This document shows positions 1 to 64,000 of a stretch of 64,000 nucleotides of DNA, piece after piece. The stretch comes from Candidatus Binatus sp. GTDB lineage: Bacteria > Desulfobacterota > Binatia > Binatales > Binataceae. Both the position numbers and the translations under genes were made by a program. The stretch is taken from positions 1,119 to 65,118 of the forward strand of contig NZ_JAUSKL010000027.1 of assembly GCF_030646925.1 (NCBI RefSeq), read 5' to 3'. Every line of letters begins with the position of its first letter. Positions within the stretch are counted from its first letter, which is position 1. The notes below the pieces were generated by a model, which worked only from the letters and a program-made list of their open reading frames with translations, was not told the DNA's origin and did no database searches.

Positions 1-212
1 CCCGACCGGCAGCAGGCACAAGGCGCAGGGGTGCAGAGCAATCCGGTCTCGCCGGGCGGTTCGCGCGCGGGTGCTGCGTTGCAAAGACTTAAACTGGCTG
101 GCCCGCGGCTCGCGTCGAACAGCCCAACGCAAACGGCCGCCGGCAAAAGCGCATTGATCAGCAGTGCCGTGCAGGTGACCCCAGCAAAGGACCGACCGCA
201 GGCCTGACTGCT

Positions 213-1175
213 TCATTGCGCTGCGCCCCGAAGCTGCAGCGCTTGTCCGGTCGGCGCAGCGACGAGCGCGGCACAGGCCGGTGGCAGGTTGCCAAGCCGC
301 AGCGGTTTTCGGGGTGACGGTCGCGGGTGACGCGCCTCTTCGGTGAACCACCAATCGAGCTCCTTGCCGCAACCGTCGCCTGGCGGCGGCGGTGTTTGCC
401 CGCGACATTGACGGCTGCCGCTCGGGCAGGAAAGCCTGACATGGAAATGGTAATTGTGCCCCCACCACGGCCGAATCTTGGCCATCCAGGCCCGCTCCGG
501 CCCGCCCTCGCGGCACAGCGCGCGCTTGATCGCCGCGTTGACAAAAACGCGCTCCACCAAGGGCTCTCGGGCGACCGCCTCCAGCAGAAGACGATGCTGC
601 GGTGTGCAGACCGTCGGGTCGATATCCATCCCCTCCCCCGCGACAACGTCTGTTGCCGAGATGCCGTCCCGCTCGGCCGGGCTGAGCCGCCGATTTGGCA
701 TTGGCGTCAGCCAAATATCGACATCGAGCCCGATCTGGTGTGAGCCGTGGCCGGTCAGCATCGGTCCGCCGCGCGGCTGCGCGATATCACCGACCAGAAG
801 CCCGGGCCAGCCGGCCTCACCCGGCAGTTTCTGCGCCAACCGCTCGAGAAAGGCGATCAGGACCGGGTGGCCCCAGGCGCGGTTGCGTGACGGGCGCATG
901 ACCTGCCAGTTCGGCCCGTCGGCACGCAGTGCGATGGCGCCGCTTAGACAGCCGCGTTCATAGGACCCGATCGCCTGCGGCGGTCCGGCCGCCGGCGTAC
1001 TCTCACGTCCGAACAAAACTTGCGCCGCATCCGGCGGCAACTGTGCTATCGCCATAGCGCGGCGCGACGCCTCTTCCGCGCCAGTGTCCTGCGCCGAAGC
1101 CTCTCCGCGGCCGAGATGGGCCAAGAGCGTCAACACGCCACACAGGAAGATGCTTTTAATAACTGCGACTCTCAT
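213..1175 (-). CDS. mepA: penicillin-insensitive murein endopeptidase (MepA-like)
   Basis: Part of ORF 213..1340. An internal ATG at 1175 precedes a signal-peptide-like stretch, MRVAVIKSIFLCGVLTLLAHL. The motifs GHGSHQIGLDVDIW and WWGHNYHFHVRL are typical of MepA. Confidence 0.8.
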   Translation of the reverse strand: MRVAVIKSIFLCGVLTLLAHLGRGEASAQDTGAEEASRRAMAIAQLPPDAAQVLFGRESTPAAGPPQAIGSYERGCLSGAIALRADGPNWQVMRPSRNRAWGHPVLIAFLERLAQKLPGEAGWPGLLVGDIAQPRGGPMLTGHGSHQIGLDVDIWLTPMPNRRLSPAERDGISATDVVAGEGMDIDPTVCTPQHRLLLEAVAREPLVERVFVNAAIKRALCREGGPERAWMAKIRPWWGHNYHFHVRLSCPSGSRQCRGQTPPPPGDGCGKELDWWFTEEARHPRPSPRKPLRLGNLPPACAALVAAPTGQALQLRGAAQ

Positions 1176-1492
1176 ACGAGTTCGTCCAAAGTTCCGCCCA
1201 AGGCGGGCAAGATCGGATTCACTCGACGGCCGGTGATCGCCGTACTTCAGCAGAATCACCACGGCATTGCGGCTCTCGAGCCGCTCGCCGAGCGCGAGGC
1301 TCGTTTGCCATGGCACGGCATCGTCGCAGATGCCGTGCACCGGCCGCGCTGGAAGCGGAGCACGATAGGTTGATGCATCACGAGGTGGCGTTCGCCGTCT
1401 TCCAAAAGCCCGAGTCGGTAGGAATGCCCGTCGGGATCGTATTTTGGCGGCAACGTGATTTCACCGGTCGCCGCAATCCGGCTGAGGCTATT
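1176..1492 (-). pseudogene. 3' remnant of an alpha/beta-hydrolase gene (N-terminal half missing, one frameshift, no stop of its own)
   Basis: Two frames together read EITLPPKYDPDGHSYRLGLLEDGERHLVMHQPIVLRFQRG / VHGICDDAVPWQTSLALGERLESRNAVVILLKYGDHR, the HG..D..VP and GDH catalytic-His region of alpha/beta hydrolases. The frames switch near 1341-1344 in a C run. The frame only opens at 1492, after a TAG at 1495..1493, and runs without a stop into mepA. Confidence 0.55.
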
Positions 1493-1555
1493 CTATACTG
1501 GCCCCGAAGTTTTGCAGGATAGTACAAGCACCTAGCTCTTGCGGCTCCCAGCCAC

Positions 1556-4500
1556 CTACTTTCGGCGCACAGCGCGGCCCAGGTCGACCGCTCGCACAAA
1601 CCCGTCGTCGGTGTCCCTCTGAAAGCTCTTCCCCTTGGGTACCATCGCGCCCGCGGTCAGGTAGTCGCTTGGTCGGCATGTGAACACAACGATCTGAAAG
1701 TTGCGGGCCTTCTCGGCGAGCAGTGCGCGGAACCATTCCATCCGCGTACCGTCACTCTGTACCAGCTGATCGTCGAGCACGATAGTTGTAGATAGGTACT
1801 CTGCAAGGGCCAACCGGTACAATGTCGAGAGTTGCTCGCGAGTACCGACTGATATGCGGTCCGTTGGTCTAATCGCACCCGCGACCGCGACCCCTTCCGT
1901 CCCGAGTTCCGCGTTGATCTGGACGTTCTGGTAGCGACGCTGTGTCAAATCCTCGAAGCGGCTCGCGATGGCGGGTGCGAGCGTCTGGCCGAGGTTGCTC
2001 GCCTGCGCCACATCGGCCTCTTTCATCTGCTCAAGCAGCAACTGCCACGCATCATATTCCGCCTCGATTTCCCGCTCCTGGCGCTCCGCCGACTCGCACG
2101 CCTCGCTCGCGTCCCGCAGTCGCTCGCGCGCAACGGCGCCACCCACTTGCTCAAGCGCACCGTGCGTCCGATCGATCTCCCGCTGAATCGCTTCGAGACC
2201 CGACTCCGCCGACGTCTTGGCGCCCCGCGCAGCGTCGACTTCGGCCTCGGTCACGATTCGATCCGGGACCGGCATCGCGGCCCGTCTATCCGTTGCGCTT
2301 TTCAATCTGGACTCGGCGGCGGCGAGGTCCTGCGCGTCTCGCAGTTTTCGCAATTCTTCGAGGCGGCCGACTTGCAACGAGTGCGCAGTGATCGCGTTCG
2401 TTCGCTCCGTAGATGCGGCGTCGAGCTTGGTTTGTGCTCGTTCCGCGCTAGCGCGAGCTTCGCGGATTGCCGCTTCCACCCGAGCATTCTGTGCTGCGAT
2501 CGTGCTCTCATACGAGGCGAGTTCCGCCGCGACCTTCCGTTGCTCGCCCGCCGCGGCCGCTAGCGCAGCTTGAGCACCACCTAGCGTCGCAGCCACCCCT
2601 TCAGGAAAAGCGGTCAAAGCGGCATTCCGCGCGACGACCGCACCGTTCAGCGCTATCGCCGAATTCTTGGCGCGTTCTTCCGCCAGAGTGTGCGCGTTAC
2701 CGGCCTGAAGCGTAGTCGCGCGAGCCTGCTCAATCTCTTTCGACGCTCGCTGTCGGCGCTCTCGTAACGCTTGCGATGGCTCAGCGCCGAGCGCAGCCAG
2801 CTCGGGAAGGAGTGTTTCAAGGGCTACGTGTCCGAGCGCGGCGCGGCACGCCTTTTTGCGGTCGAGCGCCTCGCGCAGCTTTTGCGCCGTATCGATCAGC
2901 GAATCGATCTCCGCCTGCAGCGACTGCAACTCCGCGGCCTTCGCCTTGATGCTCGCCTCCAGCGTTTGCGACTCCGTGATCTTCGCGCTCAGGCCGTCGA
3001 GGTCCGCAACCTTGGCCGCCGCCAGATGTGGCTCGACCTCGCTTCTCCAACGACCTTCCAGCGCTTCGGCTGTCCGTTGTGCGTCGCGGCGCCCGCCCCG
3101 GATGCGCACAGTTGCGACATCGCCGATATCGAGGTCCACCTCGGCATCGGCTTCGACCTCCAACGTTGCACCAGATCGCGTCGGGTTCGCCGCCGTCCCA
3201 TCGTTTGTCACCCTGACCTCGATCGGGCGGTTCGGTGTGACCGTTACCACGAGACCGACATTGAGCGCGCCGCGGGCTCCGGCGAGATCGTTGGCGAGCT
3301 GGCGCATCGGACTCAGCGTATCGGCCGGCGGAACGACGATTGCCTCGCGTCGTTTCTGCAGCGCCTCGCGTTCGCTTGCTCCCGCTTCGAGGCGCGCTTG
3401 AAGGTTCGCGCGCCGGTCCACCTCGGCTTGCGCGGAGGTGACGCGATCGTCGGCATCGCGGGCCTCGAGCGCCCGTTGAAGTAGATCTATCCTGCCAACC
3501 TGCTCGTCGGCAGAATGTTCTTTAGCGGCCGCGTCGGCCAGCGCTACCTGCGCTTTTTCAGCTGCTGCCTGTTGAGCGCGATTCTCACGATCGGCGGCCG
3601 TCGCCGCATCGACGAGCTTCTGCGCGCTCGTCGCGCTATCGATCTTGCTTTGTGCCTCGTTCGACGCCTGGTCTGCCGCGACCTTTCTCAACTCCAGAGT
3701 CTGGCGAGCGACCGTGTCGGTCATGGCGGAATCAGATCCAGCAGCTTTCTTTGCGGATTCGAAGGCGGCATCCGCTTGTTCTTTCTGTAACTGCGCGACC
3801 TTCAGCGCCTGCTCTGCTGCCTCGAGCTTTCGACCGAGCTCTCCGACGCTTCGCTCCGCCGCATCCGCGTCGGCTATGATCTTCTGGATACGCAGCACCT
3901 CTTCGCGCGCTGCGCTTACCAGCCCGTCGGCTTCGTTAAGATCGGCGGCCTGCGCTGCGAGCTTTTCAGCAGTTGCAAGCTGCGCTGTCGCGACCGCCAC
4001 CGCCTCTTCGCGATCGCCGCGCTTCGACGTGAACTCGCGCAACTGCTTCTCGACACCTTCCGAATCCTCGACCAGTTTCTGGAGATCCTCCCTTTCCACC
4101 CTCGCCTGGTTCACGCGCGTCGCGGCGCGCTGGAATACGCTTCCCTTTGCGGTCTTCCTCGCGCCCCTATCGGTGAACGCCTCGTCGCGTCTTGCCTGCG
4201 TGGCTCGAAGCATCGCGGTGAAGAGAGGATCCTGTATCGCCGCCTGTAGCGCAGCCGCAATCAGTTCCCGTCCGGTGCCGCTCGGATCGCCTTGCAAGCT
4301 TTCGTTAAGGACGGCAGTCACCTCCGATTGCGTCGACAGCAGTGCGGTCGCAAGAAAGCTGGTCGGCAGCCCTCTGCCGCCTCCCGAGCCGCCCGGCTCC
4401 GGGATGCCCCATCGCAGGAGGTCACGGAGCCTGCCGTCCACTTTCCGCGCACGCTCGACATCGTCGAAATCCTTGCCGTTTTTCGACTCCTGCAACAACG

Positions 4501-4780
4501 CGGCGCCGCCTTTTCGGAATTCCTTCCTGACTCGCCAGATTCGCTGCTGCTCCGTCTCGAAAGTGAGTTCGACCACCGGATCGCGACCGCCGGTCCAGGG
4601 GACGTAGCCGTCGATGTGGGTCGAGGTGTGAGGAAGGAGCAACGCCAATCGGATTGCCTCTCCAAGCGTGGACTTGCCAAGATCGTTCGGGCCGTACAGC
4701 ACGTTGAGCCCCGGACCGAACTCGATATCCGCGTTCGTGATCGCCGCAAAGTCGGCAACATGCAGGCGAAGGAGCTTCAA
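1556..4780 (-). CDS. SMC-like coiled-coil ATPase (Rad50/SbcC/YhaN-type)
   Basis: Uninterrupted 1074-aa ORF. Walker A is GPNDLGKST near the N-terminus. More than 600 aa are A/E/R/Q-rich coiled-coil. The C-terminus carries a signature-like ISVGTREQLSTLYRLALA and a Walker B, TTIVLDDQL. The TTG start overlaps the upstream stop (TTGA). Confidence 0.85.
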   Translation of the reverse strand: MKLLRLHVADFAAITNADIEFGPGLNVLYGPNDLGKSTLGEAIRLALLLPHTSTHIDGYVPWTGGRDPVVELTFETEQQRIWRVRKEFRKGGAALLQESKNGKDFDDVERARKVDGRLRDLLRWGIPEPGGSGGGRGLPTSFLATALLSTQSEVTAVLNESLQGDPSGTGRELIAAALQAAIQDPLFTAMLRATQARRDEAFTDRGARKTAKGSVFQRAATRVNQARVEREDLQKLVEDSEGVEKQLREFTSKRGDREEAVAVATAQLATAEKLAAQAADLNEADGLVSAAREEVLRIQKIIADADAAERSVGELGRKLEAAEQALKVAQLQKEQADAAFESAKKAAGSDSAMTDTVARQTLELRKVAADQASNEAQSKIDSATSAQKLVDAATAADRENRAQQAAAEKAQVALADAAAKEHSADEQVGRIDLLQRALEARDADDRVTSAQAEVDRRANLQARLEAGASEREALQKRREAIVVPPADTLSPMRQLANDLAGARGALNVGLVVTVTPNRPIEVRVTNDGTAANPTRSGATLEVEADAEVDLDIGDVATVRIRGGRRDAQRTAEALEGRWRSEVEPHLAAAKVADLDGLSAKITESQTLEASIKAKAAELQSLQAEIDSLIDTAQKLREALDRKKACRAALGHVALETLLPELAALGAEPSQALRERRQRASKEIEQARATTLQAGNAHTLAEERAKNSAIALNGAVVARNAALTAFPEGVAATLGGAQAALAAAAGEQRKVAAELASYESTIAAQNARVEAAIREARASAERAQTKLDAASTERTNAITAHSLQVGRLEELRKLRDAQDLAAAESRLKSATDRRAAMPVPDRIVTEAEVDAARGAKTSAESGLEAIQREIDRTHGALEQVGGAVARERLRDASEACESAERQEREIEAEYDAWQLLLEQMKEADVAQASNLGQTLAPAIASRFEDLTQRRYQNVQINAELGTEGVAVAGAIRPTDRISVGTREQLSTLYRLALAEYLSTTIVLDDQLVQSDGTRMEWFRALLAEKARNFQIVVFTCRPSDYLTAGAMVPKGKSFQRDTDDGFVRAVDLGRAVRRK

Positions 4781-5940
4781 AGCGCGCGACCCGGAGGGCC
4801 CTCCTGGCTCTGCAGCAGCTTGTACAAGTGCGCGAGCGCGCGAGTTGCACGCGACCGCTCGGCCTCGTCAATCGAGTCTTCGATTAAGCGGTCGAGCCGC
4901 GCGATAGTGTCCCTTAGCACCGGCGGCAGATCGTCCGGGAAGATTCCTCCGGAACCGGCTTGCAACTTCAGGTTGGCTTTGTCCACCAAGAGGACGCCGG
5001 CGCGGCCATGGGTGGCGTCGGTGCCTTCAAGGTCACGCAAGATGCGCTCGACCTCGCTCTCCTCGGCAACGGACACCGTCATGTCCAGATGCAGCCTGAC
5101 CACGTGGCGCTCGAGGTCTGGCGTGGTCATAAATGTGCGCAACTCGTTGAGGTCGCGGCATCGCTGGTCGATCCAGCGCCAGAACGCCACCGGCTCGCGA
5201 GAAACGCGAGGCCGCGTCCCATGCCTGAAGAGCGCGACGAGTGCCACGTAGCCGGCATCGGGCTCGTCGAAGGTCGTGGGTTCGGGTGCACCGGGGTAAA
5301 TGGTCGGGACCGGCGAAGACGCGGTGACGTCGCGAAACGAATGCGTGTCGCCAATCGCGAGATAATCGAGCCCGCGATGCACGCCCGCATCCCGACAAAT
5401 CGGGAAGTTGGTCTGATAGCCGTCCATGTCGAACGTGCTGCCATGGACGCATCCGATTCGTATTCGTGCGTCACCCGGTTCGCGCGCGGGAAGCGACATC
5501 GCGAGGTCGTTCTCGCCTGCCTTGGACCGGCACGGTCTCGCATAGAGGATTGCGCCAGGCGCAAGGTCATAGAAAAACTCGTCATCATCGACGACGTGCA
5601 CCCACTTAGGAAGTTGCGATCGAAACGGGTGACTCTTCGCCCACACCGACTCGGAGGTAAGCGGATCGTGATTGCCCGGCACCAGGAAGACTGGGGGATG
5701 AGTGCCGCCTTGATTGCGAAACGTCACGGCCAGCCCCTCCCAGAAATCCTGGGCTGGAGTAGGGTCGTCGAACAGGTCGCCGGCGCATAGCACCGCGTCG
5801 ACCGCATTCCGCCGAGCGACATCCAGGATGGTCGCGATCACATCCATCCGCGCGCGCGACAGCTTCTGCTGCGCCTCCTCGGGGAAGGACGGAAACCGCC
5901 GCCCGAGATGCCAATCCGCAGTGTGCAGGATCTTCAGCAC
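4777..5940 (-). CDS. calcineurin-like metallophosphoesterase (Mre11/SbcD-type nuclease)
   Basis: Ordered motifs DWHLG, GDLFD, GNHD, GCVHG and GDTH. I place the start at GTG 5940..5938, which overlaps the helicase stop (TAGTG). The ORF-track ATG at 6039 would overlap the helicase by 100 nt. Confidence 0.85.
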   Translation of the reverse strand: MLKILHTADWHLGRRFPSFPEEAQQKLSRARMDVIATILDVARRNAVDAVLCAGDLFDDPTPAQDFWEGLAVTFRNQGGTHPPVFLVPGNHDPLTSESVWAKSHPFRSQLPKWVHVVDDDEFFYDLAPGAILYARPCRSKAGENDLAMSLPAREPGDARIRIGCVHGSTFDMDGYQTNFPICRDAGVHRGLDYLAIGDTHSFRDVTASSPVPTIYPGAPEPTTFDEPDAGYVALVALFRHGTRPRVSREPVAFWRWIDQRCRDLNELRTFMTTPDLERHVVRLHLDMTVSVAEESEVERILRDLEGTDATHGRAGVLLVDKANLKLQAGSGGIFPDDLPPVLRDTIARLDRLIEDSIDEAERSRATRALAHLYKLLQSQEGPPGRAL

Positions 5941-8924
5941 TACGCCTTCCGATTCATCGGCGCGATCCGGAACGCCACCTGGAACAGCCGGGTTGCGTTT
6001 GGGGCTCGGTACCGAAGCTCGTGATATTCGTTTCGCCATTTTCGATAGACCTCGTCCGCCCTGGAATCCAAAGCGTCGATCCGGCGTTCCAGCAGATCGG
6101 CCGTTATCGCCAGACGATTGATCTCCTCCTCGACTCGCTCGCGCGCGGTGGCGCCGACCACCGCATCACGCCGAGCCTTCGCGGAATCCAGCTTGTCGAG
6201 GATACTCGCCCGCTCGCGCCGGCTGACCAGGACCTTGTCGTCGACGAATCGTTCGAGCTGACCAATCGCCAGCTCGAAATGCTTTTGCTCACGCTTCTCA
6301 GTCTCGCGTTGATCGACAAAGATGGCCTCGTCGATCGCGTCGTCCAGCTCCTGCGGGTCAACAGTGACGCTGACTGTCTGACTATCGCTCGCCTTTAACC
6401 GCGCGATCCGGGCGGCCACCTCGGGATCGATCGGCATACCATCGACCACGCTACCGAAGATCAGGCGCTGTACCGGCTCGAAGCCGGCGTAATCGACCAT
6501 TGCGACGGCGAGGACGCCAATCTTTCCGGCCATCGCAGCGAGGTCCGGAGTAGCGTCGCGCGGGAGCATCAACTCGATCGATCCGCCCGGCCAGGCACGG
6601 GCATCTGCTATCGCCGCACGAACGAGCGGATGCGCGAGATTCAACGGCTCGGCGTCGATCAAGCCTCTGGCGTCGCCAGTCGCGAACCGACGACCCTCTC
6701 CGATCTCTGCAGGTAGTTCGGCGCTCGGCGCGATTTCGAACACTACCCGGCCCGACTTTTCGAAACGCTTATGAGCGATAGCGCCTGAAGCAAGGTAGCC
6801 TTCCACTAGGTCGGCGATATCACGGTCCAACTGCACGAGTCCCTCGGGAAGGTCCTCCCGCAAGCGTTTGAAAACCTTCCGCACGTCTTCATCGAACCGC
6901 GACTCGATAATCTGCGAGGTGCGTTGATATTCCTTTTCGTAAGCGTCCCTTCGGCCATCGATCTTGTCCCTCAATGCAGCAATCTCGCGCGTCACCTCGT
7001 CCAGCGTCCGCGACCGGCTATAAATGTTCCGGAGATCAGACTCGAACTCGAGAGAGAGAGCCGACACGACTATTTCGGGCGCGTCAGTGCGCGGTTCATG
7101 CAAAACCACATCGGAGGCATCGAGCACTCTTCCGAACAGGTCGAGTTTCTGACTCAGGATTTCAAAAGTCAGACGATGCGCTTCATTGTCCTTCGCTATG
7201 AAATTAACGACGGTCACGTCGCGTTGCTGGCTGTAGCGATGGCATCGCCCGATACGTTGCTCGATCCGCTGCGGGTTCCACGGCAAGTCGTAATTGATGA
7301 CCGTCTCGCAGAACTGAAGGTTGAGCCCCTTCGCACCAGCCTCCGTGCACACCAGCACCTTCGACCGCGTGCGGAACTCGTGAACGAGTGCCAGCCGCAC
7401 CGCGACTTCGCGTGTCGGTCGAGAACCCGGCGCAAGTTTGCTCCCCTCTTCCTCCAACCAGCGGGCGTGCGCTTGCTGCGCGCGTGCACCATCATTCGTG
7501 CCGCGGAATAGGGTGATTTCCTCGTCAGCCAGGCCAATACCGAGGAGTAGCTTCCGCAGGTACTCCTGGGTGGTGATGGACTCGGTGAACACCACCGCCT
7601 TGCCACTGCCGCGACCATCACGACCGAGATCGAGCACGACCCGGATAGCGTCCTGGAACGAGCGCGCTTTGGCATCGTGCGGAAGGGATTGTGCTCGAGC
7701 GACAAAGTCATCCACCAGAGCTAACTCGGCGGCGACCGCTTCATGATTGACCGGGACCGGCGCCTCCTCGGTGGATTCTTCCACCTCCTGATCCTCTTCC
7801 AGGTCGTCGAGCACCTCGGTCGCTTCGCCGATAACCGGTTGACCGGCGCCGAGGCGCCGGAGTCTCGCAGCTACGTTCTCGAGGCTCGCAGCAAGGGCTG
7901 GAATCGAGGACGCCATGCGGCGATGAAATCCAATCAGCAGCAAGCGCCGTTGTCGTCCGGCGAAAGCATACAATGTCGGCTGGAGGAGGTACTCGGTCAC
8001 GTCGTCGTAGAGCGAACGTTCGTCGTCGCTCATCGCGTACTCGTAAAGACGGCATCGGCGTTGCGTAAACGGCCGATCGAGAAACTCCTGCGCCTGGCGG
8101 CGCAACGTCCGCTGGAGCACCATCGCCAATCGCCGTTGCAGCTCGTGCTCCTGGCCGGGGATCAGCGTTCGGTCGTCCTCACTGCAGAACACCTGGCGAA
8201 ACGTCGTGATGTCCCCGAGCAAAGTGCCCGTCGGTTCCACGTACTGCACGAGGCCCCATAACTCAGCCAGCGAGTTCTGCATCGGAGTCGCGGTCAGCAG
8301 CAGCACCGGCGCCGTGCGCAGGAAGCCGCGCACCCGATGCGCCATCAGCGCCTCGATTGAGGTTTCGTCGTAGAGTCCGTCGCGTCCGTAGCGCTTGTGC
8401 AGGCCCGCAAAGATCTCGTGGGCCTCGTCGATAATCACCAGATCAAACGGTAAGACGGCGCCAAGCAGCCCGGCACCACGTTCACTCCCTGCGAACTCGC
8501 GCCCGACCAGGTAAACTCCGGGTCCGGAAAAGTCGGCCCGGTCCTCGCGAGCTTGAATGCCGAATAGATTGAGGAGTTCGTCCTGCCACTGCCCGATCAG
8601 TGACTTGGGAACAATTAGTAAGACGCGCTTTGCACCTTCGGCTAGGCTTTGCGCGAGCACCAGCCCCGCCTCGATCGTCTTTCCCAGTCCTACCTCGTCA
8701 GCAAGGATGCAACCGCCCTCGCGCAGGCGCCGAAGCGCGAAAATCACTGCGTCGATCTGATGCGGATTCGGGTCGATTCGCGCCTGCCGCTGCGACGACG
8801 CGTAGCGTTCCCGGTCATCCGGGCGGCGGACACGGACGAGATCCTCGGCCAGAATGCGCCGATTGAAAGCATGGAGGGTCCCGCTATTTCGTCCCGCCGG
8901 CACGGTCTTATTCCGCGAACGCAT
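5940..8924 (-). CDS. SNF2-family helicase/translocase with a long C-terminal extension
   Basis: Uninterrupted 994-aa ORF. Motifs seen: ILADEVGLGKT (motif I), VIIDEAHE (DEAH), LLLTATPMQNSLAELW, VLVCTEAGAKGLNLQ and NYDLPWNPQRIEQRIGRCHRYSQ. About 400 aa lie C-terminal of the helicase core and are partly coiled-coil. Confidence 0.9.
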   Translation of the reverse strand: MRSRNKTVPAGRNSGTLHAFNRRILAEDLVRVRRPDDRERYASSQRQARIDPNPHQIDAVIFALRRLREGGCILADEVGLGKTIEAGLVLAQSLAEGAKRVLLIVPKSLIGQWQDELLNLFGIQAREDRADFSGPGVYLVGREFAGSERGAGLLGAVLPFDLVIIDEAHEIFAGLHKRYGRDGLYDETSIEALMAHRVRGFLRTAPVLLLTATPMQNSLAELWGLVQYVEPTGTLLGDITTFRQVFCSEDDRTLIPGQEHELQRRLAMVLQRTLRRQAQEFLDRPFTQRRCRLYEYAMSDDERSLYDDVTEYLLQPTLYAFAGRQRRLLLIGFHRRMASSIPALAASLENVAARLRRLGAGQPVIGEATEVLDDLEEDQEVEESTEEAPVPVNHEAVAAELALVDDFVARAQSLPHDAKARSFQDAIRVVLDLGRDGRGSGKAVVFTESITTQEYLRKLLLGIGLADEEITLFRGTNDGARAQQAHARWLEEEGSKLAPGSRPTREVAVRLALVHEFRTRSKVLVCTEAGAKGLNLQFCETVINYDLPWNPQRIEQRIGRCHRYSQQRDVTVVNFIAKDNEAHRLTFEILSQKLDLFGRVLDASDVVLHEPRTDAPEIVVSALSLEFESDLRNIYSRSRTLDEVTREIAALRDKIDGRRDAYEKEYQRTSQIIESRFDEDVRKVFKRLREDLPEGLVQLDRDIADLVEGYLASGAIAHKRFEKSGRVVFEIAPSAELPAEIGEGRRFATGDARGLIDAEPLNLAHPLVRAAIADARAWPGGSIELMLPRDATPDLAAMAGKIGVLAVAMVDYAGFEPVQRLIFGSVVDGMPIDPEVAARIARLKASDSQTVSVTVDPQELDDAIDEAIFVDQRETEKREQKHFELAIGQLERFVDDKVLVSRRERASILDKLDSAKARRDAVVGATARERVEEEINRLAITADLLERRIDALDSRADEVYRKWRNEYHELRYRAPNATRLFQVAFRIAPMNRKA

Positions 8925-8930
8925 ACGCTG

Positions 8931-9641
8931 CTAGATCACGGGGGCAGCTATGCTCCGCCAGCCGTTGGAATAGTCGATCCTTGAATTCCATAATCGCTGA
9001 AACGTCTGCGCCGCAGAGCGCACCAATTCGGGGAGATCACGAACCTTGCGCAGATTCGGCGCGTTGATCGAATCATCGGTAAGCACGGCGCGGACCCCTC
9101 TCCAGCTTTCATTTATTCGCGATCGCGCGCCGTGTTCACGCTCGTGTTCTGTCGATCTTGCGTCGCAGTTTGTTCTCGACGTGCTGCGAATATTTAGCCA
9201 ATTCCTCCCCTGTGAGGCAAGCAATAGGCTATCATATGGAGCATCATAACAGATAAAAAGGGGCGGCGACCTCAATAAGTCGCAATCTATGAATTGGCTA
9301 ATAGGTCCCGCACCCCTCCTCTTCTTGGGCGCACCGCGGTTTGTTTGGATTGCTGCCATCGTATTGTTGATGGGAACCGCGGAAGATGCGATTCGGCTGT
9401 AACTCGTAGTATCGCGAGAGTATCGTCTGCATGAAGCTTTGATAAAGCGTTTTAATGACTTGCACGATGAGGGCATGATCTGGTCAACAAGCAGGGCACC
9501 CGACTTCGACGCCATGAGATTGCCTCTGTCGGGTCTAAGCGCGATGTTCGACCCTGATGTTCGTGGATCGTGCCAGGGGCGAATAATGGTTGCGCCAAAC
9601 TGTAACAGTGCCAAAGTTTCGTCCGCATTTTTGATCAACAC
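8931..9641 (-). CDS. hypothetical ORF upstream of the helicase (possibly only the last 51 codons are real)
   Basis: 236-aa ORF in a low-GC spacer, with its stop 7 nt before the helicase ATG. The 3' part, from GTG 9086 preceded by GGAGAGGGG, reads MLTDDSINAPNLRKVRDLPELVRSAAQTFQRLWNSRIDYSNGWRSIAAPVI and looks protein-like. The 5' part is R/S-rich and contains a promoter-like TTGCCT-18nt-TAAATA (9220..9191). I recognise no family. Confidence 0.25.
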   Translation of the reverse strand: MLIKNADETLALLQFGATIIRPWHDPRTSGSNIALRPDRGNLMASKSGALLVDQIMPSSCKSLKRFIKASCRRYSRDTTSYSRIASSAVPINNTMAAIQTNRGAPKKRRGAGPISQFIDCDLLRSPPLFICYDAPYDSLLLASQGRNWLNIRSTSRTNCDARSTEHEREHGARSRINESWRGVRAVLTDDSINAPNLRKVRDLPELVRSAAQTFQRLWNSRIDYSNGWRSIAAPVI

Positions 9642-9875
9642 GAAGTCGGGTCGTCACCCCCGCGGCCCCTTTGTGACCAAAGAGCCCATCATGTTCGCGC
9701 GCGGCAGCGATAATTTATTCGCGGAAATTGGGTTGCCATTTGTCGTTTCATGGCGTTTCGTGATGTGTTGAGCAGCCGACAAACAAAAGACCGGGCATGC
9801 AAAGGGCCGCAACACCAAGTCGTTATAGAGAGATAAACGTCGCCGTCGAGGCGAAAGAGGAAAGCGGCGCCTAGT

Positions 9876-12554
9876 ATGCTCGAATTAACTTTACGGGATG
9901 AGTTCAAGGGGGAACGCCTCAAAGGGACAACTATCGACTTCTCAGCCGATAAGCCGACAAGCGCCCTCCAAAGGTCGACGGCCGAGTTCCTGAGCATCAC
10001 CTATCCGTCCGTTGACCTCCTGCGCGTGTTCGAGGCGACGCAGCCGGACAAATCGCACCCCGTTGTGCTGTTGGGCGCGCGCGGTCAGGGCAAATCGCAC
10101 TTGATGGCTGCGCTCTGGCACGCAATCAAAGACCCGGCTGAGGCGACCAAGTGGCTGGCGAATTGGGCCGCGAAGTTGAACCGTCCGGAATTGAAGACCC
10201 TCAAGTTCCGCACCGATTTTTGCGTCATTGCTGAAAGCCTCCACCAGCAACGATTTAAGTTCTTGTGGGAGATCCTGTTTGACCGGCATCCGCAAGGCCA
10301 ACTCGTCAAAGGAAAATGGCTTGGCAAAGGCGATGCCAGGACCAACGTGCCCAGCATCGACCTGCTCCTTGAGATGTTTAAGGCGCAGCCAACCGTACTA
10401 CTGCTCGACGAGTTCCAGACGTGGTTTGATGGATTGAGCGATAGTCCAAAGGCGAAAACCCAAACTTGGGCGTTTAACTTCATCCAACTGCTCTCCGAAA
10501 TCGCGAATGACCATCCCGAACTGCTCGTATTCGTCGCCTCCATCCGCGACAATCAGTCGCAGGCATATCAGCAAATTCACCGCATCAATCCGGTGCTCGT
10601 CGATTTTCAAGGCACTCACGCCAAGCAAGATCGTCAGCGCCTTCTACTTTACCGGATTTTCGAGAATCGGCTGAACGTCCCTGGCGGGCAAATCAAGGCT
10701 CTCATCGAGCCGCATCTCTGGGAATACGTTCGTCTCGCGGAAATTCCTCCGTCGCAGCACGAAGCGAAGCGAAGCGAATTCGCGGAGGCGTGGCCCTACT
10801 CGCCCGTGCTGATGCGCTTGCTTGAAGACCAAGTGCTCGTCGCCACCGAAGCGCAAGAAACTCGCGATCTCATCCGCATCCTGGTTGACTTGTTCAAAAC
10901 CCGTGGCGAAAAGTCACCGGTCATCACCGCAGCAGACTTTGACATCAGCAGCGACAAAGGTAGCGTGACTTCGCTTTTGAGTTCTGTGGCCAATCAACTC
11001 CACAGGACACTGCTTGAAAAAGCGCGGCGCAACCTTGAGGCGGTCCGCATTGCGGTCCAAGACCCTGACAAGAATATTCCACACTCCTCGGACATTATCA
11101 GTGCGCTTTGGCTCCGTTCCTTAAGCGTTGATAGAATCAACGGCGCCGCACCTGCCGAATTGCAGTCCGACATCACTCGCAATGAGGCCATCGACGACAA
11201 CACGTTCGCTGCCGAGATGGCGCTCATCCGCGAGAACAGCTTCAACATCCACCCGGTTGGCAACCGTCTCGTGTTCAGGGAAGAGGAGAATGCCGAAGGC
11301 AAGCTGCTGGCTCACGCGAAGAATGACAAGCTGTTCGAGAGCAATCAGGACATCGAGCAGCTCGCGGCGGAAGTCCGCTACGTGATCGGCGGCAGCGAGG
11401 AAGTCTCCCGCAAGTTCCGCGTGGTGGTGCTCAGAAAGAATTGGCAAAGTGACCCGTGGACGGAACTCCCGGAGAACGAGCGACCTGATCGATGGGATGG
11501 TCGTCTGACTCTCATCGCACTGCCGGAGAATCTTGACAATGTCGAGGCGATCCTCGGCGCGTGGCTAAAGCGACATCTTCCCCAACGCCGCAACACGCTC
11601 CGGTTCCTCCTGCCGAAGAAAGCGTCCGCAAACATCTATTTCGACCGCGACCTGATTGTGTATGCGCGAGGCATCTATCTGGCGAACCAATGGAAGGACA
11701 CTGACTCAGCGTTTCGCCCGCTGTACACGACCTACCAGAATTCTCATCTTCGCCCACGGCTCAAAGACTTGTTCGACACTTTTGCTATCCTCGATGTCTG
11801 GAACTTCGTGCAGCCAGAGCAGTGCCGTTTCCTTATAGAGAAGCACAACGCCATCGGCGACAAGATTCCAAAGGCCATAGACGAGAAGATTGTGAACGAA
11901 CTGTTCATCGCGGAAGACTTCGAAGCCGCGGCGCTGGCGCACGCCACCGCCAGTTCGTCGCTCGCTAAGTTCATGGGTGATCTTCAAGAGCCAAGCATCG
12001 ACGGCAAGCACTGCATTCCTTGGCTCGGTGAAGTGGCGACGAAAGAAAAGGTTCTCCATCTTTGCGCCGATGGAAAGCTCTCGATCAACTTGCGTGGTCT
12101 GGAACTCCTTCAAGCACAGCCCGGCGAACCGGAAGACGCTGCGTGGATACGCATCAAGGGCAAGCTCGGTTCGGGCAAGGAGCTTGAGCAAACCATCCTA
12201 CAAGTACCCGGTGCTTATCCCCAGAGTGGAGGTACGATGCCGTTTCAATTGACTCCGACAACTCAACAGCCACCGACAACGGCATCGGTGCCCGGAGTTG
12301 TTCCGCCGTCCAAAATATTCGGCGACGATTCGTTGGCTTCTACTACGCCGATACTCAAACCGTTCGGTACTCCACCAAAGACTCCGATGAACCTGCTTGG
12401 CGAAGTTGAGAAATGGGGTATCAGTCCAGCGACCAGCGTGACCAACGTGAACATTAACGTCTCTCAAATGACCGGCGCGCAACTGACCGATTTGCTCAAG
12501 AAGCTCCCGGATGGCGGAATGTTTTCGCTGACCCTGGAGAAGCAAACGCAATGA
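9876..12554 (+). CDS. DUF499/BrxC(PglY)-like P-loop ATPase
   Basis: 892-aa ORF. The N-terminus, FLSITYPSVDLLRVFEAT...VVLLGARGQGKSHLMAALWHA, matches the DUF499 pattern (TYPT..L..., Walker A, ..LAL.H). Walker B is TVLLLDEFQTW. GC is lower than in the flanks. The stop overlaps the next ATG (ATGA). Confidence 0.75.
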   Translation: MLELTLRDEFKGERLKGTTIDFSADKPTSALQRSTAEFLSITYPSVDLLRVFEATQPDKSHPVVLLGARGQGKSHLMAALWHAIKDPAEATKWLANWAAKLNRPELKTLKFRTDFCVIAESLHQQRFKFLWEILFDRHPQGQLVKGKWLGKGDARTNVPSIDLLLEMFKAQPTVLLLDEFQTWFDGLSDSPKAKTQTWAFNFIQLLSEIANDHPELLVFVASIRDNQSQAYQQIHRINPVLVDFQGTHAKQDRQRLLLYRIFENRLNVPGGQIKALIEPHLWEYVRLAEIPPSQHEAKRSEFAEAWPYSPVLMRLLEDQVLVATEAQETRDLIRILVDLFKTRGEKSPVITAADFDISSDKGSVTSLLSSVANQLHRTLLEKARRNLEAVRIAVQDPDKNIPHSSDIISALWLRSLSVDRINGAAPAELQSDITRNEAIDDNTFAAEMALIRENSFNIHPVGNRLVFREEENAEGKLLAHAKNDKLFESNQDIEQLAAEVRYVIGGSEEVSRKFRVVVLRKNWQSDPWTELPENERPDRWDGRLTLIALPENLDNVEAILGAWLKRHLPQRRNTLRFLLPKKASANIYFDRDLIVYARGIYLANQWKDTDSAFRPLYTTYQNSHLRPRLKDLFDTFAILDVWNFVQPEQCRFLIEKHNAIGDKIPKAIDEKIVNELFIAEDFEAAALAHATASSSLAKFMGDLQEPSIDGKHCIPWLGEVATKEKVLHLCADGKLSINLRGLELLQAQPGEPEDAAWIRIKGKLGSGKELEQTILQVPGAYPQSGGTMPFQLTPTTQQPPTTASVPGVVPPSKIFGDDSLASTTPILKPFGTPPKTPMNLLGEVEKWGISPATSVTNVNINVSQMTGAQLTDLLKKLPDGGMFSLTLEKQTQ

Positions 12555-13129
12555 CGGCTGACCGCGATCCGACGCTCGATTCCATTCTTACCGCCACATC
12601 CAAGGAGGCCTGGCAGGTGATATTTGACAGGCTTTGGGAAATCTTCTCGGCCCCCCTTACCTCGCAGCATGCCGAACAGGAAGTCGCCGACCGCGAGAGT
12701 AAGGTCAGCGAAATTGAACTGCTGCTTTCCAGTTCCGCATGGGAACTCTGGCGCGAATTTGAAAGCTCCGTGCCGCGCACCGCGCAATCCGTCATCGACT
12801 TCTGGAACAGCGCCACCAGCGGCAAGGCCGTTTTGATCCTTGACGGGTTGTCGCTGCGTGAGTCGCCGTGGCTGCTGCAAGAAGCCGAGCGACGCGGCTA
12901 CCACATTCAGCAGGCCGGCGCGCGCGGCTCGGAAATTCCGAGCGAGACCAGACCCTTCGCCAGGGCGCTGGGGTTCGGACAACGGTCGTCGATCGAAAAT
13001 AACGGCGCGGGGATGGCGCACCTTCTTCCGGGCGCACGCACGGAAAGTTTGAATGTCGCGTGGGACTACTGCCACGACTGGATCGCATCCGCGCCAGCCA
13101 TCGTGCTTTGGCATCATTGGCCCGCAGGT
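12551..13129 (+). pseudogene. PglZ-like (alkaline-phosphatase superfamily) gene, 3'-truncated
   Basis: GKAVLILDGLSLRESPWLL and SEIPSETRPFARALGFG resemble the PglZ metal-ligand Asp and the PS.T nucleophile region. After about 190 aa the frame continues as the antisense of coxG and is meaningless. Full PglZ proteins are several hundred aa longer. Confidence 0.55.
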
Positions 13130-13501
13130 CAAGCGCTGACCAACCTGCATCAGCGGGCCGCCGATTTGTACATCGCCGGCGTATTTCACAATCGTGGTGC
13201 GAGGATCTTTTGCCTCGAGGTCGAGCGTTCCCGAGCCGCGAATGAAACCCTGCTTGCCCTTGCCGTCCAGGAGCATCTTGTAGTGCTCGGGGGGGCGTTT
13301 TTCTTCGAGCTTGAGATTCCCCGCGTAGGTTCCCTTGACGGCCGCGATTCCGACGTTGATGGCGCCGGCGAATTGATCGGGGCCAAGGATCTCGAGCTTT
13401 TCGCATCCGGGGATAAGCCGCGACAGCCGCTCGGGATCGTTGAGAAGTTCCCACACCCGTTGGCGCGGGGCGGGAAGAGTGGTTTCACCAGCCAGCTTCA
13501 T
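13130..13501 (-). pseudogene. coxG: CoxG-like (SRPBCC) carbon monoxide dehydrogenase subunit G, 3'-truncated
   Basis: MKLAGETTLPAPRQRVWELLNDPERLSRLIPGCEKLEILGPDQFAG...KYAGDVQIGGPLMQVGQRL is a typical CoxG core. Similarity ends after about 124 aa. The ORF then runs 220 codons through the antisense of the PglZ-like gene. Confidence 0.7.
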
Positions 13502-13545
13502 CGCAGATTCATGTAGTCCCGGTGCGAGCGATCAATCGCGACGAG

Positions 13546-14413
13546 TCAGGCTTTCGCGCGGGCGACCGCCAGCTCGAGTGCGCGGCGAGTATAAACCCGC
13601 GCGAGTTCGGCGCGGAAATCCGCCGCCGCGTGAATGTCGGCGAGCGCATCGACACCGTCGGCCGCGTGCGATGCGGCCGTTGCGATCGCGGCCGCAGGTT
13701 TGCCTGCGAGCGCCGTTTCGACTGCCGTGGCGCGAAACGCCTTCGAGGCCAGGCCGGTGATACCGACCCGCACTCGGGCGCAATTTCCCTGGGCGTCGAG
13801 CGCGACTACTGCGGCGACGCCGACCAGCGCGAATCCGGAAGCAGGTTGGCGATGCTTCAAATAAGCTGCGCCGGCGCCGGCTGGAAGCGGCGCGACCGAA
13901 ACGCCGGTCAGAATCTCGCCGTGCTGAACGGCCGTGGTCATGAGTGAGATCGACAAAGAAGTCCTCTGCCTTAATCGTGCGCGTGCCGCGGGCACCTTCC
14001 ACGCGGATTTCCGCCTCGAGCGCCAGGATTGCCGCCGGATAGTCCGCGGCAGGATCCGAATGGGCCAGGCTGCCGCCAATGGTGCCCCGGTTGCGGACTT
14101 GCACGTCTCCGATCAGCGCGGCGCACTCCGATAGCATCGCGAGCTTGCCCTTGACGAGCCCCGAGGATTCGACCTGGTGATGCGTGGCCAGGCCGCCGAT
14201 CACAATCCTGCCGCCTTCCTCCTTAATCTCGGCCAGGCCGGTGACGGCGCCGATATCGATGAGATACGCCGGCTGCGCCAGCCGCAGTTTCATCATCGGG
14301 ATAAGACTGTGACCGCCGGCGAGCAACTTGGCATCGTCGCCGAACTGCGAGAGCATCGCGAGCGCATCCTTGACGGAGGAGGCGCGGTGATATTCGAATG
14401 AGGCAGGAAACAT
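13546..14413 (-). pseudogene. coxM: CoxM-like FAD-binding medium subunit of a molybdenum hydroxylase, frameshifted
   Basis: The N-terminal part (ORF 13532..14413) reads MFPASFEYHRASSVKDALAML...KLLAGGHSLIPMMKLRLA...IKAEDFFVDL. The continuation, MTTAVQHGEILTGVSV...AAADFRAELARVYTRRALELA, lies in ORF 13546..14079. The frames switch near 13945. Confidence 0.8.
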
Positions 14414-14417
14414 CGGG

Positions 14418-16760
14418 TTACACCTTTCCTCCGGACTGCTTGGCGTCCCGGATCGCGCGCCACACTCGCTCCGGCTTCAGCGGCATGTCGAGCGAGCGGA
14501 TGCCCAGGGGCTTGAGCGCGTCGAGCACCGCCTTGACGACGCACGGGGTCGAGCCAATCGTGCCGGCCTCACCCACCCCTTTGACGCCCAGGATATTGAC
14601 CGGTGACGGCGTGACCGTGGGCTCGAGCTCATAGTGCGGCAGCATGTTGGCCTTGGGCACCGCGTAGTCCATCAGCGATGCGGTGATGAGCTGACCGTTC
14701 TCGTCGTACACGACTTCTTCGTAGAGCGCTTGCGCGATTCCCTGGGCGATTCCGCCGTGGATCTGGCCCTCGACCAGCAGCGGACTGATTATCTTGCCGC
14801 AATCGTCAACTGCGACGTAGCGCAGGAACTGGACGACGCCGGTTTCCGGATCAACCTCGACTACGGCGACATGCGTGCCGAACGGGAACGTGCAGGCCGA
14901 CGGTTCGTAAAAACTGGTCGCATCGAGGCCCGGTTCGACGCCGGGGATCGGCTGCTTGTAACCGTAGGCGGCATCCACCACCTGTTGCAGCGGAATCGAC
15001 TTCGATGCGTCGCCCACCATCGCGATCGTCCGGTTGACGAAGGTGAGCTGGTCGGGTCCTCCATCATCGTGGAAGCGATCTTCTTGATCTTGTCCTGCAG
15101 CTTGGCCACCGTCATCATCAGCGCCGGACCGCCTACGGTGGTGCCGCGGCTGCCGAAGGTCCCGATGCCGTACTGCACCATCGCGGTATCGCCGTGGACA
15201 ACATTGATGTCGTCGATGTCGATGCCCAAGGCGTCGGCCACGAGTTGCGCGAAGGTCGTTTCCTGACCCTGGCCGTGCGGGGAAATGCCGGTGAGCACGG
15301 TCACCTTGCTGTCTGGCTCGATCCGGACCGTCGCGCTTTCCCATCCGCCGCCTTTGAGCCTGGGTGGCAGCAGCGAGGAGGGGCCGAGCCCGCAAATCTC
15401 GACGTAGGAAGCCATCCCGACGCCAATGTAGCGGCCCTGCTTGAGCGCCTCGGCCTGCTCGGCGCGCACCCGCTTGTAGTCAACAATCTCGAGCGCCTTG
15501 CTGAGGGTGAGTTCGTAGTCGCCCGAATCGTAAACGAGTCCGCCGGCGGTCGGGGCCGGGAACGCTTCCTTGGGTATGAAGTTCTTGCGCCGCACCGCGG
15601 CCGGATCGAGGCCGAACTCGCCCGCGACCATGTCCATCGTGCGCTCGGCGATATAGGCGGCCTCGGGGCGTCCCGCGCCGCGATACGCGTCGGTCGCCAT
15701 CTTGTTGGTGAAGACCATCTGTTGCTCGAACGCGAGCGCTGGAATCTTGTAGCAGCCCGTCATCATCAGGCCCGAGAAGCCGGGGATTATCGGCGTTAGC
15801 AGGTGCAGGTAAGCGCCCATGTCGCAAATGAACCTGGCCTTGAGCGCGAGCACGGTGCCGTCCTTCTGCGCGGCGACCTCGAGATACGTGATCTGATCGC
15901 GCCCGTGCGTGGTGCCAGAGAGGTTCTCGCGGCGGCGCTCGATCCACTTAACTGGCTTGTTAAGCGCCATCGCGAGGTAGGCGACCAACGCTTCTTCACT
16001 GTAAACATTGAGTTTGCATCCGAAGCCGCCGCCGACTTCAGGTGCGATCACGCGAATCTTGTTCTCACCCACCTTGAGCATCTCGGCGAGTTGCGAGCGC
16101 AGCAGATGGGGGATTTGCGTTGACGACCAGACCGTCAATTGCTTGTAGCCGGCTTCCCACCTGGCGACGACGCCACGCGGCTCCATCGGCACCGGCGCGA
16201 GCCGCTGATTCACGATGCGGAATTTGATCACCTTGTCGGCCTTGCGCATCGCCTCGTCCACCGCAGGGTTCGGGACCTGCGCCAAGGTGACCGAATTGGT
16301 GCCGAGTTCGTCATGGATGATCGGGGTGCCGGGCTCGAGCGCCTTTTCGGGATCGACGATGGCGTCCAGCGGCTCGTAATCAACGTCGATGAGATCGATT
16401 GCGTCCTGCGCGATGTATGAATCCGCCGCGATCACGACCGCGACGCCCTCGCCTACGTAGCGTACCTTGCCCTGGGCCAGCACCAAACGGAATGCGCTCG
16501 ATCACTGCGACGCACGGCAGCGAGCCGATCTTGTCTTTGAAGTCATCTCCGGACATCACCGCGACGACGCCCTTGAGAGCGCGCGCCTTGGCGAGGTCGG
16601 TCGAATTGATTTTCGCATGCGCATACGGGCTGCGCAGGATCATCGCGGTAAGCATCCCGGGGAGCCGCAGGTCATCGACGTAGATGCCTTGTCCAGAAAC
16701 CAGGCGCGGATCTTCACGCCGCTTGATTCGCTCGCCCACGAATTTCGGAATGACGGCCAT
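14418..16760 (-). pseudogene. coxL: CoxL-like molybdopterin large subunit (form II, AYRGAGR motif), two frameshifts
   Basis: Three consecutive pieces lie in different frames (16380..16760, 14861..16486, 14418..15395). They read through MAVIPKFVGERIKRREDPRLVSGQG... / LAQGKVRYVGEGVAVV...ATDAYRGAGRPEAAY... / ...GVKGVGEAGTIGSTPCVV. The frames switch near 16490 and 15062. Confidence 0.85.
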
Positions 16761-16781
16761 CGCTCTCTCCTTGGAAATCGT

Positions 16782-17257
16782 TCAAGCGCGCTCGCTGGAA
16801 CGCATCTTTTCAGCGGCGTACTGGATCGCCTTGATGATGTGCTGGTAGCCGGTGCATCGACACAGGTTGCCCTCGAGCGCCTCGCGGATTTGCGCCTCAG
16901 TCGGGTTCGGGTTTCGGCTCAAGAGATCCGTCGCCGTCATGATCATGCCGGGTGTGAATAGCCGCATTGAAGGCCGTGCTCCTCCCAGAAGCCTTCCTGA
17001 ATAGGATTCATCTTGCCGTTTTTGGCGAGGCCCTCGACAGTCGTGATTTGGCTGCCTTCAGCCTGCACGGCGAGTGTGGTGCACGACTTGACCGCTTGCC
17101 CATTGATCAGCACCGTGCATGCGCCGCACAGCGAGGTCTCGCATCCGACATGGGTGCCGGTCAGTTGCGCGACATCGCGGAGGTAGTGCACGAGCAGCAT
17201 GCGCGGGTCGATGTCGTCATCGTGGCGCTCGCCGTTGATCGTGACAGTTAGCTGCAT
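16782..17257 (-). pseudogene. coxS: CoxS-like [2Fe-2S] small subunit, frameshifted
   Basis: ORF 16943..17257 ends ...EEHGLQCGY|SHPA and ORF 16782..16967 continues (R)[14 protein letters not shown]...CRCTGYQHI. The expected sequence GLQCGYCTPGMIM is restored by adding one G near 16957. Confidence 0.85.
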
Positions 17258-17431
17258 AGTTATGTCGCTCCTGAGGATAATGTTGGCCCGTTCCGGGTAA
17301 ACATTCGCTGCCCAGCCTCGCCGTCGGTAAGAGTTCTCCTCTGACCTGTTCGGCGAACGGTCGAGATCTAACCGAACGCGGCTCGGCCCGTAGCGCGGGC
17401 GGGCCGCATCCGGAAAGCTTGATCGTAACTA

Positions 17432-18447
17432 TCAGGTCAAGCCGAATACCAGCCGAGCCCGGACGCGACCTTCCTCGACTTCCGCGAACGATTCGTTGAC
17501 CTGCTCGAGTTTGCGCTTCTCATAGATAACCTTGGTCATTCCGGCGGCCTGCAACTCGAACGTCTCCGCGAGGTCAACCCGCGTGCCGACGACCGAGCCG
17601 GCAATCGAGATCGCGTTGAGCACCGTCTCGAAGATTGGAATCTGGACCGAGTTCTCAGCCGGCAGTCCGACGAACACCAATCTGCCGCCGCGGCGCAGTT
17701 CCCTTGTATGCGCTGTCATATGTCGAGGGCGAAACCGCGACCACAATTGCGGAATCGGCGCCGCCGAGCTTCTTGAGCGCCTCCGCGGCATCCTCCTTGC
17801 GCGCATTGATCGTGTAACGCGCGCCGAGTTCCTTGGCGAGTTCGAGCTTGTCGTCGAGAACATCCACCGCGACGACCGTCGCCCCGGCAATCCGCGCATA
17901 CTGAAGCGCCAGATGTCCCAGTCCGCTGATACCGAAAATGGCAACCAGGTCGGACGATCGCGCGCCGGCCACCTTGACGGCCTTGTAGGTCGTAACGCCA
18001 GCGCAGGTGAGCGGCGCCGCCGCAAAAGGATCGACCCCCCGCGGGCACTTTGCAGACGTACTTTCCATAAGCCAGCGCGTACTCGGCGTAGCTGCCATCG
18101 ATGAAATAGCCGGTGTCTAGCTGCTGCTCGCACAGCGTCTCCCGACCTGATCCGCAGTACTCGCAGGCGCCGCACGCGTATCCCAGCCACGGAATCGCTA
18201 CGCGATCACCCTCCTTGACCTCCGAGACGCCGGCGCCGAGGCGCTCGACGATTCCGACGCCTTCATGCCCCGGCACCAGCGGCAGCTTCGGCTTGACCGG
18301 CCAGTCGCCGTGGGCCGCGTGGATGTCCGTATGGCAAAGCCCTGACGCCTCGATTTTTACCACCACCTGGCCGGGGCCAGGTTCCGGTTTTGGGAGATTC
18401 TAGATAGTCAGTGGCGCGCCGAATGTTCTAATAACCGCTGCTTTCAT
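17432..18447 (-). pseudogene. Zn-dependent alcohol dehydrogenase (AdhP-like), nonsense codon plus two frameshifts
   Basis: From ATG 18447 the gene reads MKAAVIRTFGAPLTI-TAG(18402..18400)[34 protein letters not shown].... An extra G in a G run near 18037 separates KVPAG from [18 protein letters not shown]. An extra A near 17700 separates ...DSAYK from [13 protein letters not shown].... Confidence 0.85.
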
Positions 18448-18562
18448 GCTAGGTCACCCATTTTCGCTAGGATTCGTCTCATGAGAATCAAATCACGCAA
18501 TTGCAAATTAGAAATTCTAAACAATCAATCGAACCAGGATCGATATTATGAGAGCGAGGCCG

Positions 18563-19218
18563 TTATGAGGCCCCTTGTTTCAGCACGTTGCGCGTATCCT
18601 GCGCAACGTCGGTAGTAATTAAGTCCGCGCCTTTGTACTTCTTCACGATTTTGCCGTCGGGCGCGACCAGGAAAACATAATCGAGCGCGTCCATGATTTT
18701 GGCCGGCTCCTCCTCTCTGCCCACCACCGGCAAGCCAAAGCGCCCGAGCATCCAATCGATATTGTCGGGAGAGCCGGTCAGCAGGTCCAGCGCGAGGTGT
18801 CGAGGTGCATATCTCTGGCATAGCGAGCCAGCCGCTTCGGTCCATCGAAGACCGGGTTGTAGGTTACCAGTACGAATTGAACGTTCTGCCCCTGCGCCGC
18901 TCCGAGTTCGTCTGCGACCCGATGCAGATTGTTGGTGGTAAGTTGGCACATGCCGGTGCAGGCGGTGTCGATGAAGGCGATGAGCAGGGGCTTGCCAGTC
19001 AAGGATCTGGCTTCGACCGGCTTGGCATCCTGGTTGAAGAGCACCAGCTTTGGCGAAACCCCCTGCAGCCCTGGTCCCAAGGATGGCGCGGAGTTGGTCG
19101 CGCGCCCGCCGCAGGCTGCGAATGAGACCGCAGCGGCGATCGCCAGTGCATACATCGCGTGGCGCCTGATCGAGACCGCGAACCGCGACTTCATTTGTCG
19201 AACACCTCTGACCCGCAA
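18563..19218 (-). pseudogene. SCO1/SenC-family copper chaperone, frameshifted
   Basis: ORF 18778..19218 has a lipoprotein-like N-terminus and AFIDTACTGMCQ in place of the usual CxxxC. It ends ...RYARDMHLDTSRW. The continuation DLLTGSPDNIDWMLGRFGL...YVFLVAPDGKIVKKY is in ORF 18563..18949. One G is missing near 18788. Confidence 0.7.
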
Positions 19219-19266
19219 GACTTCATGAGCGGGCGACCCGCCACTCGGAACATTGGCTGCACGACC

Positions 19267-19458
19267 TCAGGCGCTGCCGACAGCGCGAATACGGCTGCGC
19301 ATCTCGGTCTTGTGCAGCGCGGCCAGATGTTCCCGTCTGAGCGCACGCTTGGCGCAGGGATCGAAGCTGAGGCCCGGGCCGCCCCCGTGTGCCCACGCCG
19401 ATCCCGCATAGGTCGGGCTAAGCAGCAAACCAACGACCAAACTAACTCTACGGCTCAC
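19267..19458 (-). CDS. hypothetical small secreted protein
   Basis: 63-aa ORF with a signal-like N-terminus, MSRRVSLVVGLLLSPTYAGSAWAHGG, lying between the monooxygenase B subunit and SCO1. I recognise no family. Confidence 0.25.
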   Translation of the reverse strand: MSRRVSLVVGLLLSPTYAGSAWAHGGGPGLSFDPCAKRALRREHLAALHKTEMRSRIRAVGSA

Positions 19459-19550
19459 CGTCTTATCACTCTGAACCAGCTCACTGAACGCTGCCTGGAC
19501 CCGGATGCGCGCACAGCTTCGTCGGAGTCGCCGACACCGGCTTGTTGAGA

Positions 19551-20835
19551 TTAGATCCCCGTCTTCGCTGGAGCACCCTGCCGCGCGAAAGTAGGAATTA
19601 TTTCGCTGTCGAACTCCACCAGCGAACGGTTGTTATCCGAGTCAAAGAACATGAACAGTCCACCTAGTCGGCTGGTTGGGTCCGCGATCAGCAATGCCAG
19701 CCGATCTGTCTCCCACACCTCGCTGCTGGCCAGGATGTGTAGCGCTTTCGTCTCGCCGGGCTGAATCGGCTCGTTGGGCTCGACCACGAGGCCGGCTGGC
19801 GCAATCAGCTCAGGCGGATAATCAGATTCTGGTTGGCGGACGGATGAGTTCAGGAACCTCACCGCCGCGGTAGTAAACTCACCAATCCGCACCGGCTTGG
19901 TACCGTTGTTAGTGACCTTTACCCAGAACTCCACCATGCGTCCGGGAATGTAGTATATGACGCGATCCGCAGTCACGGTGATGGTATCGGGCTGCTTGGG
20001 CAGGGGAGGAATCCGCAACCAGGTGGACTGCAACGGGATAGTCACTGGATACCACGCGTTGGTAACCAGGGCGCCCAGGACGACGATCACAATAGTCGCA
20101 CCGAGAAAGGCGATGCCTACGATCTTGTCGGTCGTAATAAGGCTGTCACCCTCGCCGTGTTCCAAGGCTTCGTATCTAGGCATCAGCAGAGGTTTGGCGA
20201 TCCAGTACATGAGCCATCCAACTGCCATCAATGCCCACAGCACATGCCAACTGACTACCGCACCCATCCCGTAGTGCGCCAAATCCAGCTTTACACCGGT
20301 CAGCGTCGTGATCGGATCGGTGAAGGCGGCCCTGTCGCCGTCGACCGTGACCCAATCGCCGGGGCCCAGGAGCGGGCCCGCATCGCGCACGCTGAGCATG
20401 GGATGTATGTGATAGCGCCCTGGGATTCTGCCGCGCAGGACGATCGTATATTCGTAGTCTCTGCCAAGCTCGAGCGGCGTCGAAGCGGCGCCATTAACGC
20501 CGTTTAGCGTGCTGGCCATACGGACCATCACCGGCCCTGGGCACGTCAACGTTGAGATACGCCAGTTCGGGCGCGGCGATCGCGAATGACCAAAACTTAA
20601 CGATGTGAAAACGCCCGGATATAGTCATCTGCTCGTTTACATTGACGCGAGTCGACGACCAGTGCGTATCATACCACTGTACGGTGGCCATCCTTAGAAA
20701 CGGGGGTTCGGCGCGCTCGCCGTGCGCCGCCGCCGTTCCTGGCGCCAGCGCGGCCGCGATGCTCACAGCAATTACTAGTGACAGCGCTGAGGCTCTGACC
20801 GACACCGTCTTCGAAATGAACCTTTTCGATTGCAT
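19551..20835 (-). pseudogene. copper membrane monooxygenase subunit B (PmoB/AmoB family), frameshifted
   Basis: MQSKRFISKTVSV...AAAHGERAEPPFLRMATVQWYD...LAYLNVDVP is in ORF 20494..20910. GPVMVRMASTLNG...GRYHIHPML... is in ORF 19551..20549. An extra C near 20540 separates them. The N-terminal HGE and the HxH copper-ligand motifs are present. Confidence 0.8.
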
Positions 20836-20891
20836 TAGTTTACCCCATTCCGGCGCCATTGACGGGGCCCGTCGCGAGACGATCGATAGAG

Positions 20892-21497
20892 TTATATGCG
20901 CTTGAGCCAACTAAACTGAGCTTTGGTAAATAGATAGCCGACGCCGACGAATAATATGTACACCACCATGCAGGCAAACGCCGCGAAGAACATCGATATA
21001 TAGATCGGATCCTGGCCGAAGGAGCGTAGCGTGCCCCGGTCAATATACCTCAGATATTCGGGAGTTCCGGTCCTCACGAACTGATAGCCCATTACATCGG
21101 CGAGCGACATGAGGAAGCCGTTCATGTTGGTAGGCAACATGTAGCGCGCCAGCATCACCCAGTTCGCGGGGTAGAACAGCAGTGACCAAAGCCCGCCGCC
21201 GATGATCGCCGTCATGACGTAGCTGCCAGTCAGCATCAAGATAACGTCAAGCGCTATTCCCGACGGAATCAGCGTCGCCGGCCATACAAAGTCGAGCGGG
21301 AAGTAGCCCCACCCGGCGAAGTTGGCGGTCCAATTCAGCCACTCGCCAGCGACCAGGCAGAGGGTCAGGAGCGTCGCCGCGAACGGGAGCCTGAACTTTT
21401 GCCAGAAGATGTACTGGACCGCGGCGGGCATCGAGATCAGGATCATAGGCGTCAAAGTGATCCACCATCGCCGATCTTTCCAATCCACCCAGCACTT
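20892..21497 (-). pseudogene. copper membrane monooxygenase subunit A (PmoA/AmoA family), 5'-truncated
   Basis: Family similarity starts abruptly at WVDWKDRRWWITLTPMILISMPAAVQYIFW... and runs to the C-terminus (...GYQFVRTGTPEYLRYIDRGTLRSFG...). The first TM helix and the GDWDFW region are absent in all three frames upstream. No C subunit lies upstream. Confidence 0.75.
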
Positions 21498-21678
21498 CGC
21501 GCGTGTGCTCGCCGAGCCGTGGCGCACCGCGGCGAATCGAGGTTGGTGTCCTATCGAATCGTGCCGGCGCGCGGGTTTGTCTGCGGCGTCCCGCCACCGG
21601 GTGATCCTGAACTTCGCGCGCTCCGGCGGCAGACTGCGACGGGCGATGAATCGAGCCCGAATACCTGCTGATGTTTTC

Positions 21679-21705
21679 GGGCAGGGCGGCAGTGCCGCCC
21701 TGCCC
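21679..21705 (-). other. perfect 12-bp GC-rich stem-loop after the stop of the 126-aa gene
   Basis: GGGCAGGGCGGC-AGT-GCCGCCCTGCCC. The T run (ATGTTTTC) precedes it on the + strand, so on the - strand it is followed by GAAAACA. It is therefore not a canonical intrinsic terminator in either direction. Confidence 0.5.
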
Positions 21706-21714
21706 ATCGTGGAC

Positions 21715-22095
21715 TTACTGTCCGGGTGGTGCGGCGGCCTTGGCCATCTCCTGGTGCTCCTTAGCGAGCTTTGAGTTGTCAGCCGCAATTTTGTCCCACA
21801 TCGCGGCTATCCCGTCGCACATCTCCGCCATGTAGGCGGGCTTGTGAATCCTCATCTTACGATAGGTCTCCGCCGTACGCCGATGGAGGTCGGCCTTTTG
21901 CTTGGCGTTTGCTGCTTGTTGCTCGTAGAACGCGGCAATCGCTTCATGTTCCGCCGGCGTCTTCGCGCTCGTGATCATCTGGTCCAGGTCGTCGTCTGTG
22001 ACGACTGGCTGTTGAGCACCTGCCCGAATGGTGGGCAGGGCGGCCGCAGCAAGCAGTAGCAGTCCCGCTGCAAGCAACATCGTTACTCGCTTCAT
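21715..22095 (-). CDS. periplasmic helical protein, unknown function
   Basis: ATG at 22095 preceded by GGGAGGAG. Signal peptide MKRVTMLLAAGLLLLAAAALPTIRAGA. The mature part is A/K/E/M/H-rich and helical. It sits among copper-related genes. Confidence 0.6.
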   Translation of the reverse strand: MKRVTMLLAAGLLLLAAAALPTIRAGAQQPVVTDDDLDQMITSAKTPAEHEAIAAFYEQQAANAKQKADLHRRTAETYRKMRIHKPAYMAEMCDGIAAMWDKIAADNSKLAKEHQEMAKAAAPPGQ

Positions 22096-22277
22096 TTTCT
22101 CCTCCCGTTCCTTTTTCGCCGCCGTCACGAACTCGCGCGGGGCCGTTTGGAAAGCTAATTCTATGCCAATGCCAATAGCAGTTTTCTTCCTCTAACCAGC
22201 TGCGGCTCTCTGTACCTTGTCTGATCACCTCCTCAGCGGGCGCGCCATCTTGCGTAATCGATCCGCTTGCCTCGCGC

Positions 22278-23177
22278 CTAGTACCAGACCCGGATTCCGA
22301 AGACGAAGCGCACATCATTGACGATGCCACCTTCGTCGCGGGTGAAATCCGCCGTCTCACCGAATTTACCGTTGTAGGCTACGCCGATATAGGGCGCGAA
22401 TTTGCGACTGATTTCGTAGCGCAGGCGGAGACCCGTATCGAGCTCTGAAAGCCCCGAACCGGCGCCGCGGCTGGGATCGTTCTTGTTGTAAAAGTTCAAC
22501 TCGAATTGAGGCTGCAATATCAGGCGATTCGTAATCAGCATATCGTAGAAGCCATTCACGCGCCCTGCGATGCGGCCCCCGTCGCTGAAATAGAAGGTGA
22601 GCTCGAATTCGAAGAAATTAGGGGCCAAGCCCTCGATTCCGATCGCTCCCCAAGTGCGCCCGGGATTGGAATCCAGGTCGTAGCGAACGCCCGCTTGCAG
22701 GTCGAAATATCTAAGATGCGGTATCGGGCGCGCGTAGAGCGCCTCGGTAATTCCGTCGCTAGCTTGGCCGTTCTCAAAGGAGCCCTCGGACTTGAACCAC
22801 AGCCGATTCAGATCGGTGCCGATCCATGCCTCCCCGTCCCAGCGAAACTCGTTGTCCGGACCGTTGGTGCGGCCTTCCAACTGATTGAACAGCAGATGAT
22901 AGAAGACCCTATCCTCACCCATCGAAGATGGCTCTTCTTTCGGATAGGTCGGCGCAGGTTCAGGCGACGGCATCACCGACGAACCGGGTTGGGGATAGGG
23001 CGCTTGGCCGGAGGAGTTCTGAGCATTCGATACGATTGACTGAGCGTTTGCCCGCACGCTGCCCAGAATCACAATCAGGCAAACGAATCCAACCAAACGT
23101 CTGAATCCGGCAATCGTATCGGTAAACGCGCGCGGAATTGCGCGCGGGGTCTTTATCACCAAACCTGACGTGCTCAT
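22278..23177 (-). CDS. copB: copper resistance protein B (outer membrane, CopB/PcoB family)
   Basis: ...FYHLLFNQLEGR...EAWIGTDLNRLWFKSEGS...LRYEISRKFAPYIGVAYNGKFGETA...VRFVFGIRVWY. The ATG at 23177 overlaps the copA stop (ATGA). Confidence 0.8.
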   Translation of the reverse strand: MSTSGLVIKTPRAIPRAFTDTIAGFRRLVGFVCLIVILGSVRANAQSIVSNAQNSSGQAPYPQPGSSVMPSPEPAPTYPKEEPSSMGEDRVFYHLLFNQLEGRTNGPDNEFRWDGEAWIGTDLNRLWFKSEGSFENGQASDGITEALYARPIPHLRYFDLQAGVRYDLDSNPGRTWGAIGIEGLAPNFFEFELTFYFSDGGRIAGRVNGFYDMLITNRLILQPQFELNFYNKNDPSRGAGSGLSELDTGLRLRYEISRKFAPYIGVAYNGKFGETADFTRDEGGIVNDVRFVFGIRVWY

Positions 23178-24994
23178 GACACGATCACGGTCAGGAACAT
23201 TCCGGTTTCCATGTGGAAGAACAGGTGACAATGAAATGCCCAGTGCCCAGGCGTATCCGCGCTGACGAGGAAGCTGAGGCGCTCCGCCGGCTTGACGTTG
23301 AGCGTGTGTTTGTAGGGGCGATATTCCCCGTTGCCGTTCTCCAGTTCGCTCCAGAGACCGTGCAGATGGATCGGATGCTCCATCATGGTGTCATTGATCA
23401 GAACGAAGCGCACCCGCTCGCCAAGCTTCAAACGAATGGGCGCATTCTGTGAGAACGTCCTGCCGTTGAACCCCCAGATGAACCGCTCCATGTTTCCGGT
23501 CAGGTGAAACTCGAACTCACGATCCGGAGGGCGCGGATCGGCGCCACGGTAACGCGCGCGCAGGTTCGCGTAGGTGAGGATCCGGCGGCCATTACCCTCG
23601 AGACCAGCTCCAGGCTCAGCTAGCCGGTCGGTAGTCGTCTCGGCAACGTGGTCGACTTCCGGCCCGAGCTGCAGTTGAACCGGATTCGCCACCGGGAGAT
23701 GACTCTGCCCAATGGACGGCGACGGCTTTGGAGTTGCCATCTCCATGCCGGGCATGCTGCCCATATCCCCTTCGGCGTGGCCCGGCGAGGGTTGCACCGA
23801 CTGCAGTTTGGACGAGGGGTGGCCCATCTCCATTCCCGGCATGCTGCCCATGCCCATGTCGGCCATGGTGCGCATCGGCCGAGGATCCATCGGCGGGATC
23901 GCCGCCACCACGCCGGCTCTCGGCGCTAAGGTTCCGCGAGCGTAGCCGGTTCGATCCTCGCTCTGAGCGAAGATCGTGAAGGCAGACCAATCATTGGGCT
24001 GAACGATGAGGTCATAGGTTTCAGCGACTGAGATTCGGAACTCGTCAACGTCGACAGGTTCCACATCGTTGCCGTCGGCCTGAACGACGGTCATCGCAAG
24101 GCCCGGGATGCGAACATCGAAGATCGTCATCGATGAAGCGTTGATAAAACGAAGCCGGACGCGCTCTCCTGGTTTGAACAGGCCGGTCCAGTTAGCGGCT
24201 GGCGCCAGTCCATTAAGAAGATAGGTGTAGGTTGCGCCGCTAACGTCGAGAATGTCGGTGGGACTCATGTTCATTGCGCCCCACATCAGGCGATCCGAGA
24301 GCGTTGCGCCGAGGCCGCCCTTGCGCGCATCCGATAGGAAGTTGCCTATCGTCCGCTGGTGAAAGTTGTAGTAGCTGCTTTGCTGCTTGAGATTGCTCAA
24401 TACCATTTCAGGGTTCTGGTCGGTCCAGTCCGAAAGCATAATCACGTACTCACGGTCGAACTGAATCGGATCCTTGTCCCGACGCTCGATAATCAGCGGT
24501 GCGTAATGTCCGGTCTGTTCCTGAAACGCGCTGTGGCTGTGATACCAGTAGGTACCGTACTGTCGGACCGGAATGCGGTAAACGAACGTCGCGCCCGGAT
24601 CGATGCCGGGAAAGCTCAGCCCGGGGACCCCATCCATGTCCGCCGGAGATCGGACGCCGTGCCAATGTACTGATGTCTGCTCCCGCAAGCGGTTGGTGAC
24701 AGAAAGCGTGACCGTGTCACCTTCCCGCCAGCGCAGCAGCGGCCCCGGAACAGATCCGTTGATCGCGGTGGCGATTGCTGGCCGACCAGTGATATTGACC
24801 GCTACTTCTTCGATCACAAGGTCAAAGTGATTTCCCGTAAGTACCGCTTGCTCGTTACGCGCGTTCAACGCCAGCGCCGGCCAGCGCCATAAGTCCAAAC
24901 CAGCGATCACGCCGCTGGCCATAAGTCCCTGCACGAAGCGGCGGCGGCCAATCCGGGTAGTAGATTTGTTTCCGAATAGTCTCTGCGGATACAT
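23174..24994 (-). CDS. copA: multicopper oxidase CopA (Tat-exported)
   Basis: Twin-arginine signal RRRFVQGLMASG, copper motifs HWHG, YWYHSH and HCHLFFHMETGM, and Met-rich repeats (GMGSMPGMEMG, GDMGSMPGMEM). The start is taken at the internal MYPQRLF (24994). Confidence 0.85.
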   Translation of the reverse strand: MYPQRLFGNKSTTRIGRRRFVQGLMASGVIAGLDLWRWPALALNARNEQAVLTGNHFDLVIEEVAVNITGRPAIATAINGSVPGPLLRWREGDTVTLSVTNRLREQTSVHWHGVRSPADMDGVPGLSFPGIDPGATFVYRIPVRQYGTYWYHSHSAFQEQTGHYAPLIIERRDKDPIQFDREYVIMLSDWTDQNPEMVLSNLKQQSSYYNFHQRTIGNFLSDARKGGLGATLSDRLMWGAMNMSPTDILDVSGATYTYLLNGLAPAANWTGLFKPGERVRLRFINASSMTIFDVRIPGLAMTVVQADGNDVEPVDVDEFRISVAETYDLIVQPNDWSAFTIFAQSEDRTGYARGTLAPRAGVVAAIPPMDPRPMRTMADMGMGSMPGMEMGHPSSKLQSVQPSPGHAEGDMGSMPGMEMATPKPSPSIGQSHLPVANPVQLQLGPEVDHVAETTTDRLAEPGAGLEGNGRRILTYANLRARYRGADPRPPDREFEFHLTGNMERFIWGFNGRTFSQNAPIRLKLGERVRFVLINDTMMEHPIHLHGLWSELENGNGEYRPYKHTLNVKPAERLSFLVSADTPGHWAFHCHLFFHMETGMFLTVIVS

Positions 24995-25065
24995 GGCTAA
25001 CTTTCCCTCACATGATCGTTTCGATAGCGTCTCAAGCTCGCGGCGGAAGTGGAATCGAGACTGAA

Positions 25066-26094
25066 TTGCGAAGACCCACGAAATCTCACAAAGAAAGCGC
25101 ACACCGACTTAATTCAATCTTCGGGTTTTGCCTCGTCTCATGGCTCGCGCTGCCATCGCAAGCGCTTGCCTCGGAAGTCCCGCTGCCACTGTCAGCCGCA
25201 AAACCAAACGCGATCCAGAACGCGCAAGCCGAAGAACCTCCGCTGCAAGATCTGTTGCGTAAGCTGTTCGATCCTGTCGTTGGCTGGTACCCGCCGGAAT
25301 CCAGACGTTCGAACCTCGGCCTCAACAACTTTTTCACTTACGGATGGACTGAAGGATGGAGCGAACCCGAGGAGGGACCGGATGACGCCCCGCGATTTCG
25401 GTTGCTCCGAATCCAGCGGGCATTCTGGGAGCGCGAGCTCCGCCTCACTTACAACTCTGCGTTTCGTCCCGATGCGCATGGCAACGACGAGCAAGAAGGC
25501 GAGTTCGAACTGGAGCTCCCTATAAGCCGTCGCTTCCTGATCGAATTCGAAGGGGGCGTCGCTGCGGCGCGCCAGGCCGGCCGTCACTGGATGGCGCAAG
25601 CATCTGACCTTCGAATCACGCCTGAGGTGATGTTGATCGAAACGCATCGACTCTCTTTTTCCAGCGGGCTGGTGGTGGAGACTCCCACCGGCGGTCGAGC
25701 AGTCGAGCAAGGGCGAACCAGTCTGACGCCCTATCTCGCGCTGTGGGGAGACTTGGGCCATAGGATTGGCCTCCACAGTTACCTGGGGAGCGAATTTCCG
25801 CTCGGCGGTTCTGGGTCTTCCTCGCCAACTGCCGTGCTGCAATACGCGATCGCTCCCAGCATCACGGTAACGCCAAAATCGATGGATTACCTCGGCGACC
25901 TGACCTTCTTCATCGAAGGCGACGGTGAAACGAGGGCGGGCAACCGCATCAGCCGAACCACGCTGAACCTGCTGCCGGGCACGCGATGGCTGGTATTCAG
26001 AGACACATGGATCGCGGCGGGGTACGAGTTTCCGATAACCGAACCAAAACCGTTCACCGGTCGCGCTTGGGTCAGTTTGTATCTGGATTTTTGA
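25066..26094 (+). CDS. putative outer-membrane beta-barrel protein
   Basis: ORF 25012..26094. A TTG at 25066 gives the signal peptide MRRPTKSHKESAHRLNSIFGFCLVSWLALPSQALA. It has alternating beta-strand-like segments and a C-terminal ...VSLYLDF. Confidence 0.5.
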   Translation: MRRPTKSHKESAHRLNSIFGFCLVSWLALPSQALASEVPLPLSAAKPNAIQNAQAEEPPLQDLLRKLFDPVVGWYPPESRRSNLGLNNFFTYGWTEGWSEPEEGPDDAPRFRLLRIQRAFWERELRLTYNSAFRPDAHGNDEQEGEFELELPISRRFLIEFEGGVAAARQAGRHWMAQASDLRITPEVMLIETHRLSFSSGLVVETPTGGRAVEQGRTSLTPYLALWGDLGHRIGLHSYLGSEFPLGGSGSSSPTAVLQYAIAPSITVTPKSMDYLGDLTFFIEGDGETRAGNRISRTTLNLLPGTRWLVFRDTWIAAGYEFPITEPKPFTGRAWVSLYLDF

Positions 26095-26281
26095 ATGCGT
26101 CCTGGCCAGCCCGCTCCGACTTGATCGAAACTAGAACGTTCTCGAATCGGCAGGTAGCGTGTGCTCAATGGTGGCCACCCGTGCGCTTCTGAAAGTCGTA
26201 CCAGTTCGTGGTCTTGTGACAAAGATAGCACTGCTCCAACCGGGCGCGTTCGCCACCCGCTTGCGGACCTTAAGCCTCGCG

Positions 26282-26303
26282 GTTTGCCCCACGCGGGGCA
26301 AAC
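26282..26303. terminator. 9-bp GC-rich hairpin between convergent genes
   Basis: GTTTGCCCC-ACGC-GGGGCAAAC, a perfect stem with no U tract. Confidence 0.3.
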
Positions 26304-26397
26304 TGGTCTAAAGCAGCCACCTCCGAACACATTCCTGCGATCAGGTTGCCGTTTTCCGCGGTGAGGCGGGTCTGCTCAAACGCGCTCCGGGAAGGGC

Positions 26398-28845
26398 TCA
26401 GGCTTGCGACAGGTTCCAGATGTCGCGCGCATACTCGGCGACCGCGCGATCGCTCGAGAAATAGCCAATCCGCGAAAGATTGAGTATCGCCTTTTTGTTC
26501 CACAATTGCCGATTTTGATACTGAGTTGATATTTCCGACTGAGTATCTACATAAGAACCAAAATCGGCCAGCAGGAAATACTCGTCGTGATTGAGTAATA
26601 CATCGCGGACCCATCGAAAGAGTCCCGGTTCGTTGGGACAAAACCGATCCGAAGCGAGTTCGTCGAGCACTCTTCTCAGGCGCGGATCGGCTTCGTAATA
26701 CTCGCGCGGATGATACGCGCCCAGCGTCGTGAGCTCCTCGATTTTTTCCGCAGTCAGGCCAAAGATGAAAATGTTCTCCGCACCGACCGCGTCCCGGATT
26801 TCGATGTTTGCGCCGTCGAGGGTTCCGATGGTCAGCGCGCCGTTCATCGCGAACTTCATGTTGCCGGTGCCCGACGCCTCGCGGCCCGCGGTCGAAATCT
26901 GCTCCGACACGTCGGCGGCCGGGATGATTTTTTCGGCGAGCGAGACCCGGTAGTCGGGGAGAAACGCGACCTTGATCAGTTCGCGCGTTTTCGGATCGCC
27001 GTTGATCACGTCGGCGAGGTTGTTGATCAGCTTGATGATCATCTTGGCGGCCCAGTAGCCGGGCGCGGCCTTGCCGGCCATGAAGTAGGCGCGCGGAATC
27101 GAAGGTTCGACGCCGTCATCGACGAGCGTCAGGTAATGGTGGACGATGCCGAGCGCCATCAGGAGCTGGCGTTTGTATTCATGGATACGCTTGGCTTGAA
27201 CGTCGAAAACCGCTGTCGGATCGACGTCAACTGCCGCGAGACGATTGACGATTCGCGCGAGCCGCTCCTTGTTGGCGCGCTTGATGGCGTTGAATGCCTT
27301 GTGAAATTCGGCGTCGTCGGCAAATTTTTCGACGCCGCCCAGCAGTTCCAGGTTGGTGGCCCACCCACCGCCAATAGTCGCGTCGAGCAGATGGGCGAGT
27401 CCGGGATTAGCCATCAGCAGCCATCGGCGCTGGGTGACGCCGTTGGTCTTGTTGCTGAAACGTTCGGGCCACAGCCGGAAGAAGTCCGGCACCAGCCGGG
27501 TTTTCAGCAGGTCGGAATGAAGTTTCGAGACGCCGTTGATCGAATGGCTGCCGACGATCGCGAGGTTCGCCATGTGAATCTGCGGATCGCCGCCTTCCTG
27601 CACGATAGAAATTCGTTTGGCGCGTTCGGGCGCGTCGGACCAGGCGGCGGCGACCTCGCCAAGGAAGCGGCGATTGATCTCGTAGATGACTTGCAGATGG
27701 CGGGGGACGACGCGCTCGAGCAAACTCACCGGCCATCGTTCGAGCGCCTCGGGCATCAGCGTATGATTAGTGTAGGCGACCGTGTTGCGCGTAATTTCCC
27801 ACGCCGTCTCCCATTCCAGGTCCTGCTCGTCGACGAAGAATCTCATCAACTCCGCAATAGTCAGTGCGGGATGAGTGTCGTTAAGTTGAATAGCTACTTT
27901 GGCGGGAAAATCGATGAAGTCTTCGCCGCGGCTGAAGTAGCCGCGTACTATATCCTGCACCGCGCACGCGACGAAGAAGTATTCCTGCAAGAGGCGAAGC
28001 TCGCGGCCGGCGGCGACGGAGTCGGAGGGGTAGAGCACCTTCGAGATGTTTTCGGAGAACATCTTCTGCTCGACCGCCTTCATGTAGTCGCCGGCGTTGA
28101 AGATCTGCATGTCGAATTCGTCCGATGCGCTGGCGGAATAGAGCCTTACGAAATTGACGGTGCGCCCGCCGAAGCCGGCGATCGGCAAATCATGAGGCAT
28201 CCCGATCAGAATGCGCTGATCGATCCAGATCGGACGGTAGCGGCCCTTGCGGTCGAAGCGATGCTCGACGCGGCCGTACACCGGAATCCGGCACGACTCG
28301 TGCGGCCGTGGGACCAGCCACGGCGAGATCTCGCGCTGCCACGCGTCGGGGCGTTCGATCTGATAGCCGCCGCGGATTTCCTGGCGGAACAGGCCGTATT
28401 CGTAGTTGATGCCGTAGCCGTAGCCCGGCATGTCCATCGTGGCGAGCGAATCGAGGAAGCATGCGGCGAGGCGGCCGAGGCCTCCGTTGCCGAGCGCGGC
28501 GTCGGGTTCCTCGTCGAACAGTTGCTGCAGGTCGATGCCGTTTTCAGCGAGAAAATCGCGGCAAATGCCGATCAGCCCGAGGTTGAAGAGATTGTTTTCG
28601 AGCGAGCGCCCGATCAAGAACTCGAGCGAGAGGTAGTAGAGCTTCTTGGCGTCGGCGCGGTCGAAGCGGGCGCGCGTCGCGAGCATCTTTTCGACCAGCA
28701 TATCGCGCACGACCAGCGCGGTGACGCGATACCAATCGATTTTGGTGAGCTGGACGCGGCGCTTGGCGAGCGTGAACCGGATGTGATGATCGATGAGGGT
28801 ATTGAACAGGTTCCGATTTACTTCGGAAAGCGGGGGAACAGCCAT
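26398..28845 (-). CDS. glgP: glycogen/maltodextrin phosphorylase
   Basis: ORF 26398..28938, start taken at MAVPPLSEV (28845). EASGTGNMKFAMNGALTIGTLDGANIEI is the pyridoxal-phosphate Lys region. LGNGGLGRLAACFLDS is also present. Confidence 0.9.
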   Translation of the reverse strand: MAVPPLSEVNRNLFNTLIDHHIRFTLAKRRVQLTKIDWYRVTALVVRDMLVEKMLATRARFDRADAKKLYYLSLEFLIGRSLENNLFNLGLIGICRDFLAENGIDLQQLFDEEPDAALGNGGLGRLAACFLDSLATMDMPGYGYGINYEYGLFRQEIRGGYQIERPDAWQREISPWLVPRPHESCRIPVYGRVEHRFDRKGRYRPIWIDQRILIGMPHDLPIAGFGGRTVNFVRLYSASASDEFDMQIFNAGDYMKAVEQKMFSENISKVLYPSDSVAAGRELRLLQEYFFVACAVQDIVRGYFSRGEDFIDFPAKVAIQLNDTHPALTIAELMRFFVDEQDLEWETAWEITRNTVAYTNHTLMPEALERWPVSLLERVVPRHLQVIYEINRRFLGEVAAAWSDAPERAKRISIVQEGGDPQIHMANLAIVGSHSINGVSKLHSDLLKTRLVPDFFRLWPERFSNKTNGVTQRRWLLMANPGLAHLLDATIGGGWATNLELLGGVEKFADDAEFHKAFNAIKRANKERLARIVNRLAAVDVDPTAVFDVQAKRIHEYKRQLLMALGIVHHYLTLVDDGVEPSIPRAYFMAGKAAPGYWAAKMIIKLINNLADVINGDPKTRELIKVAFLPDYRVSLAEKIIPAADVSEQISTAGREASGTGNMKFAMNGALTIGTLDGANIEIRDAVGAENIFIFGLTAEKIEELTTLGAYHPREYYEADPRLRRVLDELASDRFCPNEPGLFRWVRDVLLNHDEYFLLADFGSYVDTQSEISTQYQNRQLWNKKAILNLSRIGYFSSDRAVAEYARDIWNLSQA

Positions 28846-29043
28846 TCTTGCGTCAGTCCTCGAAATCCTCGCGCGGCGATAGCGACAGTTTAGCAGATGG
28901 CGGCGGATAGTGGAGCACCGGCGGGCGAGTCTGGCCATAGCTGGCTGTCACGCGGGTCGCGAATTGTCGCCAGCGTGTGATTGAAAAACGGGAGCATCCC
29001 GATTGGATGCTCCCGCGGTATCGGATGGATCAGTCGGTGCGGT

Positions 29044-29685
29044 TCAGTTGCCGCCGCGCTGCATCGCGGCCATCGCTTCGCCCATTTCCGCGAGGCCTTT
29101 CTGCACGGATGGCCGGGTCTGCACGTGCTCCCACCAGGCCGCGAGGCGCGGGCGTCCCTCGAGGGCGGATTTGGCGCCGAAGGCCGGCAGCAGATTGGCG
29201 ACGAAGAACATGGTGGGTGCGATCGCGCAATCGGCGAGCGTAAAATCGGCGCCGCAGGCGAAGCCGCTCTCAGGCAGCATCCGATCGAGTTGATCGAGAC
29301 GGGTCGCGATTTCGGCGAGCTTGTCGGCGACCAGCTTTTGATCGCGCGTTTTGGGATTCATCTGCGGAAACAGCGCGCGCAGCGGCGGCTCGAGATAGAG
29401 GTCGTGGAAGCGGCTCATCACGCGGACTTTGGCGCGGGCTTCCGGCGATTTCGGCATCAAGGCGGGCGTCGGGTATTTCTCCTCGAGGTACTCATTGATG
29501 ACTTCGGACTCGAGGATGATGGCGCCGTCGGCGTCGAGGGTCGGGATTTTGCCGAGCGGATTGATCTTGAGGTATTCGGCTGAATGACTGTCCGTCGCGA
29601 CCATCTCGACGTTGAGGCCCTTTTCGTAAATCACGAGCCGTGATTTGGTCGCGAAGTTGGATAGATTCATATTGTAGAGCTTCAT
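29044..29685 (-). CDS. glutathione S-transferase
   Basis: 213 aa. GST N-domain KINPLGKIPTLDADGAIILESEVINEYLEE followed by a helical C-domain. Confidence 0.8.
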   Translation of the reverse strand: MKLYNMNLSNFATKSRLVIYEKGLNVEMVATDSHSAEYLKINPLGKIPTLDADGAIILESEVINEYLEEKYPTPALMPKSPEARAKVRVMSRFHDLYLEPPLRALFPQMNPKTRDQKLVADKLAEIATRLDQLDRMLPESGFACGADFTLADCAIAPTMFFVANLLPAFGAKSALEGRPRLAAWWEHVQTRPSVQKGLAEMGEAMAAMQRGGN

Positions 29686-29825
29686 AGCGTGACTCCTTTT
29701 ACTATCCGTGGAATTTCCTGCTTGAGATTGAACGAAGCGATCAGTCGCTTATCGCAAAGTGAGTCGCGATGCGCAAGACGCGCAGTCAATCCGGGCGCAA
29801 AGCGATCCTGCGCGACGATCGAAAG

Positions 29826-30875
29826 TTAGCGGCCGCCTTCGGTCTGCTTCATTACAAAGATCAGTGAATCGGCGAAGTCGTCGGGATGCTCGAGTTGGGG
29901 AAACGCCCCCGACGTTTTGAATACCACCGTTGCTGAACCGGGCAGCGCCGCATGCAGGGCTTCGCCCTCGGCGGCGGCGAAGAACGGACTCCTGGCGCCC
30001 CAGATGATGATCGTCAGGGTGTTAAAAATCTGGCCGATTTTCGAGCGGATGTGCGCCTCGTCGCGCGGCACCGAATTGAGCATGTCGGTCTGGGCCTGCA
30101 TGTCCCTGGCGAGCTCCATCATCATGCGTTCGTAGATCACTTCGGGCAGCGGCGGCAGGTCGAAGAGGCTCATCTGCGCCTGCGCGCGGATCGCTTCGAC
30201 GGTCGTCGGCAGCATGCCGGCGCGCAGCTTGTCAGCGCCGCGCTTGCCGGCGAGGCCTCCGCCGACGAGCACGATCCGTTCGACCTTGTCCGGATGATCG
30301 ACCGCATAGTAGAGCGCGACGTCGGCGCCGAGGTCGCTCGCGACTAGATTAATCTTGTCGATTTTGAGCGCGTCGATCATCTGGGCGACGGCGGCGGCCT
30401 GGTACGCGATCGAATAATTGACCTGCTTATGCTCCGAGGATCCGAAGCCCGGCAGATTCGGCGCCACGACCTTGAAGTGCGCCGACGCGACCAGCGGCAT
30501 CACTCCGCGCCAGACCAGCGCGGCGTTGGGTCCCAAGCCGTGAATCATCACGACCGGCTCCTGCTCCGCGTAGCCGCCAGTCACGAGATAAGTGATGAGG
30601 GTGTCTTTCAGCGCGAGGTCGTTTTGCACGACGCCGGACCATCCGAGGCGCGAGATTTGGATGAAGCGGAGCACATCGATCGGCCGCAGATAGATCGCGG
30701 CCGCCGCGATACCGAGAAAGACCGCGGCAATCGGGCCTGCGATATTGATCCAGGTGTGGCGGCGAACCTGAGGGGCGAGATTGTCGGCGCGAATCGCGGC
30801 TTCGCGCTGGGCCTTGAGCTTCTGCGCTTCGAGTTTCTGCGCTTCAGCGTCTTGCGATTCAGATGGTTCCGCCAC
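29826..30875 (-). CDS. membrane-anchored alpha/beta-fold hydrolase
   Basis: N-terminal TM segment WINIAGPIAAVFLGIAAAAIYL, then HGLGPNA and a nucleophile-elbow-like LVASDLGADVAL (Asp type). The C-terminus has FPQLEHPDDF. Confidence 0.65.
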   Translation of the reverse strand: MAEPSESQDAEAQKLEAQKLKAQREAAIRADNLAPQVRRHTWINIAGPIAAVFLGIAAAAIYLRPIDVLRFIQISRLGWSGVVQNDLALKDTLITYLVTGGYAEQEPVVMIHGLGPNAALVWRGVMPLVASAHFKVVAPNLPGFGSSEHKQVNYSIAYQAAAVAQMIDALKIDKINLVASDLGADVALYYAVDHPDKVERIVLVGGGLAGKRGADKLRAGMLPTTVEAIRAQAQMSLFDLPPLPEVIYERMMMELARDMQAQTDMLNSVPRDEAHIRSKIGQIFNTLTIIIWGARSPFFAAAEGEALHAALPGSATVVFKTSGAFPQLEHPDDFADSLIFVMKQTEGGR

Positions 30876-30889
30876 GAATCCTGATTATC

Positions 30890-31321
30890 CTATTTCGCCG
30901 GTGATGAGGTCGCATAAGGGGCAGCGGCGGTCGCGGCCGTGGCCGGCGAACTGTCCGGCGCGATGCTTCCCGACTCGGGCGACCCAGCCTTCGCCCTCAC
31001 GTGTGACGAACGATGTGCATGCTCCCGGGCGTCACGTTCCTTGATCAACTGCTCGAGATGATCCGCGACGCGATTGATTTCTCTGGTCGCTTCCTCGACG
31101 ACCTTGGTCGCATGGTCGGCTGCGGCAGTCGCCTTGTTGGCGGCTTCAAGTGCTTTGTTGGCGGCATCCTCAGCGCGGGATGCCGACGCCTGAGCTCGCG
31201 CGGCGGCGGCTTCGGCTTGCTCTGCTCGTTGCTCATCACGCGACGCGGCGCATCCCGCGATCGTCAAAGCGAGACCGGCTGCGAAGGCTATCGAGACTGC
31301 TTTGCGCGCGTATGGGTTCAT
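30890..31321 (-). CDS. Ala-rich lipoprotein
   Basis: Lipobox LTIAGC followed by an alanine-rich helical repeat region. Confidence 0.6.
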   Translation of the reverse strand: MNPYARKAVSIAFAAGLALTIAGCAASRDEQRAEQAEAAAARAQASASRAEDAANKALEAANKATAAADHATKVVEEATREINRVADHLEQLIKERDAREHAHRSSHVRAKAGSPESGSIAPDSSPATAATAAAPYATSSPAK

Positions 31322-31423
31322 CGAGTCGAGGTCTCCGATAGGTTGCAGGTCGCGCGATTTAACTGGCAGCCGCCGCGGGGAGCGATCACCCGCGACGGCA
31401 TCACAATAGCGATGAGCTAAACT

Positions 31424-32299
31424 CTAGCGCTGCGCGAAGGCCTCGACCGCGCGATTGTCGGGGAGCGGCGTATTATCGGCGCGGAGCGGCAGAATACAGA
31501 CGTGAGTGGCGCCCGCTTTGAGGTGAGCGTCGATTCGATCGCGAATCTTATCCTCGGCGCCCCACGCCACGATCGCATCGACGAGCCGATCGCTGCATCC
31601 GTTTTCGAATTCGCTGTCGGCCCATCCGAGCGCCTTGAGATTGTTGGTGTAGTTCGGCAGCCGCGGCACGTAGGTCTTCATGTAGGCGCGGGCCGCAGTG
31701 CGAGCCTTGGTCGCGTCGGTCTCGAGGATCACCGCTTGCGCCGCGCAGATCATCGCGGTGGGTCCAATTAGCGCGCGCGCCTTCGCGGTATGCTCCGGCG
31801 GCACGAAGTAGGTATGCGTGCCGTTGGCCTGCTCGGCACACAGCGCAAGCATCTTGGGATGGAGCGCCGCAAGCACGACCGGCACTTCCTTGGGCCCGCT
31901 TGGAACCCCATAGAGGGCGCCCTTCATCTTCGGCAGATAATCCTTCATGTAGCTGTAGGGCTTGTCGTAACTGTGCCCGCGCAGATTGGTGACCAGCGGT
32001 TTGTGGCTGACGCCAATTCCGAGCAGAAAGCGGCCGCCCGACTGTTCGGAGACGGTCTTCGAAGCGGACGACATCGTGATGGGATCGCGCGCATAGATGT
32101 TGGCGATACCAGTCGCGAGATTCAGCCGCTCGGTATGGCTCAGCAGATAGGCGGCGTGCGCGAATGGCTCGCGGCCGATCGCCTCGGGGATCCAGAGCGC
32201 CTTGTAGCCATTCTTTTCGACCATCTTCGCGAACGCGGCGGTGTCGGCCGCAGGCATCGCGTCGAGGAAGAACCATATTCCGACTTTTCCGATATCCAT
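31424..32299 (-). CDS. luciferase-like (LLM) flavin/F420-dependent oxidoreductase
   Basis: 291 aa. The layout MDIGKVGIWFF...LWIPEAIGREPF...GRFLLGIGVSH is typical of the LLM family. Confidence 0.75.
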   Translation of the reverse strand: MDIGKVGIWFFLDAMPAADTAAFAKMVEKNGYKALWIPEAIGREPFAHAAYLLSHTERLNLATGIANIYARDPITMSSASKTVSEQSGGRFLLGIGVSHKPLVTNLRGHSYDKPYSYMKDYLPKMKGALYGVPSGPKEVPVVLAALHPKMLALCAEQANGTHTYFVPPEHTAKARALIGPTAMICAAQAVILETDATKARTAARAYMKTYVPRLPNYTNNLKALGWADSEFENGCSDRLVDAIVAWGAEDKIRDRIDAHLKAGATHVCILPLRADNTPLPDNRAVEAFAQR

Positions 32300-32428
32300 G
32301 GAACAAGTAACTAACGCGCCGGCGATTTTCTAACAAGGGAAGTGATCTCGCGTTTTCATCTTTGGCGGGGTCGCGATAGGCTGGCGACTGCGTCGGATTC
32401 GCAAAATCGCAAAAGGTGATCGATCAAA

Positions 32429-33289
32429 ATGAAGCTCGGCTTGATGTTTGTAAATTCGGGACCGTTCTCCAATCCAACTTTGCTCGCTCATCTCGCGACC
32501 ACGGCGGAGCGATGCGGTATCGAGTCGTTGTGGACCGTCGAGCACGTCGTGATTCCGGAGAACTATCAGTCGCCGTATCCGTATTCGTCGAGCGGCAAAA
32601 TTCCCGGCGGTGAGGACGTCTCGATACCGGACCCGCTGCTGCCGCTGACCTTCATCGCGGCGATAACGAAGAAGGTGAAGCTCGCGACCGGCGTGCTGAT
32701 TCTCCCGCAGCGTCATCCTTTGTATGTGGCCAAGGAGTTGGCGACGCTCGACACACTATCGAACGGGCGCGCGATCCTGGGAATCGGCAGCGGATGGCTC
32801 AAGGAAGAATTCGATTCGCTGGGGCTCGATTTCCATACGCGGGGTGCGCGGACTGACGAATCGATCAAGGCGATGCGCGCGTTATGGAGTGAGGGATCGT
32901 CGTCGTTTCATGGCAAACATTTCAATTTCGGTCCCGTGAAGTGTTATCCGAAGCCAATCCAGAAAGGCGGCGTGCCGATCCACATCGGCGGGCATTCGAC
33001 GGCGGCGGCGAAGCGCGCCGGTCGCTACGGTGACGGCTTTTTTCCAGCGCTCGGCGAGATACCCAAGCTCAAGGATCTGTTCGCGATCATGAAGGCGGAG
33101 GCCGAGAAGGCGGGGCGCAATCCGGCATCGATCGAACTGTCGTGCATGGGGCGTCCGCGCGTCGATGACTTGAAGGCGCTGCAGGACATCGGGATTTCGC
33201 GCGTCGTGATCGCGCCGCCGGCATTCGACGCAGACGGACTCACGCGCGGCCTCGAAAAACTTCAGAACGAAGTGATCGCGAAAATTTGA
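32429..33289 (+). CDS. luciferase-like (LLM) flavin/F420-dependent oxidoreductase
   Basis: 286 aa. MKLGLMFVNSGPF...ESLWTVEHVVIP...GRAILGIGSGWLKEEF. Confidence 0.75.
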   Translation: MKLGLMFVNSGPFSNPTLLAHLATTAERCGIESLWTVEHVVIPENYQSPYPYSSSGKIPGGEDVSIPDPLLPLTFIAAITKKVKLATGVLILPQRHPLYVAKELATLDTLSNGRAILGIGSGWLKEEFDSLGLDFHTRGARTDESIKAMRALWSEGSSSFHGKHFNFGPVKCYPKPIQKGGVPIHIGGHSTAAAKRAGRYGDGFFPALGEIPKLKDLFAIMKAEAEKAGRNPASIELSCMGRPRVDDLKALQDIGISRVVIAPPAFDADGLTRGLEKLQNEVIAKI

Positions 33290-33348
33290 AAATCGAGCTG
33301 CGCGCGCTCGATTATCGTCATGACTAAAACGCCAGAGGCACGAATGCC

Positions 33349-34149
33349 GTGAAGGATGAAAAGTCGGCTGACCCGTTGATCGTTCGCCACGAAGCCCCGC
33401 TCGGATGGTTGGTGCTCAACCGCCCGCACGTTCGCAACGCGCTCAATCTTAAGAGTTGGCAGCGAATTGCGGAAGGCGTCGCGGAACTTGCGAGCGACGA
33501 CGCGGTGCGCGTGATCATCATGCGCGGCGCGACGCCCGAGGCGTTTATTGCCGGCGCGGACATCTCGGAGTTTCCCGCGATGCGCGCGGACGCCGGCCAG
33601 GCGCGCGCCTATCGCGATGCGCCGAACAATGCGATCGCCGCGATGGTCGAATGCCGCAAGCCGATCGTCGCGATGATTTCTGGCGTTTGTATCGGCGGCG
33701 GCGTGCAGGTTGCGCTCGCCTGCGATATCCGGATTGCCGCGCGCGGCACCCGCATGGGAGTCCCGGCGGCGCGCCTCGGACTGGCGTATCCGCTCGACGG
33801 CGTCGTGATGCTGACGCAGACAGTCGGTCCCGCCAACGCGCGCGATATCCTGCTGTCGGCGCGGCTGTTCGACGCTGAAGAGGCGTTGCACATGGGCCTT
33901 ATCAACCGCCTGGTCGATGGGAATTCGCTCGAGGAAAATGTCCGCGACTACGCGCTCAAGATGGCGACCAACGCGCCACTCACGATGGCGGCGGCCAAGG
34001 TCGCGATTCGCGAGAGCCTGAAGGATCGCGAAGAGCGCGATTCGAAGATCGTCTCGACGATGGTCGCGCGATGCTTCGACAGCGACGATTATCGCGAAGG
34101 CGTGCGCGCGTTCCTGGAGAAGCGGCGCCCCACTTTTGCCGGTCGCTAA
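33349..34149 (+). CDS. enoyl-CoA hydratase/isomerase (crotonase family)
   Basis: LNRPHVRNALN...FIAGADISEF...PIVAMISGVCIGGGVQVALACDIRIAA...EGVRAFLEKRRP. Confidence 0.85.
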   Translation: MKDEKSADPLIVRHEAPLGWLVLNRPHVRNALNLKSWQRIAEGVAELASDDAVRVIIMRGATPEAFIAGADISEFPAMRADAGQARAYRDAPNNAIAAMVECRKPIVAMISGVCIGGGVQVALACDIRIAARGTRMGVPAARLGLAYPLDGVVMLTQTVGPANARDILLSARLFDAEEALHMGLINRLVDGNSLEENVRDYALKMATNAPLTMAAAKVAIRESLKDREERDSKIVSTMVARCFDSDDYREGVRAFLEKRRPTFAGR

Positions 34150-34346
34150 GCCGGTACCATCGCGCCTCAGACCAGCGGATGATTGCGACTGCATGCAGCG
34201 CTGAAGCTGCGTCGTGGTCGCGACGAAACCGTGTGTGGACGGCGATGCTGCGCTGGCATCGCGATTGCACTCCACTTCGGACGCGATCAACGCGGCGAGA
34301 TGTCGGCGATCGAACGATGAAAAAATACTGACAAGGAAGTGAGCCG

Positions 34347-35540
34347 ATGGCCGCTGAAATCAACTTCAATCCGTGGGATCCGTCGTTTCGCGCCTTTCCA
34401 TATCCGTTCTACAAGCAACTGATCGCGGGGCCGCCGCGATTAATCGATCTGTTCGGCCCGACGGCGCTGATCGCGCGCTTCGCCGACGTAACCGCGGTGT
34501 TGAAAGATCAACAGCGATTTTCCAGCACTCAATTGCGCTCGCCCGACATGGTCGCCGAAGGTCCGTTCGCCGGCGCGACCACGATGCTGTTTGCCGATCC
34601 GCCGGTGCATACGCGGCTTCGCCGCCTGGTGTCGCGCGACTTCACCCCGCGGCGGATTCGCGAGATGGAACCGCGCATCCGCGAGATCGCGGCCAAGCTG
34701 CTCGATGACGTCGAGCGCAAGGGCGAACTCGAGGTGATGGCCGACGTCGCGAATGCGCTGCCGGTGATGGTGATCGCGGAGATGCTCGGAATCCCCAGCG
34801 AGTTGTATTCGCAGTTCAAGCACTGGTCGGACGCGGTGATCTCAGGTGGCGCGGTGTTGCCCGGAATGCCGCTGCCGGAAGACGTCAAGCAGGCGACCAA
34901 CGAATTGCGCAGCTACCTCGCCGAGCAAATCGTGCTGCGGCGGAGCGCGCCGGGCGCCGATCTGATCAGCGCGCTGGTTGCGGCGCACGATGACGGGGAA
35001 TCGTTGGCGGCGGACGAGTTGCTCGCGTTCGCGGTGTTGCTGCTGCTCGCCGGCAACGAAACAACGACCAATCTGATCGGCAACGGGATGCTCGCGCTCG
35101 GGCGCAATCCCGCGCAGATGGATCTTTTGCGGCGAAGCCCCGAGCTGATGCCGCGCGCGATCGAGGAAATCCTGCGCTTCGACGGGCCGGTGCAATCGAC
35201 TACGCGTCGCGCGCTGGTGGACGCCGACGTCGGCGGCACCATGATTGCCGCCGGCACGGGATGCTTCGTCATCCTCGCGGCGGCGAATCACGATCCGGCG
35301 CAATTCGACGATCCCGATCGTTTCGATATCACGCGCGAGCCCAAGGACCACGTCGCGTTCGGCGACGGTATCCACTTCTGTATCGGCGCGCCGCTCGCGC
35401 GGCTCGAAGGTGCGATCGCGATCGGCGCGATGCTCGATCGATTTCCGCGGCTCAGGCTGAAGAATCCCGACGCGCCGCTCGCTTACAAGGGTTCGTATTT
35501 TCTGCGCGGACTCGCGGGTCTGCCGATGTCTATAGATTGA
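34347..35540 (+). CDS. cytochrome P450
   Basis: I-helix LLLAGNETTTN, EILRFD (ExxR) and the heme loop FGDGIHFCIGAPLARLE. Confidence 0.9.
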   Translation: MAAEINFNPWDPSFRAFPYPFYKQLIAGPPRLIDLFGPTALIARFADVTAVLKDQQRFSSTQLRSPDMVAEGPFAGATTMLFADPPVHTRLRRLVSRDFTPRRIREMEPRIREIAAKLLDDVERKGELEVMADVANALPVMVIAEMLGIPSELYSQFKHWSDAVISGGAVLPGMPLPEDVKQATNELRSYLAEQIVLRRSAPGADLISALVAAHDDGESLAADELLAFAVLLLLAGNETTTNLIGNGMLALGRNPAQMDLLRRSPELMPRAIEEILRFDGPVQSTTRRALVDADVGGTMIAAGTGCFVILAAANHDPAQFDDPDRFDITREPKDHVAFGDGIHFCIGAPLARLEGAIAIGAMLDRFPRLRLKNPDAPLAYKGSYFLRGLAGLPMSID

Positions 35541-35572
35541 TCTAGCGACTGAACTCGCGGTGGAGAATTCGC

Positions 35573-36775
35573 ATGGCTGAAGCCTCGCAAATTTATTTCA
35601 ATCCGTGGGATCCCGAGTTTCGCGCGAATCCTTATCCGCACTACGCGGCGCTCCACGGCGGGCCTCCATCGAAACTGGTGTTCGGTCCCGTGACTCTCGC
35701 GTTGATTGGGCGCTATGCCGACGCGACCGCGGTGCTGCGCGATCACGAACGGTTTTCGAGCGTCGGGCCGCCCCCCCCGCCGGAGGCGTACCAGGGCCGC
35801 TTCCTTGGCGCGAGAAACATGCTCGGTTCCGATCCGCCGCGTCATTCGCGCCTGCGGCGTCTCGTGTCGCGCGATTTCACGCCGCGGCGAATCCGCGAGC
35901 TCGAGCCGCATATTCGGCAGATTGCGTCCGATCTGCTCGATCAGGCCGAGGCCCGCGGCGAGTTCGACCTGATGGCCGATTTCGCCAACGTGCTGCCAGT
36001 CAAGGTGATCGCGCACATGCTGGGCGTGCCACCCGAGCTGAACGCAACTTTCAAGAAATGGTCGGACATTTTGATCGAAGGCGGCAACAACGTGCCGGGA
36101 CAGCCGCCGCCTCCGCAGGTGATCGCGGCGGTCGATGAAATCGGCGAATACTTCACCACGGAGATCGAGCGTCGCCGCAAAACTCCGGGTGCCGATCTCG
36201 TAAGCGCGCTGATCGCCGCTCATGACGAAGGCGAGGTGCTGTCGTCGGCGGATCTGCTGAGCTTCGTGACGCTGCTGCTCGTCGCGGGCAACGAGACTAC
36301 GACCAACCTGATCGGCAACGGGATGCTCGCGCTCGGGCGCAATCCGGAGCAGTTCGCGAAGCTGAAGCGCGCGCCTGAGCTATTGCCCAGCGCGATCGAG
36401 GAGATGCTGCGTTACGACGGGCCGGTGCAATCCACCGCGCGTTTTCCAAAGGCTGCGGTTGAAGTTGGCGGCACGGAAATTCCCGCGGGCGCAATCACGC
36501 TGGTGGTAATCGCCGCGGCGAATCGGGATCCGGCGCAGTTCAAGGATCCGGAGCGCTTCGATATCGCGCGCCATCCGAACGATCACCTGGCGTTCGGCGA
36601 AGGAATTCACTTCTGCATCGGCGCGCCGCTCGCAAGGATGGAAGCGGCGGTGGCGTTCGAATCGATGCTCGCGCGGTTTCCGCGCCTCGATTTGAAAGAT
36701 CCCGCGTTCAAGCCGGCCTACAAAGGCTCTTACTTTCTGCGCGGGCTTGGCTCGCTGCCGATGGCGATAAATTAA
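35573..36775 (+). CDS. cytochrome P450 (tandem paralogue)
   Basis: LLVAGNETTTN, EMLRYD and FGEGIHFCIGAPLARME. It is collinear with the upstream P450 over its whole length. Confidence 0.9.
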   Translation: MAEASQIYFNPWDPEFRANPYPHYAALHGGPPSKLVFGPVTLALIGRYADATAVLRDHERFSSVGPPPPPEAYQGRFLGARNMLGSDPPRHSRLRRLVSRDFTPRRIRELEPHIRQIASDLLDQAEARGEFDLMADFANVLPVKVIAHMLGVPPELNATFKKWSDILIEGGNNVPGQPPPPQVIAAVDEIGEYFTTEIERRRKTPGADLVSALIAAHDEGEVLSSADLLSFVTLLLVAGNETTTNLIGNGMLALGRNPEQFAKLKRAPELLPSAIEEMLRYDGPVQSTARFPKAAVEVGGTEIPAGAITLVVIAAANRDPAQFKDPERFDIARHPNDHLAFGEGIHFCIGAPLARMEAAVAFESMLARFPRLDLKDPAFKPAYKGSYFLRGLGSLPMAIN

Positions 36776-36824
36776 GGCGAAACCATTTGGCGGCGAGAAC
36801 ATCCAAGGGATTGGGGAAGCAGTA

Positions 36825-38159
36825 GTGATCGAGCCGGCCTCCGCGATTCGGACTGAACCTGAGATAGCTGCGCCGGACGCGCCTGCGCGCCACAGCGTGC
36901 ATCTCGGGCTGTTCGGCCGCACGCCGCCATTCACCTCGCGGCAGCGGCGCGTGTTTACGATCGCGACCACCGCCGGATTTTTCGATCAATACGATCGCGC
37001 GCTGCTCAGTATCGCGCTCAAGCAGATTCAAGCGGGACTCAAGATCGCGGAATCGCAGATCGGCACGATGCTCGCGGTCATCCGCATCGGCTACATCCTG
37101 TCGCTGCTGCTGACGCCGCTCGCCGATGTTTTCGGACGCCGCCGCCTACTGCTCTATACGGTCGTCGGCTACACGATATTCACCGGACTCAGCGCGATCG
37201 CGCCCGGCGAGAAGACCTTCGTCCTGTACCAAATCCTGGCGCGCGCGTTCGCCGGCGCCGAAGCGGCAGTCGCGCTCGTGATTCTGGCCGAGGAAGTGGA
37301 CGCGGCGCATCGCGGATGGGCGATCGGATTGCTCGGCGGCATCTCGTCGGCGGGCTATGGGCTCGCGGCGATCGTGTTCGCATTCATCAACGTGATGCCC
37401 TACGGATGGCGCGGCTTGTATGCGATCGCGTTGGTGCCGCTGGCGCTGCTGATTCCGCTGCGGCGCGTATTGCCGGAGAGTGCGCGCTTCGAGAAGGAAC
37501 AAAGCGAAGGCACCGGCTCGGTCAAAGTTTGGGAGCCGCTGGTGCAGCTATACAGCGCGTATCCGAAGCGCCTCCTGATGATGCTCTCGGTGATGTTCCT
37601 CGCCTCGATGGGCGGCAACGCGGCGGGATTTCTGTTTCCGAAATTCCTGCAGGAAGCGCACGGATGGACGCCGGGGAACGTCTCGTCGCTGTTCTTATTC
37701 GGCGGCGCGCTAAGCGTGATGGGATCGATTGTTGCGGGGCGACTCAGCGATCGTTTGGGACGCCGCGTGATGGGCACCACGTTCCTGTTCGTCGCGCCGC
37801 TGCTGACGATCTGGATGTACACGGCGCCGGGATTCACGATCGTGCCGGTGTGGATTCTGGAGGTATTTTTCGATATCGCGGCGGGCACGATCATGAGTGC
37901 ATACAGCGCCGAGATGTTCCCCACTTCGTATCGCTCGACGGCTGGCAGCGCACTCGCGGTCGCGGGCACGACTGGCGGTGCGATCGGACTGTTCCTCGAA
38001 GGCGTGCTCTTCAACTTCACCGGCTCGCACGCGCGATCGGTCTGTTACTTGACGGTCTTCTGGCTGATCGCGCCGGCGATCATGTGGTTTTTTCCTGAGA
38101 CCTCGGGCCGCGAACTCGAAGAGATCTCACCTGAAACCGGTCATCACGCAGCGCTGTGA
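36825..38159 (+). CDS. MFS transporter
   Basis: 444 aa with about 12 hydrophobic segments and an MFS loop motif LADVFGRRRLL. GTG start. Confidence 0.75.
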   Translation: MIEPASAIRTEPEIAAPDAPARHSVHLGLFGRTPPFTSRQRRVFTIATTAGFFDQYDRALLSIALKQIQAGLKIAESQIGTMLAVIRIGYILSLLLTPLADVFGRRRLLLYTVVGYTIFTGLSAIAPGEKTFVLYQILARAFAGAEAAVALVILAEEVDAAHRGWAIGLLGGISSAGYGLAAIVFAFINVMPYGWRGLYAIALVPLALLIPLRRVLPESARFEKEQSEGTGSVKVWEPLVQLYSAYPKRLLMMLSVMFLASMGGNAAGFLFPKFLQEAHGWTPGNVSSLFLFGGALSVMGSIVAGRLSDRLGRRVMGTTFLFVAPLLTIWMYTAPGFTIVPVWILEVFFDIAAGTIMSAYSAEMFPTSYRSTAGSALAVAGTTGGAIGLFLEGVLFNFTGSHARSVCYLTVFWLIAPAIMWFFPETSGRELEEISPETGHHAAL

Positions 38160-38186
38160 ATGCGCGGTCTGAGCGCAGGCTCGTCC

Positions 38187-38263
38187 TATACCTCGCCCGC
38201 TTGGTTGCGGGAGAGGTCGCCGAAACCGAACGTAGTGAGGGATCGGCGGGCGAGGGTGCAGGA
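38187..38263 (+). repeat. 77-nt structured intergenic repeat, copy A (further short repeat modules up to about 38400)
   Basis: TATACCTCGCCCGC-loop-TGCGGGAGAGGTCGCCGAAACCGAACGTAGTGAGGGATCGGCGGGCGAGGGTGCAGGA, about 88 % identical to 59818..59894. The 5' arm CCTCGCCCGC can pair with either GCGGGAGAGG or the distal GCGGGCGAGG. Confidence 0.8.
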
Positions 38264-38484
38264 TCGCAAGCATGGAGATCCCTCGACTCCGGCAGCGTCC
38301 GCTCGGGATGATGGAAAAGAATGACAGATAAAAGATCCGGGATTCTTCGCCTGCGCAGCCTTCGGCTCAGAATGACAAAGGTGAGCGGTGAATCTTTGCC
38401 GGGAGTACTCTTCGCCTGCTACCACCTACTCGCCCGACAGGTTAATCTGCTCGCTATCTTGATGATGACTAGTCTGGCCGGCAC

Positions 38485-38955
38485 TTGAACCCTCGCTCGC
38501 GCACCAGACCAGGCTCGCTGACGTTGGTGCTCGCGATCGTCGCGATTCTCGGATGCGCCCGCGGGCCGTGCGTCGCGATCATCGCGCCGGACGGCAGGAC
38601 TCGCGCGACGGTTCGAGTCGAGGTGGCGGACACCAATTCGAAGCGCGAGATCGGCCTGATGTATCGCAAGAGCATGGACGCCGACGCGGGCATGATCTTC
38701 ATCTTCAAGTCGCCGAGCAATCTGAGATTCTGGATGCATAACACCGAGCTTCCGCTCGACATGATATTTGCGGATGCGAGCTTGCGCGTCGTCGGAATCG
38801 TCGCGAATGCGCAGCCGTTCTCCGAGACGCTGCTCGGCGTCGAGAGCGATTCGCAGTACGTGCTGGAAGTGAATGCCGGATTCTGCGCCCGCCACGGAAT
38901 CAAAGCCGGCGACCGTCTGGATTTCTTGGGATTCGCGAATCGCGCGATCGACTAG
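38485..38955 (+). CDS. DUF192-family protein
   Basis: EIGLMYRKSMDADAGMIFIF...FWMHNTELPLDMIFAD...YVLEVNAGFCARHGIKAGD is the DUF192 (COG1430) pattern. Confidence 0.75.
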   Translation: MNPRSRTRPGSLTLVLAIVAILGCARGPCVAIIAPDGRTRATVRVEVADTNSKREIGLMYRKSMDADAGMIFIFKSPSNLRFWMHNTELPLDMIFADASLRVVGIVANAQPFSETLLGVESDSQYVLEVNAGFCARHGIKAGDRLDFLGFANRAID

Positions 38956-39154
38956 CGTCGGCGCATGGCGCCCGAAATACGCAGAGCACCTTGCGCGGCA
39001 GCATAGTGGGCCCGGCCGGGATTGCGACTCTCCGCAGCGGACGCTTTAATGCGCGCGTAACATACGATATCTATCTTGCCGGTGGCGCGGGGACCGGATT
39101 GTCCGTGCCACTTTGCTTGTTGACCTGATTACCCTGGTAGCGCGGTCTGGATAA

Positions 39155-40705
39155 ATGGGCCTCAAAGAAAATATCGAGCGACTCGAACAACTGAAGCGGG
39201 AAGCGGAAGCCGGCGGCGGCCCCGATCGGCTGAAGAAACAGCGCAGTGGCGGCCGCATGACGGCGCGCGAGCGCGTCGAATCCCTGCTCGACCCCGGCTC
39301 GTTCGTCGAACTCGACAAGTTCAAGACGCATCGCATCACCGACTTCGACATGGCCGCCAAGAAAATCCCGGGCGACGGCGTGATTACCGGCTACGGCACG
39401 ATCGGCGGGCGCCAGGTATGCATCTTCTCGCACGATTTCACGGTATTCGGCGGCAGCCTGTCGGGCGCGTTCGCGGAAAAAGTCTGCAAGGTGATGGACC
39501 TCGCGACCAAAACCGGATGCCCCGTGATCGGACTCAACGACGGCAGCGGCGCGCGCATTCAGGAGGGCGTGGTATCGCTCGCAGGATACGCCGACATTTT
39601 TTTGCGCAACGTGTTGTCGTCGGGAGTGGTGCCGCAAATCTCGGCGATCATGGGGCCGTGCGCCGGCGGCGCCGTGTATTCGCCCGCGATGACCGATTTT
39701 ATCGTGATGGTGCGCGACACCTCTTATATGTTCATCACAGGCCCCGACGTGATTCGCGCGACGACGCACGAAGAAGTCTCGATGCAGGAACTGGGTGGCG
39801 CGGATACTCATTCTCAGCGCTCGGGCGTGTGTCATCTCGAGGCCGACGACGATCAGGACGCGTTGCTGATGATTCGCGAACTGCTGTCGTTCATGCCGTC
39901 GAACAATATCGACGATCCGCCGTTTGTGCCGACCGTCGACGATCCGAATCGCAGCGACGTGGAACTCGACACCGCGGTGCCGGAGAATCCGAACAAGCCG
40001 TACGACATGGCCGATATTATCCGGCGCGTGGTGGACGACGGCCACTTCATGGAAATCCAGAAGGACTACGCGCACAACATGCTGATCGGGTTCGCGCGCC
40101 TCGGCGGCTACTCGGTCGGCGTGGTGGCGAATCAGCCGGCGTTTCTCGCGGGATGCCTCGATATCGACGCGTCGGTGAAGGCCGCGCGCTTCGTGCGCTT
40201 CTGCGATGCGTTCAACATCCCGCTCGTCACGTTCGTCGATGTGCCGGGATTTCTGCCGGGGACCGCGCAGGAGTTCAGCGGGATCATCCGCCACGGCGCC
40301 AAGCTGCTGTATGCGTTCTGCGAGGCGACGGTGCCGAAGGTCACGGTGATCACGCGCAAGGCTTACGGCGGCGCGTACGACGTGATGTCGTCGAAGCACA
40401 TTCGCGGCGATTTCAACTTCGCGTATCCGAGCGCGGAAATCGCCGTGATGGGTCCGGAGCAGGCGATCAACATCGTGTTCCGCAACGAGTTGGCGAATGC
40501 GAAGGACGCGGCCGTCGAGCGGACGCGGCTGGCCGATGATTATCGGAAAACATTTGCGAATCCATTCAAGGCGGCCGAACTTGGCTACGTTGACGAAGTG
40601 ATCATGCCGCGCGAGACGCGGTCGAAGGTTATCTCGGCGCTGAAAGCGCTCGAGAACAAGCGCGACAAGAATCCGCCGCGCAAGCACGGCAACATCCCTC
40701 TGTAA
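39155..40705 (+). CDS. pccB: propionyl-CoA/methylmalonyl-CoA carboxyltransferase (beta subunit)
   Basis: 516 aa. ...[17 protein letters not shown]...[22 protein letters not shown]...[16 protein letters not shown]...[15 protein letters not shown]. Confidence 0.9.
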
Positions 40706-40763
40706 TTGAATGAGGATCGTGAGCCGGCGCTGATAGTACACACGGGGGGCTGAAAAAAAGCTG

Positions 40764-42293
<1,530 letters not shown>

Positions 42294-42297
42294 CCAG

Positions 42298-42801
42298 ATG
42301 CGTTACGTCGCAACTATCGAGAGCATCGAGCACGAAATCGAGTTCGAGGAAGTCGGCGGCGGCATCTACGCGATCCAACTCGGCGAAAATCGCTACGAGG
42401 CGGACGTCCGCAAGGTGGGGCCAGCTTCGTTTTCGATTATGATCAATAATCGATCGTTCGACTTCGAAGTCGTGCGCGACGGCGAGGAGACGCTGGTCGC
42501 GTCGCGCAGCGGATCGACGCGATTGACGCTGATCGATCCGAGCCGGCGGACCGCGCGCGCCGGCGGGAAGCGGCGCGAAGTAACCGGGCGCGCGGAAATC
42601 AAGGCGGCGATGCCGGGGCGCGTCATAAACGTGTTGGTGGCGAAGGGCGACGAGGTCAAACGCGACCAGGGAATTATCGTGGTCGAAGCGATGAAGATGG
42701 AAAACGAAGTGAAATCGCCCAAGGCCGGCAAGGTGATCGAGGTGCGGGTGACGGCGGGCCAGACGGTGGAGAAAGGCGAACTGCTGATGGTAATCGAGTA
42801 G
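42298..42801 (+). CDS. biotin carboxyl carrier protein (biotinyl domain)
   Basis: Internal ATG of ORF 42193..42801. The C-terminal ...[20 protein letters not shown]... carries the AMKM biotinylation motif. Confidence 0.8.
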
Positions 42802-42815
42802 CCGAGGCCAACGCC

Positions 42816-44501
42816 ATGTCCGAAGACGATCGTAAACTTTCGCGCAAGCTTTCGTCCGCCCGCAAAAACTGGGAGGAGCGCAAACTGGGTCCGAGCCTCA
42901 AGCGCGGCAAGGAGCGCAAGCCGAATTTCGTCACCAGTTCCGGAATCGAGATCAAGCGCGCGTACGATCCTGACGATCTGAACGGCTTCGATTTCGTGAA
43001 CGACCTCGGCTTTCCCGGCGAGTATCCGTTCACGCGCGGAGTGCAGCCCACGATGTACCGCGGGCGACTCTGGACGATGCGCCAGTACGCAGGTTTCGGC
43101 ACCGCGGAAGAATCGAATCGCCGCTATCGCTACCTGTTCGAGCAGGGGCAGACGGGACTCTCGGTGGCGTTCGATTTGCCGACGCAGATGGGCCGCGATT
43201 CCGACCATCCACTCGCAAGCGGGGAAGTCGGGCGCGTTGGCGTTTCGATTTGCTCGCTCGCGGACATGGAGACAATGCTCTCCGAGTTGCCGCTCGACAA
43301 AATTTCCACCTCGATGACGATCAACTCGACGGCGTCGATCCTGCTGGCGCTCTATCTGGTCGCGGCCGAACGGCGCGGCGTGAGTTGGGACAAAGTCAAC
43401 GGCACGATCCAGAACGACGTGCTCAAGGAATACGTGGCGCGCGGGACATACATCTATCCACCGCGCGGCTCGATGCGGATCATCACCGACATTTTCAGCT
43501 TCGCGTCGAAGGAAGTTCCGAATTGGAACACGATTTCGATCTCGGGCTACCACATCCGCGAAGCTGGCTCGACCGCAGCGCAGGAACTGGCGTTCACGCT
43601 CGCCGACGGAATCGCTTACGTGGATGCCGCGATCAAGGCCGGGCTCGAAGTCGATGCGTTCGCGAGCCGGCTCTCGTTCTTCTTCAACGTGCACAATAAC
43701 TTCTTCGAAGAAATCGCGAAGTTCCGCGCGGCGCGGCGGCTGTGGGCAAAAATCATGAAGGAGCGGTTTGGCGCGAAGGACGAGCGCTCGATGATGATGC
43801 GTTTCCACGCGCAAACTGCGGGCTCGACGCTGACGGCGCAGCAGGTGGACAACAACGTGGTCCGCGTCACGTTGCAAGCGATGGCGGCGGTGCTCGGCGG
43901 CGCGCAATCGCTGCATACGAACTCGAAGGACGAAGCGCTGGCGCTGCCGACCGAGAATTCGGTCCTGCTCGCGCTCAGGACTCAGCAGGTGATCGCGCAC
44001 GAGTCCGACGTCGGCAACACCGTCGATCCGCTGGGCGGTTCGTACTACGTAGAGCGGCTGACGACGGAACTCGAACAGAAGGCGACGGAGTACATCTCGC
44101 GCATCGACGATCTTGGCGGCGCGGTGGCGGCAATCGAGCGCGGATACATGCAGCGCGAAATTCAGAACGCGGCGTTTATTTATCAGCGCGAGATTGAAAC
44201 GAAGGATCGAATTATCGTAGGGGTCAACCAGTTTACCGGAGGTGGCGAACCGCCGGGCGACATTTTGCGGGTGAAGCCGGAAGTCGAAGAGCAGCAGCGG
44301 CGAAATGTCGCCAGGGTGCGGGCCGAGCGTGATCAACAGGCAGCGAAGGCGGCGCTCGCGCGGGTCGAGGCAGTGGCGAACAATGGCGAGAACCTGATGC
44401 CATCGATTATCGACGCGGTCCGCGCGTGGTGTACGCTCGGCGAGATCTCGGACGCGATGCGCCGCGTGTTCGGCGAATATAAGCCGGTCATCACCGTCTA
44501 G
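42816..44501 (+). CDS. methylmalonyl-CoA mutase, catalytic (TIM-barrel) subunit only
   Basis: 561 aa. [30 protein letters not shown]...[13 protein letters not shown]...[24 protein letters not shown]. It ends before a B12-binding domain. Confidence 0.9.
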
Positions 44502-44616
44502 ATCGGAGTGATCGATTCGGACCAAGGGGGGCGCGCGGGACTTTCCGGCGCGAACGAAGATTCAGAAATCCACCAGTTTCCGCGGCACGCCCGCGCAATC
44601 AGCGGAGAATCCATAG

Positions 44617-45180
44617 ATGGGACCAGTTCCCAAGGGCGCTTTCTTGACCAAGGGCGCGGGCAGGCATCGCGAGAAACTCACTTCCTTCGAACTAGCGCTG
44701 CGCGCTGCAGGTATCGCGGAGTTCAACCTGGTGCGCGTCAAATCGATCTTCCCGCCCAATTGCAAGCTGCTGAGCCAGCAGGAAGGGATGAAATACCTGG
44801 CGCCGGGGCAGATCGTTTTTGCAGTGATGAGCGACAACGCCACCAACGAACCGCATCGATTGATCGCGTCGTCGGTCGGTGTCGCGATTCCCGCCAATCC
44901 GTCGCAGTACGGCTACCTCTCGGAGCATCACAGCTTCGGCGAGACCGATCAGAAGGCGGGCGACTACGCCGAAGACCTCGCGGCGTCGATGCTCGCGACG
45001 ATCCTCGGCGTCGATTTCGATCCGAATCTCAGCTACGACGAGCGCAAGGATATCTGGCGCGTGTCGGACAAGATCGTCACAACGCGCAACGTCACGCAGT
45101 CAGCGATCGGCGATCGCGACGGGCTGTGGTCAACGGTGGTCGCGGCGGCGGTGTTCGTCGATATGCCCAATGGGCGGTAG
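44617..45180 (+). CDS. pdaD: pyruvoyl-dependent arginine decarboxylase-like protein
   Basis: FLTKGAGRHREKLTSFELALRAAGIAEFNLVRVKSIFPP matches the PdaD N-terminus. The expected self-cleavage Ser is present as K-S rather than S-S. Confidence 0.7.
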   Translation: MGPVPKGAFLTKGAGRHREKLTSFELALRAAGIAEFNLVRVKSIFPPNCKLLSQQEGMKYLAPGQIVFAVMSDNATNEPHRLIASSVGVAIPANPSQYGYLSEHHSFGETDQKAGDYAEDLAASMLATILGVDFDPNLSYDERKDIWRVSDKIVTTRNVTQSAIGDRDGLWSTVVAAAVFVDMPNGR

Positions 45181-45234
45181 TCTGGCCGAGATTCGCGTTT
45201 GAACGGCCTGCGCCGCGCAGGTACGATCGCGCTT

Positions 45235-45483
45235 ATGGCAACTGAAATTCTCTACTGCGCAGTCTGAGGCTACAAGCCGCGCGCGGCCAGTCTGGCCGCA
45301 TCATTGAAAAGCAAGTTCGGCGAGGATGTGCAAATCACGCCGGGGAAATCGGGCCAATTCGACGTGATTGCCGACGGCCGCCTGATTTTCTCGAAGTCGC
45401 AATCGGGCCGGTTCCCGGTCGAAGATGAAGTCGAGGAAATCTTCGGCGCGATCAAGGACGGCAAGCAACCGCCCGCGAAATAG
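45235..45483 (+). CDS. SelW/Rdx-family selenoprotein (in-frame TGA = Sec at codon 11)
   Basis: Not in the ORF track. It reads ATG..MATEILYCAV-TGA(45265..45267)-GYKPRAASLAASLKSKFGEDVQITPGKSGQFDVIADGRLIFSKSQSGRFPVEDEVEEIFGAIKDGKQPPAK-TAG. The YC-x-x-U motif and G.F.V..DG.LI.SK...GRFP are the Rdx-fold pattern. Confidence 0.7.
45283..45299 (+). promoter_or_regulatory. putative bacterial SECIS hairpin
   Basis: GCGGCCA-GTC-TGGCCGC, a 7-bp perfect stem with a G/U-containing apical loop. It starts 16 nt after the TGA. Confidence 0.45.
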
Positions 45484-45506
45484 AGCTGGCGCTCAACGCG
45501 CATCCG

Positions 45507-46601
45507 CTATGGATGCATATCGAGGAAATCCTTGAAGCCGCTCTTGTCGTGCGGACCGAAGATCGCCATCTCGAGGATGCCCATCCCTTCGCGCGTGCCG
45601 AGCTTCGCCTTGCACACCGCCTGGATGTGCTGATGAATCAGGTCGCGCTCATCGACGTCGGCGGTCTTGAACGATTCGTAGGTTGATTCGTCGGGACCGA
45701 CGTACATCGCGTGCCCCCACTTCGGATGAAAATATCCGATGCCCTGCATGTAGAAGTTGTATAGCTGCTTGAGTTCGATGCGGCTTTCGCCGGCCTTGGG
45801 CGTTCGCAAAATGATCTCGGCGCTCTTCGCGTGGCGCGTATTCGGCGCATAGTTGACGTTGAAATCGACCGCGGTCGCGAGATCGAGCTCGGCGCCGGGC
45901 TCCGCGCGCGTGATCGCGCCGAATTCGTGCCATCGCGAGCCGTCGGCATAATCATTGACGTCGAAGTGCGTGCAGAGATCTTCGAAATTGGTTGGCGACC
46001 ACAGCCAATAGAATTGCGCCAGCGGATTGCCCGGCACGCCGGCCGGATCTGCCGGGCCGATGCCGCGCACGCCCCACGAGCGATCGCGCGATCCCCACAC
46101 TCGCGACGGGCGTGCATCGTATTTTTTGCCGCCGACGCTGAGGCTGCCCGAATAGCCGCCGTGCTGCGTGAAGCGCGTCAGATCCATCGTGATTCTCGGG
46201 CCGGTGCGCCGCGTGAAGCGCGGTTCCTCGATCGCGTTGGCGCGCGCCTCGAAGATGAGATCCGCCTTGATGGGATCCTTATCGACGCGGATGCGCATCG
46301 TGCGCATCGGCTTGACAATTTCGATCGAGATCGGCCCGACGCGCGTGTCGAGCCGATCATCGCCGAGCACCCGCGACGCGCGCACGCAATGCTGCACGCC
46401 GCCGGCAATCACGCTGAACGCGCAATCGATTATCCCGACATTGGGGTAGATGCCCATCGCGGCGGCGAAGTACGGCTCGCCCTCGCGGAAATATCCGTTG
46501 AAGAAAAAGCGGTCGTAAAAATTCCGGTCGCTGGTAAAAACCTGCTGCACCGGCTCGGGCGTCTGATGGATCGGATAGTCGTCGCCGCTGGTGATCATCA
46601 C
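45507..46601 (-). CDS. conserved hypothetical protein
   Basis: 364-aa ORF with normal, non-repetitive composition. I recognise no family. Confidence 0.6.
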   Translation of the reverse strand: MMITSGDDYPIHQTPEPVQQVFTSDRNFYDRFFFNGYFREGEPYFAAAMGIYPNVGIIDCAFSVIAGGVQHCVRASRVLGDDRLDTRVGPISIEIVKPMRTMRIRVDKDPIKADLIFEARANAIEEPRFTRRTGPRITMDLTRFTQHGGYSGSLSVGGKKYDARPSRVWGSRDRSWGVRGIGPADPAGVPGNPLAQFYWLWSPTNFEDLCTHFDVNDYADGSRWHEFGAITRAEPGAELDLATAVDFNVNYAPNTRHAKSAEIILRTPKAGESRIELKQLYNFYMQGIGYFHPKWGHAMYVGPDESTYESFKTADVDERDLIHQHIQAVCKAKLGTREGMGILEMAIFGPHDKSGFKDFLDMHP

Positions 46602-46701
46602 AAACTCTCCTTGCGCGCTGGTTCGGAGGCTAAATCAGAACGGCGCGCGCGGGCAAGCGCGGACCGCGATTAACGATCGCAAATGAGACTTCAGTGGCGC
46701 G

Positions 46702-47553
46702 TCACACGGCGAAAATTTCACTGAGGCGCGCCGGATCGATTCGCAGGCCGACGTAGAACGGGCCGAACTTCGCGTACGACGCGCTCGCCTCGTCGAAGCG
46801 CATCTCGTAAACGAGCTTTTTGAAGACGATCGGATCGTCGGCAAACAGATCCACGCCCCATTCCCAGTCGTCGAAGCCGATCGATCCGGAAATTATCTGC
46901 GTGACCTCGCCGGCGAAGCGCCGCCCGACCATCCCGTGCTCGTGCATCAGATGCTGGCGCTTCGCGATCGGCAGGCGGTACCAATTATCGGCGCCGTCGC
47001 GCTTCTTGTCCATCGGGTAGAAGCAGAGATACGGGCGATTCGGGATGCGCGGAAAGAGGCGCGGCGAAATTTTTTCACGCTGGCGGACGAGCTCCGCGTC
47101 GATCTCGGCTTTCCATTCGGGCGATCGCGGGCCGATGCCTTTCTCGATTAGCTTTTGATAGAGCGCAACGGTCGCTTCGTAAAGACCGATCTCGATGACT
47201 GACAGATAGGAAGTGGCCGGCTCGAGATAGTCGCTCAGCGCAAGCCGGGCGACGGCGAGTTCCGCATCCTTGAGCTGGTCGAAGCCGCGGCGGAAGTGGA
47301 CGAGCATCAGATCGCCCTTGTGCCCCAGCGCGGAGAAGAGCGCCGTCTCGCCGTCCTCGCGGCGCGACATCTCGTCGAATAATTTCGCCGCGTCGTTGAG
47401 CAAGGCTTCGCGGGCCGCATCGTCGAGCGCGCGCCACGCCGATCGCCGCACGCGAAACAATTGATGCAGGATGCTGTAGCCTTCCAGCGTGAGTGGCGCG
47501 GCGGGAAAATCAGCCGGTATCGTTTGCTCGCCTGTGCGGCGGTCGCTGCTCAT
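46702..47553 (-). CDS. chlorite dismutase-family protein (HemQ/ChdC-like coproheme decarboxylase)
   Basis: ...YLCFYPMDKKRDGADNWYRLPIAKRQHLMHEHGMVGRRFAGEVTQIISGSIGFDDWEWGVDLFADDPIVFKKLVYEMRFDEASA. Confidence 0.75.
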   Translation of the reverse strand: MSSDRRTGEQTIPADFPAAPLTLEGYSILHQLFRVRRSAWRALDDAAREALLNDAAKLFDEMSRREDGETALFSALGHKGDLMLVHFRRGFDQLKDAELAVARLALSDYLEPATSYLSVIEIGLYEATVALYQKLIEKGIGPRSPEWKAEIDAELVRQREKISPRLFPRIPNRPYLCFYPMDKKRDGADNWYRLPIAKRQHLMHEHGMVGRRFAGEVTQIISGSIGFDDWEWGVDLFADDPIVFKKLVYEMRFDEASASYAKFGPFYVGLRIDPARLSEIFAV

Positions 47554-47611
47554 GTGAGTAATCTAAATCTTTCGACAGCCGTTGTCGCGAGGTGCGAGCA
47601 TCACGTGATCG

Positions 47612-49003
47612 CTACACACCACGTCGATTGCTGGCGCACGCGCCGACCAGATTTTCCGCGACCTTCGGATTGGACGCCCAATGCGCGTGAACGTACGACG
47701 CCAGCACGTGGCGACGGCGATAGCCTTCGGCGAAAGCATTTGCGCCCCATCGCGGTTTGACATCGTAAATGCATTCGATCTCGTTTTCGCCTTCGTCGCG
47801 CCGCAAAGTCGAGTAGCGAAATTGATGACCGCGAAACGACGTACCCGCCGGCCCGAGGATAGATTCGCGCCGCGTCGTGATTTCTGCGTAGCCGAGCGCC
47901 TGCAAACGATCGGACATCACCGCGACGCCGGGAATGAGCGCCGCCATCGGCCACGTCGTTCCGTCCAGCGTGCGGATGCTTTCCGACAGGTACATCAGGC
48001 CGCCGCATTCGGCGTAAATCACTCCACCGCGCGCGGCGAACTTGCGAATCGCGTCGAGCATTTGAGCATTCGAGGAAAGCTCACGCGCGAGCGCCTCGGG
48101 ATATCCGCCGCCGAAGTAGAGGCCGTCGACGTCGGGCAGCGTGCGATCGCGGCTAGGCGAGAAATTCACCAGTTCGGCGCCCAGCGCGCGCAGCCGATTC
48201 AGGTTGTCCTCGTAGTAGAAATGGAACGCGTCGTCGAAGGCGATGCCGATGCGGCATTTTGCCTGCGTCGGCGATTGCGATGCGCGTTGCGCAACGTCGT
48301 CGAGCGGTGGCGCGGAACGCGCGATCGCCAAAATCGCGTCGAGATCGAGCCATTCGGCGGCAAGCCGGCCCCATCCGTCGAGCCGCGATTGCGGCACCGC
48401 GGCTTCGTCGGCCATCAGCAATCCCAGATGACGTTCGGGAAACGCGAGATCGCTTTGCTCGGGAAATCCGCCGACTATTGGAACTTCGGGCTCCGCCGCG
48501 CGGAGCAAATCGAGATGCCCGCGCGAGCCGACGCGATTGCAAATCAGTCCGGCAAGGCGGACCGCCGGATCGAAGCGCGCGAAGCCGGCCGCGATCGCTG
48601 AAATAGTGCGGGCGATGCCGGATGCGTCGTGCACCAGCAGCACCGGCGCGTCGAGCCATTTTGCGATCTCCGCGGTCGAACCTTCGTCGCTGGTCGGCGT
48701 CGCGGAATCGAACAGACCCATCATCCCTTCGATCACGGCGACATCGGCGCCGCGCGAGGCGTGCGCGAACGTCGCGACGACGCCGTCGCGATGCATCATC
48801 CAGCCGTCGAGGTTGTGCGAGCGAATGCCCGCCGCGCGTTGGTGATACGTGGGATCGAGATAGTCGGGACCGCATTTGAATGGCGCGACTTTGAGCCCGC
48901 GCGCCCTGAGCGCGCCCATCAACGCGACGGTCGCGGTCGTCTTGCCCACGCCACTGCCGGTGGCGGCAACGACGATTCGCGGAATGTCGAGCGCATTCGC
49001 CAT
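47612..49003 (-). CDS. cbiA: cobyrinate a,c-diamide synthase family amidotransferase
   Basis: VAATGSGVGKTTATVALMGALRARGLKVAPFKCGPDYLDPTYH..., with a C-terminal GATase region containing YAECGGLMYL. Confidence 0.85.
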   Translation of the reverse strand: MANALDIPRIVVAATGSGVGKTTATVALMGALRARGLKVAPFKCGPDYLDPTYHQRAAGIRSHNLDGWMMHRDGVVATFAHASRGADVAVIEGMMGLFDSATPTSDEGSTAEIAKWLDAPVLLVHDASGIARTISAIAAGFARFDPAVRLAGLICNRVGSRGHLDLLRAAEPEVPIVGGFPEQSDLAFPERHLGLLMADEAAVPQSRLDGWGRLAAEWLDLDAILAIARSAPPLDDVAQRASQSPTQAKCRIGIAFDDAFHFYYEDNLNRLRALGAELVNFSPSRDRTLPDVDGLYFGGGYPEALARELSSNAQMLDAIRKFAARGGVIYAECGGLMYLSESIRTLDGTTWPMAALIPGVAVMSDRLQALGYAEITTRRESILGPAGTSFRGHQFRYSTLRRDEGENEIECIYDVKPRWGANAFAEGYRRRHVLASYVHAHWASNPKVAENLVGACASNRRGV

Positions 49004-49060
49004 CGCGCCCGATTCTACTACATCGCGCGCCGCCGCGCCGCCGCAGCAAACCGGAGACGC

Positions 49061-50035
49061 CTAACCCAGCAGCAGCGGCAGGACTTCATTCACCAGGCGA
49101 TCGTATTGGCCGCGCTGATCCCACGACGTGATGCGCAGCGTGATCGACTTGGCGCCGTCGCGGATGAGCGCGCGCAAGTGATCGGCGCATTGCGCCGGCG
49201 TGCCGGCGGCGGTCCACGCCTCGACCATTTGCGGAGCGAAAACCGGCCCGTAGTAGAGATCGAGAAAGCGTTTCGATTCGTCGAGCGCAGCGTTGCGATC
49301 GGGATTTATATTGATGTTGTGATACGCGATATTCGGAAACGTCGCCGGGTCCTTGCCTTCATCCTTCAGATAATCGGACAGCTTCGACCACAGCGCGCCG
49401 AGCATCCCGGGAAAAATCTGCACCGTCATCCAGCCGTCGGCGATTCTAGCGACGCGCCGCAGCGGAATCTCAGATTGATTCGGCGGCGGATTCGCCGCGA
49501 TCCAGATCGGACACGGCTGCTGAATCGGGCGCGGAGTAATCGTGACGCCTTCGAACGAGCGATACTTGCCGGCGAAGCTCACGTTGTCCTCGTTCCAGAG
49601 GCGGCGGCAGATCGCGATGTTCTCCGCCATCCGATTTCCACGCTGGCCGTCCTTGATCCCAAAGACGCCCCCCTCTTTCGCGCTCACTCCGCCCGCGACA
49701 ATTCCGGTGCATGCGGCTAGCTGCATTCGGCCGCTGGAAATGAGATCGAGCGTGGCCCACTGGTACGCGAAAACGATCGGATCGCGAATCGGAAAGCTCG
49801 CCATGCATCCGACGCCGAGTCTGAGGCGCTCGGTCGCGCTGGAAAGTGCGCCCAGCAGCGCGATCGATTCGGGGCGCGGCTTGGCCATCACGGAGTCGCC
49901 GACCCAGATTGAATCGAACAGCGGATTTTTGTCGGCGTCGCGCGCGAGCGCGAGCATCTGCGGCCACGTCGCGATGTCGAAAAAGACGCCGCGCTGCGGA
50001 ATCGTGAAACCGAAACTTACTTTTCCGGTCGGCAT
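49061..50035 (-). CDS. luciferase-like (LLM) oxidoreductase
   Basis: 324 aa. ...FDSIWVGDSVMAKPR...RLRLGVGCMASFPIRDP... Confidence 0.7.
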   Translation of the reverse strand: MPTGKVSFGFTIPQRGVFFDIATWPQMLALARDADKNPLFDSIWVGDSVMAKPRPESIALLGALSSATERLRLGVGCMASFPIRDPIVFAYQWATLDLISSGRMQLAACTGIVAGGVSAKEGGVFGIKDGQRGNRMAENIAICRRLWNEDNVSFAGKYRSFEGVTITPRPIQQPCPIWIAANPPPNQSEIPLRRVARIADGWMTVQIFPGMLGALWSKLSDYLKDEGKDPATFPNIAYHNININPDRNAALDESKRFLDLYYGPVFAPQMVEAWTAAGTPAQCADHLRALIRDGAKSITLRITSWDQRGQYDRLVNEVLPLLLG

Positions 50036-50053
50036 CGTGATGCCTCCGTTGAT

Positions 50054-50824
50054 TTATTCCATTCGGATGCGCGCGCCTTGCAGCAGCGCCGGATCGAGCG
50101 AGGCCTTGCTACCGTTCGCGCTCGCCAGCACCACTTCATACACGGATTGACCGCGCTCGCGAATCCATCGCGCGAGCGGACCATCTTCCGTTTTGGACGC
50201 AAGCAGTTGCACTGCGTTCGATCCAATCTTGAAGCTGACGCCAGCGGCTTCGAGCTCGGGGCGATGCACCGGCAAGCCCGGTCGCCCGAGCACGCGCGCG
50301 TAGTAGCGACTGGTGTCCCCCGGATCTTCGACCGCGATCGCAAGAGTGCGAATGCCCGTGGCCCCGTTCGGATGCGAGCGATCGCGCGGAACGCGTTCGT
50401 CGCGCGGCGTGTCATCCTTGATAAGAAAAGGAACGCGCCCGTTGAAGGGCGGCTGCGGGATCGAAAGCACCCAACTGACACGGTAGCCGTCAGGCCGCTC
50501 GCGCGACATCGCAGACCGATCGCCCATCGCTGCGCCGGCGCGCCGCAATGCTTCGACATCGGCGCCAAGGTCGTCGGTCTGCATGCAGAAATCGATAATG
50601 CCGCCGCCCTTCTCGAGCGCGACTTGCCACGGATGCCCCGGCACCGGATTCAGGAATGCGATCAGCTCGATATAGGCGCCGTCGGCGAATACGATCAGCG
50701 CGTTGTGCGTGCCGATGTTATGCTTGCCGCCGCGCACGACGGTGAAGCCGGCCGCCGTGAAGCTCGCGATCGCGGATTCGAGTTCGCTCACGACGACGAC
50801 AAAATGATCGATGCCCTGGAACAT
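50054..50824 (-). CDS. VOC (glyoxalase/dioxygenase) family protein
   Basis: Start at MFQGIDHFVVVVSELESAIASF (50824), with two VOC-like halves. Confidence 0.65.
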   Translation of the reverse strand: MFQGIDHFVVVVSELESAIASFTAAGFTVVRGGKHNIGTHNALIVFADGAYIELIAFLNPVPGHPWQVALEKGGGIIDFCMQTDDLGADVEALRRAGAAMGDRSAMSRERPDGYRVSWVLSIPQPPFNGRVPFLIKDDTPRDERVPRDRSHPNGATGIRTLAIAVEDPGDTSRYYARVLGRPGLPVHRPELEAAGVSFKIGSNAVQLLASKTEDGPLARWIRERGQSVYEVVLASANGSKASLDPALLQGARIRME

Positions 50825-50938
50825 GGTGACCTCGGCGCGCAACTTGGGCGATGCGCACCTGTCCAATTACTAAACATCCGCGAGCGCCATCAAGTGAGGC
50901 GATCTCGACGCAGTGAGTGATTGCTAACGGATCGAGGT

Positions 50939-52156
50939 CTAACCGAGCACGCCGGCTGTCGCCAACTCGGTGATCTTCGCCTCGTCATATTTCAGGATTT
51001 CTTCGAGCACATACTGATTGTGCTGGCCGAGCGTCGGCGCGGCGCGGCGCACTTCGGCCGGCGTGCGCGAAAGTTTCGCGCGCGGACCCTCGACCGTGAA
51101 TTTGCCGAGCGTCGGATGATCGAGATCGACGAAATGTCCGCGATGAAGCAACTGCGGATCGCGATAGGTCTCGGCGCTGTTCTGCACCTGGTGCGCGGGC
51201 ACGCCGCGCGCCTGAAGGATCGTTTCCGCTTCGACCGGATCGCGCGATTTGCTCCACGCCGCGATCGCCGAATCGAGCGCCGCGCGATGCTCGCGTCTTT
51301 GCGCAGCGGAACTGTAGCGCGCGTCGCGAGCGAGATCCTCGCGACCTATCGCCGAGCACAGGCGGCGCCAATCGTCGTCGTGGCGGCACGCGATCGCGAC
51401 CCATCGATCCTCGCCCGCCGCGGGATACACGCCATGCGGCGCGAACTCATAGTCGGCGTTGCCGACGCGTCCGGCAACCCGCCCGTTGGCGGTGTAGTCG
51501 AGAATCGCGGGCGCCAGGAAATGAATCGCGCATTCGGCTTGTGACTGATCGATATACTGGCCCTCGCCGGTGCGACGATGGTGATCGAGCGCAGCGATCA
51601 GCGCCATCGCGGTGAAGCGCGGCGCAACGTAATCGGTGTACGCGCCGAACGGCCCGGCTGGCGGTTGATCGGGCCATCCAGTGAGATTGTGGAATCCCGC
51701 TATGGCGGCCGCCATGTTGCCGAAGCCGGCGATTTTCGCGAGCGGTCCCGTCTGACCCATCAGGCACGAACTCAGCATGATGATGTCTGGCTTCACCTTG
51801 CGGATCGATTCGTAGTCGTAGCCCCACGCGCGCATCGCCTTGGGCGAGAAGGACTCCGTGACCACGTCGGCCCATCGCACGAGATCGAAAACCAGATCGC
51901 GCGCCGCCGGATTGCCGAGATCGATCGAGATGCCGAACTTGCCGGCGTTGCAATTGGCGAACAGTCCGGAACTGTCGGGACCGAGCGCGTTGCCATGAAA
52001 CGGCTGCAGCGTGCGCGCGGTATCGATGCGCGTCGGCGATTCGATTCGCACGATCGTGGCGCCATAGTCGGCGAGGATGCGCGTCGAGGCGGGCCCTGCC
52101 ATCACCCACATGAAGTCGAGAATCTTCACGTCGCTGAGCGGGCGCGCATCCGTCAT
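50939..52156 (-). CDS. family III CoA-transferase (CaiB/BaiF)
   Basis: Internal start MTDARPLSDVKILDFMWVMAGPASTRILADYGATIVRIE. The ATG overlaps the upstream stop (TGATG). Confidence 0.85.
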   Translation of the reverse strand: MTDARPLSDVKILDFMWVMAGPASTRILADYGATIVRIESPTRIDTARTLQPFHGNALGPDSSGLFANCNAGKFGISIDLGNPAARDLVFDLVRWADVVTESFSPKAMRAWGYDYESIRKVKPDIIMLSSCLMGQTGPLAKIAGFGNMAAAIAGFHNLTGWPDQPPAGPFGAYTDYVAPRFTAMALIAALDHHRRTGEGQYIDQSQAECAIHFLAPAILDYTANGRVAGRVGNADYEFAPHGVYPAAGEDRWVAIACRHDDDWRRLCSAIGREDLARDARYSSAAQRREHRAALDSAIAAWSKSRDPVEAETILQARGVPAHQVQNSAETYRDPQLLHRGHFVDLDHPTLGKFTVEGPRAKLSRTPAEVRRAAPTLGQHNQYVLEEILKYDEAKITELATAGVLG

Positions 52157-53412
52157 CAGATGATCCCCTTCTGCTTCAACTCGGAGACTTCGCGCGGGCT
52201 GAAACCCAGTTCGGCTTCGTAAATTTCGCGATTGTGCTCGCCGACAGTTGGCGGCCGGCGCCGATACTCGATCGGCGTCGCGCCGAATTTTACGAACGGG
52301 CCGGGGTAGCGAAACGACGCGCCCAGTTCCGGATGCTCGACGTTCTGGAAATAATTGCGAGACTCGAGCTGCGTACTCTCGACCACCTCGTCGATCGTCG
52401 TCACGGGCGTGATCAGCAATCCGCGCTCGACCGACAGTTGCAGCAGTTCGTCCTTGGTGTGGCTGCGCGTAAATGTCCGCGCGATTTCCTTGATGCGCTC
52501 GAATTCCGAAATCGGCTCGCTGCCATCGAACAGCATCTCTCCGTACTGAATCCAATCCTTGTCGCGCGTCGCTTCATCGCAGAAACCCTGCTCGCAGAGG
52601 TAATGCATGAAGCGGCGGGTGAAGACGCCGAGCGCCGATCCGAACAGCATCGTCATCGCGACGTACCCGTCTTTCGCCGGCCACACCAGTTGGATGTCAA
52701 GCGGACCGAACTTGATGCCGCCCGCCATCCGACGCGCTTCGGATGATCCGAGCGCCGCCGCGAGAATGTACGATTGCGTCGCCATGCCGACCGATTGCTG
52801 CGCCGCAACATCTATATACTGTCCGAGGCCGGTGCGAACGCGCTCGTGATTCGCCGCGAGCATCGCAACAGCAGTATCGGCGCACGCGTGCAGATACGCT
52901 TGCGGCACGCTGAGGCGCACCGGCGGGCGATTTTCGTCGCCAGCGAGAATCAACGGACCGCCCGCCGCCATGATGATCAAATCGCTGTCGGCGTAACTCG
53001 CCTTGGGCCCGTCCTGTCCGAACGCCGTGATCGACGCATAGATGAGCCGTGGATTGATCGCGCTCAGATCGGGAAAAGCGAGACCGCGTTCCGCCAGGTA
53101 GCCTGGATTGTCCGACTCGATCAGAAAATCCGCACGCGCGGCCAGCCGGCGAAAAATGTCGCGCCCCTGCTCGCGCTCGAGATCGAGCGTGATGCTGCGC
53201 TTGCTGCGATTGTACGCCCACCAGTAGAGCGAGCGATCCGGATGCGGCTGATCGTTGAAGAACGGCCCGATGCTGCGCGCGCTGGAACCGCCGGGCGGCT
53301 CGACCTTGATCACGTCGGCGCCCATGTCACCGAGCAGTTGGCCGCACAAGAGGCCGCGCTCAGTGGCCAGATCGAGCACGCGATATGGACTAAGCACGGA
53401 CATCGAGCACAA
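52156..53412 (-). CDS. family III CoA-transferase (CaiB/BaiF)
   Basis: YRVLDLATERGLLCGQLLGDMGADVIKVEPPGG... over 418 aa. Confidence 0.85.
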   Translation of the reverse strand: MCSMSVLSPYRVLDLATERGLLCGQLLGDMGADVIKVEPPGGSSARSIGPFFNDQPHPDRSLYWWAYNRSKRSITLDLEREQGRDIFRRLAARADFLIESDNPGYLAERGLAFPDLSAINPRLIYASITAFGQDGPKASYADSDLIIMAAGGPLILAGDENRPPVRLSVPQAYLHACADTAVAMLAANHERVRTGLGQYIDVAAQQSVGMATQSYILAAALGSSEARRMAGGIKFGPLDIQLVWPAKDGYVAMTMLFGSALGVFTRRFMHYLCEQGFCDEATRDKDWIQYGEMLFDGSEPISEFERIKEIARTFTRSHTKDELLQLSVERGLLITPVTTIDEVVESTQLESRNYFQNVEHPELGASFRYPGPFVKFGATPIEYRRRPPTVGEHNREIYEAELGFSPREVSELKQKGII

Positions 53413-53479
53413 TGCTTACCACTTCGGGACGGGCGATAGTCAACTGCCGCGGCAGTGCCCGCGAGGTGGATCGGTGACG

Positions 53480-54634
53480 CTAGTAGGGGCGCGCGACTTT
53501 GCCGATAATCTCGCGCGCGACCAGCGTCTTCATGATCTGCGCGGTGCCGTCGCCGATCTCGAGGCCGATCACATCGCGCATCCGCTGCTGATGCGGCAAG
53601 TCGAGGCTGAAACCCAGGTGGCCGTGCAGCAGGAGGCATTGATGCAGCACCTGCGCGGACAACTCGGGCGCGAGCCACTTTGCGCCCGCCGACAGCCAGC
53701 CGTGCGGCTCGCCGCGATCCTTGAGCCAGAGCGCCTCGTAACAAAGAAGTCGCGCGGCGCGCAGTCGCACCGCAGCTTCGGCGAGCGGGAACGAGACGCC
53801 TTCAAAGCGCGCAAGCGGCGCGCCGAATGCCTCGCGCTCGGCGACGTACGCGCAGGTTTCATCGACGCTCTGCTGCGCCGCGCCGATACACATCAGGCCA
53901 ATCAATGAGCGGCTGAAATCGAAGCCCTGCATCACCTGGATGAAGCCCGCGCCCTCCGCGCCGACGCGCGATTCCGCCGGCACGCGGACCGAATCGAAAA
54001 ATAACTGGCCGCGTCCGATCGCGCGCGAGCCGAGGTCGCGGAAACGAGTGCGCGTCACGCCGGGCGAATTGAGATCGACGTAAAATGCGCTCACACCGCG
54101 CGCGCCTTCTTCGAGCGTGCCGGTGCGCGCCATCACCAGTGCGGCGCCGGCACATGACGAAAACGAGATCGAAGTTTTCTCGCCGGTGAGCAGATAGCTA
54201 TCGCCGTCGCGGCGCGCCTGCATTTTGACGTGGGCGGCATCGGAACCGCCCGACGGCTCGGTCACGCCGAGCGCGGGAATCAGGTCGCCGCGGCAAATCG
54301 GCGGCAGAAACACGGCTTGCTGGCGGGCATCGGCACTGCGCGCGATGATCGCGCCGACCAGCGCCGACAACAGCAATACGTACGCGGCGTTGAAGTCGCC
54401 GCGCGCAATTTCTTCGTGCGCGATGCCAAGCGCGACGTAATCCAGGCCAGAGCCGCCGTGCTTGGCATCGACCATCGGCGCAAGTACGCCAAGTTCGCCA
54501 AGTTTCTTCACCAGCGCCGGCGGCAGATCTTCGTCCTTGTCGCGCGCAGCGTAGCCGGGCAGCAACTCGCGGCGCGCGAAATCGCGCAACGTATCCCGGA
54601 GCAGTTCCTGCTCGCCGGTGAGTGCAAAATCCAT
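53480..54634 (-). CDS. acyl-CoA dehydrogenase
   Basis: 384 aa. ...ALGVTEPSGGSDAA...GEKTSISF...IGDGTAQIMKTLVAREI. Confidence 0.9.
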   Translation of the reverse strand: MDFALTGEQELLRDTLRDFARRELLPGYAARDKDEDLPPALVKKLGELGVLAPMVDAKHGGSGLDYVALGIAHEEIARGDFNAAYVLLLSALVGAIIARSADARQQAVFLPPICRGDLIPALGVTEPSGGSDAAHVKMQARRDGDSYLLTGEKTSISFSSCAGAALVMARTGTLEEGARGVSAFYVDLNSPGVTRTRFRDLGSRAIGRGQLFFDSVRVPAESRVGAEGAGFIQVMQGFDFSRSLIGLMCIGAAQQSVDETCAYVAEREAFGAPLARFEGVSFPLAEAAVRLRAARLLCYEALWLKDRGEPHGWLSAGAKWLAPELSAQVLHQCLLLHGHLGFSLDLPHQQRMRDVIGLEIGDGTAQIMKTLVAREIIGKVARPY

Positions 54635-54645
54635 TTCAATTTCTC

Positions 54646-55041
54646 TCAGTTGGACGGCGTCGTGATTGGCGGGACGGTGACCGTCGGCGCACCGCCGCCC
54701 GACGGCCCGATGTATTCCGGCAGGCTCTCGATTCCGCCCGACCCGATATTCGGCGTCACGTGTTCGATCGTTTCGTCCGAATCGGATTGCGAGTCACCGC
54801 CGTAATGCTTCATCACTTGTTGCTGGACTTGCGCCGGCGAGAGTTTCGGCTTGATGCCTTCGTTGTGCGCGAGCGCCGCGCGGCTGTCGGCATCCATGTT
54901 GCGCCAGATTTCGCCGGCCTGCGCGCCGTTGCCGCGATTCAGCGCTTCGAGAAATTGCTGCTGTTGCGATTCCTTATGCCAGCATCCCGCGACACCAAGC
55001 ACGCAAGCCGCTACGAGAATCGCTGCGTGATGAGACTTCAT
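54646..55041 (-). CDS. small lipoprotein
   Basis: MKSHHAAILVAACVLGVAGC lipobox. Unknown function. Confidence 0.5.
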   Translation of the reverse strand: MKSHHAAILVAACVLGVAGCWHKESQQQQFLEALNRGNGAQAGEIWRNMDADSRAALAHNEGIKPKLSPAQVQQQVMKHYGGDSQSDSDETIEHVTPNIGSGGIESLPEYIGPSGGGAPTVTVPPITTPSN

Positions 55042-55051
55042 AAACATTTCG

Positions 55052-56179
55052 TCACGCCGCCTTCGCATCGCCGAACGTCACGACGCTTCGAATCGATTTC
55101 CCCTCGTGCATCAGGTGAAACGCGTCGTTGATTTTCTCGAGCGGCATCACGTGCGTGATCAGATCGTCGATGTTGATGCGGCCGTCCATGTACCAATCGA
55201 CGATTTTCGGAACGTCGCGCCGGCCCCGCGCGCCACCGAACGCAGTGCCTTTCCACGTCCTGCCAGTGACGAGCTGAAATGGCCGCGTCGAAATTTCCTG
55301 GCCCGCGCCCGCGACGCCGATGATCACCGACGTGCCCCATCCGCGCTGACAGCATTCGAGCGCCTGGCGCATCAGCGTCACGTTGCCGATGCATTCGAAC
55401 GAGAAGTCCGCGCCACCGCGCGTGAGATTGACGACGTACGGCACCAAGTCGCCTTCGACTTCGGCCGGATTGACGAAGTGCGTCATCCCGAATTTTTCCG
55501 CGATCGCCTTGCGCGCCGGATTCAGATCGATGCCGACGATCATCGACGCGCCGGCCAGCCGCGCGCCTTGCACGACGTTCAGGCCGATGCCGCCGAGGCC
55601 GAACACCACCACCCGATCGCCGGGCTGCACCTTCGCCGTATTGATCACCGCGCCGATTCCCGTCGTGACGCCGCATCCGATGTAACAAATTTTTTCGAAC
55701 GGCGCGTCTTCGCGAACTCTGGCGAGCGCGATCTCGGGCACCACCGTGAAATTGGCGAACGTCGAGGTGCCCATGTAGTGATGAATCATCTTGCCGTCGC
55801 GAGAAAAACGGCTGGTGCCGTCGGGCATCACGCCGCGGCCCTGCGTCTCACGAATCGCGACGCACAGATTGGTCTTGCCCGACAGGCACGCGGGACAGTT
55901 GCGGCATTCCGGGATGTAGAGCGGTATCACGTGATCGCCGCGCTTCAGGGTGGTGACGCCCGCGCCGGTTTCGATCACGACGCCTGCGCCCTCATGCCCC
56001 AGGATCGACGGGAACAGACCCTCGGGATCGGCGCCCGACAACGTAAACGCGTCGGTGTGACAAACGCCGGTCGCCTTGATTTCGACGAGCACCTCGCCCG
56101 CCTTCGGACCTTCGAGATCGACGCACGCGATTTCGAGCGGCTCGCCGGCCTTGTTTGCGATTGCTGCATTCACTTTCAC
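55052..56179 (-). CDS. class III alcohol dehydrogenase / S-(hydroxymethyl)glutathione dehydrogenase
   Basis: C-terminal 375 codons of the 820-aa ORF, from GTG 56179. (M)[16 protein letters not shown]...[30 protein letters not shown]...GLGGIGLNV. Confidence 0.85.
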
Positions 56180-56275
56180 AACTGATATTTCTACGCGCCG
56201 AAATTCGCGCCGTCCACCGCGCCGCGAGATTCGCCGGAGTTGGGATTCGCCGGTGTCATGCGGTACTTTGCCGGC

Positions 56276-57139
56276 ATGGAAAAAATCGGACGTGTCGCAG
56301 AAATTTGGCGCTATCCCGTGAAGTCGATGGCCGGCGAACGGCTCGAGCGCGCTTCGGTGGGGACGCGCGGAATTCCGGGCGATCGCGGATGGGCGCTGCG
56401 CGATGAGAAAGCCGGTGAGATTCGCGGCGCGAAAAAAATGCCCGCCTTGATGAAATGTCAGGCGCACTACGTCAGCGAACCATCGGCAACCGAAATTCCG
56501 GCGGCGGAAATCACGCTCCCCGACGGCGCCAAATTCAAGACCGGCGCTCCCGACGCAAATCAAAAACTTTCCGATCTGCTCGGACGGCCGGTGACGCTGT
56601 GGCCGCTTCAGCCCGTCACGGCACGCGAGCACTACCGCCGCTCCGCGCCCGACAATCCCGACATGATGCAGGAACTGCGGCAAATTTTCGGCCGCCTCGA
56701 AAACGAACCGATTCCCGACATTTCGATGTTCGGTCCCGAGATTCTCGAATTCACTTCGCCGCTCGGAACCTACTTCGACGTGATGCCAATTCATCTCGTC
56801 ACTACCGCGTCGATCGAAAAGCTGCGCGAGCTTACGCCCGGCGCGAAGATCGACGTGCGCCGCTTCCGCCCCAACGTATTGATCGAGACGAACGCGGGGA
56901 TGACTGGTCTGGTCGAGGCGAACTGGACCGGCCGCACGCTCAGAATCGGCGCGGCGCGAATCAAGATCGAGATGCCGTGCGTGCGCTGCGTGATGACGAC
57001 GCTCGAGCAGATCGATTTGCCGAAGGATCCCTCCGTGCTGCGCACTATCGTGCGCGATGCTGACCAGAATGTCGGCTCGTATTGCACAGTCGCCGGCGGC
57101 GGCGCGTTCGCAATCGGCGACGACGTCGCGCTCGAGTAG
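56276..57139 (+). CDS. MOSC domain protein
   Basis: [21 protein letters not shown]... and ...PCVRCVMTT. Confidence 0.8.
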
Positions 57140-57225
57140 CGCGAATAATTGCCCTCGCGCGCACTTCTCTGGTACGGTCGCGCGTTTACGCCGTCGCATC
57201 GTCGCGGCGATTCGGGAGGGCGATT

Positions 57226-58491
57226 GTGGCCGTTGAAGCTCCGGGCCATTCCCAGCGCAAGCTTGCGATCGCGGGCATGGCCGGCAACATCCTCGAGTGG
57301 TACGACTTTTCGATCTACGGATTTTTCGCGTACGCGATCGGCGAAAATTTTTTCCCGTCGCAGAGCAAAGCCACCTCGCTGATCGACGCGTTCGGCGTGT
57401 TCGCCGCGGGTTTCCTGATGCGCCCGGTCGGCGCACTGCTCTTCGGCCACGTCGGCGATCGCTACGGGCGGCAGCGCGCGCTGACGTTGTCGGTGGTTGC
57501 GATGGCAATTCCAACCGTCACCATCGGCCTGCTGCCGACCTATCATCAGATCGGCGTCGCCGCGCCCGTCCTGCTTGTCATCCTGCGCCTGATCCAGGGC
57601 CTGTCGGTCGGCGGCGAATACACCACCTCGGTGATATTCATGATTGAAGGCGCGCACAGCGACCGGCGCGGCATGATGGGTGCGCTCGGCGCCGCGGCCG
57701 CGTTCGGCGGCGTGATGCTCGGTTCTGCGGTGGGCGCGATCGTTGCCTCGCTGATGTCGCAACAGGCGCTCGCGGCGTGGGGATGGCGCCTGCCATTTCT
57801 GGCCGGCATCACGATCGGCATCGCCGGCTATATCATCCGCCGCGAACTGCGCAACGTCAGCGATCTGCCGCCGGTCAAGCCGCCGCCGATGCTCGAAGTG
57901 CTGCGCGCGCAATGGCCGCGCGTGCTGCAGGTCGCCGGCTTCAAGGTGCTCGAGTCGGTCGGCTTCTACCTGATGTTCGTGTACGCGGCGACTTATCTCA
58001 CTGAAATCGTCGGCATCACGAAAACCCAGGCGCTCACGATCAACACCATCGGGATGGCCGCCGCGGTTCTGATGCTGCCGGTCGCCGGCGCGATTTCCGA
58101 TCGAATCGGGCGCAAGCCGATGCTCTTGGCGTCGGCCGCCGCGATCATCGTGTTCGCGTGGCCGCTCTTCAATTTGATGTGGCATCCGAAACTCGGTGCG
58201 CCGCTGCTGAGCCAAATTATATTCGCGACACTGGTCGCGTTGTTCGTCGGCGTCGCTCCGGTGACTGCGGCTGAAGCATTCCCGGCCAACGTGCGATGCA
58301 CCGGCGTCGGACTCAGCCACAATCTCTGCATGGCGCTGCTCGGCGGAACCGCGCCGATGGTCGCGACCTATCTGATCGACAAGACCGACAACGAGATGGT
58401 GCCGCCGATGTACATGATCGCGGCGGCGATCGTGTCGGCGCTGTTCGTGCTCAGCATGAAAGAGACGGGGAAAACCGCTCTCGCCGAATGA
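57226..58491 (+). CDS. MFS transporter (metabolite:H+ symporter-like)
   Basis: GTG at 57226, 5 nt after GGGAGGG. ...[16 protein letters not shown]...[13 protein letters not shown]... Confidence 0.8.
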
Positions 58492-58627
58492 ATTCCGTGC
58501 GGCGTTCATAAACCGCGCACGCTCGACGCCGCGCCGCTTCGACACCTTTACTGCATCGACCGCAATGCTGTTAGAGTAGCGGCGATCGCAGCCCCGTCAG
58601 CCTGGCCGCTCGAAAAGGAGAACGATT

Positions 58628-59718
58628 ATGCGTGCTACCGTAATGCGCAATAAAAAACTCGTGGTCGATAATAATATTCCTACCCCAACCCCCGGCGTGG
58701 GCGAGGTGCTGGTCAAAACGCTCGCCTGCGGCATCTGCGGATCCGATCTGCACTTCCTCAAATTTTCCGACAAGCTGGTCGAGGGCGCGCGACGCTCCGG
58801 CGGTCCGTTCGTGATGGATCTCAGCCGTGACATCGTGATGGGCCACGAGTTCTGCGCCGAGCTGGTCGATTACGGACCTGGCACGCAAAAGCGATTCAAA
58901 CCGGGTCAGCGGATCTGCGCGATGCCGATTCTGATCAAGCCGACCGGCGTCGAGACGGTCGGGTACTCCAACGACAACCCCGGCGGATACGCGGAGTTGA
59001 TGCGGCTCAGCGAATCGTTGCTGCTGGAAGTGCCCAATGGTCTTTCGACCGAGCGCGCGGCCCTGACTGAGCCGATGGCGGTCGGATATCACGCCGTGCA
59101 GATGGCGCGGCTGCAGCAGGATGATGCGCCGCTCGTGATCGGATGCGGACCGGTCGGGCTGTCGGTGATTGGCGCGCTCAAGCTGAAGGGCGTGCATCCG
59201 ATCGTCGCGGCGGATTTTTCGCCGCGCCGCCGCGAACTCGCTCAGCAGATGGGCGCTGACCTGGTAGTCGATCCGAAGCTGAAGTCGCCCTACGAATCAT
59301 GGAAGAGCAGATGGCGACCTACCCCGATCCTTCGCGCGCGCCCGCGCTGCCGCCGTGGATGCCCGGACCGGCGCTCAGGCCAGCCGTGATTTTCGAATGT
59401 GTCGGCGTCCCTGGCGTAATCGAGGCAATCATGTCGGGCGCGCCGTCACACGCACGCGTTGTCGTCGTCGGCGTATGCATGGAACGCGATCAAATCGAGC
59501 CGATGTACGGCACCAACAAGGAATTGAATCTCCAGTTCGTGCTCGGCTACACCGCCGACGAGTTCGCGCAGACGCTGCACAACCTCGCCGAGGGCAAAGT
59601 GAACGGCGATCCGCTCATCACCGGCAAAGTTGGCGTCGAGGGAGTTGCGAAAGCCTTCCAGGATTTAGCCTCACCGGAGACGCACGCGAAGATTCTGGTC
59701 GAACCGTGGCATAGCTAG
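58628..59718 (+). pseudogene. Zn-dependent medium-chain dehydrogenase, one frameshift
   Basis: ORF 58628..59389 (…GICGSDLHF…GHEF…LTEPMAVG…GCGPVGL…DPKLKSPYES) continues in ORF 59299..59718 (MEEQMATYP...VIFECVGVPGVIE...AKILVEPW). The frames switch near 59296-59300. Confidence 0.7.
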
Positions 59719-59817
59719 ATCGGAATTCTTGGGCCCATGGCGGTCGCCGCAGAGTGACAAAGCGGTGAGATTGATCATCGTGTGACATCTCAAGACTTCT
59801 GACGCGGGCCGCCGTCT

Positions 59818-59894
59818 TATACCTCGCCCGCCTTTTTGCGGGATAGGTCGCCGGAACCGAACAAAGTGAGGGACCGGCGGGTGAGGGTGCAGGA
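59818..59894 (+). repeat. 77-nt structured intergenic repeat, copy B
   Basis: TATACCTCGCCCGC-loop-TGCGGGATAGGTCGCCGGAACCGAACAAAGTGAGGGACCGGCGGGTGAGGGTGCAGGA. A second shared module, AGA(A/G)TGACAAAG...CGGTGA, lies at 59751..59772 here and at 38370..38393 in copy A. Confidence 0.8.
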
Positions 59895-59922
59895 CGCCGC
59901 CGCCACAGAATCCCGAACCTCC

Positions 59923-61089
59923 TCAGTTCCTAAGCAGCCGCTCCGATGCGAGATCGGCGCCCTCGCGCATCGCGCGCAATTTCGCCCACACCACTTCCTC
60001 CACGACTTCGCCGAGCCCTGCCGAAGTCTCGAAGCCGCAATCCGTAGCCGCCATGATGCGCCGCGGATCGCCGACCGCCATCGCCGCACGCTCGAGCCGA
60101 TCGGCAATGGTTTCAGGATGCTCGACGTAGTTCGTCTTCGTGTCGATCACGCCCGTCACCAGGCTCATGTGCTCCGGCATCGGACACTGCTTGAAGCAGC
60201 GATATTCGTGCTGATGGCGCGGGTTTGCCGCTTCCAGCACCAGCGCCCCCGCCTTCGCGCGATACAGAATCGGTAGAATTTCGCCCAGCGGTACATCGAG
60301 ATCGTGCGGCGCTTCGTAGTTGCCCCAGCATACGTGCAGCCTGACCTGCTCCGCATCGATGCCCTCGAGCGCGCGATTGGTCGCCTCGACATTCGTTTCG
60401 ACGTATTCGAGAAATTCCTTCAGCGGACGATCCGCGTATGACGTGTGCCGTTCCATCGCCAGATCGGGCGCGTCGATCTGCAGCACGAATCCGTTCGCGG
60501 CTATACACTGATACTCAGTCTTGAGCGCACTAGCTACTGCATTTACATAGTTCTCATAGTTCGAGTAATACTCATTGAGCATTGCAGACGCGATTATTCC
60601 CGGCGACGGCGCCGTCATGAATGGTTCGACGAACTTCGATTGCTGCTCCGCGAGCAGGCGAAGCGTCTCGCTGCACTCGAATTCGACTTCGCTGCGATCG
60701 CGATACTTGACCTCGCCGATCGCCTTCGGCGCGTGCAGCAGATCCACCATCGTGCGCTGAAATAAGGGCGCCATCAGTTGCCGATAGGTCGGATACTCCA
60801 CCAAATCGCGCATGATCGGCCGCTCGCTGCGCCCGCCGAAGCCGGTCATCCGATGCCGCACGTGGGTGAAAAAACTCTCGCGCGATTGCTCGCCGTTGTT
60901 GCCGACGTCGATTCCCGCCTCAAGCTGCTTGCGAATCGCGCTGCGAGTCGATTCCTCGATCAACTGCGCCATCGACGCGCCGTCGGGCTCTTCGCCGCGG
61001 CTCTTTCGCACCAGCATCTCGACCAGCGCCGCGGGACGCGGCAGGCTGCCCGCATGAGTCGTCAGAATCCGGTTTTCCGTGCGACGCAT
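59923..61089 (-). CDS. cobalamin-independent methionine synthase-like (MetE C-terminal domain family) protein
   Basis: 388 aa. ILTTHAGSLPRP...VGNNGEQSRESFF...HVCWGNYEAPH.... Confidence 0.7.
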   Translation of the reverse strand: MRRTENRILTTHAGSLPRPAALVEMLVRKSRGEEPDGASMAQLIEESTRSAIRKQLEAGIDVGNNGEQSRESFFTHVRHRMTGFGGRSERPIMRDLVEYPTYRQLMAPLFQRTMVDLLHAPKAIGEVKYRDRSEVEFECSETLRLLAEQQSKFVEPFMTAPSPGIIASAMLNEYYSNYENYVNAVASALKTEYQCIAANGFVLQIDAPDLAMERHTSYADRPLKEFLEYVETNVEATNRALEGIDAEQVRLHVCWGNYEAPHDLDVPLGEILPILYRAKAGALVLEAANPRHQHEYRCFKQCPMPEHMSLVTGVIDTKTNYVEHPETIADRLERAAMAVGDPRRIMAATDCGFETSAGLGEVVEEVVWAKLRAMREGADLASERLLRN

Positions 61090-61260
61090 ATCTTCACCAT
61101 TGCCGCGCTGTCGATTTTTTCAGCCAATACGCGGCGCATGATGTCTATCAAACCGGCGCCGATCAGGGCCATCCGCGCGCTTGGACGAATTGCCGCGATG
61201 ATGCCAAACTCGCCCCGATCGCGATCCCCGCGAACGCGGGTTTCGACGGAGGCGTTATTG

Positions 61261-62025
61261 ATGGCTGGATTGCTCAATGGCAAAAGCGCGATCGTCACCG
61301 GTGCCGCGTCGGGAATCGGCCGCGCCGCCGCGCTGGTCTTCGCAAGAGAAGGTGCGCGGCTGATCGTCGCCGACATGGCCGAGGAACGCGGCGTCGAAAC
61401 CGTCCGCCTCGCGCGCGAAAACGGCGCCGAAGCGCATTTCTTCAAGTGCGACGTGTCGCGCGCCGCTGACGTCGATGCGCTCGTGGCCGAGGCCGTCAAG
61501 AAATTTGGCCGGCTCGATTGCGCGTTTAACAACGCGGGAATCGCAGGCTCGCAATGCAAGACCGCCGACTACGACGAAGCGGAGTTCGATCAAATCATCG
61601 CGGTCGATTTGAAAGGCGTATGGCTATGCATCCGCGCCGAAATCCGCCAGTTCCTAGCACAGAAGAGCCCCGGCGCGATCGTCAACACCGCGTCGGCGGC
61701 CGGCCTCGTCGGCGCGCACTCGATGCCCGCGTACACCGCCGCCAAGCACGGCGTCGTCGGCCTAACGAAATGCGCCGCGCTCGAGTACGCGCGCACCGGC
61801 ATCCGCGTCAATGACGTATGCCCGGGCGTCGTTGATACGCCGCTTGTGGATGGCATGGTCGCGGGCCGCCCGCGCCTCGCGGCCGCTCTGGAAGCCGCCG
61901 GGCCAATCGGTCGCAAGGCGCGACCGGAAGAGATCGCCGAAGCCGTCGCGTGGCTCTGCTCCGACGCCGCGTCTTTCGTAACCGGATGCTCGATGAGCGT
62001 GGACGGCGCGCTGACGGCGCAGTAG
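61261..62025 (+). CDS. short-chain dehydrogenase/reductase
   Basis: TGAASGIGRA, NNAG and the YTAAKHGVVG catalytic motif. Start at ATG 61261 inside the longer ORF. Confidence 0.85.
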   Translation: MAGLLNGKSAIVTGAASGIGRAAALVFAREGARLIVADMAEERGVETVRLARENGAEAHFFKCDVSRAADVDALVAEAVKKFGRLDCAFNNAGIAGSQCKTADYDEAEFDQIIAVDLKGVWLCIRAEIRQFLAQKSPGAIVNTASAAGLVGAHSMPAYTAAKHGVVGLTKCAALEYARTGIRVNDVCPGVVDTPLVDGMVAGRPRLAAALEAAGPIGRKARPEEIAEAVAWLCSDAASFVTGCSMSVDGALTAQ

Positions 62026-62033
62026 GAATCGCG

Positions 62034-63434
62034 ATGCTCGATCCGTTTATCGAAGGTTGGGCGCTGCGCGATCTGGTTGCGAAGGGCGAGGTCGCGCCGC
62101 GCGAGGTCGCAGAATTTTTCCTCGCGCGCATCGAACGCCTCAATCCAACTCTCGGCGCTTACATGACGATCACCGCCGATCGCGCGCTCGCCGACGCCGC
62201 GCGACTCGAGGCCTCGCGCAAGGACGCACCCTCGATGCCGCTCTTCGGCGTTGCGTATTCGCTGAAAGATCTCACTCCGACGCTCGGCATCCCCACCACG
62301 CTCGGCTCGCGCAACTACGCGACCAATCTCGCTCCGATGGAAGCAGTGATTGCCCAGCGCCTCTCGCGCGCTGGCGGAATCCTGCTCGGCAAAACCACGA
62401 CGCCCGAATTTGGCGGACGGCCGACCACCGAAGGCGGCCTCTGTCCGGTGGCGCGCAATCCGTGGAACCTCGACTACAACGCCGGCGGCTCGAGTGGCGG
62501 CGCGGCGGCTGCAGTCGCGGCGGGATTGGGACCGATCGCGGAAGGCAGCGACGGCGGCGGCTCGATTCGCGGCCCGGCGTCGAATTGCGGTGTGGTCGGA
62601 CTCAAGCCCTCGCGCGGACGACTCACCTACGCGCCTCATCGCGGCGAGGCGTGGGGCGGCTTCGCAACGCGCGGTCCGATCGCGCGTTCGGTGCGCGACG
62701 TCGCCATGATGCTCGACGTCATCGCCGGTCCCGTCACCGGCGATCCATATTGGGCGCCGCCTCCAACTCGTCCGTTCGAGCAAGCCGTCAGCGCGATTCC
62801 GCGAAATCTCAAGCTCGCATCAATTTCAACTTCTAAACTCGGCGAGGTCGATCCCGATGTGGCGCAGGCGTGCGAATCCGCGTGCAGCGCGATGCGCGAA
62901 TTGGGGCATCAGGTCGAACCGATCGATCTCGATCCGGGTGCGCTGCTGGTCGATTGCGCGCGCATCCTGATTTGCGTCGGCATCGCGGCGATTCCGCTCA
63001 CCAATCCCGATTGGGTCGATCCGGTCGTGCGCGAAATGCACGACTTTGGCCGCAAGGTGAGCGGCGCCGAATACGTCAACCTGGTCGCCACGATGCACAA
63101 CGTGGCGCGTGAAATTGTCGAGCGCCTCGACCCCTTCGACGCATTACTCACTCCCACCATGACGCGGCCCGCAATGCGTAACGGCACATTCCCATCGAAG
63201 CCGGAGCGTTACCTCGATGAACTATGGACCTGGATAGCATTTGAGTATCCAGCTAATGCAACCGGTCAGCCCGCGATTACTCTCCCCTGCGGATTCAGTA
63301 CATCGGGACTGCCTATTGGACTGCAAATCGTGGGCCGGCCGAATGGTGAATTTGAGCTGCTATCTATTGCCTCCGCTTTCGAGGCCGCGCGGCCGTGGCG
63401 CGATCTCCGTCCGCCATTCGCAATTAGCAACTGA
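62034..63434 (+). CDS. amidase (amidase-signature family)
   Basis: ...KDL...[33 protein letters not shown]... Start at ATG 62034. Confidence 0.85.
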
Positions 63435-63480
63435 GTAATTAGACAATAGCACTTAGGCAATCAAAGAGGATATTCGAGCC

Positions 63481-64000
63481 ATGCCTACATTCAATCGCGC
63501 CGAGACTTCGCTTTACTACGAAGAATACGGAACTGGCTATCCGATTTTACTGTTTGCGCCGGGCGGGATGCGCTCATCGGTCGAGTTCTGGCACAAGAGC
63601 CCGTTCGATCCCACCGTTGAACTTGCGTCCGATTTCCGGGTGATCGCGATGGATCAACGCAATGCCGGCAACTCGACCGCGCCGATCGCCGCGTCCGACG
63701 GATGGGAAACCTACGCGAACGACCACCTTGCGCTGATGGATCATTTGGCCATCAAGCAATGCCACGTGATGGGCGGATGTATCGGTTCGTCCTATTGCCT
63801 CGGCCTGATCAAGCTGGCGCCGGCGCGCGTCAGCGCCGCGATCCTGCAAAATCCGATTGGGCTGAGCCTGCGCAACCGCGACATGTTCTACGCGATGTTC
63901 GACGGCTGGGCGAAGGCGCTCAAACGGGAACGCCCGCAAATCGAGGAAGCGGCGTTCGGCCCGTTCCGCGAACGAATGTACAGCGGCGATTTCGTGTTCA
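63481..64000 (+). CDS. alpha/beta-fold hydrolase, 3'-partial (runs off the window)
   Basis: Not in the ORF track because no stop lies inside the window. It reads MPTFNRAETSLYYEEYGTGYPILLFAPGG...VIAMDQRNAGNS...HVMGGCIGSSYCL (a G-x-C-x-G elbow). AAAGAGGA lies 6 nt upstream of the ATG. Confidence 0.65.
   Translation, partial: MPTFNRAETSLYYEEYGTGYPILLFAPGGMRSSVEFWHKSPFDPTVELASDFRVIAMDQRNAGNSTAPIAASDGWETYANDHLALMDHLAIKQCHVMGGCIGSSYCLGLIKLAPARVSAAILQNPIGLSLRNRDMFYAMFDGWAKALKRERPQIEEAAFGPFRERMYSGDFVF

What the first reader, a model, noticed from the sequence alone, without database searches (positions are those of the whole stretch)
1556..13129. Defence-island-like block of DNA-transaction enzymes bounded by truncated host genes
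Between about 1.5 and 13.13 kb all recognisable genes are nucleic-acid enzymes: an SNF2 helicase, an Mre11/SbcD-type phosphoesterase, a Rad50/SbcC-like ATPase, a DUF499/BrxC-like ATPase and a PglZ-like fragment. Both edges are scars. On the left, an alpha/beta-hydrolase gene has lost its N-terminal half (its frame opens only at 1492). On the right, coxG loses its C-terminus at about 13130 exactly where the PglZ-like gene loses its 3' part, and each ORF runs on through the antisense of the other. Composition is heterogeneous. My hand counts of 60-nt lines give about 43 % GC at 9241, 47 % at 10201 and 55 % at 12601, against 63-65 % at 3001 and 14401. The BrxC/PglZ half therefore looks foreign, while the helicase operon looks host-like. 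I found no integrase, transposase, tRNA or convincing direct repeats at the edges. I do not recognise this gene combination as a named defence system.
Basis: partly seen in the sequence, partly recalled or inferred. Interest (0 to 1): 0.8.

Follow-up and report, generated by a model that had tools for sequence, protein, structure and literature searches.

The report
Mobile SNF2–SbcCD-like cassette beside BREX-related remnant
The block is two unrelated pieces of foreign DNA joined between broken host genes: an intact, horizontally mobile three-gene helicase–nuclease–ATPase cassette that is not a named system but often sits among anti-phage genes, and the dead stump of a recently described BREX-related restriction-like system.

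Summary
All five genes, both edge scars and the compositional split are real.

- **Left edge.** A C-terminal stump of an alpha/beta-hydrolase gene (1188-1480, itself frameshifted) lies next to an intact mepA.
- **Right edge.** coxG (124 of about 176 aa) and a standalone PglZ-like gene (193 of 332 aa) are fused tail to tail at 13125-13133.

The block is not one system.

- **Module A (1555-9044).** This is an intact, translationally coupled operon of a DrmD-like SNF2 helicase, an Mre11/SbcD-like nuclease and a Rad50/SbcC-like ATPase without a zinc hook. The same triad, in the same order, occurs in 21 or more loci from five or more phyla, with neighbours that differ from locus to locus. Those neighbours include R-M, Gabija, GmrSD, Mokosh-like and conjugation genes. 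Three times the neighbour is a DUF499-centred system. PADLOC, NCBIfam and the searchable literature do not name the triad. I read it as a candidate methylation-independent defence cassette derived from SbcCD. That function is inferred, not shown.
- **Module B (9735-13129).** This is the decayed stump of a Type-3 BREX-Related (Hma-like) system. The regulator gene is frameshifted, the DUF499 ATPase is intact and PglZ is cut. The methyltransferase, iSTAND and helicase genes are gone.

The adjoining cox operon is also pseudogenised.

The parts
213..1175 (-). mepA (penicillin-insensitive murein endopeptidase), an intact host gene on the left flank
   Evidence: Peptidase_M74 at 1.7e-96 with full profile coverage. 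NCBIfam equivalog PRK09429 scores 340 bits against a cutoff of 272. The ATG at 1175 is followed by a signal-peptide-like N-terminus.
1188..1480 (-). C-terminal remnant (about 97 aa) of an alpha/beta-hydrolase gene. It is frameshifted near 1355, and its N-terminal part (about 195 aa) is missing. This is the left scar.
   Evidence: tblastn gives 57-67% identity to residues ~195-299 of full-length hydrolases upstream of mepA in L107, L113, L121 and L156. Those proteins carry Abhydrolase/Hydrolase_4 domains.
1555..9044 (-). Mobile three-gene cassette (module A): the limits of DNA homology to the closest relatives
   Evidence: blastn is 86-89% identical to L005, L006 and L007 over window 1555/1561-9044 and nowhere beyond.
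1556..4780 (-). Rad50/SbcC-like coiled-coil ABC ATPase (1074 aa). It has no CxxC zinc hook. Walker B reads LDDQ, and the H-loop position is TCR.
   Evidence: AAA_23, SMC_N and NCBIfam Rad50 match the N-terminus at 1e-11. Rad50 PDB hits reach 4e-9. The best PADLOC hit is LmuB, at only 7e-13. Motifs are conserved in 12 homologues and none has CxxC.
4777..5940 (-). Mre11/SbcD-like metallophosphoesterase nuclease (387 aa). Its start overlaps the SNF2 stop and its stop overlaps the ATPase start.
   Evidence: Metallophos 3e-13; TIGR00619 sbcd 5e-18 (65.8 bits, below the cutoff of 77.65); SbcD/Mre11 PDB 3e-11. DxH, GDLFD, GNHD, H166 and GDTH are invariant in 21 sequences. No PADLOC hit.
5940..8924 (-). 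DrmD-like/RapA-like SNF2 helicase (994 aa) with complete ATPase motifs and an uncharacterised C-terminal region of about 300 aa
   Evidence: SNF2-rel_dom 1e-24 and Helicase_C 7.5e-17. PADLOC DrmD PDLC02619 at 6e-130. NCBIfam DISARM_DrmD_b scores 433.6 bits (cutoff 950). RapA PDB 1.5e-24. The C-terminus has no Pfam hit.
9045..9734 (.). Unassigned spacer, 52.8% GC, with no credible gene
   Evidence: The 236-aa ORF 8931-9641(-) has no hit in Pfam, NCBIfam or PADLOC. There is no plasmid DNA match.
9735..9875 (+). Degraded 3' end of the small regulator gene that precedes the DUF499 gene in intact relatives (ribbon-helix-helix in L174)
   Evidence: DNA homology to L176 begins at the end of that contig. 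Translation needs two or more frameshifts to follow the L176 protein. The L174 counterpart hits RHH_1 at 3.7e-4.
9876..12554 (+). DUF499 AAA+ ATPase of a Type-3 BREX-Related system (892 aa), full length
   Evidence: PF04465 scores 25.3 bits (cutoff 23). It is 49-51% identical end to end to the plasmid DUF499 proteins and 91.5% identical in DNA to L176.
12551..13129 (+). Standalone PglZ-like gene truncated after WHHWP (193 of 332 aa). It lacks the SDHGY and THGG motifs.
   Evidence: Alignment with five plasmid homologues. Full-length 332-aa relatives are up to 90% identical, and many carry precomputed PF08665. 9 of 32 hit PF08665 in my scan, best E 0.0016. The weak PorX match has E 1.8.
13125..13133 (.). 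Junction between the BR remnant and coxG. It has no filler and no evident microhomology.
   Evidence: Base-by-base comparison with L176 and L177.
13130..13501 (-). coxG truncated at residue 124 of about 176. This is the right scar.
   Evidence: COXG profile positions 1-119 of 140 are covered. 120 homologues are 173-178 aa long. The relative continues GQRMIDSASKMM... where the window reads into the PglZ antisense.
13532..17257 (-). coxM, coxL and coxS pseudogenes (4 frameshifts), adjoining decayed host DNA
   Evidence: Each gene is split over 2-3 frames, against intact proteins of 287, 779 and 158 aa in L177-L179.

Best explanation
The region is a rearrangement hotspot upstream of mepA. It now holds two independently acquired modules.

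**Module A (1555-9044)** is an intact, horizontally mobile operon. It encodes a DrmD-like SNF2 dsDNA translocase, an Mre11/SbcD-like nuclease with a complete metal site, and a Rad50/SbcC-like coiled-coil ABC ATPase without a zinc hook.

Proposed working (inferred):
- The ATPase and nuclease form an SbcCD-like complex that recognises DNA ends or other unusual structures on incoming or replicating foreign DNA and cuts them.
- The SNF2 motor loads on that DNA, clears bound proteins or feeds it to the nuclease.
- No methyltransferase is present, so discrimination would rest on DNA structure or ends rather than on modification. This is the logic shown for Lamassu, which itself descends from SbcCD.

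**Module B (9735-13129)** is the non-functional remnant of a Type-3 BREX-Related (DUF499-centred, Hma-like) system. A deletion removed the 3' part of its PglZ gene, its DUF1156 methyltransferase, its iSTAND and its SNF2 helicase. The same deletion took the 3' end of coxG and whatever lay beyond it.

**Shown:** the gene identities, the cassette limits, the mobility, the truncations and the decay.

**Inferred:** complex formation, the defence role and the mechanism of the triad.
For: **Cassette limits and integrity.**
- Homology to L005-L007 spans 1555-9044.
- All three proteins are full length against their relatives.
- Start and stop codons overlap.

**Mobility.**
- The triad order is identical in 21 fetched loci, plus the no-DNA contig carrying P0054. 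These come from Verrucomicrobiota, Acidobacteriota, Proteobacteria, Rokubacteria and Myxococcota.
- Copies at 75-94% protein identity sit in quite different neighbourhoods.
- The family is small: 155 clusters at 50% identity reach E<=1e-30 among 1.84 billion representatives.

**Defence context.**
- L005 has type II R-M, GmrSD and RelA/SpoT-like genes.
- The P0054 contig has a type-1 BR system and Gabija.
- L009 has a BR methyltransferase, an iSTAND-like gene and SNF2.
- L011 has a Mokosh/Hhe-like helicase and a RecD-like protein.
- L014 has a Ppl-like ATPase.
- L017 has a GajB/DRT-type UvrD helicase.
- Elsewhere there are AbiEi, PDC candidates and TrwC/TrwB.
- The SNF2 falls with defence SNF2s (DrmD 6e-130).

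**Catalytic motifs** are conserved in all three proteins.

**Precedent.** Lamassu senses DNA ends and evolved from SbcCD (PMC12663957).

**Module B.**
- The five-gene architecture is seen on plasmids and in L174 and matches Type-3 BR as published.
- The breakpoints are defined.
- The regulator is degraded.
- No methyltransferase, iSTAND or matching helicase occurs anywhere in the window.

**Hotspot.** Close relatives carry five different arrangements upstream of mepA, one of them with an integrase and an IS66 transposase.
Against: - No experiment or published description supports a defence role for the triad.
- Several triad loci sit among ordinary metabolic genes (L088, L090). One locus has Ku/LigD nearby, which would fit a repair role.
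- PADLOC has no model for the nuclease and only a weak LmuB-type hit for the ATPase.
- The ATPase lacks the zinc hook, and most members have Arg in place of the H-loop His. SbcCD-like mechanics are therefore not guaranteed.
- My AlphaFold models were of low confidence (pLDDT 57 and 65). Foldseek gave no significant match for the PglZ-like protein.
- The neighbourhood evidence is qualitative. I did not compute an enrichment against a genomic background.
- The junction at 13.13 kb could not be checked against reads.
Confidence: 0.6

Rival explanations
1. The triad is an accessory DNA-repair or genome-maintenance module. On this view it is an SbcCD paralogue with a dedicated SNF2 remodeller that processes blocked ends, hairpins or stalled forks, and it has no immune role. 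Its place near defence genes would reflect only that both ride on mobile DNA.
For: The only sequence-detectable relatives of the nuclease and ATPase are SbcD/Mre11 and Rad50. Some loci have purely metabolic neighbours. Ku/LigD lie near one copy. The composition is host-like.
Against: - The distribution across phyla is sporadic, with 75% or more identity between Verrucomicrobiota and Acidobacteriota copies.
- Flanks vary even among copies that are 89-94% identical.
- The triad recurs next to R-M, Gabija, BR and Mokosh-like genes.
- The SNF2 is closest to DrmD-type defence helicases.
- No curated SbcC, SbcD or Rad50 cutoff is reached.
Confidence: 0.22
2. The triad and the DUF499 system are parts of one composite system. 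The triad would serve as an auxiliary or back-up nuclease module recruited by BREX-Related systems, so the window once held a single larger machine.
For: Triad and BR are adjacent in three independent contexts with different BR subtypes: the window, the P0054 contig and L009. The BR paper reports that many auxiliary nuclease modules are recruited to BREX and BR loci.
Against: - At least 18 of 21 triad loci have no BR component within 7-10 kb.
- The relative orientation differs in each of the three cases.
- Intact Type-3 BR operons on plasmids and in L174 lack the triad.
- The homology breakpoints show that the two modules have separate histories.
Confidence: 0.1
3. The apparent scars are artefacts. 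On this view the tail-to-tail join at 13.13 kb is a metagenomic misassembly, and the frameshifts are sequencing errors.
For: The source is evidently a metagenome-type contig of 83.6 kb. I found no relative that links the left 13 kb to the right 51 kb. There are many frameshifts in the cox genes.
Against: - Frameshifts are confined to genes that are already disabled: cox, the RHH regulator and the hydrolase stump.
- 10 kb of triad and DUF499 coding sequence has none.
- The coxM shift is not in a homopolymer.
- There is no repeat at the junction that would mislead an assembler.
- The left junction recurs in an independent contig, L091, at 95% identity.
Confidence: 0.06
4. The block is an ancestral housekeeping locus shared by relatives.
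For: One 2.3-kb contig from a 95%-identical relative shares the mepA-to-ATPase junction.
Against: Relatives at 74-93% mepA identity carry other genes at this site. Relatives of the cox operon have pmbA/tldD and rplQ/rpoA after an intact coxG. No species-representative genome holds a triad more than 77% identical.
Confidence: 0.02

Closest known systems
Type-3 BREX-Related (BR) system of Rakesh & Krishnan 2026 (PMC12839542); related to PADLOC 'Hma'
   Same: Module B has the DUF499 AAA+ ATPase immediately followed by a short standalone PglZ-like gene. Its closest relatives (L174, L176 and five plasmids) continue with a DUF1156 N6-methyltransferase, an iSTAND-sized protein of about 170 aa and an SNF2 helicase with no nuclease fusion. 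This is exactly the published architecture.
   Different: Only the ATPase is intact here. PglZ is cut at 58% of its length, and the regulator is frameshifted. The methyltransferase, iSTAND and helicase are absent. It is a relic, not a working system. The PADLOC HmaC model barely detects this ATPase (E 0.001).
SbcCD / Mre11-Rad50 DNA-end processing complex
   Same: Module A pairs a calcineurin-type nuclease carrying the Mre11 metal motifs with a long coiled-coil ABC ATPase encoded directly downstream. The nuclease stop overlaps the ATPase start by 4 nt.
   Different: - There is no CxxC zinc hook.
- Walker B reads DD and the H-loop position is Arg.
- Similarity to SbcC and SbcD is confined to about 90-100 N-terminal residues and lies below the curated cutoffs.
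- An SNF2 helicase is always encoded upstream.
- The cassette is mobile and patchily distributed rather than a conserved housekeeping pair.
Lamassu (LmuA/LmuB/LmuC; DdmABC)
   Same: Lamassu is an SMC/Rad50-family sensor found in defence islands. It was recently shown to sense DNA ends and to descend from SbcCD (PMC12663957). The best PADLOC hit of the window's ATPase is LmuB.
   Different: The LmuB hit is weak (46.6 bits). There is no LmuA effector or LmuC. The triad keeps a full, apparently active SbcD-like nuclease and adds an SNF2 motor. Its ATPase is about 1075 aa, against about 600 aa for typical LmuB.
DISARM (DrmD SNF2 helicase)
   Same: The SNF2 protein is closest to DrmD models (PADLOC 6e-130; NCBIfam DrmD_b 433 bits). 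Its 32%-identical plasmid relatives sit in HTH-SNF2-methyltransferase-helicase operons.
   Different: The score is below the DrmD_b cutoff of 950. There is no DrmA, DrmB, DrmC or methyltransferase in the cassette.
Canonical BREX (types 1-6)
   Same: Module B shares the BrxC-like ATPase family (DUF499) and a PglZ-family phosphatase/nuclease.
   Different: There is no BrxA, BrxB, BrxL or PglX. The PglZ is a 332-aa single domain rather than a multidomain protein of about 700-900 aa.

Membership tests
Type-3 BREX-Related system | DUF499-clade AAA+ ATPase | tested here: met
   PF04465 scores 25.3 bits (cutoff 23). The protein is 49-51% identical over its full length to the DUF499 proteins of five-gene BR operons, and 91.5% identical in DNA to L176.
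Type-3 BREX-Related system | Standalone active PglZ encoded in the core locus | tested here: inconclusive
   The gene is present but truncated at 193 of 332 aa and lacks the DHG and HGG motifs. The PglZ assignment of the family rests on weak evidence: 9 of 32 homologues hit PF08665 (best E 0.0016), there are precomputed PF08665 hits, the PorX match has E 1.8, and the published description supports it. Foldseek on a model with pLDDT 65 gave no significant match.
Type-3 BREX-Related system | DUF1156-type N6-adenine methyltransferase | tested here: not met
   tblastn with the plasmid methyltransferases finds nothing in the 64-kb window.
Type-3 BREX-Related system | BrxHII-like Swi2/Snf2 helicase of the same lineage, and iSTAND | tested here: not met
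   The only SNF2 in the block is 28-30% identical to BR helicases over the core only, whereas the ATPase is 50% identical to its BR counterparts. There is no match to the protein of about 170 aa.
Hma (PADLOC) | HmaA helicase + HmaB methylase + HmaC ATPase | tested here: not met
   HmaC scores E 0.001 only. HmaB is absent. The HmaA model hits the triad SNF2 at 2e-38, far behind DrmD.
SbcCD / Mre11-Rad50 | Nuclease with the Mre11 phosphoesterase motifs | tested here: met
   DxH, GD, GNHD, H and GDxH are invariant in 21 sequences. Metallophos scores 3e-13.
SbcCD / Mre11-Rad50 | Rad50/SbcC zinc hook (CxxC) at the coiled-coil apex | tested here: not met
   None of 12 family members has a CxxC.
SbcCD / Mre11-Rad50 | Reaches curated SbcC/SbcD/Rad50 family thresholds | tested here: not met
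   sbcd scores 65.8 bits against 77.65. SbcD equivalog scores 52 bits against 450. Rad50 scores 43 bits against 700.
Lamassu | LmuB SMC protein together with an LmuA effector (and LmuC) | tested here: not met
   LmuB PDLC03859 scores only 46.6 bits. No LmuA or LmuC hit appears among the block's proteins.
DISARM | DrmD at family threshold plus DrmA/DrmB (DUF1998), DrmC and a methyltransferase | tested here: not met
   DrmD_b scores 433.6 bits against a cutoff of 950. The other components are absent from the block.
BREX types 1-6 | BrxA/BrxB, PglX methyltransferase and multidomain PglZ | tested here: not met
   No such hits in Pfam, PADLOC or NCBIfam for any ORF of the block.
Anti-phage defence system (functional class), for the triad | Protection against phage or plasmid when expressed | not testable with these tools
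   Only genomic context is available.

The most novel reading that the evidence does not exclude
The SNF2 - SbcD-like - SbcC-like triad is a self-sufficient, methylation-independent anti-phage or anti-plasmid system. In it, a DrmD-type translocase licenses or feeds an active SbcCD-derived nuclease machine.

It would be a living example of the step 'SbcCD repair complex turned immune module' that has been proposed as the origin of Lamassu. It may also act as a back-up effector beside BREX-Related systems.
Probability: 0.35. Interest if true: 0.75.

Novelty: new variant of a known kind. Interest (0 to 1): 0.55.

Why it matters
If the triad is an immune system, it would add a fully nuclease-competent, SNF2-assisted descendant of SbcCD to the growing list of SMC/Rad50-family defences (Wadjet, Lamassu).

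It would make a recent evolutionary proposal, that Lamassu arose from SbcCD, directly testable with a natural intermediate.

It would also offer a compact 7.5-kb cassette with clear borders for cloning.

The BR remnant shows how such systems decay in situ. The methyltransferase and effector were lost together, while the ATPase ORF survives.

The locus also illustrates a rearrangement hotspot in an uncultured soil lineage, probably Binataceae.

Tried and rejected
- **Exact-protein look-ups.** Look-ups for the window's DUF499 and SNF2 proteins found nothing on record.
- **Plasmid search for the ATPase.** tblastn found no relative of the Rad50-like ATPase on plasmids.
- **Structure tests.**
  - The AlphaFold2 model of a full-length PglZ-like homologue had pLDDT 65. 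Foldseek against the PDB gave no hit at E<=0.001.
  - The model of the Mre11-like protein had pLDDT 57, because the alignment was too shallow. I did not search with it.
- **Direct Pfam scans.** Scans of three PglZ-like homologues did not report PF08665. Only scanning 32 members showed the weak, recurrent hits.
- **Literature.**
  - Five searches for the triad combination found no description. A sixth, for 'SbcCD-like' plus 'defense system', returned one preprint on phage transposon mutagenesis, which I did not open.
  - The ABC-ATPase classification paper (PMC7544218), the most likely place for a prior mention, is not held.
- **Window SNF2 as an inverted BR helicase.** Rejected: 28-30% identity, against 50% for the ATPase.
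- **Simple insertion between the hydrolase gene and coxG.** Rejected. Relatives with the intact hydrolase have no cox genes within 10 kb. cox relatives are followed by pmbA/tldD.
- **Edge features.** No flanking direct repeats, no tRNA, and promoter and terminator scans at chance level.
- **Spacer 9045-9734.** No plasmid match.

Full report
**1. What is in the sequence**

The block contains, on the minus strand:
- a 1074-aa Rad50/SbcC-like ABC ATPase (1556-4780);
- a 387-aa Mre11/SbcD-like metallophosphoesterase (4777-5940);
- a 994-aa SNF2 helicase (5940-8924).

On the plus strand it contains:
- an 892-aa DUF499 ATPase (9876-12554);
- an ORF (12551-13516) whose first 193 residues are a real gene.

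The 236-aa ORF at 8931-9641 has no hit in any library.

**2. Left edge**

The gene at the far left is an intact murein endopeptidase MepA. Peptidase_M74 scores 1.7e-96 and the NCBIfam equivalog is above its cutoff. Its ATG is at 1175.

In metagenome contigs whose mepA DNA is 74-80% identical (L107, L113, L121, L156), a full alpha/beta hydrolase of about 300 aa sits immediately upstream of mepA. The window keeps only its last 97 or so residues, at 1480-1358 and 1349-1188, in two frames. That frame opens just after a stop at 1493-1495.

An independent 2.3-kb contig (L091, 95.4% identical) spans mepA, the stump and the 3' end of the ATPase gene. This junction therefore exists in a second sample.

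Other relatives carry different things at this position:
- L104 has a phage-type integrase and an IS66 transposase.
- L098 has ABC permeases.
- L094 has an isochorismatase fragment and a different hydrolase.

The site is a rearrangement hotspot.

**3. Module A, the triad**

*Limits and integrity.* DNA identity of 86-89% to three metagenome contigs (L005, L006, L007) runs from 1555/1561 to 9044 and stops there. That is from the stop codon of the last gene to about 120 bp upstream of the first. The genes are translationally coupled through overlapping stop and start codons. All three are full length against their relatives.

*Distribution.* The same three genes, in the same order, occur in every related locus I fetched. 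That is 21 loci, plus the P0054 contig, for which only the gene calls were available. The loci are labelled Chthoniobacterales, Bryobacteraceae, Acidiferrales, Terriglobales, Vicinamibacterales, Azotimanducaceae, Rokuibacteriota, Myxococcales and others. No species-representative genome has a copy of the nuclease more than 77% identical. Copies in Verrucomicrobiota and Acidobacteriota are still 75-77% identical to the window's. The nuclease family is small: 155 clusters at 50% identity reach E<=1e-30 among 1.84 billion representatives.

*Neighbours differ even between near-identical copies.*
- L005 has a type II methylase, a BsuBI/PstI endonuclease, GmrSD and a RelA/SpoT-like gene.
- L006 has prophage-like genes and a 1700-aa helicase with an MTES_1575 nuclease domain.
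- The contig carrying P0054 has a type-1 DUF499-DUF1156-SNF2/NOV_C system on one side and Gabija on the other.
- L088 and L090 have ordinary genes.

A scan of 109 flanking ORFs from 16 loci found R-M enzymes, AbiEi, Mokosh/Hhe-like helicases, GmrSD, PADLOC candidate families, TrwC/TrwB and Ku/LigD, besides metabolic genes.

In L009, the triad is followed by a convergent BR-type methyltransferase, a small iSTAND-sized gene and an SNF2 helicase.

*The proteins.*
- **SNF2.** It has all the helicase motifs. It is closest to DrmD models (PADLOC 6e-130; NCBIfam DrmD_b 433.6 bits against a cutoff of 950) and to RapA among solved structures. Its 32%-identical plasmid relatives lie in HTH-SNF2-methyltransferase-helicase operons.
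- **Nuclease.** It keeps the Mre11 metal motifs invariantly. It matches SbcD and Mre11 only over its first 95 or so residues.
- **ATPase.** It has Walker A GPNDLGKST, signature SVGTREQ and Walker B VLDDQ. Most members have Arg at the H-loop position. None of 12 members has a CxxC hook.

PADLOC has no model for the nuclease and only a weak LmuB hit for the ATPase. Searches of the held literature found no description of this combination. One further search returned a single preprint that I did not open.

**4. Module B, the DUF499 half**

On plasmids of Burkholderia, Klebsiella, Ensifer, Aminobacter and Ca. Tenderia, the homologues of the DUF499 ATPase (49-51% identical) and of the downstream gene (42-47%) head a conserved operon. 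Its order is:
- a small HTH or RHH regulator;
- the DUF499 ATPase;
- a protein of about 330 aa;
- a DUF1156 methyltransferase;
- a protein of about 170 aa;
- an SNF2 helicase.

A closer relative (L174; 81% DNA identity) has the same operon next to ArdC, ParB and UmuDC genes. L176 is 91.5% identical over window 9735-13124.

This architecture is the 'Type-3 BREX-Related system' of Rakesh and Krishnan, defined by a standalone PglZ and an iSTAND added to the DUF499-methyltransferase-helicase core.

My own tests of the PglZ assignment are weak but consistent:
- 9 of 32 full-length homologues hit PF08665 (best E 0.0016), and 2 hit the related Phosphodiest family.
- Many homologues carry precomputed PF08665 hits.
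- A profile search of the PDB puts PorX at E 1.8, aligned on the DHG and HGG motifs.
- The structure route failed.

In the window, the regulator gene needs two or more frameshifts. The ATPase is intact. PglZ ends after WHHWP, before both C-terminal catalytic motifs. No methyltransferase, iSTAND or matching helicase exists anywhere in the 64 kb.

The window's SNF2 is not the missing helicase. It is 28-30% identical to the BR helicases, whereas the ATPase is 50% identical to its BR counterparts.

**5. Right edge**

BR homology ends at 13124 and cox homology begins at 13134. There is no filler and no clear microhomology.

CoxG relatives are 173-178 aa long.

In relatives (L177-L179), coxS-coxL-coxM-coxG are intact and are followed by pmbA/tldD and rplQ/rpoA. 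None of those downstream genes is in the window. In the window, coxS, coxL and coxM carry four frameshifts.

Frameshifts are confined to genes that are already disabled. About 10 kb of triad and DUF499 coding sequence has none. This argues for real decay rather than random sequencing error, but I could not check reads.

**6. Composition**

- GC is 62.7% for the triad, 52.8% for the 9045-9734 spacer and 56.6% for the BR remnant, against 61.6% for the window.
- The 9-13 kb windows show the largest tetranucleotide deviation in the 64 kb.

The 43-47% figures are very local.

**7. How it most likely works**

*Module B is dead.* It has no methyltransferase, no complete PglZ and no helicase.

*Module A looks functional.* I propose an SbcCD-like nuclease machine that recognises DNA ends or unusual structures on foreign DNA. 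An SNF2 translocase would assist by loading, clearing or feeding the substrate. Self is distinguished from non-self by DNA structure rather than methylation, because no methyltransferase is ever associated within the cassette.

The precedent is Lamassu, which senses DNA ends and replication origins and was recently argued to descend from SbcCD. The steps shown here are gene identity, motif conservation, operon structure, mobility and context. Complex formation, substrate and immune function are inferred.

*Rivals.*
- **Mobile repair module.** This is the main rival.
- **Functional partnership with BR systems.** The three adjacencies suggest it. The separate homology breakpoints, the varying orientation and the 18 or more triad loci without BR components argue against it.
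- **Assembly artefact at the right junction.** This cannot be excluded without reads.

**8. Comparison and novelty**

Module B is a relic of an already described kind. Module A fails the membership tests for SbcCD (no hook, below cutoffs), Lamassu (no LmuA or LmuC), DISARM (below cutoff, partners absent) and BREX/BR.

It is a new combination of known parts, which I class as a new variant of SbcCD/Rad50-type machines in a defence context. Such context-based candidates are common, and nothing here is experimental, so the overall interest is moderate (0.55). It would rise if defence activity were shown.

Noticed in passing
window 13130-17257 (-): The whole coxSLMG operon is a pseudogene array. 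coxS has 1 frameshift, coxL has 2 and coxM has 1, and coxG is truncated. Relatives L177-L179 have intact genes encoding 158, 779, 287 and 176 aa.
   Followed up: yes
window 19551-25102 (-): Copper-monooxygenase genes (PmoB-like 19551-20549, PmoA-like 20892-21788) and copB/copA lie in a second compositionally deviant stretch (18-26 kb). Pfam coverage of PmoA and PmoB starts only at profile positions 43 and 59, so these genes may also be damaged. CoxG relatives are named Candidatus Binataceae, so the host may be a Binatota-type soil bacterium.
   Followed up: partly
window 1555-13129; contig of P0054; L009:13151-19796: The triad lies next to a DUF499-centred BREX-Related system in three independent contexts. 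The BR subtypes and relative orientations differ. In L009 the BR helicase is itself frameshifted.
   Followed up: partly
L104:5301-9035; L098:6536-9803; L094:661-1948: The site upstream of mepA varies among close relatives. L104 has a phage integrase and an IS66 transposase. L098 has ABC permeases. L094 has an isochorismatase fragment and a different hydrolase. This looks like an insertion and rearrangement hotspot.
   Followed up: partly
window 9045-9734: This is a 690-bp stretch at 52.8% GC between the two modules. It has no ORF with any family hit and no plasmid DNA match, and its origin is unknown.
   Followed up: partly
P0376: A 1338-aa protein is 56% identical to the Mre11-like nuclease over its first 271 residues. 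It may be a nuclease-ATPase fusion in this family.
   Followed up: no
L002:17792-20669: In Klebsiella plasmids, the Type-3 BR operon has a SIR2 gene and an ATP-binding protein gene inserted between PglZ and the methyltransferase. This is an embedded second system.
   Followed up: no
A5 members, residues ~165-217: 11 of 32 standalone-PglZ homologues give weak Barstar (PF01337) hits, with a best E-value of 3e-4. This is unexplained and is probably noise.
   Followed up: no

What the first reader, a model, noticed from the sequence alone, without database searches (positions are those of the whole stretch)
1556..8924. Translationally coupled SNF2 helicase -> SbcD-like nuclease -> SbcC/YhaN-like ATPase operon
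Three long, uninterrupted ORFs (994, 387 and 1074 aa) are joined by overlapping stop/start codons. TAGTG at 5940 joins the helicase to the phosphoesterase, and TTGA at 4777-4780 joins the phosphoesterase to the ATPase. This argues for stoichiometric co-expression of one complex. Mre11/Rad50-type pairs normally stand alone as DNA-end processing machines. Here the pair is hard-wired to a Snf2 translocase that has a roughly 400-aa non-catalytic C-terminal extension. It also sits back-to-back with BREX-type genes and next to a region of heavy gene decay in which these 7.4 kb stay perfectly open. That pattern fits a selected, probably anti-foreign-DNA module: a translocase that senses or tracks DNA plus an SMC-clamp nuclease effector.
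Basis: partly seen in the sequence, partly recalled or inferred. Interest (0 to 1): 0.75.

Follow-up and report, generated by a model that had tools for sequence, protein, structure and literature searches.

The report
SNF2 helicase fused to Mre11/Rad50-like pair
Three tightly overlapping genes (a DNA-tracking motor, a DNA-cutting enzyme and a long-armed clamp ATPase) form one cassette that moves between unrelated soil bacteria and often sits among anti-virus genes, so it is most likely an unnamed, untested bacterial immune system built from DNA-repair parts.

Summary
Three intact minus-strand genes lie at 5940..8924 (SNF2 helicase, 994 aa), 4777..5940 (Mre11/SbcD-type nuclease, 387 aa) and 1556..4780 (Rad50/SbcE-like ATPase, 1074 aa). 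They are joined by TAGTG and TTGA overlaps.

The trio is a conserved unit. Anchored on either the nuclease or the helicase C-terminal extension, 83/83 loci with room carry the nuclease and 65/67 carry the ATPase. Overlapping junctions are conserved, and the three proteins' distance matrices correlate at r = 0.92-0.96.

The cassette is horizontally mobile. Copies in Verrucomicrobiota and Acidobacteriota are 85% identical, while copies within Acidobacteriota are about 52%. Flanks are never conserved.

At least 22 of 60 loci have known defence genes within 10 kb (Hhe, Gabija, Zorya ZorD, Type III R-M, Hma).

The cassette matches no PADLOC v2 system, no NCBIfam equivalog and no paper I could search.

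The ATPase lacks a zinc hook, has an apex beta-domain, and carries invariant Walker B E->D and H-loop H->C changes. The helicase extension has no structural match.

Best reading (about 0.58): an unnamed candidate anti-foreign-DNA system, a motorised Mre11-Rad50. The main rival is an accessory DNA-end repair module of the SbcEF type. The "BREX neighbours" claim is overstated. Function is inferred, not shown.

The parts
5940..8924 (-). Gene 1: SNF2-family helicase/translocase, 994 aa (Walker A GLGKT at aa 79-83, DEAH at aa 166-169, motif VI QRIGRCHR)
   Evidence: ORF. Pfam SNF2-rel_dom 1.1e-24 and Helicase_C 7.5e-17. PADLOC DrmD PDLC02619 6e-130 over aa 28-694. NCBIfam DrmD_b 433.6 bits against a cutoff of 950. 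Closest solved structures are RapA and eukaryotic remodellers. Motifs read.
7125..8798 (-). SNF2 ATPase core of the helicase (about aa 43-600)
   Evidence: Extent of the Pfam, PADLOC and PDB matches.
5943..7094 (-). Family-specific C-terminal extension of the helicase (aa 611-994): long helices, a beta-rich domain (about aa 718-847), and a coiled-coil hairpin
   Evidence: AlphaFold2 with a 30-sequence alignment gave mean pLDDT 79.8. Foldseek found no match with E < 0.1 in PDB and none with E < 0.01 in BFVD. Homology searches find it only at the C-terminus of 925-1027-aa proteins of this family: 218 proteins, and 388 clusters at 50% identity.
5938..5942 (-). Junction 1: TAGTG, where the helicase stop TAG overlaps the nuclease start GTG by 1 nt. 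A GGAAGG Shine-Dalgarno-like motif lies 4 nt upstream of the GTG.
   Evidence: Sequence. The family-wide junction overlaps by 7, 4 or 1 nt in 84 of 95 loci.
4777..5940 (-). Gene 2: Mre11/SbcD-type binuclear metallophosphoesterase nuclease, 387 aa (D9, H11, D55, N90, H91, H166, D198, H200)
   Evidence: Pfam Metallophos 3.2e-13. NCBIfam SbcD TIGR00619 66.2 bits, below the 77.65 cutoff. A profile against PDB matches T. maritima Mre11 and E. coli SbcD in both halves of the fold. The motif residues are invariant in 22 homologues. No PADLOC family matches.
4777..4780 (-). Junction 2: TTGA, where the nuclease stop TGA overlaps the ATPase start TTG by 4 nt
   Evidence: Sequence. A 4-nt overlap (ATGA, TTGA or GTGA) occurs in 59 of 69 loci, and a 1-nt overlap in one more.
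1556..4780 (-). Gene 3: Rad50/SbcC/SbcE-like ABC ATPase with long coiled-coil arms, 1074 aa. It has no CxxC hook.
   Evidence: Pfam SMC_N, AAA_23 and AAA_15 on the N-terminus. Rad50 is the best match in NCBIfam and PDB. The AF2 topology is head, a helical arm of about 265 aa, an apex beta-domain, a helical arm of about 360 aa, and head. Length is conserved at about 1077 aa across homologues.
3092..3265 (-). Apex beta-rich domain of the ATPase (aa 506-563), replacing the Rad50 zinc hook
   Evidence: There is no CxxC and only 3 Cys in the protein. Conserved residues are L506, V508, G509, V514, D527 and R561-G563. AF2 predicts strands at aa 510-562 between the two arms.
1559..1903 (-). C-terminal head half of the ATPase: signature S977-V-G-T-R-E-Q, Walker B V-L-D1003-D1004, D-loop Q-S-D1010, and T-C1035-R-P at the H-loop position
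   Evidence: Sequence. All are invariant in 32 homologues. The region aligns to the P. furiosus Rad50 signature region.
8925..9875 (.). Upstream intergenic region shared with the divergent neighbour, presumably holding the promoter. The 236-aa ORF here (8931..9641) is probably not a gene.
   Evidence: GC is 0.533 against 0.618 for the window. The ORF has no family hit and no homologue next to the trio in 98 related loci. Promoter and terminator scans are at chance level.

Best explanation
This is a self-contained, horizontally mobile three-gene cassette. It most likely encodes one complex that acts against foreign DNA, such as phages or plasmids. The proposed mechanism has three parts. First, the Rad50/SbcE-like ATPase dimerises through its heads and through an apex beta-domain instead of a zinc hook, and clamps DNA ends or unusual DNA structures as Mre11-Rad50/SbcCD does. 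Its catalytic residues are non-canonical (Walker B Glu->Asp, H-loop His->Cys), which suggests a slow, switch-like ATPase rather than a motor. Second, the SNF2 protein supplies the motor. It translocates along double-stranded DNA, and its family-specific coiled-coil and beta-domain extension is predicted to tether it to the clamp-nuclease. Third, the Mre11-type nuclease, which has a complete metal-binding site, degrades the tracked DNA. The cassette carries no methyltransferase, so self versus non-self discrimination would rest on DNA ends, topology or structure rather than on modification. What is shown: the genes and motifs, strict co-occurrence, conserved overlapping junctions, co-inheritance, horizontal transfer, and defence-island context. 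What is inferred: a physical complex, the division of labour, the target, and the defence function.
For: The unit is conserved: the nuclease follows the helicase in 83/83 loci and the ATPase follows in 65/67. The two exceptions are decayed copies with a truncated nuclease. Overlapping stop/start junctions are conserved in 84/95 and 60/69 loci. The three proteins' pairwise-identity matrices correlate at r = 0.92-0.96 over 861 locus pairs. Horizontal transfer is clear: the Chthoniobacterales and Bryobacteraceae copies are 85/86/76% identical for helicase/nuclease/ATPase, whereas Bryobacteraceae against other Acidobacteriota is about 51-54% for the helicase and nuclease and lower for the ATPase. 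All three genes show the same three clades. None of the window's flanking genes travels with the trio. Defence context is frequent. Hhe/PDC-S37 lies next to the trio in 13 loci, with GajA in 4, Type III MTase or Res in 3-4, HmaB/DUF1156 in 3 and ZorD in 3. At least 22 of 60 loci with usable flanks are affected. One contig reads Hma | trio | Gabija. Others have TIR, integrase/resolvase, relaxase or terminase nearby. The helicase core is closest to defence SNF2 clades: DrmD 6e-130, BrxH 4e-56, HmaA and DpdE. All catalytic motifs are intact and invariant. It is absent from plasmid, phage and IMG/VR collections, so it behaves as an accessory gene set, not a core one.
Against: No experiment supports the function. 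No PADLOC v2.0.0 model covers the nuclease, and none covers the ATPase beyond generic N-terminal hits. The closest characterised relatives of the nuclease-ATPase pair, SbcCD and B. subtilis SbcEF, are DNA-repair or competence factors (PMC2811018). Many loci (38 of 60) show no recognised defence gene nearby, and some flanks are plainly metabolic. The 37% figure is a lower bound but was not compared with a matched background. Complex formation and the role of the helicase extension are unmodelled, because no multimer prediction was available. The ATPase heads were poorly modelled, with pLDDT below 50.
Confidence: 0.58

Rival explanations
1. This is an accessory DNA-repair or recombination module: an SbcEF/SbcCD-type end-processing complex with a dedicated SNF2 motor for end resection or for clearing protein-blocked ends. 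It would be functionally analogous to the archaeal Mre11-Rad50-HerA-NurA operon, or to eukaryotic MRN working with Fun30/SMARCAD1/INO80. It would spread horizontally as a fitness cassette, not as immunity.
For: The best structural and sequence relatives of the pair are Mre11/SbcD and Rad50. The architecture (no CxxC, a central domain between arms of about 300 aa, nuclease gene upstream) mirrors B. subtilis SbcE/SbcF, which have DSB-repair and competence phenotypes. The cassette has no methyltransferase or other obvious self-marking component. Some loci lie among ordinary metabolic genes. Related two-gene pairs at about 30% identity occur without any helicase on rhizobial megaplasmids among housekeeping-like genes.
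Against: The distribution is sporadic and crosses phyla, and the phylogeny is incongruent with the species tree. Flanks are never conserved. The cassette recurs next to Hhe, Gabija, Zorya, Type III R-M and Hma genes. The helicase is closest to defence-system SNF2 clades. Decayed copies exist, as expected for dispensable genes.
Confidence: 0.25
2. This is cargo of integrative or conjugative elements and serves the element itself, for example in processing its own DNA ends or replication intermediates, in entry exclusion, or in attacking competing elements.
For: TrwC relaxase, TrwB coupling protein, integrase, resolvase, transposase and terminase genes lie within 10 kb in several loci.
Against: Most loci show no mobile-element genes. 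No close relative was found in 72,556 plasmids, 50,697 phages or 2.9 million IMG/VR contigs. No flanking repeats or att-like sites occur around the window copy.
Confidence: 0.07
3. The trio is only part of a larger system that needs a fourth component, such as the Hhe-like helicase-nuclease, the 470-513-aa HATPase_c protein, or the DUF499-like ATPase pair seen beside it.
For: Hhe lies 19-122 bp upstream on the same strand in several loci. The HATPase_c gene lies 30-36 bp downstream on the same strand in four loci. The DUF499-like pair neighbours the trio both in the window and in L240.
Against: Each of these is present in at most 13 of 87 loci. Each occurs on either side, in either orientation and at variable distances. 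Hhe is by itself a described single-gene system model in PADLOC. Most trios have none of them.
Confidence: 0.05

Closest known systems
Mre11-Rad50 / bacterial SbcCD
   Same: It pairs a binuclear metallophosphoesterase nuclease carrying the Mre11 motifs with an ABC ATPase whose head halves are separated by long antiparallel coiled coils. The nuclease gene lies directly upstream of the ATPase gene and overlaps it. These are the best matches among solved structures.
   Different: Scores are below the NCBIfam SbcD and Rad50 cutoffs. There is no CxxC zinc hook; an apex beta-domain takes its place. Walker B is DD rather than DE, and the H-loop His is replaced by Cys. Motif V is GDxH rather than GHxH. 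An SNF2 helicase gene is always fused into the operon. The cassette is accessory and horizontally mobile, not a core gene set.
Bacillus subtilis SbcE/SbcF (YhaN/YhaO)
   Same: It has an SMC-like ATPase that lacks CxxC, with heptad arms of about 300 aa around a distinct central domain, partnered with an upstream SbcD-like nuclease. About a third of the ATPase homologues carry Pfam AAA_27, the YhaN-type domain.
   Different: SbcEF has no SNF2 partner and is described as conserved in Gram-positive genomes, with repair and competence phenotypes. Here the pair is welded to a helicase, is sporadic in Gram-negative soil phyla, and sits in defence islands. Homology of the central domains was not tested.
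DISARM helicase DrmD (class 1 DISARM)
   Same: The SNF2 core is most similar to the DrmD models: PADLOC 6e-130 and NCBIfam DrmD_b 1.5e-129 over about 650 aa.
   Different: The score of 433.6 is far below the equivalog cutoff of 950. The C-terminal third is unrelated. No DrmA, DrmB, DrmC or DrmM genes accompany it.
Lamassu (LmuA/LmuB/LmuC)
   Same: It has a Rad50/SbcC-related SMC-like ATPase in a compact defence-island cassette. Lamassu is proposed to derive from SbcCD and to sense DNA ends (PMC12663957). The ATPase gives a weak LmuB hit of 46.6 bits.
   Different: The trio keeps a complete Mre11-type nuclease, instead of an LmuC remnant plus a swappable LmuA effector. Its arms are full length. 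It adds a helicase. No LmuA or LmuC hit was found.
Archaeal Mre11-Rad50-HerA-NurA operon and eukaryotic MRN plus SNF2 remodellers (Fun30/SMARCAD1, INO80)
   Same: In both, an Mre11-Rad50 machine is coupled with an ATP-driven DNA translocase. This comparison rests on my own knowledge of those pathways.
   Different: The motor families differ (HerA is a FtsK-like hexamer), or the association is non-operonic and regulatory in eukaryotes. Those are repair functions. There is no evidence of common descent of the association.

Membership tests
SbcCD / Mre11-Rad50 | Mre11-type phosphoesterase motifs (I DxH, II GD, III GNH[DE], IV H, V GHxH) | tested here: met
   D9/H11, G54-D55, G89-N-H-D92, H166 and G197-D-T-H200 are all invariant in 22 homologues. 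Motif V has Asp in place of the first His.
SbcCD / Mre11-Rad50 | Passes the curated SbcD, Mre11 or Rad50 family thresholds (NCBIfam) | tested here: not met
   TIGR00619 scores 66.2 against 77.65. PRK10966 scores 52.9 against 450. Rad50 PRK03918 scores 43.4 against 700.
SbcCD / Mre11-Rad50 | ABC ATPase head split by long antiparallel coiled coil | tested here: met
   The N-terminal head matches Rad50 over aa 1-93, and the signature region aligns at aa 943-1004. The AF2 secondary structure shows helices at aa 215-479 and aa 594-957.
SbcCD / Mre11-Rad50 | CxxC zinc hook at the coiled-coil apex | tested here: not met
   The protein has no CxxC and only 3 Cys. A beta-domain at aa 510-562 occupies the apex.
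SbcCD / Mre11-Rad50 | Canonical Walker B hhhhDE and H-loop His | tested here: not met
   VLDD(1003-1004) and T-C1035-R-P are invariant in 32 sequences. The residue correspondence to Rad50 comes from a manual extension of the alignment.
SbcEF (YhaO/YhaN) | SMC-like ATPase without CxxC, with a distinct central domain between heptad regions of about 300 aa, and an SbcD-like gene upstream | tested here: met
   The definition comes from PMC2811018.
SbcEF (YhaO/YhaN) | Sequence membership (Pfam AAA_27/PF13514, or homology of the central domain to B. subtilis SbcE) | tested here: inconclusive
   The window protein has no AAA_27 hit at E <= 0.01. About one third of close homologues list PF13514.
DISARM | DrmD equivalog score, and co-occurrence with DrmA, DrmB, DrmC or a methylase | tested here: not met
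   The score is 433.6 bits against a cutoff of 950. There are no Drm partners in the window or among 103 immediate neighbours in related loci.
Lamassu | LmuB plus an LmuA effector (with the LmuA C-terminal domain) plus LmuC | tested here: not met
   Only a weak LmuB hit was found (46.6 bits). The nuclease has no PADLOC hit at all.
Wadjet | JetA, JetB, JetC and JetD components | tested here: not met
   No Jet models appear among the PADLOC hits listed for any of the three proteins. For the helicase and ATPase only the best 25 families are shown.
BREX / BREX-related DUF499 (Hma) systems | BrxC or DUF499 ATPase together with a PglX or DUF1156 methyltransferase and a helicase or PglZ | tested here: not met
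   The neighbouring 892-aa gene has marginal DUF499 (25.3 bits) and HmaC (15.3 bits) hits. No methyltransferase or PglZ was detected among the ORFs of at least 200 aa scanned between 1 and 29 kb. The definition comes from PMC12839542.
Anti-phage defence system (operational, defence-island criterion) | A conserved gene cassette recurrently located next to known defence systems in unrelated genomes | tested here: met
   At least 22 of 60 loci have Hhe, Gabija, ZorD, Type III R-M or Hma genes within 10 kb. One contig reads Hma | trio | Gabija. No matched background rate was computed.
Anti-phage defence system (operational, defence-island criterion) | Experimental protection against phage or plasmid | not testable with these tools
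   This requires cloning and challenge assays.

The most novel reading that the evidence does not exclude
The cassette is a new class of immune machine: a 'motorised Mre11-Rad50'. A hook-less Rad50-like clamp with an attenuated ATPase (Walker B E->D, H-loop H->C) has outsourced movement to a physically tethered SNF2 translocase, which docks through a coiled-coil and beta-domain fold not seen elsewhere. The assembly would destroy invading DNA processively, recognising ends or topology rather than modification. It would be a living intermediate between the SbcCD repair complex and the Lamassu-type immune systems proposed to descend from it, and a bacterial parallel to the cooperation of MRN with SNF2 remodellers in eukaryotes.
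Probability: 0.3. Interest if true: 0.8.

Novelty: new variant of a known kind. Interest (0 to 1): 0.62.

Why it matters
If the cassette defends against phages or plasmids, three things follow.

- It would add a system in which an intact Mre11-Rad50-type nuclease complex, not a derived remnant as in Lamassu, is the immune effector.
- It would give SNF2 helicases a concrete mechanistic partner. These helicases recur in DISARM, BREX, Zorya, Dpd and Hma, and their roles are poorly understood.
- It would make the proposed route from SbcCD repair to SMC-based immunity directly testable.

The non-canonical ATPase residues and the hook-less apex domain also offer a natural experiment on how Rad50-type clamps work.

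If the cassette turns out to be a repair module instead, it would be the first bacterial Mre11-Rad50 machine with a built-in chromatin-remodeller-type motor.

The family lives almost entirely in uncultured soil and peat lineages (Acidobacteriota, Binatota, Verrucomicrobiota, Rokubacteria), which are under-sampled by defence-system discovery.

Tried and rejected
1. Known-system assignment. PADLOC v2.0.0, NCBIfam and Pfam gave no system-level match. DrmD, SbcD and Rad50 all scored below their cutoffs.

2. Literature. Eight full-text searches and eleven papers were read, and two further look-ups failed. The terms covered SNF2, SbcC, SbcD, Mre11, Rad50, YhaN, DrmD and 'SbcCD-like' in a defence context, plus the BREX-diversity, Dnd, Lamassu and SMC-immunity papers, the Millman survey, a conjugation-barrier preprint, soil functional selections and language-model predictions. 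None describes this trio. The Krishnan et al. 2020 ABC-ATPase classification, the paper most likely to mention it, is not held.

3. Mobile carriers. The plasmid, phage and IMG/VR collections hold only relatives below 35% identity.

4. Fold of the helicase extension. Foldseek against PDB and BFVD gave nothing significant.

5. ATPase model. The heads had pLDDT below 50, so the model was used only for topology and was not searched.

6. Insertion boundaries. Repeats and promoter/terminator scans were at chance level. No tRNA or Rfam family occurs in the window.

7. A fourth conserved gene. The upstream 236-aa ORF is not conserved. Hhe, HATPase_c and the DUF499-like genes are variable neighbours, not subunits.

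8. Organism names from cluster members. Only 'Acidobacteriota' and 'Candidatus Binataceae' were returned, with generic product names.
Full report
OBSERVATION. The three minus-strand ORFs are present exactly as reported.

- They are 5940..8924 (994 aa), 4777..6039 as the maximal ORF, and 1556..4780 (1074 aa).
- The nuclease almost certainly begins at the GTG at 5940, giving 387 aa. The phosphoesterase domain and the SbcD-like N-terminus MLKILHTADWHLG start there, and homologues are 386-387 aa.
- The helicase stop TAG (5942..5940) shares one base with that GTG.
- The nuclease stop overlaps the ATPase TTG start in TTGA at 4780..4777.
- Domain evidence makes these genuine genes: SNF2-rel_dom plus Helicase_C, Metallophos, and a Rad50-type ABC head.

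WHAT THE PROTEINS ARE.

Helicase:
- It carries all the SNF2 motifs (GLGKT, DEAH, QRIGRCHR).
- Its core (aa 28-694) is closest to the DISARM DrmD models (E = 6e-130), followed by BrxH, HmaA, DpdE and ZorD. It scores 433.6 bits against the DrmD_b cutoff of 950, so it is DrmD-like but not DrmD.
- Residues 611-994 form a family-specific extension. AlphaFold2 (pLDDT 79.8) predicts long helices, a beta-rich domain and a coiled-coil hairpin.
- Foldseek finds nothing significant for the extension in PDB or BFVD.
- Both a word-indexed search (218 proteins) and an exhaustive profile search (388 clusters at 50% identity) find the extension only at the C-terminus of 925-1027-aa proteins of this one architecture.

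Nuclease:
- It keeps every Mre11 metal ligand (D9, H11, D55, N90, H91, H166, D198, H200), invariant in 22 homologues.
- Its profile matches Mre11/SbcD in both halves of the fold.
- It is below the SbcD thresholds and matches no PADLOC model.

ATPase:
- It has a Rad50-like N-terminal head and signature region.
- Two helical arms of about 265 and 360 aa surround a small conserved beta-domain at aa 506-563.
- There is no CxxC zinc hook.
- Its Walker B is VLDD, and T-C-R-P occupies the H-loop position. Both are invariant in 32 sequences.
- This architecture (no hook, a central domain, nuclease gene upstream) is that described for B. subtilis SbcE/SbcF.

IS THE TRIO A UNIT? Yes.

- A scan of 185,579 species genomes, anchored on the nuclease, found 12 true relatives. 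All have the helicase directly upstream, and 11 have the ATPase directly downstream.
- A metagenome scan anchored on the helicase extension added 80 loci.
- Over all family loci, the nuclease follows the helicase in 83 of 83 loci with room, and the ATPase follows in 65 of 67.
- The two exceptions (L012, L246) have a truncated nuclease and are decayed copies.
- Stop/start overlaps are conserved. Helicase to nuclease overlaps by 7, 4 or 1 nt in 84 of 95 loci. Nuclease to ATPase overlaps by 4 nt in 59 of 69 loci, and by 1 nt in one more.
- Pairwise-identity matrices of the three proteins across 42 complete loci correlate at r = 0.92-0.96, so there has been no module shuffling.
- The ATPase evolves faster: median identity to the window is 58%, against 77% for the other two. 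This is expected for coiled coils.
- None of the window's flanking ORFs accompanies the trio elsewhere. The one exception is the DUF499-like pair, seen once more in a different arrangement in L240.

MOBILITY AND CONTEXT.

- True relatives come from Verrucomicrobiota, Binatota, Acidobacteriota, Rokubacteria, Gammaproteobacteria and Myxococcota MAGs.
- The cassette tree contradicts the species tree. Chthoniobacterales against Bryobacteraceae is 85/86/76% identical for helicase/nuclease/ATPase. Bryobacteraceae against Acidiferrales or Terriglobales is about 51-54% for the helicase and nuclease, and lower for the ATPase. An Acidobacteriota copy groups with gammaproteobacterial copies. All three genes show the same three clades.
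- No close relative occurs on plasmids, phages or IMG/VR contigs.
- The plasmid hits at about 30% identity are two-gene exonuclease plus AAA-ATPase pairs without a fixed helicase. The SNF2 fusion therefore defines this subfamily.
- Flanks vary widely, but known defence genes recur:
  - Hhe/PDC-S37 in 13 loci
  - Gabija GajA in 4, and GajB in 3 immediate neighbours
  - Type III methyltransferase or Res in 3-4
  - HmaB/DUF1156 methylase in 3
  - ZorD in 3
  - TrwC relaxase in 3, plus integrase, resolvase, transposase, TIR and terminase genes
- At least 22 of 60 loci with 3 kb or more of flanking ORFs carry a recognised defence gene. This is a lower bound, because only recurrent clusters were annotated. 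No matched background was computed.

MECHANISM (inferred).

- By analogy with Mre11-Rad50/SbcCD, the ATPase dimer would clamp DNA ends or structures and license the nuclease.
- The invariant E->D and H->C substitutions suggest slow, switch-like ATP turnover.
- The obligatory SNF2 partner would supply translocation or remove protein blocks.
- The helicase's unique coiled-coil extension is the obvious candidate tether to the ATPase arms.
- No methyltransferase belongs to the cassette. Discrimination would therefore rest on DNA ends, topology or structure, as proposed for SbcCD, Lamassu and Wadjet.
- I put the defence reading at about 0.58, and an accessory repair or resection module of the SbcEF type at about 0.25.

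- 'BREX-type genes' is overstated. The divergent 892-aa gene has marginal DUF499 and HmaC hits and no methyltransferase partner.
- 'Gene decay' is partly true: there is a frameshifted MoCoBD gene and a truncated pmoB/pmoA pair.
- The upstream 236-aa ORF is not conserved and is probably not a gene.

NOVELTY.

- No PADLOC v2.0.0 system, NCBIfam equivalog, source annotation (only generic 'AAA family ATPase' or 'SbcCD subunit' names) or searchable paper describes this trio.
- One potentially relevant paper, the ABC-ATPase classification in NAR 2020, is not held.
- I classify the cassette as a new variant of a known kind: a Mre11-Rad50/SbcEF-type complex with a dedicated SNF2 motor, in defence-island context.

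Noticed in passing
window 9876..12554 (+) and 12551..13516 (+); L240:15709-18959: An 892-aa STAND/DUF499-like ATPase (DUF499 25.3 bits, AAA_16, weak HmaC) overlaps by 4 nt with a 321-aa ORF that has no family hit. A homologous pair (50% and 44% identity) also lies next to the trio in L240, but downstream and co-oriented. This looks like a separate two-gene module, possibly an undescribed defence pair. Its GC of 0.557 is below the window's 0.618.
   Followed up: partly
L216:5837-7249, L220:15572-16978, L221:15578-16990, L229:15572-16984, L211:6709-8133, L247:3811-5223, L198/L199:17635-19176: A 470-513-aa protein with a weak HATPase_c (GHKL) domain and no PADLOC hit recurs beside the trio in 9 loci. 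It appears on either side and in either orientation, often only 30-98 bp away. It could be an uncharacterised single-gene defence candidate.
   Followed up: partly
L213:2647-8097, L198:3001-8169, L220:3609-8165 and 10 other loci: A 1500-1800-aa Hhe/PDC-S37-type protein (DUF4011, AAA_11/12 helicase, MTES_1575 endonuclease and a GreA/B C-terminal domain) is the most frequent neighbour, found in 13 of 87 loci. It is often 19-122 bp upstream of the SNF2 gene on the same strand. The pairing may be a preferred two-system arrangement.
   Followed up: partly
window 13532..22300: This is a gene-decay patch. A xanthine-dehydrogenase-type molybdopterin subunit is split between overlapping ORFs 14418..15395 and 14861..16486 (a frameshift), and its hammerhead domain is truncated. 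The pmoB-like gene (19551..20549) lacks about 58 N-terminal model positions. A pmoA-like gene lies at 20892..21788, with no room for pmoC before copB (22278). Whether these are true pseudogenes or assembly errors was not resolved.
   Followed up: partly
window 1559..1903 (ATPase aa 960-1074): The Walker B catalytic Glu is replaced by Asp (VLDD), and the H-loop His by Cys (TCRP). Both are invariant in the family. This is unusual for Rad50/SMC-type ATPases and suggests altered ATP turnover.
   Followed up: partly
L012:10001-10513; L246:11158-12141; L086:8511-10007: These are decayed copies of the cassette. In L012 and L246 the nuclease is truncated and the ATPase is missing. In L086 the helicase has lost its N-terminal half. 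This shows the cassette is dispensable in some lineages.
   Followed up: yes
window 19551..25102 and L002: The window encodes pmoA/pmoB-like and copA/copB genes at about 62% GC. Its cassette is 87-91% identical in nuclease and helicase to one in a Candidatus Binataceae MAG (L002), although the flanks differ. The source organism may be a Binatia-like soil bacterium. This is an inference only.
   Followed up: no
L168 (Methylocystis sp. MJC1 plasmid NZ_CP107561.1, 106006-123022): A distant helicase-less exonuclease plus AAA-ATPase pair (about 29% identity) sits among a SIR2-family protein plus ATP-binding protein, a Fic protein, a QueC-like synthase, a methyltransferase and a UvrD helicase. The broader two-gene family may therefore also be defence-island associated.
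   Followed up: no

What the first reader, a model, noticed from the sequence alone, without database searches (positions are those of the whole stretch)
45235..45483. Unannotated SelW/Rdx-like selenoprotein with C-x-x-U and a SECIS-like hairpin
The ORF track shows only junk ORFs here. Reading through the TGA at 45265..45267 gives an 82-codon protein, MATEILYCAV-U-GYKPRAASLAASLKSKFGEDVQITPGKSGQFDVIADGRLIFSKSQSGRFPVEDEV.... It has the Rdx/SelW fold signature: a beta1-CxxC/U redox motif, then G.F.V..DG.LIFSK...GRFP. The TGA sits exactly where the second redox residue (Cys or Sec) belongs. A perfect 7-bp hairpin, GCGGCCA-GTC-TGGCCGC, begins 16 nt downstream, where bacterial SECIS elements lie. 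If real, the organism has a selenocysteine-insertion system.
Basis: partly seen in the sequence, partly recalled or inferred. Interest (0 to 1): 0.65.

Follow-up and report, generated by a model that had tools for sequence, protein, structure and literature searches.

The report
Unannotated SelW-like selenoprotein gene
A small redox-protein gene of the well-known SelW/Rdx family is missed by gene callers because it contains a UGA codon that most likely encodes selenocysteine, directed by a conserved RNA hairpin just downstream; it is real but an ordinary example of a known kind.

Summary
Window 45235-45483 (+) is an 82-codon ORF with one in-frame TGA (45265-45267) in a C-x-x-U motif, and a perfect 7-bp hairpin (45283-45299) follows it.

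With U read as C, the product scores well above the curated cut-offs for Pfam Rdx and NCBIfam TIGR02174 (SelT/SelW/SelH). A model of a 73%-identical orthologue has the Rdx fold.

The window comes from a Candidatus Binataceae-type bacterium. All 80 orthologous loci from different species-level genomes keep TGA at this codon, with the protein conserved on both sides.

TGA is also the commonest ordinary stop in the window, so the recoding is local.

The hairpin meets all four published bacterial SECIS criteria. Its codons show almost no synonymous variation (Ser-AGT 78/78). Across 79 diverse family members it shows real covariation at a fixed 22-nt spacing.

Sec and Cys alternate at this position across the family.

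Not shown: selA, selB, selC and selD are absent from this 64-kb window, and the rest of the genome could not be searched. Two of five Cys forms also keep a similar hairpin.

Verdict: a genuine SelW-like selenoprotein gene with a SECIS element. It is a new member of a known kind and of low to moderate interest.

The parts
45235..45483 (+). SelW-like / Rdx-family selenoprotein gene: 82 codons plus a TAG stop, with one in-frame UGA
   Evidence: sequence and translation; Pfam Rdx, TIGR02174; PDB sequence matches to 2LJK, 2FA8, 2P0G, 2NPB; 80 orthologues with the same architecture.
45256..45267 (+). Redox motif C-A-V-U (Cys8 TGC at 45256-45258; Sec11 TGA at 45265-45267), lying in the beta1-alpha1 loop
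   Evidence: In one search the motif aligns to CxxC of MIEN1 and Atu0228. In one search beta1 spans residues 3-7 and alpha1 spans 14-28 in the orthologue model. Searches show Cys/Sec alternation in this column.
45265..45267 (+). UGA codon, inferred to be decoded as selenocysteine
   Evidence: TGA is present in 80 of 80 Binataceae orthologues and 80 of 80 diverse metagenome relatives. TGA is otherwise a normal stop in this window, used by 23 of 48 genes.
45283..45299 (+). SECIS-type hairpin: 5' arm 45283-45289, loop GUC 45290-45292, 3' arm 45293-45299. There are 22 nt between the UGA and the loop.
   Evidence: MFE -12.0 kcal/mol, and all four criteria of the model quoted are met; synonymous entropy is about 0 at codons 17-21; pair counts and covariation; 64 of 64 Sec forms with peptide AASLAA use Ser-AGT and form all three pairs that depend on synonymous choice.
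44617..45180 (+). Upstream pyruvoyl-dependent arginine decarboxylase gene. It lies 54 nt upstream on the same strand and is probably co-transcribed (context only).
   Evidence: PF01862; upstream neighbour in 76 of 78 loci; gaps are mostly 36-64 nt; no promoter-like or terminator-like site in between.

Best explanation
The region encodes a small (82-residue) thioredoxin-fold redox protein of the SelW-like/Rdx family. Its second active-site residue is selenocysteine, giving a C-x-x-U motif.

The gene is probably transcribed together with the upstream arginine decarboxylase gene. During translation the ribosome reaches UGA at codon 11. The hairpin 15 nt downstream (7-bp stem, loop GUC, made from the codons for the alpha1-helix peptide A-A-S-L-A) acts as a bacterial SECIS element. 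The SECIS recruits SelB-GTP-Sec-tRNA(Sec), so Sec is inserted instead of termination occurring.

Shown here:
- the ORF, and its family and fold membership;
- universal retention of TGA, with purifying selection on both sides of it;
- RNA-level constraint and covariation of the hairpin;
- Sec/Cys alternation across the family;
- normal use of TGA as a stop codon elsewhere in the window.

Inferred, not shown:
- that the inserted residue is Sec, which requires selA, selB, selC and selD elsewhere in the genome;
- co-transcription with the upstream gene;
- a thiol/selenol oxidoreductase function, whose substrate is unknown, as it is for the whole family.
For: **Family membership.**
- Pfam Rdx: E = 2.3e-18, 66.6 bits against a cut-off of 22.6.
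- TIGR02174 CXXU_selWTH: 58.1 bits against 34.2.
- PDB sequence hits: MIEN1, Atu0228, the Vibrio SelW-related protein and mouse SelW, with CxxU aligned on CxxC.
- AlphaFold model of orthologue P0001: pLDDT 86.6, topology b1-a1-b2-b3-b4-a2.
- The top 23 Foldseek hits are all Rdx-family structures.

**The UGA is translated.**
- 80 of 80 Binataceae species-level orthologues have TGA at codon 11.
- Codons 2-10 and 12-70 are conserved at the protein level with free synonymous variation. For example, Ala2 and Thr3 each use 4 codons.
- 80 of 80 diverse metagenome relatives also have TGA.

**The recoding is local.** TGA terminates 23 of 48 window genes.

**SECIS.**
- All four published criteria are met: 7-bp stem; 3-nt loop matching the A-GUC-U pattern; 22-nt spacing; -12.0 kcal/mol.
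- Synonymous entropy is about 0 at codons 17-21, against 1.7-2.0 bits at neighbouring 4- and 6-fold codons. Ser19 is AGT in 78 of 78 cases, although AGT is only 6.8% of Ser codons in this window.
- One-sided changes that keep pairing within Binataceae are all wobble-type, and so work only on the sense-strand RNA.
- Family-wide there are 43 double-sided changes against 15.0 +/- 2.9 in shuffles (0 of 500 reach it). The covariation score is 0.293 against at most 0.12 in slid controls. The pair joining two Ala third positions shows six pair types.
- The same 22-nt spacing is found in 82 of the 92 distinct Sec forms whose hairpin passes my model-compliance search.

**Sec/Cys alternation.**. DNA was checked for two 'CxxW' calls, and both are TGA.
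Against: - No selA, selB or selD gene and no tRNA at all was found in the 64-kb window. There is no tRNA in 60 orthologous loci. The rest of the genome could not be searched.
- No Rfam family matched. Whether Rfam holds a bacterial SECIS family was not checked, so this weighs little.
- The hairpin's folding energy in this single sequence is not significant against shuffles.
- Four of its seven pairs follow automatically from the Ala codons of the conserved peptide.
- The Cys-form control is only partly discriminating. Three of five Cys homologues have lost the hairpin. L166 and L167 keep 6 of 7 in-register pairs and a GU loop.
- There is no direct evidence of expression or of selenium in the protein.
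Confidence: 0.88

Rival explanations
1. The UGA is recoded with the help of the hairpin, but to cysteine or another standard amino acid and not to selenocysteine. This could work through a SelB-like factor with a Cys-charged tRNA(Sec)-like tRNA, or through a dedicated suppressor tRNA. From my own knowledge, such deliberate UGA-to-Cys recoding systems have been described in a few bacteria.
For: The Sec-specific enzymes (SelA, SelD) were not found, so the identity of the inserted residue is inferred. The comparative evidence shows recoding and a SECIS-type element. It does not show which residue is inserted.
Against: SelW-like is one of the most abundant bona fide bacterial selenoprotein families: 427 Sec forms against 56 Cys forms in GOS, and the most abundant family in the Sargasso Sea set. 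If Cys were inserted, a plain TGC codon would do, and it does occur in the Cys forms. Retention of TGA plus the hairpin in 80 of 80 genomes implies a benefit specific to the recoded residue.
Confidence: 0.06
2. Translation starts downstream of the UGA, for example at the TTG at 45304. This would give a 59-residue protein without the redox motif. On this view the upstream part and the hairpin are a leader or regulatory element, which is how most public gene callers annotate the orthologues.
For: Public gene calls for homologues begin at 'LAASL...' or later. The ORF list gives 45304-45483.
Against: - Codons 1-10 (MATEILYCxx) are conserved at the amino-acid level with free synonymous change in 80 genomes. 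This is not expected of an untranslated leader.
- The Rdx fold needs beta1 and the CxxC/U loop.
- Cys forms of the family are full-length.
- The downstream 'starts' fall inside the conserved helix and hairpin and differ between gene calls.
Confidence: 0.03
3. The gene is a nonsense pseudogene, or the TGA is a sequencing or assembly error, and the hairpin is a chance palindrome.
For: The window does hold at least one broken gene, the frameshifted adh, and fragmentary Mo-hydroxylase genes. Taken alone, the hairpin is not statistically unusual.
Against: - The same TGA is present in 80 of 80 independent genomes and in 80 of 80 distant relatives.
- There are no other stops or frameshifts in the gene.
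- An independent assembly gives the identical sequence.
- Purifying selection acts on both sides of the TGA.
- The hairpin shows synonymous constraint and covariation.
Confidence: 0.01

Closest known systems
Bacterial SelW-like selenoproteins (Pfam Rdx PF10262 / NCBIfam TIGR02174; Zhang & Gladyshev 2005, PMC1088965; GOS analysis, PMC2398784)
   Same: Small size, the CxxU motif near the N-terminus, the Rdx thioredoxin-like fold, an in-frame UGA followed by a small-loop hairpin with a G in the loop, and the existence of Cys homologues.
   Different: It comes from a soil/groundwater Candidatus Binataceae lineage, for which I found no report of selenoproteins. The family was described mainly from marine samples.

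It scores just below the Campylobacter-type equivalog NF041051: 82.5 bits against a cut-off of 88.

The window's copy lacks the basic C-terminal tail (…KKPEGFVGRMLGKLRN) that most Binataceae orthologues carry.
Mammalian selenoprotein W (PDB 2NPB) and MIEN1/C17orf37 (PDB 2LJK)
   Same: The same Rdx fold and the same position of the CxxU/CxxC motif.
   Different: Eukaryotic SelW uses a 3'-UTR SECIS with a kink-turn core and SBP2/eEFSec. Here the element lies inside the coding region, 15 nt after the UGA, as in bacteria. Sequence identity is only about 25-30%.
Cys-containing bacterial Rdx proteins (Atu0228 2FA8; Vibrio cholerae 2P0G; P. fluorescens 2OBK; SAV_2001 3DEX)
   Same: Closest structural matches to the orthologue model: target TM 0.76-0.87, rmsd about 1-1.7 A.
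   Different: They have CxxC encoded by TGC/TGT and therefore need no recoding.
E. coli fdhF SECIS (the archetypal bacterial SECIS)
   Same: A hairpin inside the ORF shortly after the UGA, with a small apical loop. Here the loop begins G-U and fits the consensus model quoted.
   Different: The stem starts 15 nt after the UGA. In fdhF the distance is 11 nt and there is a bulged U in the stem; both fdhF details are from my own knowledge and were not tested here. Here the stem is a perfect 7-bp helix without a bulge. SelB binding was not tested.

Membership tests
Rdx / SelT-SelW-SelH family (Pfam PF10262; NCBIfam TIGR02174) | Profile-HMM score above the curated cut-off | tested here: met
   PF10262 scores 66.6 bits against 22.6, covering profile positions 3-71 of 74. 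TIGR02174 scores 58.1 bits against 34.2.
Rdx / SelT-SelW-SelH family (Pfam PF10262; NCBIfam TIGR02174) | CxxC or CxxU redox motif in the loop between beta1 and alpha1 | tested here: met
   C8-A-V-U11 aligns to the CxxC of 2LJK and 2FA8. In the orthologue model beta1 spans residues 3-7 and alpha1 spans 14-28.
Rdx / SelT-SelW-SelH family (Pfam PF10262; NCBIfam TIGR02174) | Thioredoxin-like beta1-alpha1-beta2-beta3-beta4-alpha2 fold | tested here: met
   The AlphaFold2 model of orthologue P0001 (73% identical to the window protein) has pLDDT 86.6 and this element order. The top 23 Foldseek PDB hits are all Rdx-family structures, followed by thioredoxins. This was tested on the orthologue, not on the window sequence itself.
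Rdx / SelT-SelW-SelH family (Pfam PF10262; NCBIfam TIGR02174) | Sec and Cys alternate at the second motif position among homologues | tested here: met
   Among 149 representatives: 48 CxxC, 37 'CxxW', 6 'CxxG' and 46 N-terminally truncated calls. The two 'CxxW' calls that were checked are TGA in the DNA. TGC/TGT was confirmed in 5 Cys forms.
NCBIfam NF041051 SelTWH_Campy (equivalog) | Score above the equivalog cut-off of 88 bits | tested here: not met
   The score is 82.5 bits. The protein is close to this equivalog but should not be filed under it.
Bacterial SECIS element (consensus model as quoted in PMC13188914, Fig. 2A) | Apical loop of 3-9 nt and upper stem of 4-16 bp | tested here: met
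   The loop is GUC (3 nt) and the stem is 7 perfect pairs, at 45283-45299.
Bacterial SECIS element (consensus model as quoted in PMC13188914, Fig. 2A) | At least one G in the first two loop positions, usually in the pattern N1-G-[G|U]-N-N2 | tested here: met
   A-GUC-U matches the pattern. The loop starts with GU in all 71 distinct Binataceae sequences and in 46 of 63 diverse Sec forms.
Bacterial SECIS element (consensus model as quoted in PMC13188914, Fig. 2A) | [quoted passage not shown] | tested here: met
   The spacing is 22 nt (45268-45289). The same 22 nt is found in 82 of the 92 distinct Sec forms whose hairpin passes my model-compliance search.
Bacterial SECIS element (consensus model as quoted in PMC13188914, Fig. 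2A) | Minimum free energy of -7.5 kcal/mol or lower | tested here: met
   The hairpin alone gives -12.0 kcal/mol. 77 of 79 Binataceae sequences pass the threshold.
Bacterial SECIS element (consensus model as quoted in PMC13188914, Fig. 2A) | Evolutionary support for the RNA structure beyond protein coding | tested here: met
   Synonymous entropy is about 0 at codons 17-21. Covariation: 43 double changes against 15 +/- 2.9 in shuffles (0 of 500), and a score of 0.293 against at most 0.12 in slid controls. 64 of 64 Sec forms with peptide AASLAA use Ser-AGT.

Caveat: two of five Cys forms keep a similar hairpin.
Bacterial SECIS element (consensus model as quoted in PMC13188914, Fig. 2A) | Binds SelB and directs Sec insertion at the upstream UGA | not testable with these tools
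   This needs a reporter assay or a SelB-binding experiment.
Sec-decoding trait of the host genome | Presence of selA, selB, selC (tRNA-Sec) and selD | tested here: inconclusive
   None were found among about 49 genes of the 64-kb window. There is no tRNA in the window or in 60 orthologous loci.

The most novel reading that the evidence does not exclude
All sampled Binataceae, a largely aerobic soil and groundwater lineage, keep this single SelW-like selenoprotein in fixed synteny (methylmalonyl-CoA mutase, then pyruvoyl arginine decarboxylase, then SelW-like). This would imply that the Sec-decoding trait is universal and under strong selection in the lineage. It would also suggest that the protein has a specific, conserved partner or role there.

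In addition, the family-wide SECIS may be a deeply conserved fixed-register element. It has 22-nt spacing and an A-GUC-U loop, and it is built from the codons of the alpha1-helix peptide AASLAA. On this reading the peptide and the RNA have co-evolved, the element survives as a relic in some Cys forms, and it even serves UxxU variants that have two UGA codons 9 nt apart.
Probability: 0.3. Interest if true: 0.4.

Novelty: new member of a known kind. Interest (0 to 1): 0.25.

Why it matters
It corrects an annotation. The gene is invisible to standard callers, and its orthologues in public databases are systematically mis-called. They are truncated at 'LAASL…', or their TGA is translated as Trp or Gly.

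It implies that this Binataceae organism, and apparently the whole family, has a selenocysteine-insertion system and needs selenium. That bears on cultivation attempts for this uncultured lineage and on estimates of selenium use in soil.

It also provides a clean, well-sampled example of a coding sequence under dual protein and RNA constraint, which could help refine bacterial SECIS models. The mechanism and the protein family are already well known, so the conceptual gain is small.

Tried and rejected
- **Rfam scan of the window.** No hit at gathering thresholds. This is uninformative.
- **Single-sequence folding significance.** Not significant. The claim therefore rests on comparison with relatives.
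- **A small hairpin directly after the UGA (GGCU…AGCC).** It is broken in 27 of 75 distinct sequences by the synonymous AAG/AAA change. Rejected as part of the element.
- **Sec machinery.** Pfam scans of about 49 window genes supplied as concatenated polyproteins and tRNA scans found nothing. No route was left to scan a whole Binataceae genome.
- **A second selenoprotein in the window.** The only coding-like extension past a TGA (55034-57139) is a separate MOSC-domain gene that starts after the stop. Rejected.
- **Genome-wide TGA reassignment (genetic codes 4 or 25).** Rejected, because TGA ends 23 of 48 genes.
- **Literature on Binatota/Binatia and selenocysteine.** Nothing relevant was found.
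- **'Cys forms lack the hairpin' as a clean discriminator.** Only partly true: 3 of 5 lack it. I do not rely on it.
- **First metagenome scan with a very diverse alignment.** It was repeated with a tighter alignment.
- **RNA or expression evidence.** The runs that hold the sequence are all typed 'DNA?', that is, guessed to be DNA metagenomes. Not pursued.

Full report
**1. The observation**

Window 45235-45483 on the + strand reads ATG…TAG as 82 sense codons with one in-frame TGA at 45265-45267. The product is MATEILYCAV-U-GYKPRAASLAASLKSKFGEDVQITPGKSGQFDVIADGRLIFSKSQSGRFPVEDEVEEIFGAIKDGKQPPAK.

The palindrome GCGGCCA-GTC-TGGCCGC lies at 45283-45299, starting 16 nt after the TGA. The mechanical ORF list shows only the 59-aa tail of this gene (45304-45483, TTG start) and antisense ORFs. 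An independent Logan assembly of the same run is identical over 5716 nt, including the TGA.

Taken alone, the hairpin is not statistically unusual in this 62% G+C DNA. Against shuffles, z = +0.19 for 64 nt and z = -1.44 for 48 nt.

**2. What the protein is**

With U replaced by C, the product matches three family models.
- Pfam Rdx (PF10262): E = 2.3e-18, 66.6 bits against a cut-off of 22.6.
- NCBIfam TIGR02174 'CXXU_selWTH': 58.1 bits against 34.2.
- The Campylobacter-type equivalog NF041051: 82.5 bits against 88, so it falls just short.

By sequence it matches the solved Rdx structures MIEN1 (2LJK), Atu0228 (2FA8), the Vibrio SelW-related protein (2P0G) and mouse SelW (2NPB). Its CxxU aligns on their CxxC.

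An AlphaFold2 model of the full-length orthologue P0001 (73% identical) has pLDDT 86.6. Its element order is beta1(3-7), loop, alpha1(14-28), beta2, beta3, beta4, alpha2. Its 23 best PDB matches are all Rdx-family structures, followed by thioredoxins. Family and fold membership are therefore established.

**3. Where it comes from, and whether the UGA is translated**

A scan of one genome per GTDB species returned 80 orthologous loci. They are labelled Candidatus Binataceae, Candidatus Binatus, Candidatus Acidiferrales, or 'uncultured delta proteobacterium' or 'proteobacterium' MAGs, mostly from soil, peat and similar samples.

Every one of the 80 has TGA at codon 11. The ten codons before the TGA and the sixty after it are conserved as protein while their synonymous sites vary freely. 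For example, Ala2 and Thr3 each use all four codons. That pattern means both halves are translated in one frame.

It excludes a pseudogene, an assembly error and a downstream start. Public gene calls for these orthologues are nevertheless truncated at 'LAASL…' or later. The one full-length call has Gly at the Sec position, probably because it was called under a code that reads TGA as Gly.

In the window itself TGA is the commonest ordinary stop, used by 23 of 48 genes. These include genes whose Pfam domains are complete. The code is therefore standard and the recoding is local.

**4. The hairpin as a SECIS element**

The consensus model for bacterial SECIS elements is quoted in PMC13188914. 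It asks for four things:
- a 3-9-nt loop on a 4-16-bp stem;
- a G in the first two loop positions, typically N1-G-[G|U]-N-N2;
- 16-37 nt between the UGA and the loop;
- an MFE of -7.5 kcal/mol or lower.

The window's element has a 7-bp stem and loop GUC flanked by A-U, so it reads A-GUC-U. The spacing is 22 nt and the MFE is -12.0 kcal/mol. All four criteria are met, and 77 of 79 Binataceae sequences pass the energy threshold.

*Synonymous constraint.* The five codons that make the hairpin show almost no synonymous variation across the 79 sequences:

| Codon | Amino acid | Codon use |
|---|---|---|
| 17 | Ala | GCG 78/79 |
| 18 | Ala | GCC 75/75 |
| 19 | Ser | AGT 78/78 |
| 20 | Leu | CTG 71, TTG 8 |
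| 21 | Ala | GCC 69, GCT 10 |

Flanking 4- and 6-fold codons carry 1.7-2.0 bits. AGT is only 6.8% of Ser codons in this window.

Within Binataceae the helix is 98% paired. Every one-sided change that keeps pairing is a wobble type (G-C to G-U nine times, C-G to U-G three times, A-U to G-U once). These are tolerated only on the sense-strand RNA.

*Covariation.* The Binataceae set alone has too little variation to show covariation. I therefore fetched distant Sec forms.
- Two 'CxxW' gene calls proved to be TGA in the DNA. Both carry the hairpin at the same 22-nt spacing with compensatory stems: GCCGCCG-GUC-UGGCGGC and GCUGUCA-GUC-UGGCAGC.
- A metagenome scan then gave 80 diverse relatives, all with TGA.

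The test used 79 distinct sequences spanning the family. The helix shows 43 double-sided changes against 15.0 +/- 2.9 in shuffles (0 of 500 reach it). The covariation score is 0.293 against at most 0.12 for any slid control. Paired cells are 86.6% against 24-54% in the slid controls.

The most variable pair joins the third positions of two Ala codons and shows six standard pair types. The protein sequence cannot explain that.

**5. Caveats on the hairpin**

Four of the seven pairs are produced automatically by the Ala codons (GCN…GCN) of the conserved alpha1-helix peptide A-A-S-L-A-A. The RNA-specific signal lies in the other three pairs and the loop.
- With the peptide held fixed at AASLAA, 64 of 64 Sec forms use Ser-AGT and form all three of those pairs.
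- The one Cys form with the same peptide (L083) uses GCG-GCG-AGC-CTG-GCG-GCG and forms one of the three.

Of five Cys forms whose DNA I could read, three have lost the element. Two (L166, L167) keep 6 of 7 in-register pairs and a GU loop. These may be relics of recent Sec-to-Cys conversion. The expectation that Cys forms lack the hairpin is only partly borne out, and I do not rely on it.

Some clades of Sec forms have a different stem in the same place. One is L110-type, with an 8-nt loop starting GU. Another is L121-type, CUCUC-CGUGC-GAGAG, with a changed peptide. A few have only weak hairpins.

**6. Sec/Cys alternation**

Among 149 representatives of the wider family, 48 read CxxC. Another 37 read 'CxxW' and 6 read 'CxxG', which are most likely TGA translated under codes 4 and 25. 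A further 46 are N-terminally truncated calls.

The literature describes SelW-like as a major bacterial selenoprotein family: 48 genes in the Sargasso Sea set, and 427 Sec against 56 Cys forms in GOS (also 56).

**7. Context**

The gene sits 54 nt downstream of a pyruvoyl-dependent arginine decarboxylase gene, which follows methylmalonyl-CoA mutase. It converges on a conserved 364-aa protein without a Pfam domain, a chlorite-dismutase-family (HemQ-like) gene and a cobyrinate a,c-diamide synthase.

PvlArgDC lies immediately upstream in 76 of 78 loci, with gaps mostly of 36-64 nt. No promoter-like or terminator-like site lies between them. Co-transcription is likely but is inferred. The synteny suggests no obvious biochemical link.

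**8. What remains open**

No selA, selB or selD gene and no tRNA is present in the 64-kb window. There is no tRNA in 60 orthologous loci either.

I found no paper linking Binatota with selenocysteine. The identity of the inserted residue as Sec is therefore inferred from three things: the family, the SECIS-type element, and the universal retention of TGA where TGC would otherwise do.

A SelB-like system inserting Cys is a low-probability alternative. Direct tests are listed under next steps.

**9. Verdict**

This is a genuine, unannotated SelW-like (Rdx-family) selenoprotein gene with an in-ORF bacterial SECIS element. My confidence is about 0.88.

It is a new member of a well-known kind in a lineage where it had not been reported. 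It is useful for annotation and for inferring a selenium requirement in Binataceae, but it would not surprise a specialist. Interest is 0.25.

Noticed in passing
The shift is near 59290-59300: frame 2 reads …SPYESWK, then frame 1 continues …EQMATYPDP…VIFECVGVPGV. It could be a real pseudogene or an assembly indel.
   Followed up: partly
window 14135-17428: Molybdenum-hydroxylase (CoxL/CoxS-like) genes look fragmentary. MoCoBD_2 covers only profile positions 1-145 of 283, Ald_Xan_dh_C only 60-109 of 110, and Fer2_2 only 1-31 of 75. Several short ORFs fill the gaps. This suggests frameshifts or decay in the region.
   Followed up: no
window 18778-25108 (-): A copper-monooxygenase cluster: SCO1/SenC (18778-19266), a PmoB/AmoB-like gene (19551-20624), a PmoA/AmoA-like gene (20892-21806) and a multicopper oxidase (23174-25108). 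A pmoC-like gene would be expected near 21.9-22.7 kb, but my gene picker did not capture one there.
   Followed up: no
window 1556-12554: A block of large genes (an SMC/AAA_23-like ATPase of 1103 aa, an SNF2-family helicase of 996 aa and a DUF499-like protein of 905 aa). Its codon-position G+C contrast is weaker than in the rest of the window. It looks like a defence or mobile island.
   Followed up: no
loci L109, L117, L122, L124, L125 (metagenome relatives): These SelW-like genes have two in-frame TGA codons, 'ILY-U-G-M-U-NYKPQAVSLAD'. That is a UxxU motif instead of CxxU, followed by a single hairpin (CCGUCA-GUU-UGGCGG). The GOS paper reports UxxU only for a Prx-like family. I found no mention of UxxU in SelW-like proteins.
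   Followed up: partly
loci L166 (501-743) and L167 (501-734): These Cys-containing (TGC/TGT) Rdx homologues still carry a SECIS-like hairpin in the same register. They keep 6 of 7 pairs, with loops GUU and GUC. They may be relics of Sec-to-Cys conversion.
   Followed up: partly
proteins P0002-P0032 and P0034-P0181 (public gene calls): Public gene predictions for this family are systematically wrong around the Sec codon. They are N-terminally truncated, or TGA is translated as W or G. Several truncated calls are nevertheless named 'selT/selW/selH-like putative selenoprotein' by JGI.
   Followed up: yes
window 45460-45483, compared with loci L002-L081: The window's protein ends at …DGKQPPAK. 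It lacks the basic amphipathic C-terminal tail (…KKPEGFVGRMLGKLRN) present in most Binataceae orthologues. About 15-20 orthologues are similarly short, so the tail appears dispensable.
   Followed up: partly
window 45507-46601 (-): A conserved 364-aa protein with no Pfam match converges on the SelW-like gene. It keeps that position in 51 of 78 orthologous loci. Its function is unknown.
   Followed up: no
window 56240-57139 (+): An ORF beginning …[29 protein letters not shown], read by eye as a MOSC-domain gene (no Pfam scan was run on it), starts just after the TGA at 56183-56185. It briefly looked like a read-through candidate. The real gene in 55.05-56.2 kb is probably on the minus strand and was not identified.
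   Followed up: partly
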